A DNA stretch of 43,954 bases from sequence record DRR723986_6320. One strand, written 5' to 3'. A model generated the notes under the pieces. It saw only the letters and a program-made list of their open reading frames with translations, did no database searches and was not told the origin of the DNA. Shown here piece by piece: positions 1 to 43,954 of this stretch (position 1 is the stretch's first letter; the number at the start of each line of letters is the position of its first letter). Position numbers and translations under genes: made by a program.

Positions 1-176
1 CGAATCCTCTCGGGCGGGCCATCTCTCAAACATTCCCACCTACGCCCGGTGAACTCTTTCATGCTATAACGGCCACCAGTACCGCGCTCCCCGGCCGTCT
101 CGAAATTTTGGCTTTTAGTGTAAGATCTTAGGAATAATTAAAACTAATTGGCTGGGTCTTAACGAGGAACAGAGCA

Positions 177-1052
177 ATGGATTTCGGATTTCGCGTCACC
201 GCTTTGGAGAAAACATTCGGAGCGATTATTGACGATATCGACGTCACCGCGCTGAACGACGTGCAGTTTCAACAGCTCTATGATTTGTGGCTCGACTACG
301 CGCTGCTTATTTTCCCGAACCAGAATCTGACTCCACAGGAACAACAGGCGTTTGCCTGTCGCTTCGGTACCCTGGTGGAGGGTCTGGAGGCAGTAGAGAT
401 CTCCAATGTACTGCCAGATGGCACACTCAGAACTGCGCCGGATGACGATATGATGAAAATCATTCGCGGCAATATGGCATGGCATCAAGACAATACGTAT
501 ATGCCCTTGCAGGCCAAGGGTGCGGTTTTCAGTGCCCGGCAAATCCCGAGTACTGGCGGTGATACGGCTTTCGCTGATATGCGGGCCGCCTGGCAAGCCC
601 TGTCCGAGGAAGAACAACAACGCCTCACCGGTCTAACCGCCTATCACTCCCTGGTCCACAGCCAAAAACAGCTGGGCGAGGAGACCAAGGATAGCGACAG
701 CGAATATATCGGTTATGGTCTCGACGTGGAGAACATCCCACTGCGCAGCCTGGTGAAATTACATCCCGAGACCCAGCAACCCAGCCTCGCCGTGGGGCGA
801 CATGCTTTCGGCATTCCCGGCCTGGAAGCCCAGGAGTCACAAGCCTTACTCGACCAGCTTATTGACTTCGCAACGGCCGATGAGGCGCGCGTCTACCAAC
901 ACCAGTGGCGCACCGGCGACGCAGTGATCTGGGATAACCGCTGCCTGATGCACCGCGCCTGCGACTGGAATTTCACCGAGCCACGCGTGATGATCCACTC
1001 GCGCATAGCCGGTAACGCCGTAACCGAAGCCGCGCTGAATCCGACCCAGTAG
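177..1052 (+). CDS. TauD/TfdA family Fe(II)/2-oxoglutarate-dependent dioxygenase
   Basis: HxD iron motif WHQDNTY, GGDTAFAD, distal His in WDNRCLMHRA; GAGGA RBS upstream. Confidence 0.9.
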   Translation: MDFGFRVTALEKTFGAIIDDIDVTALNDVQFQQLYDLWLDYALLIFPNQNLTPQEQQAFACRFGTLVEGLEAVEISNVLPDGTLRTAPDDDMMKIIRGNMAWHQDNTYMPLQAKGAVFSARQIPSTGGDTAFADMRAAWQALSEEEQQRLTGLTAYHSLVHSQKQLGEETKDSDSEYIGYGLDVENIPLRSLVKLHPETQQPSLAVGRHAFGIPGLEAQESQALLDQLIDFATADEARVYQHQWRTGDAVIWDNRCLMHRACDWNFTEPRVMIHSRIAGNAVTEAALNPTQ

Positions 1053-1095
1053 CGCGCCCTGTACCCGAATGCCTGTTCGGGCATAGACTGGCCCA

Positions 1096-1674
1096 ATGTA
1101 TTTTTCTGATCTTGTGGCTGCACTATTTACCGCCGGGCTTCCCCTGTTCGTGCTCTCCTTCGGACTGATTTCCTGGGCCCTGCATCGCGGTCGGCTGCAT
1201 GGCGAGACCGTCCGGGAATTACAGGATGGCATCAAGGTCCTGCGCAAAACCCAGAAGGACAAGAAAACGCGCGAGAAGATAGACCCCGCCCTGGACAAGT
1301 GGCTTCGATTCGGCGGCGGGTTCTACGGTCTGGTCGCCCTCTACACCTGGTTGCTGGTCGAGTGGGATGAGCTTATGGGATTCCTCTGGGGGCTGGGAGA
1401 CATGGTGCTGAATCTTGATCCCGGCGCGCTGATCGGCTTGCTGATCAAACTGTTCATCGAATCCATCATGAATTTTGTCGTCGCGATCGGCTGGCCGGCT
1501 TACTGGCTGAAGTCGATGAACGAGCCCTGGCTACTGCTGGCTGCAGCCTACGGCGGTTATTGGTTAGGTATGAAGGCTGCCCAGCACGCGGCGCGGGACG
1601 CCCGGTTTCGCGGCGCGATCGACCGCGGGCTGGCACTGCTGCGCCGCGACGGCAGGCAATCACAGGAGGACTAG
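1096..1674 (+). CDS. hypothetical multi-pass inner membrane protein
   Basis: 192 aa ORF filling the gap; about 4 hydrophobic segments and a Lys-rich loop. Confidence 0.75.
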   Translation: MYFSDLVAALFTAGLPLFVLSFGLISWALHRGRLHGETVRELQDGIKVLRKTQKDKKTREKIDPALDKWLRFGGGFYGLVALYTWLLVEWDELMGFLWGLGDMVLNLDPGALIGLLIKLFIESIMNFVVAIGWPAYWLKSMNEPWLLLAAAYGGYWLGMKAAQHAARDARFRGAIDRGLALLRRDGRQSQED

Positions 1675-1688
1675 CCGCCCCCGGGAAA

Positions 1689-2573
1689 TCACTCCCGGGC
1701 CTGTATCGCCTCATTGATCGCTACCAGCCGCCGGGCCTGCTCGAGATGTAACAGCTCGGTCATTTTGCCACCGACCTTGATAACCCCCTTGCCCTGATTC
1801 TCTGGCAGATCAAAGGCTTCGATTATCGCGCGTGCGTGGGCGACTTCCTCGGCATCGGGAGAGAACACCCTGTTGGTCACTGCCAGCTGCGCCGGGTGGA
1901 TCAGGGTCTTGCCCTCAAAACCCAGAACCCGACCTTGCTCGCACTCGGCCAACAAGCCTGGCTCGTTGCTGATGTCGTTGTAGACACCATCGATCGCCGC
2001 AAGACCGTAGGCCCGTGCCGCCGCCAGGGTCAGGGACAAGGCCGACTGGAACGCCAGTCGGTCGGGGGTACTAACGGCGGCAAGTTCTTTCGCCAGGTCA
2101 TTGGTACCCATCACCAGCCCGGTCAGCCGGGTGCTTGCTGCGGTTGCTGCAATCTCCCGGATATTCAGGATAGCCAGCGGCATCTCAATCATCGCCCACA
2201 GGCTCAGCGTTGGCGGCGCACCGGCCTCACCCAGGCGCTCATCCAGTTGCAGGATATCCGCTGCGCTGGTCACCTTGGGGATCAACACGCCATCAGGGCC
2301 GGCGGCCACAGCCATCGCGAGGTCTTCCTCGCCCCAGGGCGTGTCCAACCCGTTGCAGCGAATCAGCACCTCGCGCGGGCCGTAGGCCGCGCTGCGAACT
2401 GCCTGCAGCACGTTGTCTCGCGCTGTTGCCTTGAGCTCCGGCGCCACAGCGTCCTCCAGATCGAGGATCAGCACATCGGCCGCCAGGGTGGCGGCCTTCT
2501 CCAGCGCGCGCGTGTTTGCTCCGGGCATGTAGAGGCAGGAACGCCGGGGGCGCAGTGCGGATTCACTGGTCAT
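1689..2573 (-). CDS. CitE/HpcH-HpaI family CoA ester lyase (citryl-/malyl-CoA lyase-like)
   Basis: RRSCLYMPG, ILDLEDAV, VLIPKV, AMIE, MGTNDL, GFEGKTLIHP motifs. Confidence 0.9.
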   Translation of the reverse strand: MTSESALRPRRSCLYMPGANTRALEKAATLAADVLILDLEDAVAPELKATARDNVLQAVRSAAYGPREVLIRCNGLDTPWGEEDLAMAVAAGPDGVLIPKVTSAADILQLDERLGEAGAPPTLSLWAMIEMPLAILNIREIAATAASTRLTGLVMGTNDLAKELAAVSTPDRLAFQSALSLTLAAARAYGLAAIDGVYNDISNEPGLLAECEQGRVLGFEGKTLIHPAQLAVTNRVFSPDAEEVAHARAIIEAFDLPENQGKGVIKVGGKMTELLHLEQARRLVAINEAIQARE

Positions 2574-2636
2574 GGCATCTCATTCCATATCTGGCGCAAT
2601 GCAGGATCCGCCGGCAACAGACGGGGCGGCACCGCG

Positions 2637-4196
2637 TCAGGGCGCTTCATACTGGTCCCTGACCCACTGGTCGAGCAAGCGGACGCCCCAACCTGCCGCA
2701 CCCTTGGGGGTCGTGGTGCGCCCCTCGAATTCCCAGGCCTTGCCGGCCATATCCATGTGCGCCCACACGGTCTCCGGCTTGACGAAGGTCCCGATGAATT
2801 CGGCACCCGTGCTGGCACCGCCGTAACCGCCCTCCACCGAATTCTTCACGTCAGCGATATCCGACTTGATGGCTTTGACAAATTCCTCGTGCAGGGGCAT
2901 CCGCCAGACCGGCTCACCGGTGCTGGCGCCGGCACGCAGCAACTGCTCCGCGAGCGCATCATCGCGGCTGAACAGACCCGCATAGGCACTGCCAAGCGCA
3001 ACCCGGATGGAGCCGGTAAGAGTCGCCAGGTCGATCAACACGGCCGGGTCGTATTCCTCCTGCGCAAACCACACCGCATCGGCGAGGATCAGGCGACCCT
3101 CGGCGTCCGTATTGATCACCTCGATCGTCTTGCCCGACATCGAGGTGCGCACGTCCCCCGGCCGCTGCGCTTTCTGCGACGGCATATTCTCAACCAGGGC
3201 AGCGACGGCGACAGCATTGACCGGCGCACCGCGCTTAGCCAGCGCCAGCACCGTGCCAGTGACGGCGGCGGCACCGGACATATCGTATTTCATCCGCCAC
3301 ATACCATTACCGCCCTTGATGGAGATACCGCCCGAGTCAAAGGTTACCCCCTTGCCCGCAAACACGACCGGGGCCTGCCCGCGCTGGCCGCCGCTGTACT
3401 CGATAACCAGCAATCTCGGGGGGCGGGCGCTACCCATGCCAACGCCGAGCAGGGAACCCATGCCCCGCTTGGCCATGGCGTCCTCGTCCAGTACCTTGAT
3501 CGATACCTCATCGACACCCTTGAAGGCCGCCCGCGTGCGGGCCACGAAGGACTCCGGGTAAACGACATTGGCCGGCTCACTGATCAGGTCGCGAGTGAAG
3601 CGCACTGACTCGGCGACTGCCGCGCCGTCGTCACGCCAGTTATCCGCCGCCTGCTGCGGGTTGGCCCCGTGCAGGACAACGGCGGTCACGGTATCCAGCT
3701 GGCGCCTGGATTCCTCATCGGTCTTGTAGCTGCCAAACCGGTAGCCACCCGCGTCGAGGCCCAGCGCAAAACTGACCTGTGCGGGGCGCGCCTCCGAGGG
3801 CAGACCATCGAGCATCACGTGCACACGCTCGGGCCGGGACTCCAGCGCCAGCAGCAGGCCCGCCAGACTGCCGCCCAGCAGTTCCAGATCACGCGCCTTG
3901 AGGGGCTCGCTGCCCACGCCCAGCAGGATCACCCGCTCGTACTCCCCGATACCGAACAGGGTCAGGCTCTTGCCGGCTTCGCCGTCGAATCCGGCGGCGG
4001 TAAGCGCCGGGGCGATTTGCTCTGCAAGCGCTGCCGCCGCTGTCGAGGTCAAAGCGTCAGGACTCGCCGGCAGCACCAGGGTCCCTTCGGCAGGCAGCTC
4101 AGCCGCCGCAAAGTCTACGGTCAGGGTGTTTGCGCTGACGCCTGGCGCCAGCCAGAGAAGCATCAATAAGAAGGAAAAGCTCAGCCGCACGGTCAC
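2637..4196 (-). CDS. M17 leucyl aminopeptidase with N-terminal signal peptide
   Basis: GKGVTFDSGG, MKYDMSG, NTDAEGRL, DLATLTG, WAHMDMAG; hydrophobic N-terminus ending GVSA. Confidence 0.92.
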   Translation of the reverse strand: MTVRLSFSFLLMLLWLAPGVSANTLTVDFAAAELPAEGTLVLPASPDALTSTAAAALAEQIAPALTAAGFDGEAGKSLTLFGIGEYERVILLGVGSEPLKARDLELLGGSLAGLLLALESRPERVHVMLDGLPSEARPAQVSFALGLDAGGYRFGSYKTDEESRRQLDTVTAVVLHGANPQQAADNWRDDGAAVAESVRFTRDLISEPANVVYPESFVARTRAAFKGVDEVSIKVLDEDAMAKRGMGSLLGVGMGSARPPRLLVIEYSGGQRGQAPVVFAGKGVTFDSGGISIKGGNGMWRMKYDMSGAAAVTGTVLALAKRGAPVNAVAVAALVENMPSQKAQRPGDVRTSMSGKTIEVINTDAEGRLILADAVWFAQEEYDPAVLIDLATLTGSIRVALGSAYAGLFSRDDALAEQLLRAGASTGEPVWRMPLHEEFVKAIKSDIADVKNSVEGGYGGASTGAEFIGTFVKPETVWAHMDMAGKAWEFEGRTTTPKGAAGWGVRLLDQWVRDQYEAP

Positions 4197-4306
4197 GATC
4201 TCCCAGGCAGAAAAAAGAGCCTTACCTTACCAGCCGGCGAATCCGCTGTCCCGCGATGGAGGCCTGCTGGTGGGGTACCGGGACGAGAAATTGGGTTGTT
4301 GCAGGG

Positions 4307-4342
4307 GTTAAAACAGGACGGCGTGGCCGAACGGCCACGCCG
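4307..4342 (-). terminator. intrinsic terminator after the lectin gene
   Basis: 10-bp stem CGGCGTGGCC/GGCCACGCCG followed by TCCTGTTTT on the minus strand. Confidence 0.7.
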
Positions 4343-4353
4343 GTATCACTGGC

Positions 4354-4815
4354 TTATTGCCAGACCTGGCCGGACGCATCACCACAGGCGGCGGTCACGA
4401 CCTTGGCGCCGCCCTTTGGGGTATCGCCCTGCACCTGCAGGCACTGCCCGGCAGCGTTGGCCAGCCGCTTCTTGCCGTCATGGTTCCACTTCTGGAGATT
4501 GCCAGCGCCGCAATTCTGCACTTTGGCTCCGGCCAGGCACTTGCCGTTATGGGTTACCAGGCGGCTCTGGTCATCGAAACGCCATTTCTGGCTCGCCGCG
4601 TCGGCATCACACTTCCTCAGTACCAGGCCGTCACCCGCCATATCCAGGCAAAAACCGCCGCCCGCCTTGAAGGGCTTGCCCGCCTGGGACTCCTCGACGA
4701 TCTTGTGCCCCTCCTGCTGCATGGCCTTGAGGGCATCCTTGTTGAAATCCACCGCATTCGCGCCTGCCCAGGGAAAAACTACCAATACAACCAGAATAAA
4801 CAGCTGTTTCATCAC
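4354..4815 (-). CDS. secreted ricin-type beta-trefoil (QxW) lectin-domain protein
   Basis: Signal peptide ending ANA; three repeats with CL..C pairs and QKW, QKW, QVW motifs. Confidence 0.8.
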   Translation of the reverse strand: MMKQLFILVVLVVFPWAGANAVDFNKDALKAMQQEGHKIVEESQAGKPFKAGGGFCLDMAGDGLVLRKCDADAASQKWRFDDQSRLVTHNGKCLAGAKVQNCGAGNLQKWNHDGKKRLANAAGQCLQVQGDTPKGGAKVVTAACGDASGQVWQ

Positions 4816-4924
4816 TTTCTTCCATCCAATAGTATGAGAACCCTTTGGGGCAACCTATCTCCTTATCACCAGGTTGGCAACACGTGAGCAGATCGACCCG
4901 ACAGCTGCTGGAATGCGCGCAGAC

Positions 4925-7900
4925 ATGCCCAAACCGCTGAAACTGACTGTTATTGCGGTAGGCGCACTGCTGTTCCTGGCGGCCGTACTGCTTGGAACAC
5001 TGTTTGCACTGATAAGTTCCGAGTCGGGCACCCGCTTTGTGACCGGGCAGGCTGGCCGCTGGACCGGAGACCTGGTGAGCTGGCAGTCGCTGGATGGCAC
5101 GCTGGCCGGTCCGCTGGAAATTCGAGGGCTTCGACTTACCCAGCCCGGGCTGGAACTTACCCTGGATCGACTGGCCCTCGACTGGCAACTCCGGGCACTG
5201 TTGCAGCGCGAGCTGCGGATTACCCGCCTGCAGGCCAGCAATGGACGGCTGCTGCTGACAGACTCCGGTGAAACGCCATCCACCGAACCCTTCAACCCGG
5301 CGAACCTGTCCTCCCCGGTCGACCTGACCCTGCAGGCGGTGCAGCTACGCCAGCTGGACATCCAGCAGGATGACCAACCGGGTCAGCGGATTGACGCGCT
5401 GGACCTGCAGGCAACCCTGCGTGGTGATCAGCTGGAAATCAGCCAGTTGCAGCTGCGCCTGCCGCAGGGCGGTGTGAGTGCCACCGGCAGCACCGCGTTG
5501 CGGGCACAGATGCCGCTTGCACTACAGGCCAGCTGGGACGGCTTGCTGCCGGGCAACGCCGCCGCGGCGTCCGCGCAGGCCAGGGATATCCCGGTCAGCG
5601 GTGATCTCGGCCTGGACGGCACGGTGAACTGGGGGGAGGCCATCCGCTTCGACCTGCGCTACCGGATCCGGGCAGACGGGCTCGAGGCGCTGGTCACTGA
5701 ACTGCCAGCAACCCTTACCCTGCAAGGCATTGCCCAGGGCGCTCAGCAGGCCGATGAGGTGAGACTGCAGCAACTGACTCTCAGCCTTGTCGACCCGCCG
5801 GTTTCGCTGGCTCTGCAGGGCACGCTGACCGACATCAGCACCACCAATCCGGGTTTCGATATCGCCCTCCAGTGGCAGGGCCTGCGCTGGCCCCTGATCG
5901 AGGTCGAGCCCACGATCAGCAGCGACCAGGGTGAGCTGACTCTGGCGGGCAGCACCACGGGTTACGATCTTGCGCTGTCTGCCGACCTCGGCGGGGCCAC
6001 CCTGCCCGCCGGACAGTGGCAACTGCGGGGCCGGGGGGATTTGCAGCAGCTGGACCTGCAGCAGTTGACCGCGGGCGTGCTGGGCGGGGAACTGCGCGCC
6101 AGAGGCCCGGTGAGCTGGGACCCAATGCCTCGCTGGCAGCTTCAGGTCGAGGGCGAGAACCTGGACCCTGCCGGCCTGGTGCCGGATGTTCCCGGGCAGC
6201 TGGCATTGGCGCTGGCCAGCTCGGGCCAGCTTGATCCGGACACCGGCCTGGCTGCCTCGGTCGACCTCCAGCGCCTGAGTGGCACCTTGCTGGACTACGC
6301 ACTGGAGCTTGAGGCCAGCGCCCGGCTCGCCGGTGACACGGTAACCCTGGACGCCCTCAAGCTGCTCAGCGACGGCAACCAGATCAATGCCAACGGGACC
6401 CTTACCCCGGAGGCCCTGGACCTTGACTGGACCCTCGACGCGAGCAACCCCGGGGCGCTGGTACCCGGTGCCAGGGGCAAGCTGACAGCCACGGGCAGGG
6501 CGACCGGCAGCCAGCAAGCACCGCGCATCCTGGCTTCCATCACCGGTTCCAGGCTGCAGCTGAACGAGCTGGCGCTTGCCGCACTGGATGCCGACATCGA
6601 GGCAGGACTGGACTCGCAGGACAAGCTGGCGATCGAGCTGGTCCTTGGCCCGGTGCTCAGCGGCGACCAGACCCTGGCAGCCGGGGCCCGGCTGCAGGTC
6701 ACGGGTAGCAACAGCCAACACAGCCTGAAGCTGGCACTGGATACCGCGAGCGAACACCTGCAGGCCGAGCTGGATGGCGGCCTGGATCTGGAAGCCGCCT
6801 CGTGGTCGGGCCAATTAAGCAGTCTCGCGTTGCAGACGGACAGCTACGGCAACTGGCGGCTGCAAGAGCCCGGTACCCTGTCCCTGGCGGCCGATGCTGC
6901 AGCGCTGGGTAACAGCTGCCTGGCCAGCGAGGACAGCACTGCCCGCATCTGCCTGCGGGCGGATCGGGATGCCGTGGGCCAGAGCCAGCTATCGGCAGAA
7001 ATCGACGCCCTGCCGGTGGCGATGTTGGTGGCGGATATCACCGGCGACCTCGGCGGGCAGCTAAGGGCCAGCCTGGCCGCCGACAACTCCCTCTCTGCCG
7101 ACGCAATGCTGCACATGACCCCGGGGGACGTCCGGGTGCCTGCAAACGAAGGCATAAAGGCGCTGCCCCACGGCGGCGGCGACCTCAAGCTCTCCGTGGA
7201 CCAGAAAGGCCTGGTGGCAGCGCTGGCTTTCGCAGCCCCCGAAGACGGCACTATCCAGGCGCGGGTCGAGTTACCGCAGCTGACCTCGCTACCTCCCGCA
7301 GAGCAACAGCCGCTGGCGGGCCGGGTCCAGGCCAGCCTGCCCAGGTTGGACAGCCTGGCGGCCTGGGTACCAGATCTGGCCGCCACCGGTGGTCGCCTCA
7401 ACGCGGACCTGCAACTGGCCGGCACCCTCAGCCAGCCCGAGCTGCTGGGCGAACTGGTCCTCACCGAGGGTCGGGCGGATGTGCCCGCGGCGGGCCTGCA
7501 GTTACGGCAGATCGAACTGAAAGCGGCGAGCAGCGTGGAGCGGCCCGGCATACTGGACATCGCCGGCAGCCTGACATCGGGCAAGGGCCAACTCACGGTA
7601 ACCGGCGACGCGGATATCAGCGGCCGCGCAGTCAATCTCAAACTGCAGGGCGACCGCCTGCAGGTCTACAACACGGCCGATGCCCGCGCCTCGCTGTCAC
7701 CGGACCTCCAGCTAGGATGGAGCGACGACATCCTGCGCCTGCGCGGGACCCTGACCATCCCTGAAGCAGAGATAACCCCGCAACTGCAGCTCAGCTCCGC
7801 CGCAGCCGCGGAAGACCCGGGCGCGGCCCAGGCGCCGGGCCAGGTGCTGAGCCCATCGCCCGATGTCGTGATCATCAACGCCGGCGAGGAGGAGCGGGTG

Positions 7901-8521
7901 GATGAGCCTGCGGCGGCGGCCCCGTTCCGTATCGACAGCAAGGTCAAGGTCGAGCTGGGCAAGAAGGTCAAGGTTAACGCCCTGGGTTTCGCGAGCCGAC
8001 TGTCAGGCGCCATCACCTTCAGCAACAAGCCGGACCAGGTTGAACTGATCCCCATCGCCGAAGGGCGCCTGGACATCGAGGACGGCACGTTTCGCTCCTT
8101 CGGCCAGGACTTGGATATCGAGACCGGCCAACTGATCTTTGCGGCCGTGCCGGCCACCGAGCCGGAGCTGAACGTACGCGCGGTGCGCTGGATCGATAAC
8201 GACCCGGTGGTAACCGCCGCCGGCGTGCTGGTTACCGGGTCAGTCACTCAGCCGGAGATCGAGATGTTCTCCCGGCCCCAACTGGAAACCAGCCAGATTC
8301 AGTCCTATCTGCTGACCGGGCTCGGCACCGGCGACACGAGTAACGTACTGAGCATCGGCACCTACCTGACGCCAAAGCTGTACGTCGGCTACGGCTACAA
8401 CCTGCTGGAGGGGACCAACGAGTTCAACACCCTGTTCAGTATCACCCCCCGCTATGGGGTGGGCGCCAACGTCGGTGAGGCGGATACCAATGTCAACGTG
8501 ACTATCAGCTATGAGCACTGA
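4925..8521 (+). CDS. tamB: translocation and assembly module subunit TamB (start uncertain: 4874, 4913 or 4925)
   Basis: About 1200 aa; N-terminal TM anchor then SESGTRFV; repetitive beta-rich body; DUF490-like C-terminus (GQDLDIETGQLIF...PELNVRAVR...GTYLTPKLYVGY); overlaps tamA. Confidence 0.88.
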   Translation: MPKPLKLTVIAVGALLFLAAVLLGTLFALISSESGTRFVTGQAGRWTGDLVSWQSLDGTLAGPLEIRGLRLTQPGLELTLDRLALDWQLRALLQRELRITRLQASNGRLLLTDSGETPSTEPFNPANLSSPVDLTLQAVQLRQLDIQQDDQPGQRIDALDLQATLRGDQLEISQLQLRLPQGGVSATGSTALRAQMPLALQASWDGLLPGNAAAASAQARDIPVSGDLGLDGTVNWGEAIRFDLRYRIRADGLEALVTELPATLTLQGIAQGAQQADEVRLQQLTLSLVDPPVSLALQGTLTDISTTNPGFDIALQWQGLRWPLIEVEPTISSDQGELTLAGSTTGYDLALSADLGGATLPAGQWQLRGRGDLQQLDLQQLTAGVLGGELRARGPVSWDPMPRWQLQVEGENLDPAGLVPDVPGQLALALASSGQLDPDTGLAASVDLQRLSGTLLDYALELEASARLAGDTVTLDALKLLSDGNQINANGTLTPEALDLDWTLDASNPGALVPGARGKLTATGRATGSQQAPRILASITGSRLQLNELALAALDADIEAGLDSQDKLAIELVLGPVLSGDQTLAAGARLQVTGSNSQHSLKLALDTASEHLQAELDGGLDLEAASWSGQLSSLALQTDSYGNWRLQEPGTLSLAADAAALGNSCLASEDSTARICLRADRDAVGQSQLSAEIDALPVAMLVADITGDLGGQLRASLAADNSLSADAMLHMTPGDVRVPANEGIKALPHGGGDLKLSVDQKGLVAALAFAAPEDGTIQARVELPQLTSLPPAEQQPLAGRVQASLPRLDSLAAWVPDLAATGGRLNADLQLAGTLSQPELLGELVLTEGRADVPAAGLQLRQIELKAASSVERPGILDIAGSLTSGKGQLTVTGDADISGRAVNLKLQGDRLQVYNTADARASLSPDLQLGWSDDILRLRGTLTIPEAEITPQLQLSSAAAAEDPGAAQAPGQVLSPSPDVVIINAGEEERVDEPAAAAPFRIDSKVKVELGKKVKVNALGFASRLSGAITFSNKPDQVELIPIAEGRLDIEDGTFRSFGQDLDIETGQLIFAAVPATEPELNVRAVRWIDNDPVVTAAGVLVTGSVTQPEIEMFSRPQLETSQIQSYLLTGLGTGDTSNVLSIGTYLTPKLYVGYGYNLLEGTNEFNTLFSITPRYGVGANVGEADTNVNVTISYEH

Positions 8522-10454
8522 TTACTCTGCAAGCGCCCGCCGCGCAGCTGCTCGCAACGCCGGGACAGCACTCGCCTGCACCCTGCTGCTGGCGCTCGTG
8601 CTGGCACCGTTGCCGTCACTGGCCGCGCAGCAGGTGGCAGTCAGGATCAGCGGCCTGTCCGGGGAACCACTGGACAACGTCAGGGCCGCCCTGCGCCTGG
8701 AGCGGCGCCGGCAGGACAGTAATCTGAGCGCCGATACTATCCGCGAGTTGCACGGCAGCGCGGAGCGGGAAATCCGCCGCGCACTTGAACCCTTCGGCTT
8801 TTACCGCCCGGTCATCCGTAGTGAGTTACAGGCACCCAGCGAGGACGGCGGCGCGTGGCGGGCCAGCTACAGCATCGACCCCGGGGCCCAGGTACCGATC
8901 CAGCACTTCGCGCTCAACGTCTCCGGGGAGGGCGGGGAGGATGCCGAGCTCAGCACCCTGACCGCCGACCCGGGCCTGCGCGAGGGCCAGCTTTTCAATC
9001 ACCTGCAGTATGAAGCCAGCAAGCGCGACCTGCTGGCCAGGGTGCGCGGGACGGGTTATCTCGACGCCGCCTATGCCCAACACCGAGTGGAAGTGGACCT
9101 GGAAGCCTACACTGCCAGCATTCTGCTGCAGCTCGATACCGGCCCGAAGTACACCATCGGCCCGATAACTTTCGAACAGGCTGAATTCCAGTTCGCAGCA
9201 GACTACCTGGAGCGCTACCTCATCCTGCACCCCGGCGACACCTTCAGCCAGGCCGCGATCACTCGCCAGCGCAACCTGCTGGGCCGGAGCGGCCATTTCC
9301 GCGAAGTGGTCATCGAAGCGGGTGAACCGGACGACAGGAGCCAGCCGGCCGTGCCGCTGACCATCCGGTTGGCGCCCTACAAGGCCAACCGTTACCGGGG
9401 CCGGCTGGGCTGGGGCTCGGATACCGGCATCGGTGTGCAGGCGGACTGGAACCGGCGCCACATCGGCCATCACGGCCATCGCTTCACCCTCGGTGGAACC
9501 GCAGTGGAGGAACGCAATCGGCTGGCTGGCGATTTCAGCTACCTGATCCCGCTTGAGCCACTGTCCGGCGATCGCCTGGAACTCGCCGCCCGCCACGAGA
9601 GCAAGGACCTGACCTTCGAGGACGTGGACCTGGACGAGGGCGGTGAAACACGGATCGCCACCAACCTGCTGTCCACGTTCTGGCACCTGCCGGTAGCCTC
9701 GATTGGCGATTTCGAGCTGCGCAGCAGAGCCGGCCTGAGCCTGGTCGGGGAAACCTACGATGTCTTCGAGGTACTGTTTGGCAACCTGCCCGGCAATGCC
9801 CAGGATGCCATCATCGCAGCCATCGGCCAGCAGGCCTACGACACCCTGGCACCGGATTTCGAGGCTGTCGTACCCAGCCTGAAGCTGACCGCACGGCGCA
9901 CCGACGACAACCTGTATATCCGTCGCGGCGACTACTTCAATCTTGAGCTGCTGGGCGCGGACGAATCACTGGGCTCCAACATCGACTTCTGGCAGGTTCG
10001 TTTCAACTCCTGGAATATCTGGCCGCTGGGGGACAGCAACCGCTTGCTGCTGCGTTCCGCCGCCGGCTATTCGGACGCGGAAACCCGCAACGTGCTGAGC
10101 GTCGACTTCAACCGTATGCCGGAGTATTTCGAGTTCCGTGCCGGCGGAGCCCGCAGTGTGCGCGGTTATGGCTACGAGGAGCTGTTCCCCTCCACCGCGA
10201 TCACCGGCGGCAAGCACCAGCTGGTCGGCAGCGTGGAGTACGAGCACCAGATCATTCCCAACTGGAGCGCCGCCGTATTCCTCGACGCCGGCAATGCGTT
10301 CAACGACTTCAGCAATATCGACGAGAAACTGGGCACCGGCATCGGCGTGCGCTGGCGCTCACCGGTGGGCGTGGCGCGCATTGATCTCGCCTTCCCGGTA
10401 GATGACTCGGAGGACGCCTTCCAGATTTACATCACCGTGGGTCCGGAGTTCTGA
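8511..10454 (+). CDS. tamA: Omp85-family outer membrane protein TamA
   Basis: Signal peptide, POTRA-like region (ALEPFGFY, TGYLDA), AGGARSVRGY lid motif, GIGVRWRSPVG and terminal ITVGPEF. Confidence 0.9.
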   Translation: MSTDYSASARRAAARNAGTALACTLLLALVLAPLPSLAAQQVAVRISGLSGEPLDNVRAALRLERRRQDSNLSADTIRELHGSAEREIRRALEPFGFYRPVIRSELQAPSEDGGAWRASYSIDPGAQVPIQHFALNVSGEGGEDAELSTLTADPGLREGQLFNHLQYEASKRDLLARVRGTGYLDAAYAQHRVEVDLEAYTASILLQLDTGPKYTIGPITFEQAEFQFAADYLERYLILHPGDTFSQAAITRQRNLLGRSGHFREVVIEAGEPDDRSQPAVPLTIRLAPYKANRYRGRLGWGSDTGIGVQADWNRRHIGHHGHRFTLGGTAVEERNRLAGDFSYLIPLEPLSGDRLELAARHESKDLTFEDVDLDEGGETRIATNLLSTFWHLPVASIGDFELRSRAGLSLVGETYDVFEVLFGNLPGNAQDAIIAAIGQQAYDTLAPDFEAVVPSLKLTARRTDDNLYIRRGDYFNLELLGADESLGSNIDFWQVRFNSWNIWPLGDSNRLLLRSAAGYSDAETRNVLSVDFNRMPEYFEFRAGGARSVRGYGYEELFPSTAITGGKHQLVGSVEYEHQIIPNWSAAVFLDAGNAFNDFSNIDEKLGTGIGVRWRSPVGVARIDLAFPVDDSEDAFQIYITVGPEF

Positions 10455-10521
10455 GCCGTTGACCCGTTGCCGCCACCGCAGCGCGGCATCCAGCGCCCAA
10501 TTCACGCACAGGACCAGACCT

Positions 10522-11088
10522 ATGCAGGAAATCATTCTCGAAACACCCCGGCTATTACTGAGGCCACCCCGTGCCGAGGATTTCCCGGGGGTATGCGCAT
10601 TCACCTCCGACCCGGTCACGATGGAGCATCTCGGCGGCGTTATGCACGAGGCAGACGCCTGGCGCTTTCTTGCGAGCATGATTGGCTACTGGAGCCTGAC
10701 CCCGGGCGCCATGTTCGCCGTGGTGGAAAAGAGCTCTGCTAAGTGGATCGGCCGGATCGGGCCCTGGACACCACACCAGTGGCCAGTCAGGGAGGTCGGC
10801 TGGGGGCTGCTGCGATCAGCGGAAGGCCGGGGTTACGCTCTGGAAGCAGCAATTGCCAGTATCGATTACGCTTTTAGTAAGCTTGGCTGGGAACGGGTGG
10901 ATCACCTGATTGCCGATGCCAACGTTCGCTCCCAGGCGCTCGCCGAGCGGCTGGGCTCGACACCCGGCAGCGAGGTCTCCATGCCCGGCTCGCTGGCAGA
11001 ACACCAGGTGCGCGCCTGGGGCCAGACCGGCGAAGAATGGCTGGCTCGACGCGCAGCCTTCGATCACATCGTGCCCCGCACGGGATGA
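10522..11088 (+). CDS. GNAT family N-acetyltransferase (RimJ/RimL-like)
   Basis: ILETPRLLLRP start, EVGWGL, EGRGYALEA acetyl-CoA motif, NVRSQALAERLG; AGGA RBS before ATG 10522. Confidence 0.88.
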   Translation: MQEIILETPRLLLRPPRAEDFPGVCAFTSDPVTMEHLGGVMHEADAWRFLASMIGYWSLTPGAMFAVVEKSSAKWIGRIGPWTPHQWPVREVGWGLLRSAEGRGYALEAAIASIDYAFSKLGWERVDHLIADANVRSQALAERLGSTPGSEVSMPGSLAEHQVRAWGQTGEEWLARRAAFDHIVPRTG

Positions 11089-11221
11089 CTATTTCAGCAT
11101 AGCGAAAACGTGTGCACGACGCGCCTGTTGTCTTATACTCGAGGCGTTCGATCCTTGAGCCATACCGGTCGGTGCTGTGAAAACAGCCAGAGCAGAGCCG
11201 CTCCGGTATAGGTCTAAAGCC

Positions 11222-11236
11222 AATAAAAATAAGGAG
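11222..11236 (+). promoter_or_regulatory. A-rich (AAN)n motif abutting the RBS of the TonB-dependent receptor (Hfq/Crc-type site)
   Basis: AATAAAAATAAGGAG immediately upstream of ATG 11243. Confidence 0.4.
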
Positions 11237-11242
11237 ATCGAC

Positions 11243-13528
11243 ATGCCGCAAGCTGCGCGATCAATACCGCGAGTTCTCACCCTTGCCAGCGCAATATCGC
11301 TGCTGGCCACGCCGCTGCAGTCGCAGGCCCAAAGCCTGGTGCTGGAAGAAATCATTGTCACCGCACAGAAGAAGTCGGAGAGCCTCGCTGACACCCCGGT
11401 CACGGTCAACGTGGTCACCGGTGAGCAAATGAATGAATTTGCCAACTTCAGCTTTTTGGACCTGGACAAAATGATGGCAGGCATTTCCGTCACCGGCTCC
11501 AATTACGACACCAATATCGCGGTGCGGGGCCTGGGTACTGACCTCAATGCACCCGTCAGTCCACGGGTGACGGTGTACCTCGACGGCGCTTTCGTGAACC
11601 AGGAGCGCGGCCTGTTCAGCAGCCTGTTCGACCTGCAACGCTTCGAACTGCTGCGCGGCCCCCAGGGTACCCTGTACGGCAAGTCATCACCGGCTGGAGC
11701 ACTCACCATCCAGAGTCGCAACCCGTCGATGGACCGCTTTGATGGCTATATCCAGCAATCCTTCAGTGAACGCAGCGGCAGCAACACCCAGCTCGCCGCA
11801 TCCATCCCGATTGTCGAGGACACCCTCGCACTCCGGGTGGCCGGGCTGTATGACGAGAACCAGGCTGGCGACGTGCGCAACGTCACCCTCGGCCGTGACA
11901 ACGAGAACGAGACCCGGGCCGGACGCGCGGTCCTGTACTGGCAGGCCGGCGACAACCTCGACATTCGCCTGGCCTATCACTACATCAAGGACGAGTTCGA
12001 TATCGACCTGGTGGTTGACGGTAACGGCACGGCCTTCGATGACCGGGTAGCCGTCGGCGACTATCCGTCCGGCATGGAGAACGAAACCAGGATCACCGTG
12101 CTCGAGATGAACTGGGAGCTACCGAACGAGTGGACCCTGAGCACGGTTGCCAGCCACCAGGATAACCAGGTCGACCGGCTGTATGACATCGACGGCTCCG
12201 CGGTGCGCGGCACGGAACAGCAGGTGATCTCCAGCGTGCCCGACGTGCTGAATCTCGAGCTGCGGCTTTCTTCTATTGGCAATTCCTCGCTCTGGGACTG
12301 GACCGCCGGCCTGTACTGGCAGGAATCCGACTCTGTCACGCCGGTATTCAATAACACCTTTATCGCGCCCGTGCCCGGGATCAACGTTGTCGCCGAGACC
12401 ACCGGGCCGGCAGATCTGGAAAGCGAGGACTGGGGCGTATTCCTGCACAATGCGATCCACCTCTCCGAGCGCAGCACGCTAACGGTGGGCCTGCGCTACA
12501 GCGAGGAAAAGAGCACCAGCATTCAGGACTTCACCACCGGGGTGTTCTTCCTGCTGCCGGATGACGAGCGGCAGGGGCCGATCCTGACCCTGGAGTTCCA
12601 GGGCATACAGCCGCAAGACCAGCGCAAAACGGATGACGCCTGGACCGGGACCCTCAAGTACCAGTACAGCGTAAGCGATGACCTGATGGCCTATGGCTCC
12701 TTTGACCGGGGCTGGCGCGCGGGTTCAGCGAATATCTCCGGCGCGGTAAACCCGCCGGTGTTCGGCGCCTTTGAGGCAGAAACCAGCGATAACCTCGAGA
12801 TCGGCTTCAAGTGGTCGGTGCTGGACGGCCGCGGACTGTGGAATACCGCTGCTTACTACCAGCTCTACGAGGATTTCCAGTTCCAGGCCAACACCGTGGA
12901 ATTCAGGGTACCGGAGGATGCCGGCGGTGGCATCGACCTCGCATCCCCGGTTGTGAACGTGGATGAGGTGGAAGTGTTCGGCCTGGAAACGGAATTCTCC
13001 ATCCTGCTGGCGGAGCGCTGGACGGCATCCGTCTCGGCCAGTTACAACCAGGCCGAGTTCAGCGATGCCGGCAACGTGCCCTGCACCACCGGCGGCCCGC
13101 TGCCCGAGGAGGACTTCGGCTTCAACACCTGCGATATTTCGGGTGAGCGCGCTGGCCAGCTGCCGGAGTGGTCCCTGGTGGCGAGCAGTGAATACGCCAT
13201 CCCGCTGGCAGGGGGCGGCACGGAGATTTACCTGCGCGGGCTGTTAAAAACGGAGAGCGAGTCCTACTCCCAGGCCCTGGACCGGGACCTGGACAGCTAC
13301 GTGACCCTGGACGTGTTCGCGGGCTGGCGCAACGCGGCAAGCAGCTGGGATCTGATGGTCTGGGCCAAGAACCTGTTCGATGAATCCGCCTGGCTAGGGG
13401 CATTACCCCTGGAGGAAGTCCCCGACTACACCAACGGTGGCACCCTGGCCAATCCCTACACCCATGTCACCGGCCAATTGCAGCCGCGCACGATAGGTAT
13501 CACCGGCGTCTACCGCTTCGGCGACTAG
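11243..13528 (+). CDS. TonB-dependent receptor
   Basis: Signal peptide, TonB box LEEIIVTAQK, plug motif ELLRGPQGTLYG, KNLFDE and terminal YRF; AAGGAG RBS. Confidence 0.93.
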   Translation: MPQAARSIPRVLTLASAISLLATPLQSQAQSLVLEEIIVTAQKKSESLADTPVTVNVVTGEQMNEFANFSFLDLDKMMAGISVTGSNYDTNIAVRGLGTDLNAPVSPRVTVYLDGAFVNQERGLFSSLFDLQRFELLRGPQGTLYGKSSPAGALTIQSRNPSMDRFDGYIQQSFSERSGSNTQLAASIPIVEDTLALRVAGLYDENQAGDVRNVTLGRDNENETRAGRAVLYWQAGDNLDIRLAYHYIKDEFDIDLVVDGNGTAFDDRVAVGDYPSGMENETRITVLEMNWELPNEWTLSTVASHQDNQVDRLYDIDGSAVRGTEQQVISSVPDVLNLELRLSSIGNSSLWDWTAGLYWQESDSVTPVFNNTFIAPVPGINVVAETTGPADLESEDWGVFLHNAIHLSERSTLTVGLRYSEEKSTSIQDFTTGVFFLLPDDERQGPILTLEFQGIQPQDQRKTDDAWTGTLKYQYSVSDDLMAYGSFDRGWRAGSANISGAVNPPVFGAFEAETSDNLEIGFKWSVLDGRGLWNTAAYYQLYEDFQFQANTVEFRVPEDAGGGIDLASPVVNVDEVEVFGLETEFSILLAERWTASVSASYNQAEFSDAGNVPCTTGGPLPEEDFGFNTCDISGERAGQLPEWSLVASSEYAIPLAGGGTEIYLRGLLKTESESYSQALDRDLDSYVTLDVFAGWRNAASSWDLMVWAKNLFDESAWLGALPLEEVPDYTNGGTLANPYTHVTGQLQPRTIGITGVYRFGD

Positions 13529-13538
13529 GCGGCCGAGC

Positions 13539-13763
13539 TCAATCTTCCAGGGCCTCAATGCGGATCACCCCGTTGGGGCAAAACTTCTCCGCGCGCTGCG
13601 CCAGGGCCAGCTGTGACTCGTCGATGACGTCTTGCAGCGGCTCCACCGTATCGTAAATCTGGCCCTGGTCTGTCACCGCAAACAGAGCCGGCGCTTCCGC
13701 CGCGCAAACCCCGTGACCCTGGCACAGGTCCCGGTCCACGCAGATGCGATACCGCTTACTCAC
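13539..13763 (-). CDS. fdx: single-cluster ferredoxin with CxxHxxC...CP motif (P450 partner)
   Basis: VDRDLCQGHGVC...FCPNGVI; GTGA overlap with the P450 stop codon. Confidence 0.9.
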   Translation of the reverse strand: MSKRYRICVDRDLCQGHGVCAAEAPALFAVTDQGQIYDTVEPLQDVIDESQLALAQRAEKFCPNGVIRIEALED

Positions 13764-15115
13764 TCGACGCGAGCCTGCCGCCGCCGGTAACGCAGCACGC
13801 AGGGATCGGACGGCCGCAGGATCAGGGCCGGCATGATCTCACCGTAGCTTTCCGGGGGCTGGGTCAGTTCGAATTCGTACTCGTGCAGCAGGGTCGAGAG
13901 AATTGCCTTGACCTGCAGGATGGCGAAGGCGTTGCCGATGCATTTGTGGCGACCCCCGCCAAAAGGAATCTCGGCGAACAGGTGACCCGGTGCGGGGCGA
14001 CGTGGGTCGAAGCGCAGGGGCTCCGGAAAATACTCGGGCAGCTTGTGGCTGATGTGGGGACAAACCATCACATTGCAGCCCGCCTCGACCAGGTAATTCT
14101 TGTACTGCCAGTCGTGCATAACCCGGCGCGAAATCGCATTGAGTGGCGGATGCAGGCGCAGCGCCTCGCGAACAAAGCCTTCCAGCAACGGAATATCCCG
14201 CATCCCTTTCAGGGATAACTCCCCCTCGCCTTCAAACAGCGCATCGATCTCCACCAGCAAATCCTCAAGGTATTGCGGGTTGCGGGCGATTTCCAACAAG
14301 GTCCAGGCGGTAGTATTGGAACTGGTGTGGTGGCCGGCGAACATGAACCAGATCACCATCCCGGTGATTTCGTGGTCCGTGAGGTGGCGCCCGTCGCTGT
14401 AGGTCGAGTCCATGTAGACCTGCAGCATATCGTGTTCCCACTGCCCGGATTCCCGGCGCTGCCTGACGCGCTCGGTGATCAGCTCCTCCAGCCGTTTGCG
14501 GGCCATGTCAGTGCGCCGAAAGCGCTCGTCTTCCTTGTAAGGATCGCTGATCGAGGACGGCGCAAGACCGTTCTCCAGGTCGTGATACAGCTCGGCGAAC
14601 TCGTCGGTCAGCTGGTAGCGCAGCTCCCTGCCCAGCAGGCAATGCGTCGAGGTCTTCAGGGTCAGGCGGGTAAAGGCGTCATAGATATCAAACTCGCCCT
14701 CGTCACCCCAGTCAGCGATAAAATCCTGGGCCTCGCGCTCCACCACACCGGCATAATTGACCATGCGATCGTGCTTGAGGCCCTGCACCTGCATTTTCAA
14801 CTGCTGGCGTTCGATATCTGGCGGCGCACCGTACTGGATGCCCTCGCCGAACACCGGCACCATCATCTGATAAGCCTGGGCGGCGCTGAGCTGTTCGTCC
14901 GGGGTACGGAAAAAGGCCTCGTGGGCATCCGGGCCAACCAGCAATATAGTGCGCAGCCCCCCCAGGTTGAATGCCCCGATCTCGCCGCATTCCTCATAGA
15001 CCCGGTGCAGGAACGCCAGTGGCGTGGTGTTGAATTCCTCCAGGTGGCCCGTGCCCGGTTTTGCACCGCTTACCTCGGGTATCGGGTCATAGGCCTGGGC
15101 TGGTTCCTGTGCCAT
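13760..15115 (-). CDS. cyp51: cytochrome P450, CYP51 (sterol 14-alpha-demethylase)-like
   Basis: AYQMMVPVFGEG (CYP51 SRS1-like), I-helix MFAGHHTSS, EALRLHPP, heme motif FGGGRHKCIG; AGGAG RBS. Confidence 0.85.
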   Translation of the reverse strand: MAQEPAQAYDPIPEVSGAKPGTGHLEEFNTTPLAFLHRVYEECGEIGAFNLGGLRTILLVGPDAHEAFFRTPDEQLSAAQAYQMMVPVFGEGIQYGAPPDIERQQLKMQVQGLKHDRMVNYAGVVEREAQDFIADWGDEGEFDIYDAFTRLTLKTSTHCLLGRELRYQLTDEFAELYHDLENGLAPSSISDPYKEDERFRRTDMARKRLEELITERVRQRRESGQWEHDMLQVYMDSTYSDGRHLTDHEITGMVIWFMFAGHHTSSNTTAWTLLEIARNPQYLEDLLVEIDALFEGEGELSLKGMRDIPLLEGFVREALRLHPPLNAISRRVMHDWQYKNYLVEAGCNVMVCPHISHKLPEYFPEPLRFDPRRPAPGHLFAEIPFGGGRHKCIGNAFAILQVKAILSTLLHEYEFELTQPPESYGEIMPALILRPSDPCVLRYRRRQARVE

Positions 15116-15134
15116 TGCTCGCTCCTGGACTCAC

Positions 15135-16451
15135 TCAGTCCGTGTAATCGTAATGATGTTCGGCAAGATCCACCTCCAGCAGCCCGTTCATTCCCACCAG
15201 GTCTGACCAGGGGGACGGGGGTACCGGCTCGTTGCCGTCGTCGATGGTAATCGCAAAAGCCAGGGCAGCGCCGGGAACAGCGGCGGGCTGGACCCGGGCG
15301 CGCGGGTTCACGGCCTGGACGATCTGTTCTAGGCCCCAGGTTTCGCCCCGCCAGAGGCCGGTCAGCAGGCCGGCGGGATCGCCGTCGCCAAGGGCCGCAC
15401 AATCATCGATCAGCAGGTAACCGCTGGTCTCAGTGTCAAGCACACAGCGCGCGCCGACATACTCGGGCACCAGATGGTGGTCGAGTTGCAGCAGCTTGAG
15501 CACGCTGCTCATGGTGTCGCCCTCTATGCCCAGCAGGCGGCGCATGCGCGCATGGTAAACCGGCGCCATGGCCGCGGCGTGTTCCCGCAGGATGTCTCCC
15601 AGTGCCTCCTGGCCGAACTGGCGCTCGATACTCATGTAGCAGGCGCGCTGCAGCAGGTGCACATCGAGCGCAAATTCATACAGCTGGCGGGTCAGGCTTG
15701 CATCCGCCAGGTCTTCCAGACGGAAGTCACGCTTGAACGGGCCTGAATAGTCGCGCAGGCCATCCTCGCCACCCTGGGCGAAGGCGAATTCGAACTGCCC
15801 GGCCCGGCTTTGCCGCACCCGGTCAGTCAGGGCGTTTTCCTCGACCACACCGATACCGTCGGTGATTGAAACCTGCCAGCGGCAAGGTCCTGCTGCGGGA
15901 ATCTCGCCGCCGTGCGGCGGCCGGTAGATCGGCGTACAGCGAGCCCCGGGGTTCACCGCCATTACCGTGGCATCGAAGGTCGGGTCTTCCATATGTACGC
16001 AGATCTGGCGCTCCGCCTCCACATCGCCACCGGTCAGCGCACGCACGTGGTGATATGCACCGCAGAACGGCAACCAGAAAAAGCCGAGATCGTGGGATTG
16101 CACGTCGTAGTGGAACTTGAGCCACATGTGGGGGGCGCCGATGTCCAGCTGGAACCCCTTCATGATCACGTCGACACCGTCACCTTCGATGCCGTGCAGC
16201 AAGCGGTTGCGGCGGTTGTAGACCGGGCTGGCGCCCATCCACTCGTCGATAGCCAGCGCAGTCATCGCCTCGGCACCGAAGCGGGTGTGGATGATCGGCA
16301 TGATGGCCCGGTCGTGGACCTGGTTGCAGAGCATGATTTCCCGGCCCAGGCGGGCACGGGTTTTTTTATCGAGATCGCTCCAGCTGAAATCGGGGCGAAA
16401 GGAACCGGAATAATCCTGCATTGCGCTAATCGGCCAGCGGCCTTTCTCCAT
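15135..16451 (-). CDS. hypothetical protein with two-fold internal repeat (~221 aa period)
   Basis: DYSG..F..DF...DL, GIEGD, K..QLD and AVNP.AR each occur twice; 19 bp upstream of the P450 gene. Confidence 0.8.
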   Translation of the reverse strand: MEKGRWPISAMQDYSGSFRPDFSWSDLDKKTRARLGREIMLCNQVHDRAIMPIIHTRFGAEAMTALAIDEWMGASPVYNRRNRLLHGIEGDGVDVIMKGFQLDIGAPHMWLKFHYDVQSHDLGFFWLPFCGAYHHVRALTGGDVEAERQICVHMEDPTFDATVMAVNPGARCTPIYRPPHGGEIPAAGPCRWQVSITDGIGVVEENALTDRVRQSRAGQFEFAFAQGGEDGLRDYSGPFKRDFRLEDLADASLTRQLYEFALDVHLLQRACYMSIERQFGQEALGDILREHAAAMAPVYHARMRRLLGIEGDTMSSVLKLLQLDHHLVPEYVGARCVLDTETSGYLLIDDCAALGDGDPAGLLTGLWRGETWGLEQIVQAVNPRARVQPAAVPGAALAFAITIDDGNEPVPPSPWSDLVGMNGLLEVDLAEHHYDYTD

Positions 16452-16551
16452 GACTATGCACCGAGATTAGCAGAATGGTCGGTGCGCAGGCGGCGTCCAC
16501 GCCTGAAATATCATACCTGCACCGGGAATCGGCATCGGGGAGGCAGCGAGG

Positions 16552-17505
16552 CTAGTCCAGCGACTGGTGCCCCGGATGCACCTTGCCCTGGGGCAGGGCG
16601 GCAGCCAGTTCTTTCAGCGCAGCGAGACTCACGGCCGAGGTGGGAATATCCGAGGAAAAGGAGCCGGGCTCGACGCCGTTCTCCCAACCCCAGCGGGTAT
16701 GCGTCGCATCGCCGATCATCAGCTGCGGCCCCTCGGTGGTCAGCGCCAGGTAGGCGGTAGAACCCGGGCTATGCCCAGGACTGTGGATGGCATACAGCGA
16801 GCCATCGCCAAAAACATCCACCACACCCTCCTCACCGAACTGCCATTCCCGCAGCAGGCCCTGCACGCCCAGTAAGCGATCGGTGGTGCCGCGGCTGACG
16901 CTGTTCAGCAGCGCTTTCTCCCGCGCATCGCCGGGCCCGATATAAACCGGCACATCCGCGGGCAGATCGGGCAGGCCCATGATGTGGTCGATGTGGATAT
17001 GGGTAAGGAACACACCGGCGACCCCGCCCAGCTCGGTAGCGAGGTCGGCGGTTGTCAGCCTGACCTTGAGCAGCTCGGTTTTCATGGCCATCGCCACAAC
17101 CGCGCCTATGTCCTCATTGCCGGTGGGATTGCGAAACTTACGGGATATCCCGGAATCGACCAGGTAGGTGCCGAAGTCGGGATGGGCCAGGCTGTAAGTG
17201 TAAATATCGATGGGTTCACTGCGATCGACAATGCCCGCCGCGACAGCCTTGGGGTGTTCCAGATTGAGCAAGCCCGACAGCGGCACCTCCCAGGTAGCCG
17301 CCAAATGCCGGGTCAGCGTAATTGGCCCGGACACCGCCGAGCTGCCTTTCAGCATCGCGGCGTGCGTGACAGGCTCGCCCTGAGTCGATGCCGTGGTGGC
17401 CACCGTCGACGCGTCACAGGCGGTAAGCAGCAGCGCCAGCACCGCAGCGGCATATCTCAGGGGATGCGCTGGCCACAACCGGGAAAGCTCCCGGCGCCGA
17501 CTCAC
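16552..17505 (-). CDS. MBL-fold metallo-hydrolase lipoprotein (AHL-lactonase-like)
   Basis: THIHIDH, PGHSPG, IGDA, PGHQ zinc ligands; lipobox LLTAC. Confidence 0.85.
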   Translation of the reverse strand: MSRRRELSRLWPAHPLRYAAAVLALLLTACDASTVATTASTQGEPVTHAAMLKGSSAVSGPITLTRHLAATWEVPLSGLLNLEHPKAVAAGIVDRSEPIDIYTYSLAHPDFGTYLVDSGISRKFRNPTGNEDIGAVVAMAMKTELLKVRLTTADLATELGGVAGVFLTHIHIDHIMGLPDLPADVPVYIGPGDAREKALLNSVSRGTTDRLLGVQGLLREWQFGEEGVVDVFGDGSLYAIHSPGHSPGSTAYLALTTEGPQLMIGDATHTRWGWENGVEPGSFSSDIPTSAVSLAALKELAAALPQGKVHPGHQSLD

Positions 17506-18791
17506 TGTGTGCGCCCGGCGAGCAACTTCTTTTGCAGCCCCATCACCCGTTTGGTCGCGGCAAACACCGACATCCCGGGCTCGGTTTTCCCGGCCACGCC
17601 CAGCTCATCGATCTGGGCATAGAACCAGTACTGAACACCGAAGGTTGCCATGGTCTTGATGGTCTTGATCGCATTAAGGAACGACAGCCAGGGGGGCAGC
17701 AGGGACAGCTCGGACTCATAGCGCGGCAACTCAGCGAGTCCTTCCAGCAATTGCTTGGGCGCATCGGTCATCACGCACATGGGGCGACCCAGGCCGATAA
17801 TATCTGCACTGCCGCTGGCCAGGGCCTGCTCCATCACATCGCGCCGCCGGAAACCGCCGGTTACCATCAACGGGACCTGTACCTTCTCCTGCATGGCCAG
17901 GGCAAAGTCCACAAAGTAAGCCTCGCGCGCGGCGGTGGACTGTTTGACATGCTGCGGCTCTTCCTCTTCCACACCCTCGACACCCAGCAGTTTGGGCTGC
18001 TCGTAGGTGCCGCCGGAGATTTCAATCAGGTCGACGCTGGCAGCTTCCAGCCACTGCACCACCTGCAGGCTGTCCTCGAAGGCAAAGCCGCCTTTCTGGA
18101 AGTCGGCACTGTTGATCTTCACCGACACCGGGAAATCGGGGCCTACCGCGGCGCGCACCGAGGCCACGCATTCCAGCAGGGCCCGGGCCCGGTTTTCCAG
18201 GGAACCGCCGTACTCATCGTCACGCAGGTTGGAGCGCGGGCTGAGAAACTCCGATAGCAGGTAACCGTGGGCCGAATGCACCTGAACCCCGGTGAATCCG
18301 GCTTCCTTGCAGGCGGCAGCGCAAACCCCGAAGCGACGCACAATCTCGGCGATTTCTGCGGTGGTCAATGCCACAGGCTCGCCGAACTGGCCTCCCGGCA
18401 AACCCAGCTTAACCGCTGACGGGGCCTTGGGATGCGGGTTAACCACCTTCTGCACCTGGCGTCCGCCGTGACTGATCTGGGCCCAGAAATGGTTGCCGTT
18501 GCGCGTGGCCGCCTGCGCCCAGCTGGCCAGGGCCTCGCGCATAGCCGCATCCGGCTCCCGGTCGATAACCACGTTACCGGGGCGTTCGAGATGGTCCCGG
18601 TCGATCTGGATATTGCCCGACAGCAGCATGCCGGCACCGCCGTCGCTCCAAATACCATAGAGGCGCTCAAGCTCAGGCGTAGGTAGCCCGTCTGGCGTAG
18701 CAAGGCCCTCGGTCATCGCCGCCTTCGACAGGCGATTGGGCAGGGTGGCGCCACAGGGAAGGGTTAGCGGTTGCGCAAGAGGGCTGGTCAT
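17502..18791 (-). CDS. NADH:flavin oxidoreductase / old yellow enzyme family
   Basis: PNRLSKAAMTE, QISHGGR, VHSAHGYLLSEFLSPRSNLRDDEYGGSLENR; start taken at ATG 18791. Confidence 0.92.
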   Translation of the reverse strand: MTSPLAQPLTLPCGATLPNRLSKAAMTEGLATPDGLPTPELERLYGIWSDGGAGMLLSGNIQIDRDHLERPGNVVIDREPDAAMREALASWAQAATRNGNHFWAQISHGGRQVQKVVNPHPKAPSAVKLGLPGGQFGEPVALTTAEIAEIVRRFGVCAAACKEAGFTGVQVHSAHGYLLSEFLSPRSNLRDDEYGGSLENRARALLECVASVRAAVGPDFPVSVKINSADFQKGGFAFEDSLQVVQWLEAASVDLIEISGGTYEQPKLLGVEGVEEEEPQHVKQSTAAREAYFVDFALAMQEKVQVPLMVTGGFRRRDVMEQALASGSADIIGLGRPMCVMTDAPKQLLEGLAELPRYESELSLLPPWLSFLNAIKTIKTMATFGVQYWFYAQIDELGVAGKTEPGMSVFAATKRVMGLQKKLLAGRTQ

Positions 18792-18896
18792 GGCGGTCTT
18801 CTCATCGGAACATAAGCGCACGATTCTATCGACAAACCGGTGCCGGCGCAGTAATCCCGCCCCTCCAATACCCACGGGGATAGCGATTCCGGCAAA

Positions 18897-18925
18897 TAGA
18901 CCCGATCGACGGCCACGTGTAAACT
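18897..18925 (+). promoter_or_regulatory. putative sigma70 promoter for the ribA-like gene
   Basis: TAGACC-N17-TAAACT. Confidence 0.4.
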
Positions 18926-18967
18926 GCTCGGCCCGTTTACCGGCCAGGACGCGCAAGCACTCACACC

Positions 18968-19783
18968 GTGTTTACCTACCTCAACCCCGATGTACGCGAG
19001 AAACTGATCGATCACGGCAAGCTGCTGCGGATTGATGCACTCGGCAACAAGCTGGATCCGCGCCTGCCGGCCCCGGTCGAAGGTATCGCGCTCAATCTGC
19101 TGGGCCCTATCCCGCTGCCCCTGGGTCGGGGTGAGCGCAAGCCTACCGCGAGCTGGTACGCGGCCGTGCGCAGCACCGAACTCGGCGAAGTAGAGTCCCT
19201 GGCGGGCACCTTGCGTGATAGTGGCGGCCAGCACCTGTTTTCCGTTCTCGCCTCGAGCATGGCAGTCAACAGCGTCCTGGTGATCGGCAACCCGGAAAAG
19301 TCGGCCTCACCCCTGGTACGGGTCCACTCCAGCTGCCTGACCGGCGATGTATTCGGCTCCCGACGCTGTGAGTGCGGCCCCCAACTGGAGGCTGCCCTGG
19401 ACCGGATTGCCGATGACCCCCAGGGCGGCTACCTGGTCTACATGGCGGGCCACGAGGGCCGCGGTATTGGCCTGTGGGCCAAGGCTGCTACCTATCTGCT
19501 GCAGGATGAAGGCGAGGACACTTACCAGGCCAACCGCTCACTGGGGCTGCCGGATGACTCCCGGGATTTCAGCGATGCCGCCGCCCTGCTCCACTATTTC
19601 GTTGGCAAGCGGCCGATTCGCCTGCTCACCAACAACCCCAAGAAGATCGCCGACCTGAGTGAATTCGGGCTGGGTGAGATCACCGCGGTCAAACACGTAA
19701 CTGGCGTGGATGACTGCAACCGACGTTACCTGGAAGCCAAGCGCGACTGGGGCCACCGCATCGGTGAGGACGACCTCGATTGA
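18968..19783 (+). CDS. ribA: GTP cyclohydrolase II (RibA) with N-terminal extension
   Basis: VRVHSSCLTGDVFGSRRCECG zinc site, HEGRGIGL, DSRDF, LLTNNPKK, YLEAK..WGH. Confidence 0.85.
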   Translation: MFTYLNPDVREKLIDHGKLLRIDALGNKLDPRLPAPVEGIALNLLGPIPLPLGRGERKPTASWYAAVRSTELGEVESLAGTLRDSGGQHLFSVLASSMAVNSVLVIGNPEKSASPLVRVHSSCLTGDVFGSRRCECGPQLEAALDRIADDPQGGYLVYMAGHEGRGIGLWAKAATYLLQDEGEDTYQANRSLGLPDDSRDFSDAAALLHYFVGKRPIRLLTNNPKKIADLSEFGLGEITAVKHVTGVDDCNRRYLEAKRDWGHRIGEDDLD

Positions 19784-19867
19784 GCCCTGGCCGGCGTCAA
19801 TCCCACATCCAGGCCTTTCCGGGGCGCGTACCATTTACCGAGGACGCAACAGGCAGGCGGTAACACG

Positions 19868-20392
19868 ATGACACCGGCCGACAGGGAACACAAAAAAATG
19901 GGCATGACCATGCAGGTCCTGGCCTGGGTAGTGTTCATGGGCCTGCTGGGTTTCTACTTTACCGATCTGCTGGAAGACCAGCACAACCCGAATCGATCTC
20001 TGGAAACCCGCTATACCGACGGTGTGCGTGAGGTGGTCCTGCAGCGCAACAAGTTCGGCCACTACGTCACCAGCGGCGAGATCAACGGCCAGCCCGTGGT
20101 CTTCATGCTCGACACCGGGGCCACCGGCGTCGCCCTGCCGGCGGCTATCGCCGAGCGGATAGGCGTTCCCCGGGGCCGGGCAATCAATACCCAGACCGCC
20201 AACGGCGTGGCGACCAGCTACCTGGCAAGCCTGGCTAGTGTGAAAGTCGGCGATATCGAACTGAACGATGTAGCGGCGGGTATTACCCCCGGCCTGAGAA
20301 CGGAAGAAGTCTTACTCGGGATGTCTTTCCTGCGCCACATCGAGTTCAGCCAGCGCGGTGACACCCTGATCCTGCGCCAGTACCCGGGCTAA
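19868..20392 (+). CDS. membrane-anchored clan AA (retropepsin-like) aspartic protease, TIGR02281-type
   Basis: N-terminal TM, GHY...G.ING, FMLDTGAT, TANG, LLGMSFL. Confidence 0.9.
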   Translation: MTPADREHKKMGMTMQVLAWVVFMGLLGFYFTDLLEDQHNPNRSLETRYTDGVREVVLQRNKFGHYVTSGEINGQPVVFMLDTGATGVALPAAIAERIGVPRGRAINTQTANGVATSYLASLASVKVGDIELNDVAAGITPGLRTEEVLLGMSFLRHIEFSQRGDTLILRQYPG

Positions 20393-20447
20393 GTTGCGGC
20401 GCGATAGCGAGCCCTGGCGAGGGGAAACTTTTCGCCGCCAATACGCA

Positions 20448-20771
20448 TCAATGCTGCCAGCGAGGCACCGGATAAAGCTCCGGTGACAGGTCAACCTCGA
20501 GGGCGTTATCGCAATCCCAACGGGGCTGGCCAACCATTTCATCGTAGGCACTGCGCTGGCGCAGCACGAGCTGTGCCGGGTCCAGTCCGGCCAGTAACTG
20601 CTTCATTTCCAGCAGGTTACGGGTTTTCAGGGTGCGCCCCCGGGCATCGGTGACCAGTTGCTCATCCTCGCCTACCAGGGCGCGGACGATGTACAGGCTA
20701 AGGTCGACCGACTCGATCACCAGCTTGTCGATCGTGCCGAGTGCAGCAAGTTCCTTCAGTGTCACTTTCAT
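20448..20771 (-). CDS. DUF6482-like protein
   Basis: 107 aa with LVLRQRSAYDEMVG C-terminal motif; GGAG RBS. Confidence 0.7.
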   Translation of the reverse strand: MKVTLKELAALGTIDKLVIESVDLSLYIVRALVGEDEQLVTDARGRTLKTRNLLEMKQLLAGLDPAQLVLRQRSAYDEMVGQPRWDCDNALEVDLSPELYPVPRWQH

Positions 20772-20888
20772 CCCGTTCTCCCTTCAGTCCCCCATAGTCT
20801 GCGTTGATACGCACGAGCCTGCACCCCCTTCCATCCACTGCAGGCGGACAAATACTGGACCGGCGCATAAGGCCCAGGGATCAGCGAA

Positions 20889-21902
20889 CTACATAAGAGC
20901 GACGGAGAGAATAGTCACGCCGGCAAAACCGAACAGCAGCAGAGTGCCATAGGTGAGGTAGAGAAACAGGGTCTTGCCGATGGCTCCACGTATGCCCGAG
21001 CCGTAGGCGCGCCAGAGGGCAGCCGGCATATAGGCCGCGCCCAGTAAAAAAAGCCAGGGCTCGACAGTCGGCAACAGTTGCTCGACGACAAGATCAACGA
21101 GGTACAGCAGGTAGACGAAACTGTGGTAGTGCAGCCCGAACACCAGGTGCTGGAGGTAATGAAACGGCGAGAACAGGTAACTCAACCTGAGCAGCAGCGC
21201 GAACAGGGGCAACATCAGGAACATCATCTGCGGGAGGTAATCCAGGAACAGGCCAAGAAACAGCGCGGGCTCGTCTGCCAGGCGCTTGGCGTTGTTCTCA
21301 ATACGCGCGTCCAGGTCCTGCAGCCAGGGCGGACTGTTCTCATCCGCCAGCCCGATGTTCACCTCGCCATCGCCGTCATCCTCGCCTTTACCTGAGCCTC
21401 CGATAACCACTGGCGCGAAGACCTCGTCAGCGGACTTCTCCAGTTCCTCACGGGTGCGCGGTCGAAGGTCAACCCTTACATCGAGGTCCTCGAGCTTTTC
21501 CAACACGGGTGCCAGATCATTGGGGTCAAGGCTCTCCACATCGCTGGTGACGGTCAGCCCCGGCCCGTCGCCAGCGGCCAGATAGTCAGCGGTTACCGAC
21601 ACCACCAGGAACAGAACAAAGCTGATAATCAGGTACAAGCGGAATGGGGGCAGGTAGCGGGCGCGGCGGCCGGCGATAAACTCGGCCGTGAGGAAGCCCG
21701 GCATGAACATCAGCGGGGCCAGGGTGCGCCAGAAACGGGAGTCCCAGGTAAACACATCGCCGGTGATCTCGCCCAGCGCCTGGAAAAAGAACAGCTCTCC
21801 CTTCCCCTCCCGCTGGCCGCAGTGATGACAGAACTCGCCCCGCAGCAAGGCGCCACAGTTGCGGCAGTTCCTGCCGATCTGGTTACCGGAATTCTCTTCC
21901 AT
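20889..21902 (-). CDS. DUF3667-domain membrane protein
   Basis: N-terminal CRNCG...FCHHCGQ zinc ribbon, GRRARYLPPFRLYL, HLVFGLHYHSF, several TMs. Confidence 0.85.
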   Translation of the reverse strand: MEENSGNQIGRNCRNCGALLRGEFCHHCGQREGKGELFFFQALGEITGDVFTWDSRFWRTLAPLMFMPGFLTAEFIAGRRARYLPPFRLYLIISFVLFLVVSVTADYLAAGDGPGLTVTSDVESLDPNDLAPVLEKLEDLDVRVDLRPRTREELEKSADEVFAPVVIGGSGKGEDDGDGEVNIGLADENSPPWLQDLDARIENNAKRLADEPALFLGLFLDYLPQMMFLMLPLFALLLRLSYLFSPFHYLQHLVFGLHYHSFVYLLYLVDLVVEQLLPTVEPWLFLLGAAYMPAALWRAYGSGIRGAIGKTLFLYLTYGTLLLFGFAGVTILSVALM

Positions 21903-22076
21903 GCTTCCGCACCTTATCCCAAAGGGCGAACAGCGCCAAACACTTCCATCGGCTTGAGCAGGTCATCGCCGGGAAATCTGGTTCGCCAAAGGCACCGTGA
22001 ATCTTTCCCATCCGTCTCCCGCGCCGGTCTGCTACCATCCCGCCCTGTAGCCATGTAGTCCCAGAGAGGAAGCGCC

Positions 22077-23942
22077 TTGCCCCGTTTTATCCTGCTGATC
22101 CTGGCCGTACCGCTGCTGATTGTCCTGCTGGCGGCACTCCTGCTGCCCGCGCTGCTGGACGAGAAGCACCTTGTCGAGCTCGCCTCGCGCACTCTCCAGG
22201 AGCAGACCGGCGCAAGGCTTGATGTGGCCGGTGAGGCACGCCTCACCCTGCTCCCGGGTATCGGCGTCACTCTCTCAACGGTAACGCTCTCCCTTCCGGA
22301 CGATACCGCACCAACGCTGGCGGCGCGCAGGCTGGAATTGGGCATTCAACTACTGCCGCTGCTGTCCCGCCGCATCGAGATCGGCGGTCTTCGCCTGGAC
22401 GGTCTCGATGCGCGAGTGCCCCTGAGCGGCCCGCAAGCCGATCAGCCGGCCCCACCCGACACCAATGCCATGAGCGATGCACAGCTCGACGCGTATTATG
22501 CTGCTCGTCGCGAGGCAATGAACCAACTCGGGGATGCGGTACCACAATTGAAACTGCTCGCTGCACCGCTGGCCCTGAATATCGATTCCCTTGAGCTCAT
22601 GGACTCACGTATCACCCTCCTTGCGCCGGAGGGCAAACCAACGCTTATCGAACTGCGCCGCTTCCAGGCCTCCGATGTCAACACCGATGGCCGACCCATG
22701 ACCCTGTCGGTCGCCATCACCCTGCCGGCCGACGATGGCTCGACTGCCCGCGAGTTGGCAGTCGATGGCACCCTGGAGGCGGATCTCGCTACCCGGCGCA
22801 TCAGACTGGATCCCATGACACTGTCGGCAAGCGGAGCTACCGCTGAGCCGGTAGCCATTAGCTTGCAGGGTGACATAGACCTGGAACGGCTAGGTGCAGA
22901 GCTGGCGATAGAACTGTCCAGCGGCGCAACCCGCGGCACGGGGAGCGCGCGCTTCGCCAGCCGGGAGAGTCCGCAAATACAGGCAAAACTGGCACTGAAC
23001 CGGCTGGACCCGGCCCTGCTCCTACTCGCGGGTCCCGACGCCGCCTCGCAGGCAGAGACGGTAGAGTCGGCGGAAAGTGGCGACGAGCCGCTGCCACTGG
23101 AACTGCTCCGCGCCCTCTCGACCGAGGTCGAGCTGACCGTAGACCAGGCCCTGTACGGGAACTACCTGATCGAGAACCTGGAGCTGACTGCGCGCGGCGT
23201 GGACGGCCTCCTCGATATCAGCTCTTTGACAGGTCGCCTGTTCGACGGGGCCCTCTCGCTAAGCGCCAGCATCAACGCCAGGCGCGATGCAGCAACTCTC
23301 ACCACCAGCGGACAACTCACCGGCGTAAACATCGCCAAACTGCTGACCGCAGCAGAGACCGAGGCGAAGGTCAGTGGCTCGGCAAGCTTTAACTGGCAGC
23401 TGACCAGCCGGGGAGCAACGCCAAACGAACTGCTTGCCGGGCTGAGCGGACCGGCGCGGCTCACCACGGAGTCGGTGGTCCTGCAGGAGATCGGTATCCA
23501 GAAACTCCTGTGTGAGTCGGTAGCCATGGTCAACCAGCAGAGCCTGTCGGCGGAACTTCCCCTGGAAAGTGCCCTGCAGGACCTGTCGGCGGATATCGAA
23601 CTGGCCGACGGTTATGCGGTTCTGTCCCCGCTGCGCGCAGACATGCGGGAAGTCCAGCTCCGGGGCACCGGCCGCCTGGGTCTTCTGAGCCGCGAGTTCA
23701 GCGCCAGGTTTGCTGCCCGGCTCAGTCCAGAGCTGGCGGAACTGGATCCGGCCTGTCGGGTGAACGAACGCTACGCCAAACTGGACTGGCCAGTGAACTG
23801 CCGCGGCCGCATCGCCAGCGATCCGGCCGACTGGTGTGCCGTGGATACCGGTAAGATCATCCGGGATCTGGCGACAGGCGAAGCGGAACGCAAACTGGGT
23901 AAAGAGGCCGGCAAACTACTGGATCGACTGTTTAGAAACTGA
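22077..23942 (+). CDS. asmA: AsmA family protein
   Basis: N-terminal anchor, EQTGARLDVAG, LLPLLSRRIEI, C-terminal DPACRVN..WPVNCRG. Confidence 0.8.
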   Translation: MPRFILLILAVPLLIVLLAALLLPALLDEKHLVELASRTLQEQTGARLDVAGEARLTLLPGIGVTLSTVTLSLPDDTAPTLAARRLELGIQLLPLLSRRIEIGGLRLDGLDARVPLSGPQADQPAPPDTNAMSDAQLDAYYAARREAMNQLGDAVPQLKLLAAPLALNIDSLELMDSRITLLAPEGKPTLIELRRFQASDVNTDGRPMTLSVAITLPADDGSTARELAVDGTLEADLATRRIRLDPMTLSASGATAEPVAISLQGDIDLERLGAELAIELSSGATRGTGSARFASRESPQIQAKLALNRLDPALLLLAGPDAASQAETVESAESGDEPLPLELLRALSTEVELTVDQALYGNYLIENLELTARGVDGLLDISSLTGRLFDGALSLSASINARRDAATLTTSGQLTGVNIAKLLTAAETEAKVSGSASFNWQLTSRGATPNELLAGLSGPARLTTESVVLQEIGIQKLLCESVAMVNQQSLSAELPLESALQDLSADIELADGYAVLSPLRADMREVQLRGTGRLGLLSREFSARFAARLSPELAELDPACRVNERYAKLDWPVNCRGRIASDPADWCAVDTGKIIRDLATGEAERKLGKEAGKLLDRLFRN

Positions 23943-24016
23943 AACACGAGGCGCCGGGGGTTTGCCAAGCCTCGCGCCGCGTGCCACGGTGTCGCCTGGA
24001 CCATCGGGACAACACT

Positions 24017-25411
24017 ATGCGTAACCCCTACCTGCTGAGTGCCGCCGTCGCGCTGGGGCTGCTGCTCTGGTTGCTGCCCACACCCACCGGCCTCAATGAC
24101 GCTGCCTGGCAGCTGTTCGCGATCTTCGCCGCGGCTATCGTCGCCGTGATTACCGGCGGCTCGACCATCCTGCTCGCGGCCATACTCGCGCTGGTGGTCG
24201 CAGTACTCAGCGGCACGCTCGACCCCAAAGCCGCCTACAGCGGGTTCAGCCAGGGCTTTATCCTGCTCATCGTGGTGGCCTTCCTGATCGGCCGCGGCGT
24301 GGTCAACTCCGGTCTCGGCGCGCGCATCGGCTACCTGATGGTGAGTCGCTTCGGCAAATCTTCCCTGGGCCTGGCCTACAGCATGGTCGCCACCGACGCC
24401 CTCATCGCCCCGGCCTTTCCCAGCAATACCGCTCGCTCGGGAGTACTGTTCCCCATCGTCTATGCGCTGGCCGAAAACAATGATTCGCATCCCTGGGAGC
24501 CGTCCCGGCACCGGGTCGGCGCGTACCTGATGCTGTGCAGCATGGTCGGGCTGGGCCTGTCGTCCGGCCTGTGGATGACCGCGATGGCCGCCAATCCGGT
24601 GGGCGTTGCGATCGCCGCCCGCCAGGGAGTGGAGATCACCTTCGGCAGCTGGTTCCTGGCGGCCAGCCTGCCGACCCTGTGCGCGATGCTGGCCATACCC
24701 TGGCTGCTGTATCGCTGGTTTCCCCCGGAACTCGGCAAGACACCGGAAGCACCGGCCGCAGCCCGGGCCCGGCTGGCGGAACTTGGTCCCCTGTCGCGGG
24801 GCGAGTGGATTACCCTCGCCACCTTCGCCACCATGGTCATCGGCTGGGGTCTCGCCGGTGTGCTCGGACTGGATGCCACGGCGATCGCGTTCCTAGGCCT
24901 CGCGGTACTGATGATTTCCGGGGTGTTCACCCTGGATGACATCAAGCAATCCGGCGATGCCCTCGAGACCCTGATCTGGTTCGCGATCCTGTATACGTTG
25001 AGCAGCGAACTGGATCGCCTGGGTTTCATGCAGTTTGCCGGCGACCTGCTGGGGAGCTATGTCGACGGTTTCAGCTGGCCGATCACCTATGCCTTACTGG
25101 TCACCGTCTACGTACTGATCCACTACCTGTTCGTCAGCCAGACGGCGCACCTGCTGGCCCTGTTCGGTGTTTTCCTCAGCCTGTCGCAACCCGAAGTCCC
25201 ATTGCCGCTAATGGCGATGATGCTGCTGCTGGCCACCAACTTCTTCTCCGTCATCACACCGCAGGCGTCGAGTTGCAATGTTATCTTCGTGGGCAGTGGC
25301 TATGTCACCGGGGGCGAGGTTTACCGTTACGGGGGCTTGGCCACGCTGGCCCTGCTGCTCATCTACCTGGTAGTGGGTTCACCGTGGATCATGCTGGTGC
25401 TGGGCCGCTGA
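24017..25411 (+). CDS. DASS family divalent anion transporter (CitT/2-oxoglutarate-malate translocator-like)
   Basis: SGLGARIG, PSNTARSG, MTAMAANP, HYLFVSQTAH; multiple TMs. Confidence 0.9.
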   Translation: MRNPYLLSAAVALGLLLWLLPTPTGLNDAAWQLFAIFAAAIVAVITGGSTILLAAILALVVAVLSGTLDPKAAYSGFSQGFILLIVVAFLIGRGVVNSGLGARIGYLMVSRFGKSSLGLAYSMVATDALIAPAFPSNTARSGVLFPIVYALAENNDSHPWEPSRHRVGAYLMLCSMVGLGLSSGLWMTAMAANPVGVAIAARQGVEITFGSWFLAASLPTLCAMLAIPWLLYRWFPPELGKTPEAPAAARARLAELGPLSRGEWITLATFATMVIGWGLAGVLGLDATAIAFLGLAVLMISGVFTLDDIKQSGDALETLIWFAILYTLSSELDRLGFMQFAGDLLGSYVDGFSWPITYALLVTVYVLIHYLFVSQTAHLLALFGVFLSLSQPEVPLPLMAMMLLLATNFFSVITPQASSCNVIFVGSGYVTGGEVYRYGGLATLALLLIYLVVGSPWIMLVLGR

Positions 25412-25423
25412 TCGGGCCGCTCA

Positions 25424-26998
25424 CTAACCTACCCCGGCCGCGATTCCGGTAAGCCACAGGCAGACCAGGAGCATCAACAGCGCAGCACCGCAAAGGGTGG
25501 CCACATAGCGGCGCGGCACGGACAGCTCACGCAGCTTGAGCGTCGGCCTGCCAGCGCCCGCCCAGCCAATTGCCAGCGCCAGACCAATCGCCACCCAGAA
25601 GCCAATGACGTTCCACCACAGCCAGGAGACCTCCGGCAGTAGACGCCAGACCAGCGCATTGGCCAGCAGGCCGGCGAGGAAGCCGAAAATGGCTGCGCGC
25701 TGGCCCAGCCCCGGCAGCAGGATTGCAATACAGAACAGGGCGAGCAGTGAGCCGTTAGCCATCGAACCCACCTTGTTGATCGCCTCCAATACAGTGGGCG
25801 CTATGCGCTCCACCTGGAAAGAAAAACCAATCGCGAACAATCCCCAGGCCAGGGTCGCCAGCTTGGACAGCAGGAACATGCGCTGCTCAGATCGCCTGGT
25901 ATGCCGCGGCAGAAAGTCCTCGACCGTACTGGCAGACAGGCTGTTCAACGCCGAATCGATGGATGACATGGCGGCGGCAAACAGGCCAACGATCGCCAGT
26001 CCCGCCAGACCCGGGGCAAACTCGCGCGCCACGAAAGCCGGAAAAACCAGATTGTAATTGGGCTGGCCCGACTCGGTCAGGGGCAGCGCATCAACAAATC
26101 CTGTGTGCTGCGCTGCATAGGCTGCAAGCCCCAGGCCCAGCAGGCAGTAGGCGAACACCAGGGGAAAGCGCAGCAGGCCGTTGTAAAGCAGCACCCGGCG
26201 GGTTGCCCGCTCATCGTGGGCCGACAACAGACGCTGGGCCTGACTCTGGTCGCAGCCATAGTAGGCCACGTACAGGAAAAACCCACCGAACAGCATGGGC
26301 CAGAAGCCGTAGTTGTTGCCGCGGACTCCCCAATCCATGCTCACAGCACTGACCCGCGGAGCGAGCTCGTCGAACTGCGCCACGATCGGCTCGGCCAGCC
26401 AGGCCAGGGCGACCAGCACCGCCACCGTCAGCAATACCATTTGGATAACGTCGGAGATGACTACTGCCCGCATGCCACCCAGCACATCGTAGGCGACGGT
26501 TATTCCCATAAGCAGCAGCACCGAGTACAGGTAGGACAACCCGGTGACCAGGCTGACCACTGAGGCCACACCGTACACCGTGACCCCGGTTGCCACACCG
26601 CGGAAAAACAGGAAACACCCGCTGGCCAGCAGGCGACTCTCGCGCCCCAGGCGCTGCTCGAGGTAGGCATAGATCGAGATCACCCCGCTGCGGCGCACCG
26701 GCATGAACAGCGCACACAGTGCCAGCATCGCCAACGGCACTGCCAGTTCGTATTGCAGCCAGAGCATGCCACCACCGAGCACAAAACCGACAAAGGCCGG
26801 AGCGCCCAGCAGGCTGTTGGTGGAACACTGGGTGGCAACTACCGAGGTGGCCAGGGCCCAGCTCGGCAGACCATTACCGCCGAGATAATAGTCCTGGCGA
26901 GAACCCTGGCGACGGCCGAGATAGACCGCAAGGGCCAGCATCAGCAGCAGGTAGCCGCCAATAATGGCCCAATCGAGAAACTGCAGGTGCTGCTCCAA
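25424..26998 (-). CDS. sodium:solute symporter (SSS family)
   Basis: DYYLGG, SVVATQCS, GGMRAVVISDVIQ, DQSQAQRLL, AAAMSSIDSALNSL. Confidence 0.9.
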   Translation of the reverse strand: MEQHLQFLDWAIIGGYLLLMLALAVYLGRRQGSRQDYYLGGNGLPSWALATSVVATQCSTNSLLGAPAFVGFVLGGGMLWLQYELAVPLAMLALCALFMPVRRSGVISIYAYLEQRLGRESRLLASGCFLFFRGVATGVTVYGVASVVSLVTGLSYLYSVLLLMGITVAYDVLGGMRAVVISDVIQMVLLTVAVLVALAWLAEPIVAQFDELAPRVSAVSMDWGVRGNNYGFWPMLFGGFFLYVAYYGCDQSQAQRLLSAHDERATRRVLLYNGLLRFPLVFAYCLLGLGLAAYAAQHTGFVDALPLTESGQPNYNLVFPAFVAREFAPGLAGLAIVGLFAAAMSSIDSALNSLSASTVEDFLPRHTRRSEQRMFLLSKLATLAWGLFAIGFSFQVERIAPTVLEAINKVGSMANGSLLALFCIAILLPGLGQRAAIFGFLAGLLANALVWRLLPEVSWLWWNVIGFWVAIGLALAIGWAGAGRPTLKLRELSVPRRYVATLCGAALLMLLVCLWLTGIAAGVG

Positions 26999-27062
26999 AG
27001 CCGTCCCCAGCGCGCGTGCAAGGGTCTAGGTTGCCACAGCTTGCCCGCCGAGGTCGAAACCG

Positions 27063-27422
27063 CTAGTTCAACACCCGATAGCCGCGGCCGCGTAGGCACT
27101 GCTTGACCACCTGCACCTCGTCGCGCTCGCCCTGGGAGACGCCCTTGGCCCCGCCGGTAACGGCACCGGCACCCGCCGCGCGCTGGGCATCGCGGCTATT
27201 GCCGACTGCAGCGCCGATCAGGCCGCCCACCACGGCGCCGGAAACAGCGCCCTTGGCCGCCTTCTCGCCGGTTTTGACCTGCTCGGCGTAGGCGCGGCAC
27301 TCCGCAAGGTCCCGCTCGTAGCTGACCATGTTGACGCCCTTTTCATCGATGATGATTTCATCGGTGGTGGTACAGGCCGCCACCAGCAGCAGGGGAAGTA
27401 GCGCAACTGTCCGATAGTTCAT
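27063..27422 (-). CDS. glycine-zipper lipoprotein
   Basis: Lipobox VAAC, GAVSGAVVGGLIGAAVG zipper, C-terminal CLRGRGY; GGAG RBS. Confidence 0.85.
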   Translation of the reverse strand: MNYRTVALLPLLLVAACTTTDEIIIDEKGVNMVSYERDLAECRAYAEQVKTGEKAAKGAVSGAVVGGLIGAAVGNSRDAQRAAGAGAVTGGAKGVSQGERDEVQVVKQCLRGRGYRVLN

Positions 27423-27478
27423 GGCTCCGCTCCCATTGTTATCACGTGTCCCGGCATGAGGGCTCCGGCCAGCACGGC

Positions 27479-27970
27479 CTACTCACTCTGCTGCTCGAGA
27501 TCCTGTCTCGCTTTCCGCGCCTTGTGCGGATTCTCCTCGCGCCACTGTTCCATCTTCGCGCGCTGTTCCTCGGTCAGCACGGCTGCCGCATCCTCACGGC
27601 TGCCACCCCCCTGGCGTATCTCACGCATTTGCTGCAGCTGCTCATCGCTCAGACCGAGCTCCGTCTGCATACGCTCACGGTGGGCCTTCATCCGCGCAGC
27701 GTCAGGGTGCTCCTGGCGCAGTTCACGCATTCTCTCGCGCTGCTCCTCGGTGAGTACCGCCGCCGCATCTTCCCGGCTGCCACCGCTTTCGCGAATCTCC
27801 CGCATCTGTTGCATCTGCTCTTCCGACAGGCCCAGCTCGGCCTGCATCCGCGCCCGGTGTTCCTGGCGTCGTTCACCTTGTTCATCCCCGGCCTGGGCCA
27901 GCGGGACAAGCACTGCGGCGGCCATGGCCACAGCGACGATGCTTTTGTACAGCGACTTTCCGTTGTTCAT
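27479..27970 (-). CDS. periplasmic Spy/CpxP-like LTxxQ protein with tandem duplication
   Basis: Signal peptide ending AQA; LSEEQ/LTEEQ motifs in two 59-aa repeats; AAGGAG RBS before ATG 27970. Confidence 0.7.
   Translation of the reverse strand: MNNGKSLYKSIVAVAMAAAVLVPLAQAGDEQGERRQEHRARMQAELGLSEEQMQQMREIRESGGSREDAAAVLTEEQRERMRELRQEHPDAARMKAHRERMQTELGLSDEQLQQMREIRQGGGSREDAAAVLTEEQRAKMEQWREENPHKARKARQDLEQQSE
27520..27870. repeat. intragenic degenerate direct repeat, 177-bp period (boundaries approximate)
   Basis: ctgttcctcggtcagcacggctgccgcatcc at 27563 recurs as ctgctcctcggtgagtaccgccgccgcatct at 27740. Confidence 0.8.
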
Positions 27971-28097
27971 CCTCGTTCTCCTTGAGCGTTGTTGGATGTC
28001 ACGGACTATTGGACCAGCAACTCCGGTTAATCTCCGCAGGCACCGGGTAAAGAAATGTAAACGCCCTGGCCAGCCAGGCCGGGCAAGCATCAGCCGC

Positions 28098-29732
28098 TCA
28101 GCTGCCCGCGGCAGATGCCTCCAGCTGCTTCTGCTCGGCCACCAGTTCGCGGACATCCCGCAGCAGGGCCTTGGCATCAAACACGATGCCGTCCTTGATG
28201 GTATAGCGGATGCCACCGGTGGTTTCCATTTGCCCGGTGTCCGGGTTAAGCCGTCGGTGCCCGGTGCCGTACAGGACCTTGAAGTTGGCCAACGGGTTTT
28301 CATCGACAATCACCAGGTCCGCTTTTTTGCCCAGCTCCACCGAGCCGATGTCCTCTGCCATGCCCAGAAGCTCCGCGCCATTGAGCGTAGCCGAGCGCAG
28401 CACCTCCAGCGGGTGAAATCCGGCCTCCTGCAACAGTTCGAGTTCACGCACGTAGGCAAATCCGTAGACCTTATAGATGAAGCCCGCATCGGAGCCCGCA
28501 GTCACCCGGCCACCGGCGTTCTTGTAATCGTTAACAAACTGCATCCAGCGCTGGAAATTGCGCTTCCAGGCAATCTCATGCGCCGTTGTCCAATCAAAAA
28601 AGAAGGAGCCGTGCACCTCGGGATTTGGTTCGAAGGCGCGCATGATATAGGGCATGGTGTAGTCCGCATGCCAGTCGGCATTGCGCGCCCGCATCAAGTC
28701 GCGGGTGGCCTCGTAGATGGTAAAAGTCGGGTCAATCGTGAAATCCAGCTCGATCAGCTCACGGATAGTCGCCTGCCAGCGCTCCGATCCCGGCTTTGCC
28801 GCCTGCAGCCAGAGCTGGCCAGCCTCACCGAAGCGATCCTGCTCATTGCTGTAATTGTAATCGTGGGGGTAGTCCTGGATTACCCGGTCTTCAAACATCG
28901 CTTCCGGCAGACCATACCAATGCTCCATGCTGTCCAGCCCCAGGCGCGCGCTATCCAGCACGTTGATCCGGGTCACCGACACCTGGGCATGGTGATAGGC
29001 GGTTTTCATCTCCAGTTTTTGCGCCTCATCCAGGGCCGCGGCGATCAGTTCCGGCGCTGCGCCGAGAAACTTGACCCCGTCCGCACCCTTTTTGCTCACC
29101 GCGCGCACCCATTTGCGCGCCTCATCCGGTGAGGACAGCCGCTCCGGGAACAAGCTGTGTACCACCAGCCGCGGTGCACTGATCTCGCCGGCAGCACTGC
29201 GGCGCTTGTGCTTGAGGGTCCAGTTCAGGCCCATAATCGCGCCGACATCGCGGACCGTGGTAATGCCGTGCGCCAGCCACAGCTTGAGCACATATTCCGG
29301 GTCGGTCAGCGCGCCGGCGAACGCGTGGGACGGGGTACCCATATGGGAGTGAGAATCGATAAACCCGGGCAGCACAAACTTGCCGCTGGCGTCGATAACA
29401 CGCGCATCCTCGCCATAGTCACCGTGCTCGCCGTGGATTCCTGTCGTCGAGCCACCCCGAATATCAACAATCCGGTCGCCCTCGATCACGATGGTCACCG
29501 GCCCCCGGTTCGGGGCTCCCGTACCGTCAACGAGGTTGCCGTTTTCAATCACCAGGCGCTTGTAGGGTCCGGCACTCTCATCACCCCGGGGAGGCGCTTC
29601 CCCGGCTGGCGCTACACCCGCGGCCAGCATCGGGGTAATCACTTCTTCACCGGGTTCAGCTGCGGCAAGACCGAGTGATGACCACAGGAACAACACCAGG
29701 GGTAGCAAACGGGCGGGCGAGGCAAGCGACAT
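28098..29732 (-). CDS. exported amidohydrolase family protein
   Basis: Signal peptide, VLPGFIDSHSH, HGITTVRDVG, AGSDAG, GSVELGKKADL. Confidence 0.88.
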   Translation of the reverse strand: MSLASPARLLPLVLFLWSSLGLAAAEPGEEVITPMLAAGVAPAGEAPPRGDESAGPYKRLVIENGNLVDGTGAPNRGPVTIVIEGDRIVDIRGGSTTGIHGEHGDYGEDARVIDASGKFVLPGFIDSHSHMGTPSHAFAGALTDPEYVLKLWLAHGITTVRDVGAIMGLNWTLKHKRRSAAGEISAPRLVVHSLFPERLSSPDEARKWVRAVSKKGADGVKFLGAAPELIAAALDEAQKLEMKTAYHHAQVSVTRINVLDSARLGLDSMEHWYGLPEAMFEDRVIQDYPHDYNYSNEQDRFGEAGQLWLQAAKPGSERWQATIRELIELDFTIDPTFTIYEATRDLMRARNADWHADYTMPYIMRAFEPNPEVHGSFFFDWTTAHEIAWKRNFQRWMQFVNDYKNAGGRVTAGSDAGFIYKVYGFAYVRELELLQEAGFHPLEVLRSATLNGAELLGMAEDIGSVELGKKADLVIVDENPLANFKVLYGTGHRRLNPDTGQMETTGGIRYTIKDGIVFDAKALLRDVRELVAEQKQLEASAAGS

Positions 29733-29843
29733 GGCAAATTCCTTCGACGGGTTATCAATTACAGTGATGAACGGGCAATATAGCACCAGCACCGCGGAGC
29801 GTGCGAAATCTCTCAACCAGCCAGAACAGCAAGGGAGTCAACC

Positions 29844-30986
29844 GTGAAGATACCCAATCAGGCACTTGCCGCCGTCCTCGCCTGCCTGCTGCTATCCGGA
29901 CCCACTGCCGGATTCGCGCAGGAAGCCGCCGCACTGACGATTATCGAGGAGCTGGGCCTGCGGGAGGCACCACAGGCCATGAAGAACAACCCGCGCTGGA
30001 GTCCGCAGCGGATCGCCATAACCCTGCCGGGGCGGATAAGCGCCGCAATACCGGATTTCGAGTCGCGCCTGAAAGCGGCCGCCGGCGATGTCGAGCTGGT
30101 ATTTGACCGCTCCGGTGGTTTCGTCCTCAGCGGCGACATCCTGCAGGACGTCGATGGCATTATCGGGCTCTGCACTCCACCGACCATGCAGGACGCGAGC
30201 AGTGACCTGCTCTGGCTGCACAACTACAGCGTTGGAATGGACCGCTGCACGGGGCTTACCGAACAGCAAAAAGACGACATCGTCTTCACCAACAACAAGC
30301 GCCTGTCCGGGCCGACCATCGCCGAACACACTATCGCCATGCTGATGGCGATCGCCCGCGGCCTGCCCACTTACACAATGGCCCAGGCCGAACAGCGCTG
30401 GGACAGTAGCCCGTTCAGCGAACAGCGCTTCGGCGAAATCAAGGATAAGACCCTGCTGGTAGTCGGCCTCGGCGGCATCGGCACCGAGATCGCCTGGCGC
30501 GCCCATGGCCTGGGCATGCGCGTCATCGCCACCCGCAACTCATCCCGCAGTGGCCCCGATTACGTGGAATACGTGGGGCTGGCGGATGAACTGACCACGC
30601 TGGCAAAACAGGCGGACGTGGTCGTGAATGCCCTGCCGCTGACCGAGGAAACCACCGGCCTCTTCGACAAATCCTTCTTTGACGCGGTGAAACCGGGGGC
30701 GATTTTCCTGAGCGTAGGTCGGGGCCAGAGCACGGTAAGCGAAGACCTGGTGGCGGCCTTGTCCTCCGGCCAGCTATACGGCGCCGGACTCGACGTCACC
30801 GACCCGGAACCGCTCCCGGAAGACAGCCCACTGTGGCTGATGCCCCGGGTAATCATCACACCCCACGTCTCGTCGGCAGGCGCGGACAGCCTGCGCCGCA
30901 TGACCACCATCGCGGTGGAGAACCTGCGCCGCTACGTGGCCGGGGAACCCCTGCTGAATCTCGTCGATATCCGCAAGGGTTACTGA
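29844..30986 (+). CDS. D-2-hydroxyacid dehydrogenase family protein with signal peptide
   Basis: GLGGIG Rossmann motif, VGRG, LDVTDPEPL, ITPHVS; N-terminal MKIPNQALAAVLACLLLSGPTAGFA; GGGAG RBS before GTG. Confidence 0.9.
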   Translation: MKIPNQALAAVLACLLLSGPTAGFAQEAAALTIIEELGLREAPQAMKNNPRWSPQRIAITLPGRISAAIPDFESRLKAAAGDVELVFDRSGGFVLSGDILQDVDGIIGLCTPPTMQDASSDLLWLHNYSVGMDRCTGLTEQQKDDIVFTNNKRLSGPTIAEHTIAMLMAIARGLPTYTMAQAEQRWDSSPFSEQRFGEIKDKTLLVVGLGGIGTEIAWRAHGLGMRVIATRNSSRSGPDYVEYVGLADELTTLAKQADVVVNALPLTEETTGLFDKSFFDAVKPGAIFLSVGRGQSTVSEDLVAALSSGQLYGAGLDVTDPEPLPEDSPLWLMPRVIITPHVSSAGADSLRRMTTIAVENLRRYVAGEPLLNLVDIRKGY

Positions 30987-30994
30987 GCGCCTGA

Positions 30995-32866
30995 TCAGGC
31001 CGCGCGCAGCGCGCGGCCCAGGGGACGACTGCCGAGCACCTCGGTAAAGTCCCCGTCTTGCCAGACCGTTTCCCCGTTAATCAGCACGTGGCTCACGATA
31101 CCCTCGGGCCGGTTCACCATCTGCTCATGCTCGAACAGTTCGCGGTACTCCAGCTTGCGGGTAGCGTCACAGTTCCAGTCCTGCAGGGACTCGGGATTCA
31201 CCATGGTGATATCCGCCTGCGCCCCGATCTCCAGGGTCCCCACATCCAGGCCGAAAAACTCCGCCGGCTCCCGGGTCAGGCGCTTCACTACCGCGCTGAC
31301 CGTGTTCAGGCCGCGCTCGCGGGCCAGCTTGAGGGACATCAGGTTGGCATCGAAGAAGGCCATATTGGTGATGTGCGCACCGGAGTCGTTGAAACCCGGC
31401 AGTGCGTTCTTGTTCAGCAGCAGATCGAGGGTGGCCCGGTTGCCGACATTGCCCACATCCGCCCAGAAGCGGAAACCCTTGTCGTAGCTGCGCAGCAAGT
31501 GGAGCATGAAGTCCGCATCGTCGGCGATGGGCTTCGGGAAGCTGTCGAAGGCTTCCCGCTCGGCATCTGAGCGCGCCTGGGCCGCATTGCCCCGCTGGTA
31601 ATTCTCCAGCCGGTCGTATACCTGCTGCATGGTCTCGCCGTTCCAGTCCGCCACCGGCGCGCCGTCGAAGTGGAGCCGGTGCAACTCGCGGATGACGAGG
31701 TGATCGGGCAGGCCCAGCTTCGCCTTCAGGGTCGCCAGGTTGTTGCCGCGGCGCCCGTGGTACCAATCGCGCCGAAAATCCTCAACCCACTGGGGATCGT
31801 TGAGCAACGCCATACGCCCCTCGACATCGTCGTATTCCTTGGCGATCAGGCGGCAAGTGGACTCCAGCTCTTCAAACAGCGGGCTGACAATGCCGTCAGA
31901 CCAGACCCGGAAGTTGGTGCCCAGGGACTGGAAATGGATACGACCCTTGAACAGGGACGAATTGAGCAGGCCGGCGAACTTGAGGAAGCTGTTGGCCGTT
32001 TTCGGTGCGGCGACCTGCTCCACGGAGGCCAGCGCTGAGGTCTTCAGGGTTTTGCCGAACAGCCGGCCGCTGGTCAGGGTGAAGTACACCAGGGCCATCA
32101 GCTTGCTGTCGAGAATCGGTGTGGTCTGCCAGACCCGCCCGTGTTCGCGGACGACCTTGAGCAGGCGCTTGAGCTCGCCAAAGCTGGCGAACTGGGTGGG
32201 GATGCGCTTGTCTGTGTTCGGGTCATTGGCGAGGTAGTGGAACGGCAGGCCGTCGGTACTCATGCCCAGGTAGCCCTGCGCCATAGCCTGCTGCAGCAGC
32301 TCTTCCATCTGCCGCAGCTCGGCATCGGTGGGCTCACGGCTGATGCTGTCCTTCAGTCCCATCACTTCCACCCGCAGCATGGAGTGGGGCACGAAAGCGC
32401 CAATGTTCGGACCGAGCGGGAGTTTCTGGAAGTGATCCATGTACTCACCGCTGTTCTCCCAGTCGATAACGTCCACACACTTGCGCAGCACCGACTTGGG
32501 GATGTTCTCCACCCGGGTGAAGCAGTCCACGATGGGGTCCTGCTCGTCTTGCTCCTGCTTGCCGAAGCAGGTGCCCAGGCTGCAGTTACCGACCAGCACC
32601 GTGGTAGTGCCGTGGCGCACCACCTCAGGGAGGCGTGGATCGAGGTCGACTTCCAGGTCCAGGTGGGTGTGGATATCGAGCAGACCGGGCATCAGCCACT
32701 GTCCCTCGCCGTCGATCACCCGTGCGGCGAGCTCCGTCGGCAACTCGCGCCCCTTCGCTGCCACCTTGCCATCCCGCAGGGCAATATCAATCTGTTGCGG
32801 CGGCGCGCCCGTACCGTCAAAAACCAACGCGTTGCGGATTACCGTATCCCAGGCCTGTGTCGACAT
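30995..32866 (-). CDS. N-acyl-D-amino-acid deacylase family amidohydrolase
   Basis: FDGTG, MPGLLDIHTHLD, HGTTTVLVGNCS, FNDSGAH, GAQADI. Confidence 0.88.
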   Translation of the reverse strand: MSTQAWDTVIRNALVFDGTGAPPQQIDIALRDGKVAAKGRELPTELAARVIDGEGQWLMPGLLDIHTHLDLEVDLDPRLPEVVRHGTTTVLVGNCSLGTCFGKQEQDEQDPIVDCFTRVENIPKSVLRKCVDVIDWENSGEYMDHFQKLPLGPNIGAFVPHSMLRVEVMGLKDSISREPTDAELRQMEELLQQAMAQGYLGMSTDGLPFHYLANDPNTDKRIPTQFASFGELKRLLKVVREHGRVWQTTPILDSKLMALVYFTLTSGRLFGKTLKTSALASVEQVAAPKTANSFLKFAGLLNSSLFKGRIHFQSLGTNFRVWSDGIVSPLFEELESTCRLIAKEYDDVEGRMALLNDPQWVEDFRRDWYHGRRGNNLATLKAKLGLPDHLVIRELHRLHFDGAPVADWNGETMQQVYDRLENYQRGNAAQARSDAEREAFDSFPKPIADDADFMLHLLRSYDKGFRFWADVGNVGNRATLDLLLNKNALPGFNDSGAHITNMAFFDANLMSLKLARERGLNTVSAVVKRLTREPAEFFGLDVGTLEIGAQADITMVNPESLQDWNCDATRKLEYRELFEHEQMVNRPEGIVSHVLINGETVWQDGDFTEVLGSRPLGRALRAA

Positions 32867-33020
32867 TGTTCACCTCATTCGCTTCATTGGCGCCGCTCCC
32901 AGAGAGTGTAGTTCAGTCACCTGTCGGGGGCAGCGCCGGGATGCTAAGGTTAATGGCCGAGCGTTGGCAATCCAAGCCCCGACCCGGCGTAACCGGCCGC
33001 GCCGCCAGACCAGGACACCC

Positions 33021-34499
33021 ATGAACAGTACCCCGATCCCCTTCGACAACAGTTACGCCCGTCTCCCGGAACGTCTGTTCAGCCGCCTGGACCCAACCCC
33101 CGTTGCCAGCCCCGCCAGCATCCGGGTGAACCCGCGCCTGGCCGAGGATCTCGGGATAGACCCGGCCTGGCTGGCGTCGGAAGACGGTACCCGGGTTATC
33201 GCCGGGAACAGCGTACCGACGGGAGCGGAGCCCCTGGCCGCGGTCTATGCCGGCCACCAGTTCGGCAGCTATAACCCGCAACTGGGCGATGGCCGCGCAC
33301 TCTTGCTCGGCGAGGTCATTGCCCGGAACGGCAAACGCTACGATATCCAGCTCAAGGGCGCCGGCCCGACGCCCTATTCCCGCGGCGGCGACGGCCGTTC
33401 GCCACTCGGGCCGGTGTTACGCGAGTACATCGTCAGCGAGGCAATGCACGCCATGGGCATCCCCACGACCCGGGCGCTGGCTGCCGTGACAACCGGTGAC
33501 CAGGTGGTGCGCGATACTTTCCAGCCCGGGGCAATTCTCGCCCGGGTTGCCAGCAGCCATATCCGTATCGGCACCCTGCAATTTTTCGCTGCCCGTCAGG
33601 ATACCGAGGCGCTTCGTACGCTGGTCGATCACACCTTGCAACGCCACTACCCGGACGCAGTCGGCGACAATCCCGCACTGAGCTTGCTCGAGTGCGTCAT
33701 CGCGGCCCAGGCGCGGCTGGTGGCCCGCTGGCAACTGGTGGGGTTTATTCACGGGGTGATGAATACGGACAACATGCTGCTGTCCGGTGAGACGGTGGAC
33801 TATGGCCCCTGTGCCTTTATGGACCAGTTCCACCCGGACACGGTGTTCAGCTCTATCGACCAGGGCGGGCGCTACGCCTACCGCAACCAGCCCGGCATCG
33901 CCCACTGGAACCTGGCGGCACTGGCCCAGGCCCTGCTCCCGGTACTGGACCCGGACCAGGATCGGGCGGTGGAACTGGCCCAGGTGGCGGTCGACACCTT
34001 TCCCGACTTATTCATGGACGCCCACACTCGGGGCATGGCGGCCAAGCTGGGCCTGGCGGAGATCCGGGCCGAGGACACACCCCTGGTCGAGGACCTGTTC
34101 GCCCTGATGGCAGAGCAATCGCTCGACTTTACCCTGACCTTCCGCCACCTGGCAGATCTCGCCGACCCGGCTGGCAAGGCCCACCGGGTGGACGCCCTGT
34201 TCACCGCCCCACCTGCATTGCAGGACTGGCTGGTGCGCTGGCGGGAGCGCCTGGCAGGGGAAGCAACAGACCCGGCGCGGCGACAGCTCACCATGTACCT
34301 GGCCAACCCGGTATTCATCCCGCGCAACCACCTGGTGCAGGCGGCGATTAGCGCCGCCTCCGAGGAACAGGATTACGGTGTATTCCACCGCCTGGTCGAG
34401 CGCCTTGCCGACCCCCACAGCTTTGACCCCGCGGACCGGGACTACGCCCTGCCGGCGCGGCCGGAGCAAATGGTCAGGCAAACCTTCTGCGGCACCTGA
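33021..34499 (+). CDS. selO: protein adenylyltransferase SelO/YdiU
   Basis: YAGHQFG, LGDGRA, QLKGAGPTPYSRGGDGR, GFIHGVMNTDN, DYGPC, NPVFIPRNH, terminal TFCGT. Confidence 0.95.
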   Translation: MNSTPIPFDNSYARLPERLFSRLDPTPVASPASIRVNPRLAEDLGIDPAWLASEDGTRVIAGNSVPTGAEPLAAVYAGHQFGSYNPQLGDGRALLLGEVIARNGKRYDIQLKGAGPTPYSRGGDGRSPLGPVLREYIVSEAMHAMGIPTTRALAAVTTGDQVVRDTFQPGAILARVASSHIRIGTLQFFAARQDTEALRTLVDHTLQRHYPDAVGDNPALSLLECVIAAQARLVARWQLVGFIHGVMNTDNMLLSGETVDYGPCAFMDQFHPDTVFSSIDQGGRYAYRNQPGIAHWNLAALAQALLPVLDPDQDRAVELAQVAVDTFPDLFMDAHTRGMAAKLGLAEIRAEDTPLVEDLFALMAEQSLDFTLTFRHLADLADPAGKAHRVDALFTAPPALQDWLVRWRERLAGEATDPARRQLTMYLANPVFIPRNHLVQAAISAASEEQDYGVFHRLVERLADPHSFDPADRDYALPARPEQMVRQTFCGT

Positions 34500-34509
34500 G
34501 AGCTACCCG

Positions 34510-34824
34510 TCAGAGGAACAGTCGCAGTACCGCAAAACAGGCAAGGCCCGCGATGATAGTGAGAAACAGGTGCCGGGTCAGCAAAGCCACCGCGAAAGCA
34601 AACAGGGCCGCCAGGGCATGATAATTGTCCAGGTTGAACGCCAGTTCACCCTCTCGCACCAGGGATGCCTGGGCGATGATGGCCGTCAGCACCGCAATCG
34701 GCACAAAATCCAGGGCCCGCTCCAGTGCCGGGGGCATGACCACCCTGCCCGCCAGGGCCAGGGGCAGGTAGCGCGGCAAATAGGTGACTACCGCCATAGC
34801 CAGAATCAGCAGCCATTCATTCAT
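34510..34824 (-). CDS. azlD: AzlD family branched-chain amino acid export protein
   Basis: MAVVTYLPRYLP, ALDFVPIAVLTAII; overlaps the azlC stop. Confidence 0.85.
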   Translation of the reverse strand: MNEWLLILAMAVVTYLPRYLPLALAGRVVMPPALERALDFVPIAVLTAIIAQASLVREGELAFNLDNYHALAALFAFAVALLTRHLFLTIIAGLACFAVLRLFL

Positions 34825-35515
34825 GGGCAGCACCTCGACTGAGCAGCACACCGGTGGCAATGGCCAGCAGAGAGGAAAACAGCAGCCCGGACTGGTGCGG
34901 CCAGTCATAGCTAAGCAGGGCACTGGCGAAGGCTACCGCCGCGCAGGCCCAATCGGCACGCTGCTTGAGCGCCGGCACCACAATACCGACGAAGGCGACG
35001 ATCATCGCCACATCCAGGCCCCAACCGGCCAGCTCGGGGATCTGCTCACCCAGCGTGTAGCCAAGTACCGTGGAGAGCTGCCAGAAGCTGTACATGAACA
35101 GAGCCGATCCCGCATAGAACCAGCGCAATCCGGCCTGCTCCGGATGCCGGTTAAGGCGATCGGTCACCGCCGCGAAGGTCTCGTCGGTCAGGAAAAACGC
35201 CAGTACCGCCCGCAGCCACTGGGGCCAGGGCAGCACGTGGTGCATCAGGTTCGCCGAGTACAGCAGCTGCCGCAGGTTGACGATAAATACGGTGAGTACG
35301 ATCACCGGCATGGCGGTTGCTGTTGCGAGCAGGGTGACCGCGATGAACTGCGACGCGCCGGCAAAAACGATGGCTGACATGCCCAGGGTAGAACCGAAGT
35401 CCAGCCCGGTGGCGTGGGCCAGTGCACCGAAGACAATACCGAACGGAAACGCGGCCACCACCAGGGGCAGCGTTTCGAAGGCACCGAGCCAGAGCTGTTT
35501 TGCCGGTGTGTGCAT
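34817..35515 (-). CDS. azlC: AzlC family branched-chain amino acid permease
   Basis: PFGIVFG, MSAIVFAGASQF, VNLRQLLYS, LTDETFA. Confidence 0.9.
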   Translation of the reverse strand: MHTPAKQLWLGAFETLPLVVAAFPFGIVFGALAHATGLDFGSTLGMSAIVFAGASQFIAVTLLATATAMPVIVLTVFIVNLRQLLYSANLMHHVLPWPQWLRAVLAFFLTDETFAAVTDRLNRHPEQAGLRWFYAGSALFMYSFWQLSTVLGYTLGEQIPELAGWGLDVAMIVAFVGIVVPALKQRADWACAAVAFASALLSYDWPHQSGLLFSSLLAIATGVLLSRGAAHE

Positions 35516-35548
35516 TGTGTAGGCGACCCCCACGTAAACGACCGGCAA

Positions 35549-35578
35549 TTGTAGACCAGGCGTGATCGCCCGTATAAT
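35549..35578 (+). promoter_or_regulatory. putative sigma70 promoter for the pyrD-pyrK fusion
   Basis: TTGTAG-N18-TATAAT (perfect -10 at 35573-35578), which argues for a start at TTG 35626 rather than 35578. Confidence 0.5.
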
Positions 35579-35625
35579 TGCCCCTCACCCAACCCGGCCC
35601 CCGGGCCACTATCCAGAGCGCAATC

Positions 35626-37245
35626 TTGAGCACTGAATTCTTTGGTAAAACGCTGTCCGGACCCCTTACGATCCCGTCCGGCATCGTCACCACCGCGACC
35701 TCCATCATCCAGTATGTGTTCGATCACATACCCCAGGTCGGCGTGCTGACCACCAAGAGCATCGGCCTGGAGCCGCGTCTTGGTTACCGGGAGCCGGTCC
35801 TCAGCCAGTACGCACCCGGCTGTTTCGTCAATGCCGTGGGGCTGACCAATCCAGGCGCTCACGAGTCTGTGAAATTGCTGGGCCAGCTCAGGGTGCCGGC
35901 GGACCGCTTCCTGCTGACCTCGATTTTTGGCGGCAGCATCGAGGAGTTCGTCGAAGTCGCGCGTTTGCTGGCGCCACTGTCAGACGGCCTGGAACTCAAC
36001 CTGTCCTGCCCCCACGCCCGCGGCTATGGCATGGCCATGGGCCAGGATCCGGAGCTGGTCTGGGAGATTGTCTCCGCGGTGAAACACGCGGTGGATATCC
36101 CGGTGATTCCCAAGCTGACCCCCAATACGCCGAACATCGCAGAGATCGCCCGGGCCGCTGCAGACGCGGGCGCCGACGGCTTCTGCGCAATCAACACCGT
36201 GGGGCCCGGCTACACCTCTTCCCATGGCCAGCCGGTGCTGAGCAACGGCTCCGGCGGTATGTCCGGCAAGGGCGTGCTGCCCATCGCGCTGAAGTGTATC
36301 CGCGAGATCCGCGAGACCAGCGAGCTGCCCATCATCGGCTGCGGCGGGGTCAGCAGTGCCAGCGATGTGCGGGCCTGCATGGACGCCGGCGCTAACGTGG
36401 TCGGCGTGGGCTCCGCCCTGGTGGGCATGACCACCGAGGAGATGGCCCAGTATTTCCGCGTGCTGGAGCAGGACCTCGACAGTCATGGCAACACCGCCGA
36501 GGAACTGGTGCGCTACGACATCGATATGGCGTTCCGGCCGGTCACCCTGGTTGAGCACGACCGGGTGTGCGAGGACATCACGGTCCTCACCTTCGATCGC
36601 AAGATCAACGTGCAGGCGGGCGAGTTCATTTTCCTGTGGATACCCGGGCTCGGCGAGAAGCCGTTTTCGGTGCTGGCGGACGACCCGTTCTCCCTGGTGG
36701 TGATCGATGTGGGCGAGTTCACCCACGCGCTGATCGACCTGCCGGCGGGCACCGAGGCCTATGTGCGCGGGCCCTACGGCATACCGGTGGAACCACCCGA
36801 GGGTTCGCGGATCATGGCGGTGGCCGGCGGTACCGGCCTGGCCGCGGTGTACCAGATCGCCCGCGACTTCGGTAATGCCGAGGTGTTCGCCGGCGCCCGC
36901 TCTGCGGAGCGCCTGTACTACCTCGATGAATGCCGGCGGATCGCCGATGTTCACGTGGCGACTGACGACGGCAGCGCCGGCTTTCATGGCCGGGTGACCG
37001 AGCTGCTGGAGCAGCGCCTGGGCGAGATGTCGCAGACAGAGCTGGACCAGCTGATGTTCTACAACTGCGGGCCGGAGCCCATGGTGCACGCCGCCATCGC
37101 CGTGCAGCGCAAATTCTGCCGCGAAGACCAGATTTACAGTGCGATTGATTACCTGACCAAGTGCGGCGTCGGTATCTGTGGCGCCTGCGCCGCGCCGGAC
37201 GGCCGCCGCATCTGTGTGGACGGACCCTTTATTACCGCCCTCTAA
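35626..37245 (+). CDS. pyrD: fused dihydroorotate dehydrogenase class 1B catalytic domain (PyrD) plus electron-transfer subunit (PyrK)
   Basis: N-half: TTKS, NAVGLTNPG, ELNLSCPH, KLTPN, INT, GGMSG, GCGGV. C-half: KPFS, RGPYG, AGGTG, CGPEPM, CGVGICGAC...CVDGP ([2Fe-2S]). Confidence 0.85.
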   Translation: MSTEFFGKTLSGPLTIPSGIVTTATSIIQYVFDHIPQVGVLTTKSIGLEPRLGYREPVLSQYAPGCFVNAVGLTNPGAHESVKLLGQLRVPADRFLLTSIFGGSIEEFVEVARLLAPLSDGLELNLSCPHARGYGMAMGQDPELVWEIVSAVKHAVDIPVIPKLTPNTPNIAEIARAAADAGADGFCAINTVGPGYTSSHGQPVLSNGSGGMSGKGVLPIALKCIREIRETSELPIIGCGGVSSASDVRACMDAGANVVGVGSALVGMTTEEMAQYFRVLEQDLDSHGNTAEELVRYDIDMAFRPVTLVEHDRVCEDITVLTFDRKINVQAGEFIFLWIPGLGEKPFSVLADDPFSLVVIDVGEFTHALIDLPAGTEAYVRGPYGIPVEPPEGSRIMAVAGGTGLAAVYQIARDFGNAEVFAGARSAERLYYLDECRRIADVHVATDDGSAGFHGRVTELLEQRLGEMSQTELDQLMFYNCGPEPMVHAAIAVQRKFCREDQIYSAIDYLTKCGVGICGACAAPDGRRICVDGPFITAL

Positions 37246-37275
37246 CCGCGTCCCGGGGCAGCCGGCAAGCGGCCG

Positions 37276-38610
37276 TCAGTCGGCAACCCAGTTACCGTGA
37301 AAGCCATAGGGCACTCGCGTCGGCAGGTGTATCGTGGCAACCGGCCCGGCACTGAAATCCTGCGCTTCGATAATCACCACATCGCTTCGGTCGGTCTCCT
37401 TGTCGTAGACATAGGCCATGATCCAGCCGTCATCTTCGGCCGCATCCGGGGTCCGCGGGACAAACACGGGCTCGAGGAAAATGCGTGACGGGCCCTCGCC
37501 GTGTACCTCGGAACTGCCACGCAGCAGGTCGTACTTGCGGATTCCGCCCATCGCATTGAACTCGGGCAGGTCGGCCGTGTAGCCGTAGCGATAGGGCTTG
37601 CCGGTCAGGCGCTCGTCCAGCCGCGGGAATTCCTGAGGACTGTCATCAATGCGCTGCTCATGAACAGTGGTCTTGCCGCGGTCGATCGTCCATCGGTCCA
37701 GCGTGGAAATGCCATCACCGGGGCCGCGCATATCCTGGTCAAACATCCGCGCATGGCGCACAACATCCATGACCACCCTGCCCTGCTCGTCTTCATAGGC
37801 ATTCATCGGGTGAAACACGTAACACGGCTCTACCTCGTGCCAGGTGACCTGCTCCGCCGTTCCCTCGCGGGGCAACAGACCGACCCGGGCGCCGTATTCC
37901 GGGTGCCATTTGTAGGGAAAGACGTACCCGGCCTCGGCCACCGCCGGATCGAGGATCACCGGCAAATCGAGCACAATGAAGTAATTCCGGGTAATCATGC
38001 AGTCGTGGATCATTGGTTGGCCCGGCAAAGGCACATCCAAGGTTTTCCGGACGCGACCGCTCTTGTCGATGACCACGTACTGCACATGGTGCCACAGGGG
38101 CGAGTAGGCGGCGGCGTGCAGTTCGCCGCTATCCGGGTCGCGGTGCGGGTGCGCAGATAGCCCGCCAGGCAAAGTGCCGTCGAAATCGGTGCGGCCGACC
38201 GTCTCCAGGTTGAGGTCCACTTCCACCGGCAGGTTCCCTGCCTCAACAAGGGTCAGGATCTTGCCCGCGTGTTCCATCACATTGGTATTGGAGACACCCT
38301 CGCCGAGCTGGAGAGCACCCACCGGGCCGGCAACCGGCGGCCAGTTTTTTGCCGCGACCACGCGATCATCGCGCACATAGCGACTGCGATACGAGTCCGC
38401 CCTGCCCTCGCGCAGACGCAGGCCGTGAACCATTCCGCTGCCCAGGAACCAGTGGTGCACGGCAGGGTCAGGATCGATTGGGTTAGGGCCGATTCGCAGT
38501 AACCGACCATTCAGGCCTGGCGGGATTTCCCCGGTTACCGGTAAATCAACGGCCGTCTGCTCATCATCCAGCGGAGCAAAATTACCGGACAGGTAGGGAT
38601 TTTCGGACAT
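37276..38610 (-). CDS. carotenoid cleavage oxygenase family (RPE65/CCD/LSD) protein
   Basis: NPYLSGNFAP, four Fe-binding His (SAHP, MIHD, VFHP, GFHGNW), EFPR, EPVF, EDDGW; GGAGG RBS. Confidence 0.92.
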   Translation of the reverse strand: MSENPYLSGNFAPLDDEQTAVDLPVTGEIPPGLNGRLLRIGPNPIDPDPAVHHWFLGSGMVHGLRLREGRADSYRSRYVRDDRVVAAKNWPPVAGPVGALQLGEGVSNTNVMEHAGKILTLVEAGNLPVEVDLNLETVGRTDFDGTLPGGLSAHPHRDPDSGELHAAAYSPLWHHVQYVVIDKSGRVRKTLDVPLPGQPMIHDCMITRNYFIVLDLPVILDPAVAEAGYVFPYKWHPEYGARVGLLPREGTAEQVTWHEVEPCYVFHPMNAYEDEQGRVVMDVVRHARMFDQDMRGPGDGISTLDRWTIDRGKTTVHEQRIDDSPQEFPRLDERLTGKPYRYGYTADLPEFNAMGGIRKYDLLRGSSEVHGEGPSRIFLEPVFVPRTPDAAEDDGWIMAYVYDKETDRSDVVIIEAQDFSAGPVATIHLPTRVPYGFHGNWVAD

Positions 38611-38752
38611 CACGGCCTCCTGGCGCCTTGGGCACGACCGGGTGGCCCGTGCTGTCCGAAGTATAGCGGCTGCCCGGCAAGCGGGCCCTGCCGGGCGCGA
38701 TCATGCCGCCAGCCCCGGTGTGCTCCCGGTGCTTAACGCCCGGACGGGAGGA

Positions 38753-38935
38753 TCAGTTCAGGGCGAGATTCACAAACCAGATGCCGGACAGAACGACACC
38801 AAGACTGCCAATGGTAGCGACCGAGGCAGCAACCACCTGCCGCAGTGGATCTTCAAGCCAGGCTCCGAGGCGCTGGGTGGTTGAGATTTCTGCAACTGAC
38901 AGGGTTTCTGCGGGGGTCAATTTGTCACTGCTCAT
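38753..38935 (-). CDS. small hypothetical single-TM protein (60 aa)
   Basis: GGAG 8 nt before the ATG; C-terminal hydrophobic stretch VVAASVATIGSLGVVLSGIWFVNLAL. Confidence 0.55.
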   Translation of the reverse strand: MSSDKLTPAETLSVAEISTTQRLGAWLEDPLRQVVAASVATIGSLGVVLSGIWFVNLALN

Positions 38936-38997
38936 GTCGACTACTCCAATGGGCAAGCTAAGGGAGCGCGCAGTCTCCGGCAGATCCACACTGCGGA

Positions 38998-39022
38998 CAA
39001 TCCGATTGTTATTGACGGATTG
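38998..39022. promoter_or_regulatory. inverted repeat CAATCCG-N11-CGGATTG in the divergent region
   Basis: Perfect 7-bp arms; overlaps ACAAT-CCG-ATTGT and is followed by CTCGG-N5-CCGAG. Confidence 0.4.
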
Positions 39023-39111
39023 CTCGGGATTTCCGAGGTTGTGACGCGGTCAGGGAGTCCCGCGGAGCCCCCTCTCATGACACGGGCAGGACATTTTTTT
39101 TCATTTCCTGC

Positions 39112-39145
39112 TTGCAAAAGTTTATTTTTGGGAAAATAATCCCAA
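39112..39145 (+). promoter_or_regulatory. promoter and overlapping palindromic operator of the DUF6502-like gene
   Basis: TTGCAA(39112)-N17-AATAAT(39135-39140); TTGGGA-N6-TCCCAA at 39128-39145; AT-rich element upstream. Confidence 0.55.
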
Positions 39146-39147
39146 TT

Positions 39148-39966
39148 ATGGATATGGCCATACACACCGCCCTGCACGCGACCCTGCTGAAACTGCTCCG
39201 CCCCTTGGTGCGGGTGATGCTCAACCACGGTATGTCCCACGGCGCCTTCGCCGAGCTCAGTCGCCAGGCTTTCGTCGAGGAAGGCTTCAATCACATGGCC
39301 CGCGCCGGTAAACGCCCCACCGACTCCGGCGTCGCCGCCCTGACCGGCCTCAGCAGGAAAGAGGTCAAACGCCTGAACGATATGGACCCGGAAGCGCTGA
39401 CCGCATCCAGCCAACGGCGCAACCGGGCGATACGGGTGATCAGTGGCTGGGTTAACGATCCGGATTTCCAGATAAACGGCAAGCCTGCCGTGCTGGGAAT
39501 TGAAGGGGAGCAACGCAGCTTCTCCGAGCTGGTTAAACGCTACGGGGGTGATGTGCCCACCAAGGCCATGCTCTCCCTGCTCCAGGACAGCGGTAGTGTG
39601 GAGCTACGGCAAGACACCGTCGCCCTGGTCAAGAAGGCCTATATCCCCATGGACACCCCACTGGACCGACTCAATATCCTGGGTACGGATGCCGGGGAAC
39701 TGATCAGGACGATTGGGCACAACATGGTGGCCGCACCCACCGAAAGATTGTTTCAGCGCAAGGTTTCCAACGCCCTGGTGCATAAAGATGCCCTGCCGGC
39801 GTTTCGCGTTATGTCCAACCGGCGCTCCCAGGAGTTGCTCGAGGAATACGACGCCTGGCTGTCGGAACATGAAGTCGGCAGCACGGGCGCAGACAACAAA
39901 GAGGCGGCCTATGTGGCCGTCGGCATTTACTACGTGGAGCACTCTGACGAGGAGGTATTCCCATGA
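39148..39966 (+). CDS. DUF6502-like protein with N-terminal HTH-like motif
   Basis: LLRPLVRVML.HG, SGVAALTGLSRKEVKRL, VISGW..DPDF, SFSELV, LFQRKV, VAVGIYY. Confidence 0.8.
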   Translation: MDMAIHTALHATLLKLLRPLVRVMLNHGMSHGAFAELSRQAFVEEGFNHMARAGKRPTDSGVAALTGLSRKEVKRLNDMDPEALTASSQRRNRAIRVISGWVNDPDFQINGKPAVLGIEGEQRSFSELVKRYGGDVPTKAMLSLLQDSGSVELRQDTVALVKKAYIPMDTPLDRLNILGTDAGELIRTIGHNMVAAPTERLFQRKVSNALVHKDALPAFRVMSNRRSQELLEEYDAWLSEHEVGSTGADNKEAAYVAVGIYYVEHSDEEVFP

Positions 39967-41741
39967 TCCCATTCAAGATGAAAGCGCTCTCAGCCGCGGT
40001 GCTGCTCCTGACGGCCTGCGGTGGCGGAGGCGGTGGCGGCGGTGACAGCCTGGCGGGCGTGGACAACGGCCCGGCCCAAGGCATCAGCGGCAGCGGCGCC
40101 ACGGCGTCCGGCACCATTGACGCTTTCGGCAGCATCTTCGTCAACGGCGTTGAGTTCGAGACCGACGAGGCTGATATCTCCATCGATGGTCGCAGCGCGA
40201 GCGAAGACGATCTGCGCATCGGGATGGTGGTACTGGTCAAGGGCACCGTCAATGATGACGGTGTAACCGGAACTGCTGAGCGGGTGATTTTCGATGACGA
40301 GGTCGAGGGTCCGATCAGTGCGATCGAAGTAGGTCAGGACAACGACTCCAAGCTGCTGACCGTGCTGGGCATCGAGATCATCGTTGAGCGCACCGGGACG
40401 GTGTTCGACGACGTCAGCTTCGATACGCTGGCAATAGACGATGTCGTCGAGGTGTCCGGCTTCCCGGAAGGCGGTACCCGCTTGCGCGCCACGCGGGTGG
40501 AGAAGAAGTCCAATTTCGTTGCTGGCCAGACGGAAATCGAGGTCAAGGGCAGGGTAAGCGGTCTCACAGACAGCCAGTTCAGCCTGGGGGATTTCCTCGT
40601 CGATTATGCGAATGCTGACCTGTCCGAAGTCCGCGGTAGTCTGGCCGATGGCCAGGGTGTCGAGGTTTACGGCACCGTGAATGGCAACGTCATCACCGCC
40701 ACCCGCGTGGAGAGTGAGGACAGCATTACCGACCTGCTGGACGACGACGATGACTTCAGCGTGCAGGGGCCAATTAACAACTTCACCAGCCCGTCGGATT
40801 TCGAAATCAACGGGGTGAAGGTCAATGCCGGCAATGCGAGGCGCAGCCCGGCGGGCCTGACCCTGGCTGACGGCGTGGTAATCGAAGCGGAAGGAACATG
40901 GGATGGTGCCGTACTCACCGCCCAAACCGTCGAGGCTCGCCGTGGCAGAATCGAAATCGAGGCTGCGGTAACCGGGGTAGACGGCAGCAGCATTACCCTC
41001 GGTTTCGTCGGCGGCGAGGTTACTGTCCAGGTGGACCAGCAGACCTTGCTGGACGACGACACCGACCGGGTGGGTACGCTCACCCTGGCGGACATTCGCA
41101 GCGGCGATTTCCTTGAAGTTGAGGCCTTCCTCGACGGTGACCGTTTGGTGGCAACGCGCATCGACCGGGATGACCAGGACGATGACGTCCTGCAGGCGCC
41201 GGTTGACAGCTTCAACGCGGGTGCCGATATCACCTTGCTTGGCATCACTTTCAACATTGCCGGTGCCGAGTTCGAGGATCGCAACGACAATACGATAGAC
41301 TCGGCCACTTTCTTCGGCCAGTTGCAGGCGGGCGACCTGGTCAAGGTCAAGGACGAGGAAATCGCCGACGGCATAGCTGACGAGGTCGAGTTTGAGTTTG
41401 AAGGGCGCTCCGACGGCGGCTTCGAATTTGACGATGACTCGGATGATTCTGACGATTTCGATGATTCGGACGACTCAGACGACTCAGACGACTCAGACGA
41501 TGTTGATGATTCCGATGACCTGGACGATTCTGATGATTTGGATGACTCCGATGACCTTGATGATCCAGATGATCTGGATGATCTGGATGATCTGGACGAC
41601 CCGGATGATTCGGTGGATTCCGGCTCGGATGACAGCTCAGGTTCTGGAAGTGACGTTGACGACAGTCTCGACGATAATTCAGGCTCCGGCAGTGACTCTG
41701 ACGACAGCGTGGACGACAACTCAGGATCCAGCGGTGGCTAA
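39963..41741 (+). CDS. DUF5666-repeat lipoprotein with acidic Asp/Ser-rich tail
   Basis: Lipobox LTAC plus poly-Gly linker; GTIDAFGSIFVNG; six G.I...L..G..VEV.G..A.R-type repeats; ATGA overlap with the upstream gene. Confidence 0.85.
   Translation: MIPFKMKALSAAVLLLTACGGGGGGGGDSLAGVDNGPAQGISGSGATASGTIDAFGSIFVNGVEFETDEADISIDGRSASEDDLRIGMVVLVKGTVNDDGVTGTAERVIFDDEVEGPISAIEVGQDNDSKLLTVLGIEIIVERTGTVFDDVSFDTLAIDDVVEVSGFPEGGTRLRATRVEKKSNFVAGQTEIEVKGRVSGLTDSQFSLGDFLVDYANADLSEVRGSLADGQGVEVYGTVNGNVITATRVESEDSITDLLDDDDDFSVQGPINNFTSPSDFEINGVKVNAGNARRSPAGLTLADGVVIEAEGTWDGAVLTAQTVEARRGRIEIEAAVTGVDGSSITLGFVGGEVTVQVDQQTLLDDDTDRVGTLTLADIRSGDFLEVEAFLDGDRLVATRIDRDDQDDDVLQAPVDSFNAGADITLLGITFNIAGAEFEDRNDNTIDSATFFGQLQAGDLVKVKDEEIADGIADEVEFEFEGRSDGGFEFDDDSDDSDDFDDSDDSDDSDDSDDVDDSDDLDDSDDLDDSDDLDDPDDLDDLDDLDDPDDSVDSGSDDSSGSGSDVDDSLDDNSGSGSDSDDSVDDNSGSSGG
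41433..41612 (+). repeat. 20 tandem 9-bp units encoding DD[S/L/P/V/F]
   Basis: GAYGAYNNN periodicity read directly from the sequence. Confidence 0.9.
41652..41735 (+). repeat. two 42-bp degenerate repeats encoding D.DDS.DDNSGS.
   Basis: gacgttgacgacagtctcgacgataattcaggctccggcagt / gactctgacgacagcgtggacgacaactcaggatccagcggt. Confidence 0.75.
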
Positions 41742-41761
41742 ACCGCGCCATCCTTAACAGA

Positions 41762-41791
41762 GGGTCTGCATAGCCAGGCAATTGCAGACCC
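41762..41791 (+). other. intergenic stem-loop between the two DUF5666 genes
   Basis: GGGTCTGCA-N12-TGCAGACCC with no U-tract. Confidence 0.5.
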
Positions 41792-41859
41792 CATTGATAA
41801 CAGCCTACGCAGTTACCCGCTAGTAACCGCAAGGATCGACCGAGAAAGGAGTTATAACA

Positions 41860-43542
41860 ATGCGCACCCTGATTGCAATCTGCGCCCTGCTCACACTCTC
41901 CGCCTGCAAGGTAATCATCACGGTGCCCGAGGGCGCCCGGGTAACGACACTCTCAGGCAATTTTGTCTGCGCGGCAGGCCAGACCTGTGAGATTGACGTC
42001 AAGACCACCGACTTCGACGAGACGTTTACCGTCGAGGTGGAGAACGGCTTACAGTGGCGCTGGCGCAATTTCCCCCGCGGACTGTGTGGCGGGCGCCAGA
42101 ATGACTGCCGTCTCGAAACCAGCGGTTTTGCGGGTAACGACTCCCTGCTCGCCCTGCTCGCATCGGACGAAGAATTTTTCCTCGAGCCGAAAGTCTGGCC
42201 TGTTGGTGAAAGCGAGGTTGGCGGCATCGGCATCGGCACCATCACCGGTTTCGGCAGTGTCATCGTCAACCAGCAAACCCGGCTGATAGTGGATGACAGC
42301 ACCCAGGTGCGCATCGATGGCGACGACAACCCCAGCGCATCGGATCTTGCCGAAGGTATGCTGGTAAGTTTTACAACCGGCGATGACACAACAACCCGGC
42401 TGACCAGTGGCACCGCGCTGACCATCGAGGTCAACACCGAGATCAAGGGCCCGATCACCTCGGTATCGCCGCTGCGCGTGCTGGAGCAACTGGTCATCGT
42501 CACTGGCGATACGCTACTGGACAACATGCCGGCCGGTGGCATCGGCGCGCTCTCCGTCGGCGCGGAAGTTGAAGTACACGGCACCCGGGGTGCCAACGGT
42601 GAAGTTCAGGCCAGCCTCATTCAATACAAGTCACAGGGGATTCCGACCTGGAAGTTGAGTGGCACGGTTGCCGCGGTGACTGCCAGCGGATTCCGGATCG
42701 GCGATCAGGCGGTCCAGCTCAACGGGGTGAGCCCGCGAGACTGTGGCGGTAGCCTGTCGAACGGGGTTAGGGTCGAAGCCAAATTCCTCCGCGACACGAA
42801 CTTCCGGGCTGGCAATGCCCTGTCGAGCACGACCGATGTCGAGTGCCGCTCGCCGTCCCTGAGCTCCCCGGATAATCCGCTGGGATACCGGGTGGCCAGC
42901 GAATTTGAGGGCACTGTGACTCGCATCATCAACAGCTCACGGTTTGAGATCAACGGCCAACTGGTCGAGTTGAGAGCAACAACCCGCTTCCGCAACGGCA
43001 CCCGCAGCGATCTACTGGCGGGCACGCGGGTCGAGGCCGAGGGCCAGTTCGACACCCTGACCGGCGCCCTGCTCGCCCGCGAGGTCAAGTTCAAGGGCAA
43101 CCGTGTGCGGATTGAAGCGCCCTATGGTTCCAGCAATGCGTCATCGCTGTCGCTGCTGGGTATCCCCGTACTGCTGACAGCGGTCACCGAGGATGAGGAT
43201 GGCATCGCCGGCGGCGCCAGCGGCCTGCAGGTGGAAGTACGCGGCTATACGGACAACTCTGGGCAGGTAGTCGCTGAATCCGTCCGCGAACGCGGCGATG
43301 CAGACAGCAGCGACGTACGCCTGCGGGGCCCCGCGGCCGATATCGACGGTACCGGCTTCAGCATCCTGGGCATTCGCATCAATACCGAAACGGCGCGGGA
43401 GTTCCGCGACCGCAACGGCTTACTGATCGACCGGGCCACGTTCTTTGCCCAACTCTCAGCCGGCAGCAATGTCAGTGCTGAAGATGCGAGCTTTGACGGT
43501 AACGGCACCCTCAACCGGGCGCGACTGGAACTGGAAGACTAA
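41860..43542 (+). CDS. DUF5666-repeat lipoprotein with Cys-containing N-terminal module
   Basis: Lipobox LSAC; ~110 aa module with two Cys pairs; GTITGFGSVIVN then six DUF5666-type repeats; AAGGAG RBS. Confidence 0.85.
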   Translation: MRTLIAICALLTLSACKVIITVPEGARVTTLSGNFVCAAGQTCEIDVKTTDFDETFTVEVENGLQWRWRNFPRGLCGGRQNDCRLETSGFAGNDSLLALLASDEEFFLEPKVWPVGESEVGGIGIGTITGFGSVIVNQQTRLIVDDSTQVRIDGDDNPSASDLAEGMLVSFTTGDDTTTRLTSGTALTIEVNTEIKGPITSVSPLRVLEQLVIVTGDTLLDNMPAGGIGALSVGAEVEVHGTRGANGEVQASLIQYKSQGIPTWKLSGTVAAVTASGFRIGDQAVQLNGVSPRDCGGSLSNGVRVEAKFLRDTNFRAGNALSSTTDVECRSPSLSSPDNPLGYRVASEFEGTVTRIINSSRFEINGQLVELRATTRFRNGTRSDLLAGTRVEAEGQFDTLTGALLAREVKFKGNRVRIEAPYGSSNASSLSLLGIPVLLTAVTEDEDGIAGGASGLQVEVRGYTDNSGQVVAESVRERGDADSSDVRLRGPAADIDGTGFSILGIRINTETAREFRDRNGLLIDRATFFAQLSAGSNVSAEDASFDGNGTLNRARLELED

Positions 43543-43552
43543 GGCGCCACCA

Positions 43553-43580
43553 GCCGGGGCAGACAGGCGTTTGCCCCGGC
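43553..43580. terminator. hairpin between the convergent DUF5666 gene and tRNA
   Basis: GCCGGGGCAGAC-aggc-GTTTGCCCCGGC. Confidence 0.6.
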
Positions 43581-43642
43581 GATCCTTTCGCAGGTGCCCG
43601 GACGCCGGGATCGATAGGTTGACGGTACGGAAATGAGGTAAA

Positions 43643-43718
43643 TGGTGCCGGAGATAGGAGTTGAACCTACGACCTTCGCATTACGAATGCGCTGCTCTAC
43701 CAACTGAGCTACACCGGC
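43643..43718 (-). tRNA. tRNA-Thr(CGT)
   Basis: Reverse complement GCCGGTGTAGCTCAGTTGGTAGAGCAGCGCATT-CGT-AATGCGAAGGTCGTAGGTTCAACTCCTATCTCCGGCACCA, 76 nt with encoded CCA. Confidence 0.97.
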
Positions 43719-43731
43719 AGTACTGACTGAA

Positions 43732-43767
43732 GGCGGCGGAGTTTACCAAAGATCATTGCTCGCGCAA
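43732..43767 (-). promoter_or_regulatory. stable-RNA-type sigma70 promoter of tRNA-Thr
   Basis: TTGCGC-N16-TAAACT followed by GC-rich discriminator CCGCCGCC. Confidence 0.65.
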
Positions 43768-43913
43768 GTCCCTGCCGCCATGATCTTTCTTGAGGTGAGC
43801 GCGGATATTGCTCAGTCCGGGGCGACCGCTGACTATCTCGCTTCCCGAGCATTCAATCTCTACTTAGTCAGGCCAGCTCTTCCAACAGCGGTTCCCACCC
43901 AAACCTGATCCCC

Positions 43914-43954
43914 CAAACAAAAACCCCCCGCCTTGGGCGAGGGTTGTTTGTTTG
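43914..43954. terminator. intrinsic terminator, probably bidirectional
   Basis: CAAACAAAAACCCCCCGCC-TTG-GGCGAGGGTTGTTTGTTTG inverted repeat with A/T flanks. Confidence 0.7.

Follow-up and report, generated by a model that had tools for sequence, protein, structure and literature searches.

The DNA stretch analysed here (the window; 43,954 nt, record DRR723986_6320) contains, in the locus treated at positions 11,243 to 18,791, a run of five minus strand genes that converges on a plus strand gene for a TonB-dependent receptor (TBDR). The first gene in the run encodes an FMN oxidoreductase of the Old-Yellow-Enzyme family (OYE, 17502..18791; 429 amino acids from the ATG at 18791), and it is followed by genes for a 317 amino acid lactonase-like MBL-fold metallo-hydrolase (MBL, 16552..17505), a 438 amino acid protein of no described family (UNK, 15135..16451), a 451 amino acid P450 of the CYP51 family (13760..15115) and a 74 amino acid single-cluster ferredoxin (Fdx, 13539..13763). 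The OYE stop overlaps the MBL start and the P450 stop overlaps the Fdx start, by four bases in each case; within the run the largest gap, of 100 bases, separates MBL from UNK, UNK and P450 are 19 bases apart, and Fdx lies 10 bases from the TBDR stop. The TBDR gene (11243..13528) sits in an open reading frame (11177-13528) that opens with a GTG at 11177, but the likely start is the ATG at 11243, from which the N-terminus reads like a signal peptide. These six genes with their overlaps and gaps are as given in a preliminary description of the locus, and its family calls also hold, since the TBDR, Fdx, P450, MBL and OYE proteins all have matching Pfam domains. The 176 bases between OYE and a divergent ribA-like gene (18792..18967) are, from their position, the likely promoter region of the run; a search there turned up no consensus sigma-70 site. 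A scan for consensus promoters and terminators gave nothing above shuffled controls, so the operon structure is read from gene spacing. For comparison, 60 related loci were examined by tblastn and ORF clusters were built over 54 loci; many of these are related MAGs, and the counts below are not counts of independent events.

CYP51 enzymes strip the 14α-methyl group from sterols of the lanosterol/obtusifoliol type. Judged by its sequence, the P450 belongs to the CYP51 family and has a ferredoxin of its own: it matches Pfam p450, and the best 57 structure matches listed in a PDB sequence search are all CYP51s, headed by that of Methylococcus capsulatus (E = 1.2e-121) and including those of Mycobacterium tuberculosis (1.7e-109) and human (1e-82), which bears out the earlier CYP51 call. 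Its nearest relative, at 94% identity, carries the JGI family name "sterol 14-demethylase". The window shares the P450 family (E of 1e-121 and 1e-109), a soluble enzyme and a single-cluster ferredoxin directly downstream with the M. capsulatus CYP51fx fusion and M. tuberculosis Rv0764c/Rv0763c, whereas its P450 belongs to a separate Halieaceae subgroup about 44% identical to M. capsulatus CYP51 (a hand count of the alignment midline). The AGHHTS I-helix motif, the heme cysteine loop and signature residues Y82, P87, F89 and G90 are kept, and no membrane anchor is visible in the sequence. The usual B'C-loop motif is departed from: the B'-helix "phylum-marker" residues are M84 and Y95, Met84 occupies the substrate-discriminating site, and after the Tyr G96, invariant across 26 close relatives, replaces the Asp of other CYP51s. 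The Fdx protein matches Fer4_15 (2.5e-11) and Fer4_13 (5.2e-7), has in its translation the cysteine pattern C-x2-H-x2-C ... C-P, and probably serves the P450 as redox partner. In 13 related loci CYP51 has a ferredoxin beside it or fused to it; such pairing is described in the available text of PMC7947880 and PMC13277303, the latter reporting it for a distinct bacterial CYP51 clade.

UNK has no Pfam, NCBIfam or PDB sequence match; a homologue search returned more than 1179 sequences. Internally it consists of a domain of about 215 amino acids duplicated in tandem (identity between the halves is 30% across 168 aligned residues, E = 4e-17), so the "duplicated unknown" of the preliminary description was an apt label. 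Residues C130, C151, C190, E155 and D156, all in the first half, are invariant across 41 sequences. An AF2 model (pLDDT 90.2, pTM 0.91) gave no Foldseek match at E ≤ 0.001 and only weak ones beyond it (E ≥ 0.047, probability up to 0.99, TM 0.4-0.5). The best, and the sole recurring, matches of the two halves are V4R/4VR sensor domains (MopR, PoxR, DmpR), Bet3 and H-NOX, all ligand-binding and with pockets for small hydrophobic ligands, at TM 0.41-0.51, E 0.047 or worse and no sequence similarity; each half of the model weakly resembles ligand-binding domains of the V4R/Bet3/H-NOX type. MopR-type domains hold a Cys/Glu zinc site, with which the three invariant cysteines and invariant Glu and Asp of the UNK N-terminal half can be compared. 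Unlike these sensors, UNK has two tandem domains, is without a DNA-binding or ATPase module, and sits in enzyme operons.

The conserved core of the neighbourhood is UNK plus CYP51, and UNK is the most conserved CYP51 neighbour in the lineage. Of the 60 loci, 21 have CYP51 no more than 10 kb away from UNK; among the 23 loci with some 10 kb of sequence to either side, the number is 13. A P450 gene stands right next to UNK in 12/54. By our own arithmetic, chance linkage would be below 1/60, taking at most three copies in a 4.2-Mb genome (the length of the L032 chromosome). In the UNK clade to which the window belongs (support 100/100), 14 out of 18 rows show the CYP51 linkage; the other UNK clades are mostly not near it, with none of nine rows in the Litorivivens clade and one of 15 in a second Halieaceae clade. 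It occurs with varied gene orders in Halieaceae, Myxococcota and one Spirochaetaceae MAG, and in L044 CYP51, Fdx, NTF2, CMD and UNK follow one another on one strand with gaps of 11-12 bases. A ferredoxin, a TetR gene (within three genes of UNK in 13/54 loci) and sometimes a TonB-dependent receptor accompany the core. A link between UNK and CYP51 was not found in the literature searched, and the pairing is not part of the Methylococcus and Mycobacterium clusters as far as the descriptions consulted go.

The preliminary description had treated all five genes and the receptor as one candidate module. The comparison did not support such a unit: the full gene set does not recur across the 60 related loci, and the exact gene order of the window was found in none of them. 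A less probable though still substantial alternative is that two or three unrelated units lie side by side, namely an UNK-CYP51-Fdx unit, a separate OYE-MBL operon (e.g., for lactone or quorum-signal hydrolysis plus an ene-reductase) and a receptor that imports something else. MBL points that way, being without homologues in any of the 60 loci and so specific to the window among those compared. It matches Pfam Lactamase_B (1.3e-9), its top PDB hit is an N-acylhomoserine lactonase (4.5e-10), the atlas places it in clusters named "MBL fold" and "putative AttM" (scores 0.97-0.98), and it reaches 46.9 bits against the NCBIfam AttM lactonase model, whose cut-off is 390. Its translation has an H-x-H-x-D-H motif and an N-terminus ending in LLLTAC, which presumably fits the lipobox consensus, so that MBL reads as a lipoprotein-type, exported protein among others that read as cytoplasmic. 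OYE (Pfam Oxidored_FMN, 1.3e-48) has as its best PDB match 7fev ("FMN binding", 1.2e-63), matches 2,4-dienoyl-CoA reductase at 2.6e-30, and reaches no NCBIfam equivalog cut-off. Its short form likewise has no close relative in the 60 loci, the only relatives being a longer OYE-FAD form of 27-32% identity in 5/60 loci by tblastn and 6/54 by ORF clusters; that form, however, stands immediately beside UNK in 4/54 loci and in an operon with CYP51-Fdx in L001 and L032, which argues against separate units. In the window OYE and MBL belong to the cluster only by co-orientation and one four base overlap, and the wide MBL-UNK gap would suit a division there, but no terminator- or promoter-like signal lies between the genes (in a scan with nothing above shuffled controls overall).

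The receptor has Plug (1.7e-15) and TonB_dep_Rec_b-barrel (6.1e-38) domains and matches only generic NCBIfam subfamily models below threshold, with no equivalog at cut-off. Receptors of this class import scarce large substrates and are numerous in the window's bacterial family, and therefore some adjacency to UNK is expected by chance. Its opposite strand, and the fact that only 4/54 loci have a TonB-dependent receptor of any kind directly next to UNK, are in keeping with an unconnected receptor; against this, receptors 51-52% identical to it directly adjoin UNK in L037 (convergently) and L058 (on the same strand). EdcT, which ends the estrogen cluster of Novosphingobium (Caenibius) tardaugens and is tied to steroid uptake in the portion of PMC7793797 available, is a published precedent for this receptor class; its likeness to the window TBDR is one of class and of position at the end of a steroid-processing cluster.

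CYP51 with a co-localised ferredoxin, as in the window, also forms a trio with the reductase 8,14-Bsr that, according to the available part of Lee, Giner and Welander (2026, PMC13277303), is found in sterol degraders rather than makers. In relatives of the window a 160-186 amino acid NTF2/SnoaL-type protein beside CYP51-Fdx has a Tyr/Asp spacing like that of the published catalytic residues, and it is a putative 8,14-Bsr by this spacing, a SnoaL_4 match (2.4e-7) and its position; it adjoins CYP51-Fdx in nine related loci. The window has no 8,14-Bsr homologue (best tblastn E = 0.23) and has an OYE-family reductase and UNK instead. Halieaceae CYP51s fall into three paralogue groups, and two or three paralogues lie within about 10 kb in L007, L017 and L032. 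Subgroup B retains the customary F-D in its B'C loop and is accompanied by ferredoxin and the NTF2 gene, whereas subgroup A, which includes the window P450 and is otherwise 76-80% identical to it, has Y-G at that site and Met at the substrate-discriminating position and is mostly without an adjacent ferredoxin. Because of Gly96, Met84 and the fact that genomes of relatives each have two or three CYP51 paralogues, the substrate may not be a 14-methyl sterol. Subgroup A CYP51 and UNK might then be a neofunctionalised pair acting on another triterpenoid, a polycyclic lipid or another steroid position, with "sterol 14-demethylase" a family name only; the invariance of G96 in close relatives and the missing 8,14-Bsr homologue would agree with this, and new CYP51 functions in non-producers are suggested in PMC7947880 (in its available text), which cites the oat CYP51 of avenacin synthesis. 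We nevertheless consider it unlikely. The signature residues, the AGHHTS motif and the heme loop are all retained, Met is a rare but natural variant at the M. capsulatus I81 position and either Tyr or Phe occurs at F92 (same source), a subgroup A CYP51 likewise adjoins an NTF2 paralogue in L032, and the neighbours in relatives (3β-HSD-like and cholesterol oxidase genes) have a sterol flavour.

That company is best seen in L013 (Parahaliea aestuarii), where UNK and CYP51-Fdx lie amid ChsH2-type, KshA_C/Rieske, 3β-HSD-like, SDR, aldehyde dehydrogenase, SnoaL, TetR and KstD-like genes, as in the clusters for aerobic 9,10-seco steroid catabolism of Proteobacteria and Actinobacteria, together with an FA_hydroxylase gene (sterol desaturase/methyl-oxidase superfamily). 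In relatives, the matches of KstD-like, SdmB-like and Rv0768-like type all fall short of the NCBIfam equivalog cut-offs, the L013 KstD-like protein scoring 585 bits against a 3-ketosteroid-Δ1-dehydrogenase cut-off of 789. A gene for a VAO-type cholesterol oxidase (PF09129, 2.3e-134) stands directly beside UNK in four loci and within three genes of it in five, all of them Litorivivens/Spongiibacteraceae; MaoC, acyl-CoA ligase, acyl-CoA dehydrogenase and enoyl-CoA hydratase genes also occur in related loci. The window, by comparison, has none of the steroid-ring or side-chain catabolic genes and no TetR gene. We know of no nuclear demethylation step in the characterised cholesterol pathway.

It is very improbable that CYP51-Fdx instead serves as the third post-squalene step of de novo sterol synthesis, with genes elsewhere for squalene monooxygenase and oxidosqualene cyclase. 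The window gives a view of only 44 kb of the genome, and the 3β-HSD/SdmB-like and FA_hydroxylase-family genes of relatives could equally serve C-4 demethylation; moreover, an adjacent or fused CYP51-ferredoxin is also present in the sterol producer M. capsulatus (PMC7947880 and PMC13277303, as far as their text was available). However, in agreement with the preliminary description, no squalene epoxidase or oxidosqualene cyclase was matched among the 37 window ORFs scanned (picked from 79 of at least 140 amino acids as non-overlapping likely genes), nor was either present among the 37 cluster representatives and 167 further related-locus ORFs annotated. The neighbouring TetR, CoA ligase, hydratase and KstD-/KshA-like genes in relatives are typical of catabolism, more than 1000 bacteria, Halieaceae among them, are listed as having CYP51 and most of these are not sterol makers (PMC7947880), and Halieaceae and Spongiibacteraceae isolates grow on cholesterol according to the available text of PMC5790920. 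The catabolic reading is thus favoured over the biosynthetic one.

The import and catabolic processing of sterols that the preliminary description proposed keeps its support from CYP51 with its Fdx, the catabolic neighbours in relatives and the receptors near UNK in L037 and L058, while the gene set as a unit does not. Its remark that no characterised pathway has this gene set needs qualifying, since parts of the idea are already in print: Halieaceae CYP51s are listed in PMC7947880, and the available part of PMC13277303 proposes that sterol degraders act on exogenous lanosterol via CYP51 and 8,14-Bsr.

The reading that we prefer, to which we give somewhat less than even chances, is a soluble CYP51-Fdx-UNK system that acts on an imported, not self-made, sterol or related tetracyclic triterpenoid. 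CYP51s are known to take off the 14α-methyl group oxidatively, releasing it as formate, and the P450 reaction would most likely be 14α-demethylation of sterols of the lanosterol, cycloartenol or obtusifoliol type, readying these 14-methyl sterols either to be remodelled or to enter the steroid catabolism that is known from the bacterial family. The convergent TBDR would be the probable outer-membrane entry route. UNK, as a cytoplasmic tandem of two V4R/Bet3-like domains for small hydrophobic ligands, may bind the water-insoluble substrate or product and pass it to or from the soluble P450; alternatively, it may have an enzymatic role. OYE and the putative periplasmic lactonase-like lipoprotein MBL would be lineage-specific additions of uncertain role, of which OYE might reduce a double bond that the pathway creates or exposes. 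This marine gammaproteobacterium thus most likely processes sterols from outside the cell rather than making them.

Five closely spaced genes on the minus strand converge on a sixth on the plus strand. The OYE-family FMN oxidoreductase gene (17502-18791, ATG at 18791) has a stop that overlaps by 4 bases the start of a gene for an MBL-fold protein (16552-17505); a 100-base gap separates the latter from the gene for UNK, a 438-amino-acid protein (15135-16451), which is followed after 19 bases by a P450 gene (13760-15115) and, with a 4-base overlap, by the gene of a 74-amino-acid ferredoxin (13539-13763). Ten bases lie between the ferredoxin stop and that of the convergent plus-strand TonB-dependent receptor gene (ORF 11177-13528, likely start 11243). 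The coordinates and spacings in the preliminary description of these six genes are all correct, and its gene families are borne out by Pfam with the exception of UNK, which is without a match. A scan of the window for consensus promoters and terminators gave one promoter-like and six terminator-like sites against 2.0 and 5.0 expected from shuffled sequence; this is no better than shuffled sequence, so it is from spacing only that we infer the OYE-MBL-UNK-P450-ferredoxin run to be an operon. Divergent from the OYE gene, with 176 bases between, is a ribA-like gene for GTP cyclohydrolase II (18968-19783, plus strand; NCBIfam PRK00393, 174.6 bits, cut-off 148) whose product carries some 100 additional amino acids at its N-terminus, a riboflavin-pathway gene beside that of an FMN-dependent flavoenzyme, and just past it is a gene for a 174-amino-acid retropepsin-like aspartyl protease (19868-20392, plus strand; gag-asp_proteas 7.5e-26). 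Elsewhere in the window are a TamB-TamA translocation-and-assembly pair (4874-10454, plus strand, ORFs overlapping by 11 bases), a carotenoid-cleavage-oxygenase-family gene for an isoprenoid-lipid enzyme 18 kb from the cluster (37276-38613, minus strand; RPE65, E 1.6e-119), and a DUF6502 gene followed by two tandem paralogues of about 560-590 amino acids with three DUF5666 repeats each (39112-43542, plus strand).

The P450 matches Pfam p450 over residues 22-427 (9e-65), and its heme-thiolate loop, F-G-G-G-R-H-K-C-I-G, is kept in 26 of 26 aligned relatives. Among solved structures it comes closest to CYP51 from Methylococcus capsulatus (E 1.2e-121), next to that from Mycobacterium tuberculosis (1.7e-109), and then to human and protozoan CYP51s; the top 57 of the PDB matches listed all belong to CYP51, and non-CYP51 P450s begin at 1e-31. 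The family-level rule of P450 nomenclature is 40% identity. The window protein shares about 44% identity with CYP51 of M. capsulatus, as counted by hand along the alignment midline, and this value, together with the top listed PDB matches, upholds its original assignment to CYP51. It also fits the 42-45% listed for CYP51s from two Halieaceae (PMC7947880, Table 1). The I-helix motif A-G-H-H-T-S at residues 260-265, five of whose six positions are invariant with A260 at least 90% conserved (alignment A2), is present in every CYP51-like row aligned from the related loci, and the His-Thr-Ser/Thr triad of this helix is described as serving proton delivery (PMC7947880). In the B'C-loop the window enzyme keeps Y82, P87, F89, G90 and Y95, and has Ile93 for Val and Gly96 for Asp. 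The CYP51 signature of substrate contact in this B' helix/B'C-loop region is Y-x-x-hydrophobic-x-x-P-x-F-G-x-x-V-x-F/Y-D. Both Ile93 and Gly96 are conserved within the window's CYP51 subgroup, and the latter is Asp in the other CYP51s aligned. The "phylum-marker" positions, I81 and F92 in M. capsulatus, are Met84 and Tyr95 here, both natural variants (PMC7947880). The adjoining ferredoxin has the single-cluster pattern C-x2-H-x2-C ... C-P, and the cluster contains no ferredoxin reductase gene. As in the CYP51-ferredoxin-8,14-Bsr clade (PMC13277303), the window CYP51 is co-localised with its own ferredoxin, through the 4-base overlap; unlike that clade, the window has no gene for an NTF2-family 8,14-sterol reductase (8,14-Bsr), as tblastn of its 43,954 bases with six NTF2/SnoaL-type proteins from related loci gave a best E of 0.23.

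The receptor has the Pfam Plug and TonB_dep_Rec_b-barrel domains and reaches the cut-off of no substrate-specific NCBIfam model; EdcT is an earlier example of a TonB-dependent receptor linked to the uptake of steroids (PMC7793797). The MBL protein has an H-x-H-x-D-H metal motif in its translation, a Lactamase_B match of 1.3e-9, a best PDB match to an AHL lactonase (4.5e-10) and 46.9 bits to NCBIfam AttM (cut-off 390), and we file it as a putative lactonase-like MBL-fold hydrolase. The OYE matches Pfam Oxidored_FMN at 1.3e-48 over profile positions 3-339 of 342 as well as many OYE structures, which places it in the Old Yellow Enzyme family, with its FMN-binding TIM barrel.

UNK is indeed the duplicated protein that it was first said to be, a true tandem duplication whose halves share 30% identity across 168 residues (E 4e-17). 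A set of 5.8 billion proteins contains more than 1179 homologues, the best 67% identical, and the UNK profile has 785 matches at E ≤ 0.001 among 1.84 billion representatives. UNK has no NCBIfam match, its profile finds only bromodomain noise (E at least 0.1) among PDB sequences, and a Pfam search with the family at E ≤ 10 gives DUF6125 in 4 of 24 members, at E of at least 0.044, the remainder being noise. An Atlas feature search returns unnamed Actinomycetota clusters (0.93-0.94) and, as weak leads, ATC_hydrolase (0.86) and DUF6125 (0.85); a literature search on DUF6125 found nothing. The AlphaFold2 model is confident (pLDDT 90.2, pTM 0.91) and finds nothing in PDB at E ≤ 0.001 by Foldseek, the best values being E 0.047 for the whole protein (target TM 0.42-0.52) and E 0.054, with probability 0.99, for the N-half alone (TM 0.41-0.51). 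MopR-type domains carry a Cys/Glu zinc site. The modelled halves may resemble the phenol-sensor domains of MopR, PoxR and DmpR, the TRAPP subunit Bet3 and H-NOX, which recur among the weak matches, each to one half of UNK; these domains all bind small hydrophobic ligands. In the first half, C130, C151, C190, E155 and D156 do not vary across 41 homologues; the second half keeps only the first of the three cysteines. The possibility that UNK is the conserved hypothetical gene in the cyp51 operon of M. tuberculosis was considered and dropped, because that slot is most likely an NTF2-family 8,14-Bsr and UNK has a different fold; the M. tuberculosis homologue of 8,14-Bsr is active (PMC13277303). 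We note that four predicted proteins (P0268, P0278, P0322 and P0290) join a UNK part to an HIBDH-like domain, a P450 C-terminus, TetR or a glycosyltransferase; these could be genuine fusions or the result of merged gene calls on metagenome contigs, and because of the latter possibility they are left out of the fusion evidence.

A UNK-anchored search, with one genome per species, supplied 60 related loci from Halieaceae, Litorivivens/Spongiibacteraceae, Myxococcota, Binatia and single MAGs of other phyla. CYP51, defined here by at least 38% identity in a match of at least half-length, lies within 10 kb of UNK in 21 of the 60, and in 13 of the 23 in which about 10 kb is present on both sides, counts that overstate the number of independent events since many loci are from related MAGs. 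A further locus outside the UNK filter (L058) carries both genes too, and a P450 directly adjoins UNK in 12/54 loci. CYP51 linkage is found in 14 of 18 rows of the window's own UNK clade (support 100/100), in 1 of 15 of a second Halieaceae clade and in none of the nine of the Litorivivens clade. The gene order varies: Haliea-type loci have divergent TetR-CYP51 and UNK, locus L009 has CYP51-ferredoxin-TetR-UNK-receptor on one strand, a Myxococcota MAG (L044) has CYP51-ferredoxin-NTF2-CMD-UNK with gaps of 11-12 bases, and in a Spirochaetaceae MAG (L031) a CYP51-ferredoxin fusion adjoins UNK. A receptor 51-52% identical to that of the window adjoins UNK in L037 (convergent) and L058 (same strand); any TonB-dependent receptor is directly beside UNK in 4/54 loci and anywhere in the locus in 10/54. 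The OYE relatives are all of a longer OYE-FAD form, 27-32% identical, present in 5/60 loci by tblastn or 6/54 by ORF clustering, directly beside UNK in 4/54, and in one operon with CYP51-ferredoxin in L001 and L032. No homologue of the MBL protein occurs in any of the 60 loci. The idea that the six window genes form a conserved module thus fails, their exact order being found in no related locus; what survives of the expected neighbourhood conservation is the linkage of UNK and CYP51. On these counts the conserved unit is UNK with CYP51, accompanied by ferredoxin, TetR and sometimes a receptor, and OYE and MBL are lineage-specific additions. We also note a small CMD (AhpD-like) protein directly upstream of UNK in 5/54 loci and within three genes in 7 (CMD-UNK loci are L016, L018-L024, L044, L043, L054, L056 and L032), often preceded by SDR, Rv0768-type aldehyde dehydrogenase and HIBDH-like genes, a set that may resemble the one around the cyp51 operon of M. 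tuberculosis (Rv0768-Rv0771).

Several groups can be told apart among the CYP51-like genes of the related loci, with differences at the B'C-loop Phe/Tyr and the residue after it. Group A, to which the window enzyme belongs, is 76-80% identical to it, has Y-G and lies beside UNK, usually without ferredoxin; group A' (54-57%) also has Y-G and group B (50-52%) the usual F-D, both with ferredoxin; a Myxococcota/Spirochaete group (39-43%) has F-D and a ferredoxin, fused in L031. Groups A and B occur within 10 kb of each other in L007, L017 and L032, the last with two UNK paralogues. Adjoining the group B and Myxococcota/Spirochaete genes is a protein of 160-186 amino acids with a SnoaL_4 match (2.4e-7) and a Tyr/Asp spacing like that of Y37, Y43, Y78, Y80, D133 and D136 of 8,14-sterol reductase (PMC13277303), and by this spacing and its position it is taken to be a putative 8,14-sterol reductase. 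Both L032 (1-19700, Halioglobus sp. chromosome OZ244998.1) and L058 contain a "supercluster" of two CYP51 and two UNK paralogues (the latter 30% and 46% identical to window UNK), two NTF2-family 8,14-Bsr-like genes, ferredoxin, 3β-HSD-like, MaoC, OYE-FAD, TetR, luciferase-like, acyl-CoA-ligase, SDR, aldehyde dehydrogenase, CMD and FA_hydroxylase genes. The natural fusion of L031 (8142-9968) is a 608-amino-acid ORF with p450 and Fer4_13/Fer4_15 domains, next to an 8,14-Bsr-like gene and TetR, with UNK divergent and a 3β-HSD-like gene after.

Oxidosqualene cyclase and squalene epoxidase domains are, as first reported, absent from the window (37 ORFs scanned), and none is present in 37 cluster representatives and 167 further ORFs of the related loci. 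Unlike 9,10-seco steroid catabolism clusters, the window has no KstD, KshA/B, Hsa or side-chain β-oxidation genes among the same 37 ORFs, and no TetR; KstD-like, KshA_C and ChsH2 genes are found in relatives only. The Parahaliea aestuarii locus (L013) has UNK and CYP51-ferredoxin amid ChsH2 domains, a KshA_C/Rieske oxygenase, a 3β-HSD-family gene, SnoaL, TetR, an ecdysteroid-kinase-like protein, four luciferase-like oxidoreductases, a KstD-like flavoprotein (585 bits, cut-off 789) and an Rv0768-type aldehyde dehydrogenase (694 bits, cut-off 775). In Litorivivens loci a VAO-type cholesterol oxidase gene (PF09129, 2.3e-134) adjoins UNK, and acyl-CoA ligase, dehydrogenase, hydratase and MaoC genes recur in related loci. 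The genomic company of UNK-CYP51 in relatives is catabolic. Cholesterol supports the growth of isolates of Halieaceae and Spongiibacteraceae, two families to which genes of the 9,10-seco pathway are assigned (PMC5790920). The 3β-HSD-like neighbour was also considered as an SdmB equivalog, an assignment that is unsupported (73-87 bits, cut-off 600, with the HpnA model scoring higher). Haliea-type loci (L007, at 11300-13489, L002, L004, L006, L010, L012, L014, L017, L048 and L057) have, about 10 bases after UNK on the same strand, a gene for a 729-amino-acid molybdopterin oxidoreductase, followed by an SDR gene; among NCBIfam models the oxidoreductase scores highest with formate dehydrogenase alpha (212 bits, cut-off 666), and the window has no such formate-dehydrogenase-like gene. 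Because CYP51 releases the methyl carbon as formate, it is conceivable, as speculation, that this enzyme consumes it.

Our overall reading of the cluster, held tentatively and at slightly less than even likelihood, is one of receptor uptake, sterol demethylation by CYP51 and ferredoxin, handling by UNK and auxiliary roles for OYE and MBL. A sterol-type substrate would cross the outer membrane, probably via the adjacent receptor. Ferredoxin supplies electrons to CYP51-family enzymes in the cytoplasm, and there that of the window would pass them to the window CYP51, which would take off the 14α-methyl group or, less likely, oxidise another position. UNK may bind the insoluble substrate or product and hand it on, or may catalyse a step of its own at the conserved Cys/Glu/Asp site, roles proposed from fold resemblance, conservation and linkage. 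More speculatively, OYE might reduce a double bond, and the exported MBL hydrolase might act ahead of uptake to open an ester or a lactone. We regard as unlikely a joint reading in which UNK is a new class of sterol-handling protein, a chaperone or metal-dependent enzyme that soluble bacterial CYP51s would need to act on exogenous sterols, and Halieaceae have a catabolic "nuclear demethylation" route. Along with CYP51 paralogues, ferredoxin and UNK, this route would use either the NTF2 reductase or an OYE, enzymes of the 3β-HSD-like and FA_hydroxylase types, and a TonB-dependent receptor of its own to strip 14- and 4-methyl groups from lanosterol-/cycloartenol-type triterpenoids of algae and invertebrates, which would then enter ordinary steroid degradation; the exported lactonase-like lipoprotein of the window would extend it to lanostane-type lactones or esters.

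The preliminary description knew of no characterised pathway with these genes. Part of the set is in print: the CYP51-ferredoxin pair is described, the list of CYP51-bearing bacteria includes Halioglobus japonicus, Parahaliea mediterranea and Spongiibacter (PMC7947880), and sterol degraders are proposed to apply CYP51 and 8,14-Bsr to exogenous lanosterol (PMC13277303, in whose text the terms "Halie" and "Cellvibrionales" are absent). The UNK family and its linkage to CYP51 were not found in the main texts searched, whose supplementary synteny may show UNK unnamed; nor did these texts turn up a receptor subfamily next to UNK, Halieaceae CYP51s in multiple paralogue groups with the Y-G variant, or the OYE/MBL combination of the window.

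The role of CYP51 in bacteria that make no sterols has been a question since the M. tuberculosis enzyme was described, and more than 1000 CYP51-bearing bacteria are now listed, most of them non-producers (PMC7947880). The window and its relatives add a UNK family that follows CYP51 through three or more phyla, a marine steroid-degrader family with two or three CYP51 paralogue groups, and a receptor subfamily abutting UNK, a concrete and testable handle on why non-producers keep the enzyme. Some relatives that are not pathogens are in culture (Parahaliea aestuarii, P. mediterranea and Litorivivens lipolytica), so the question can be tested directly. If the catabolic reading is true, 14-methyl sterols would be a carbon source for marine bacteria by a route not yet described, with a bearing on the preservation of sterol biomarkers and on enzymes for steroid biotechnology.
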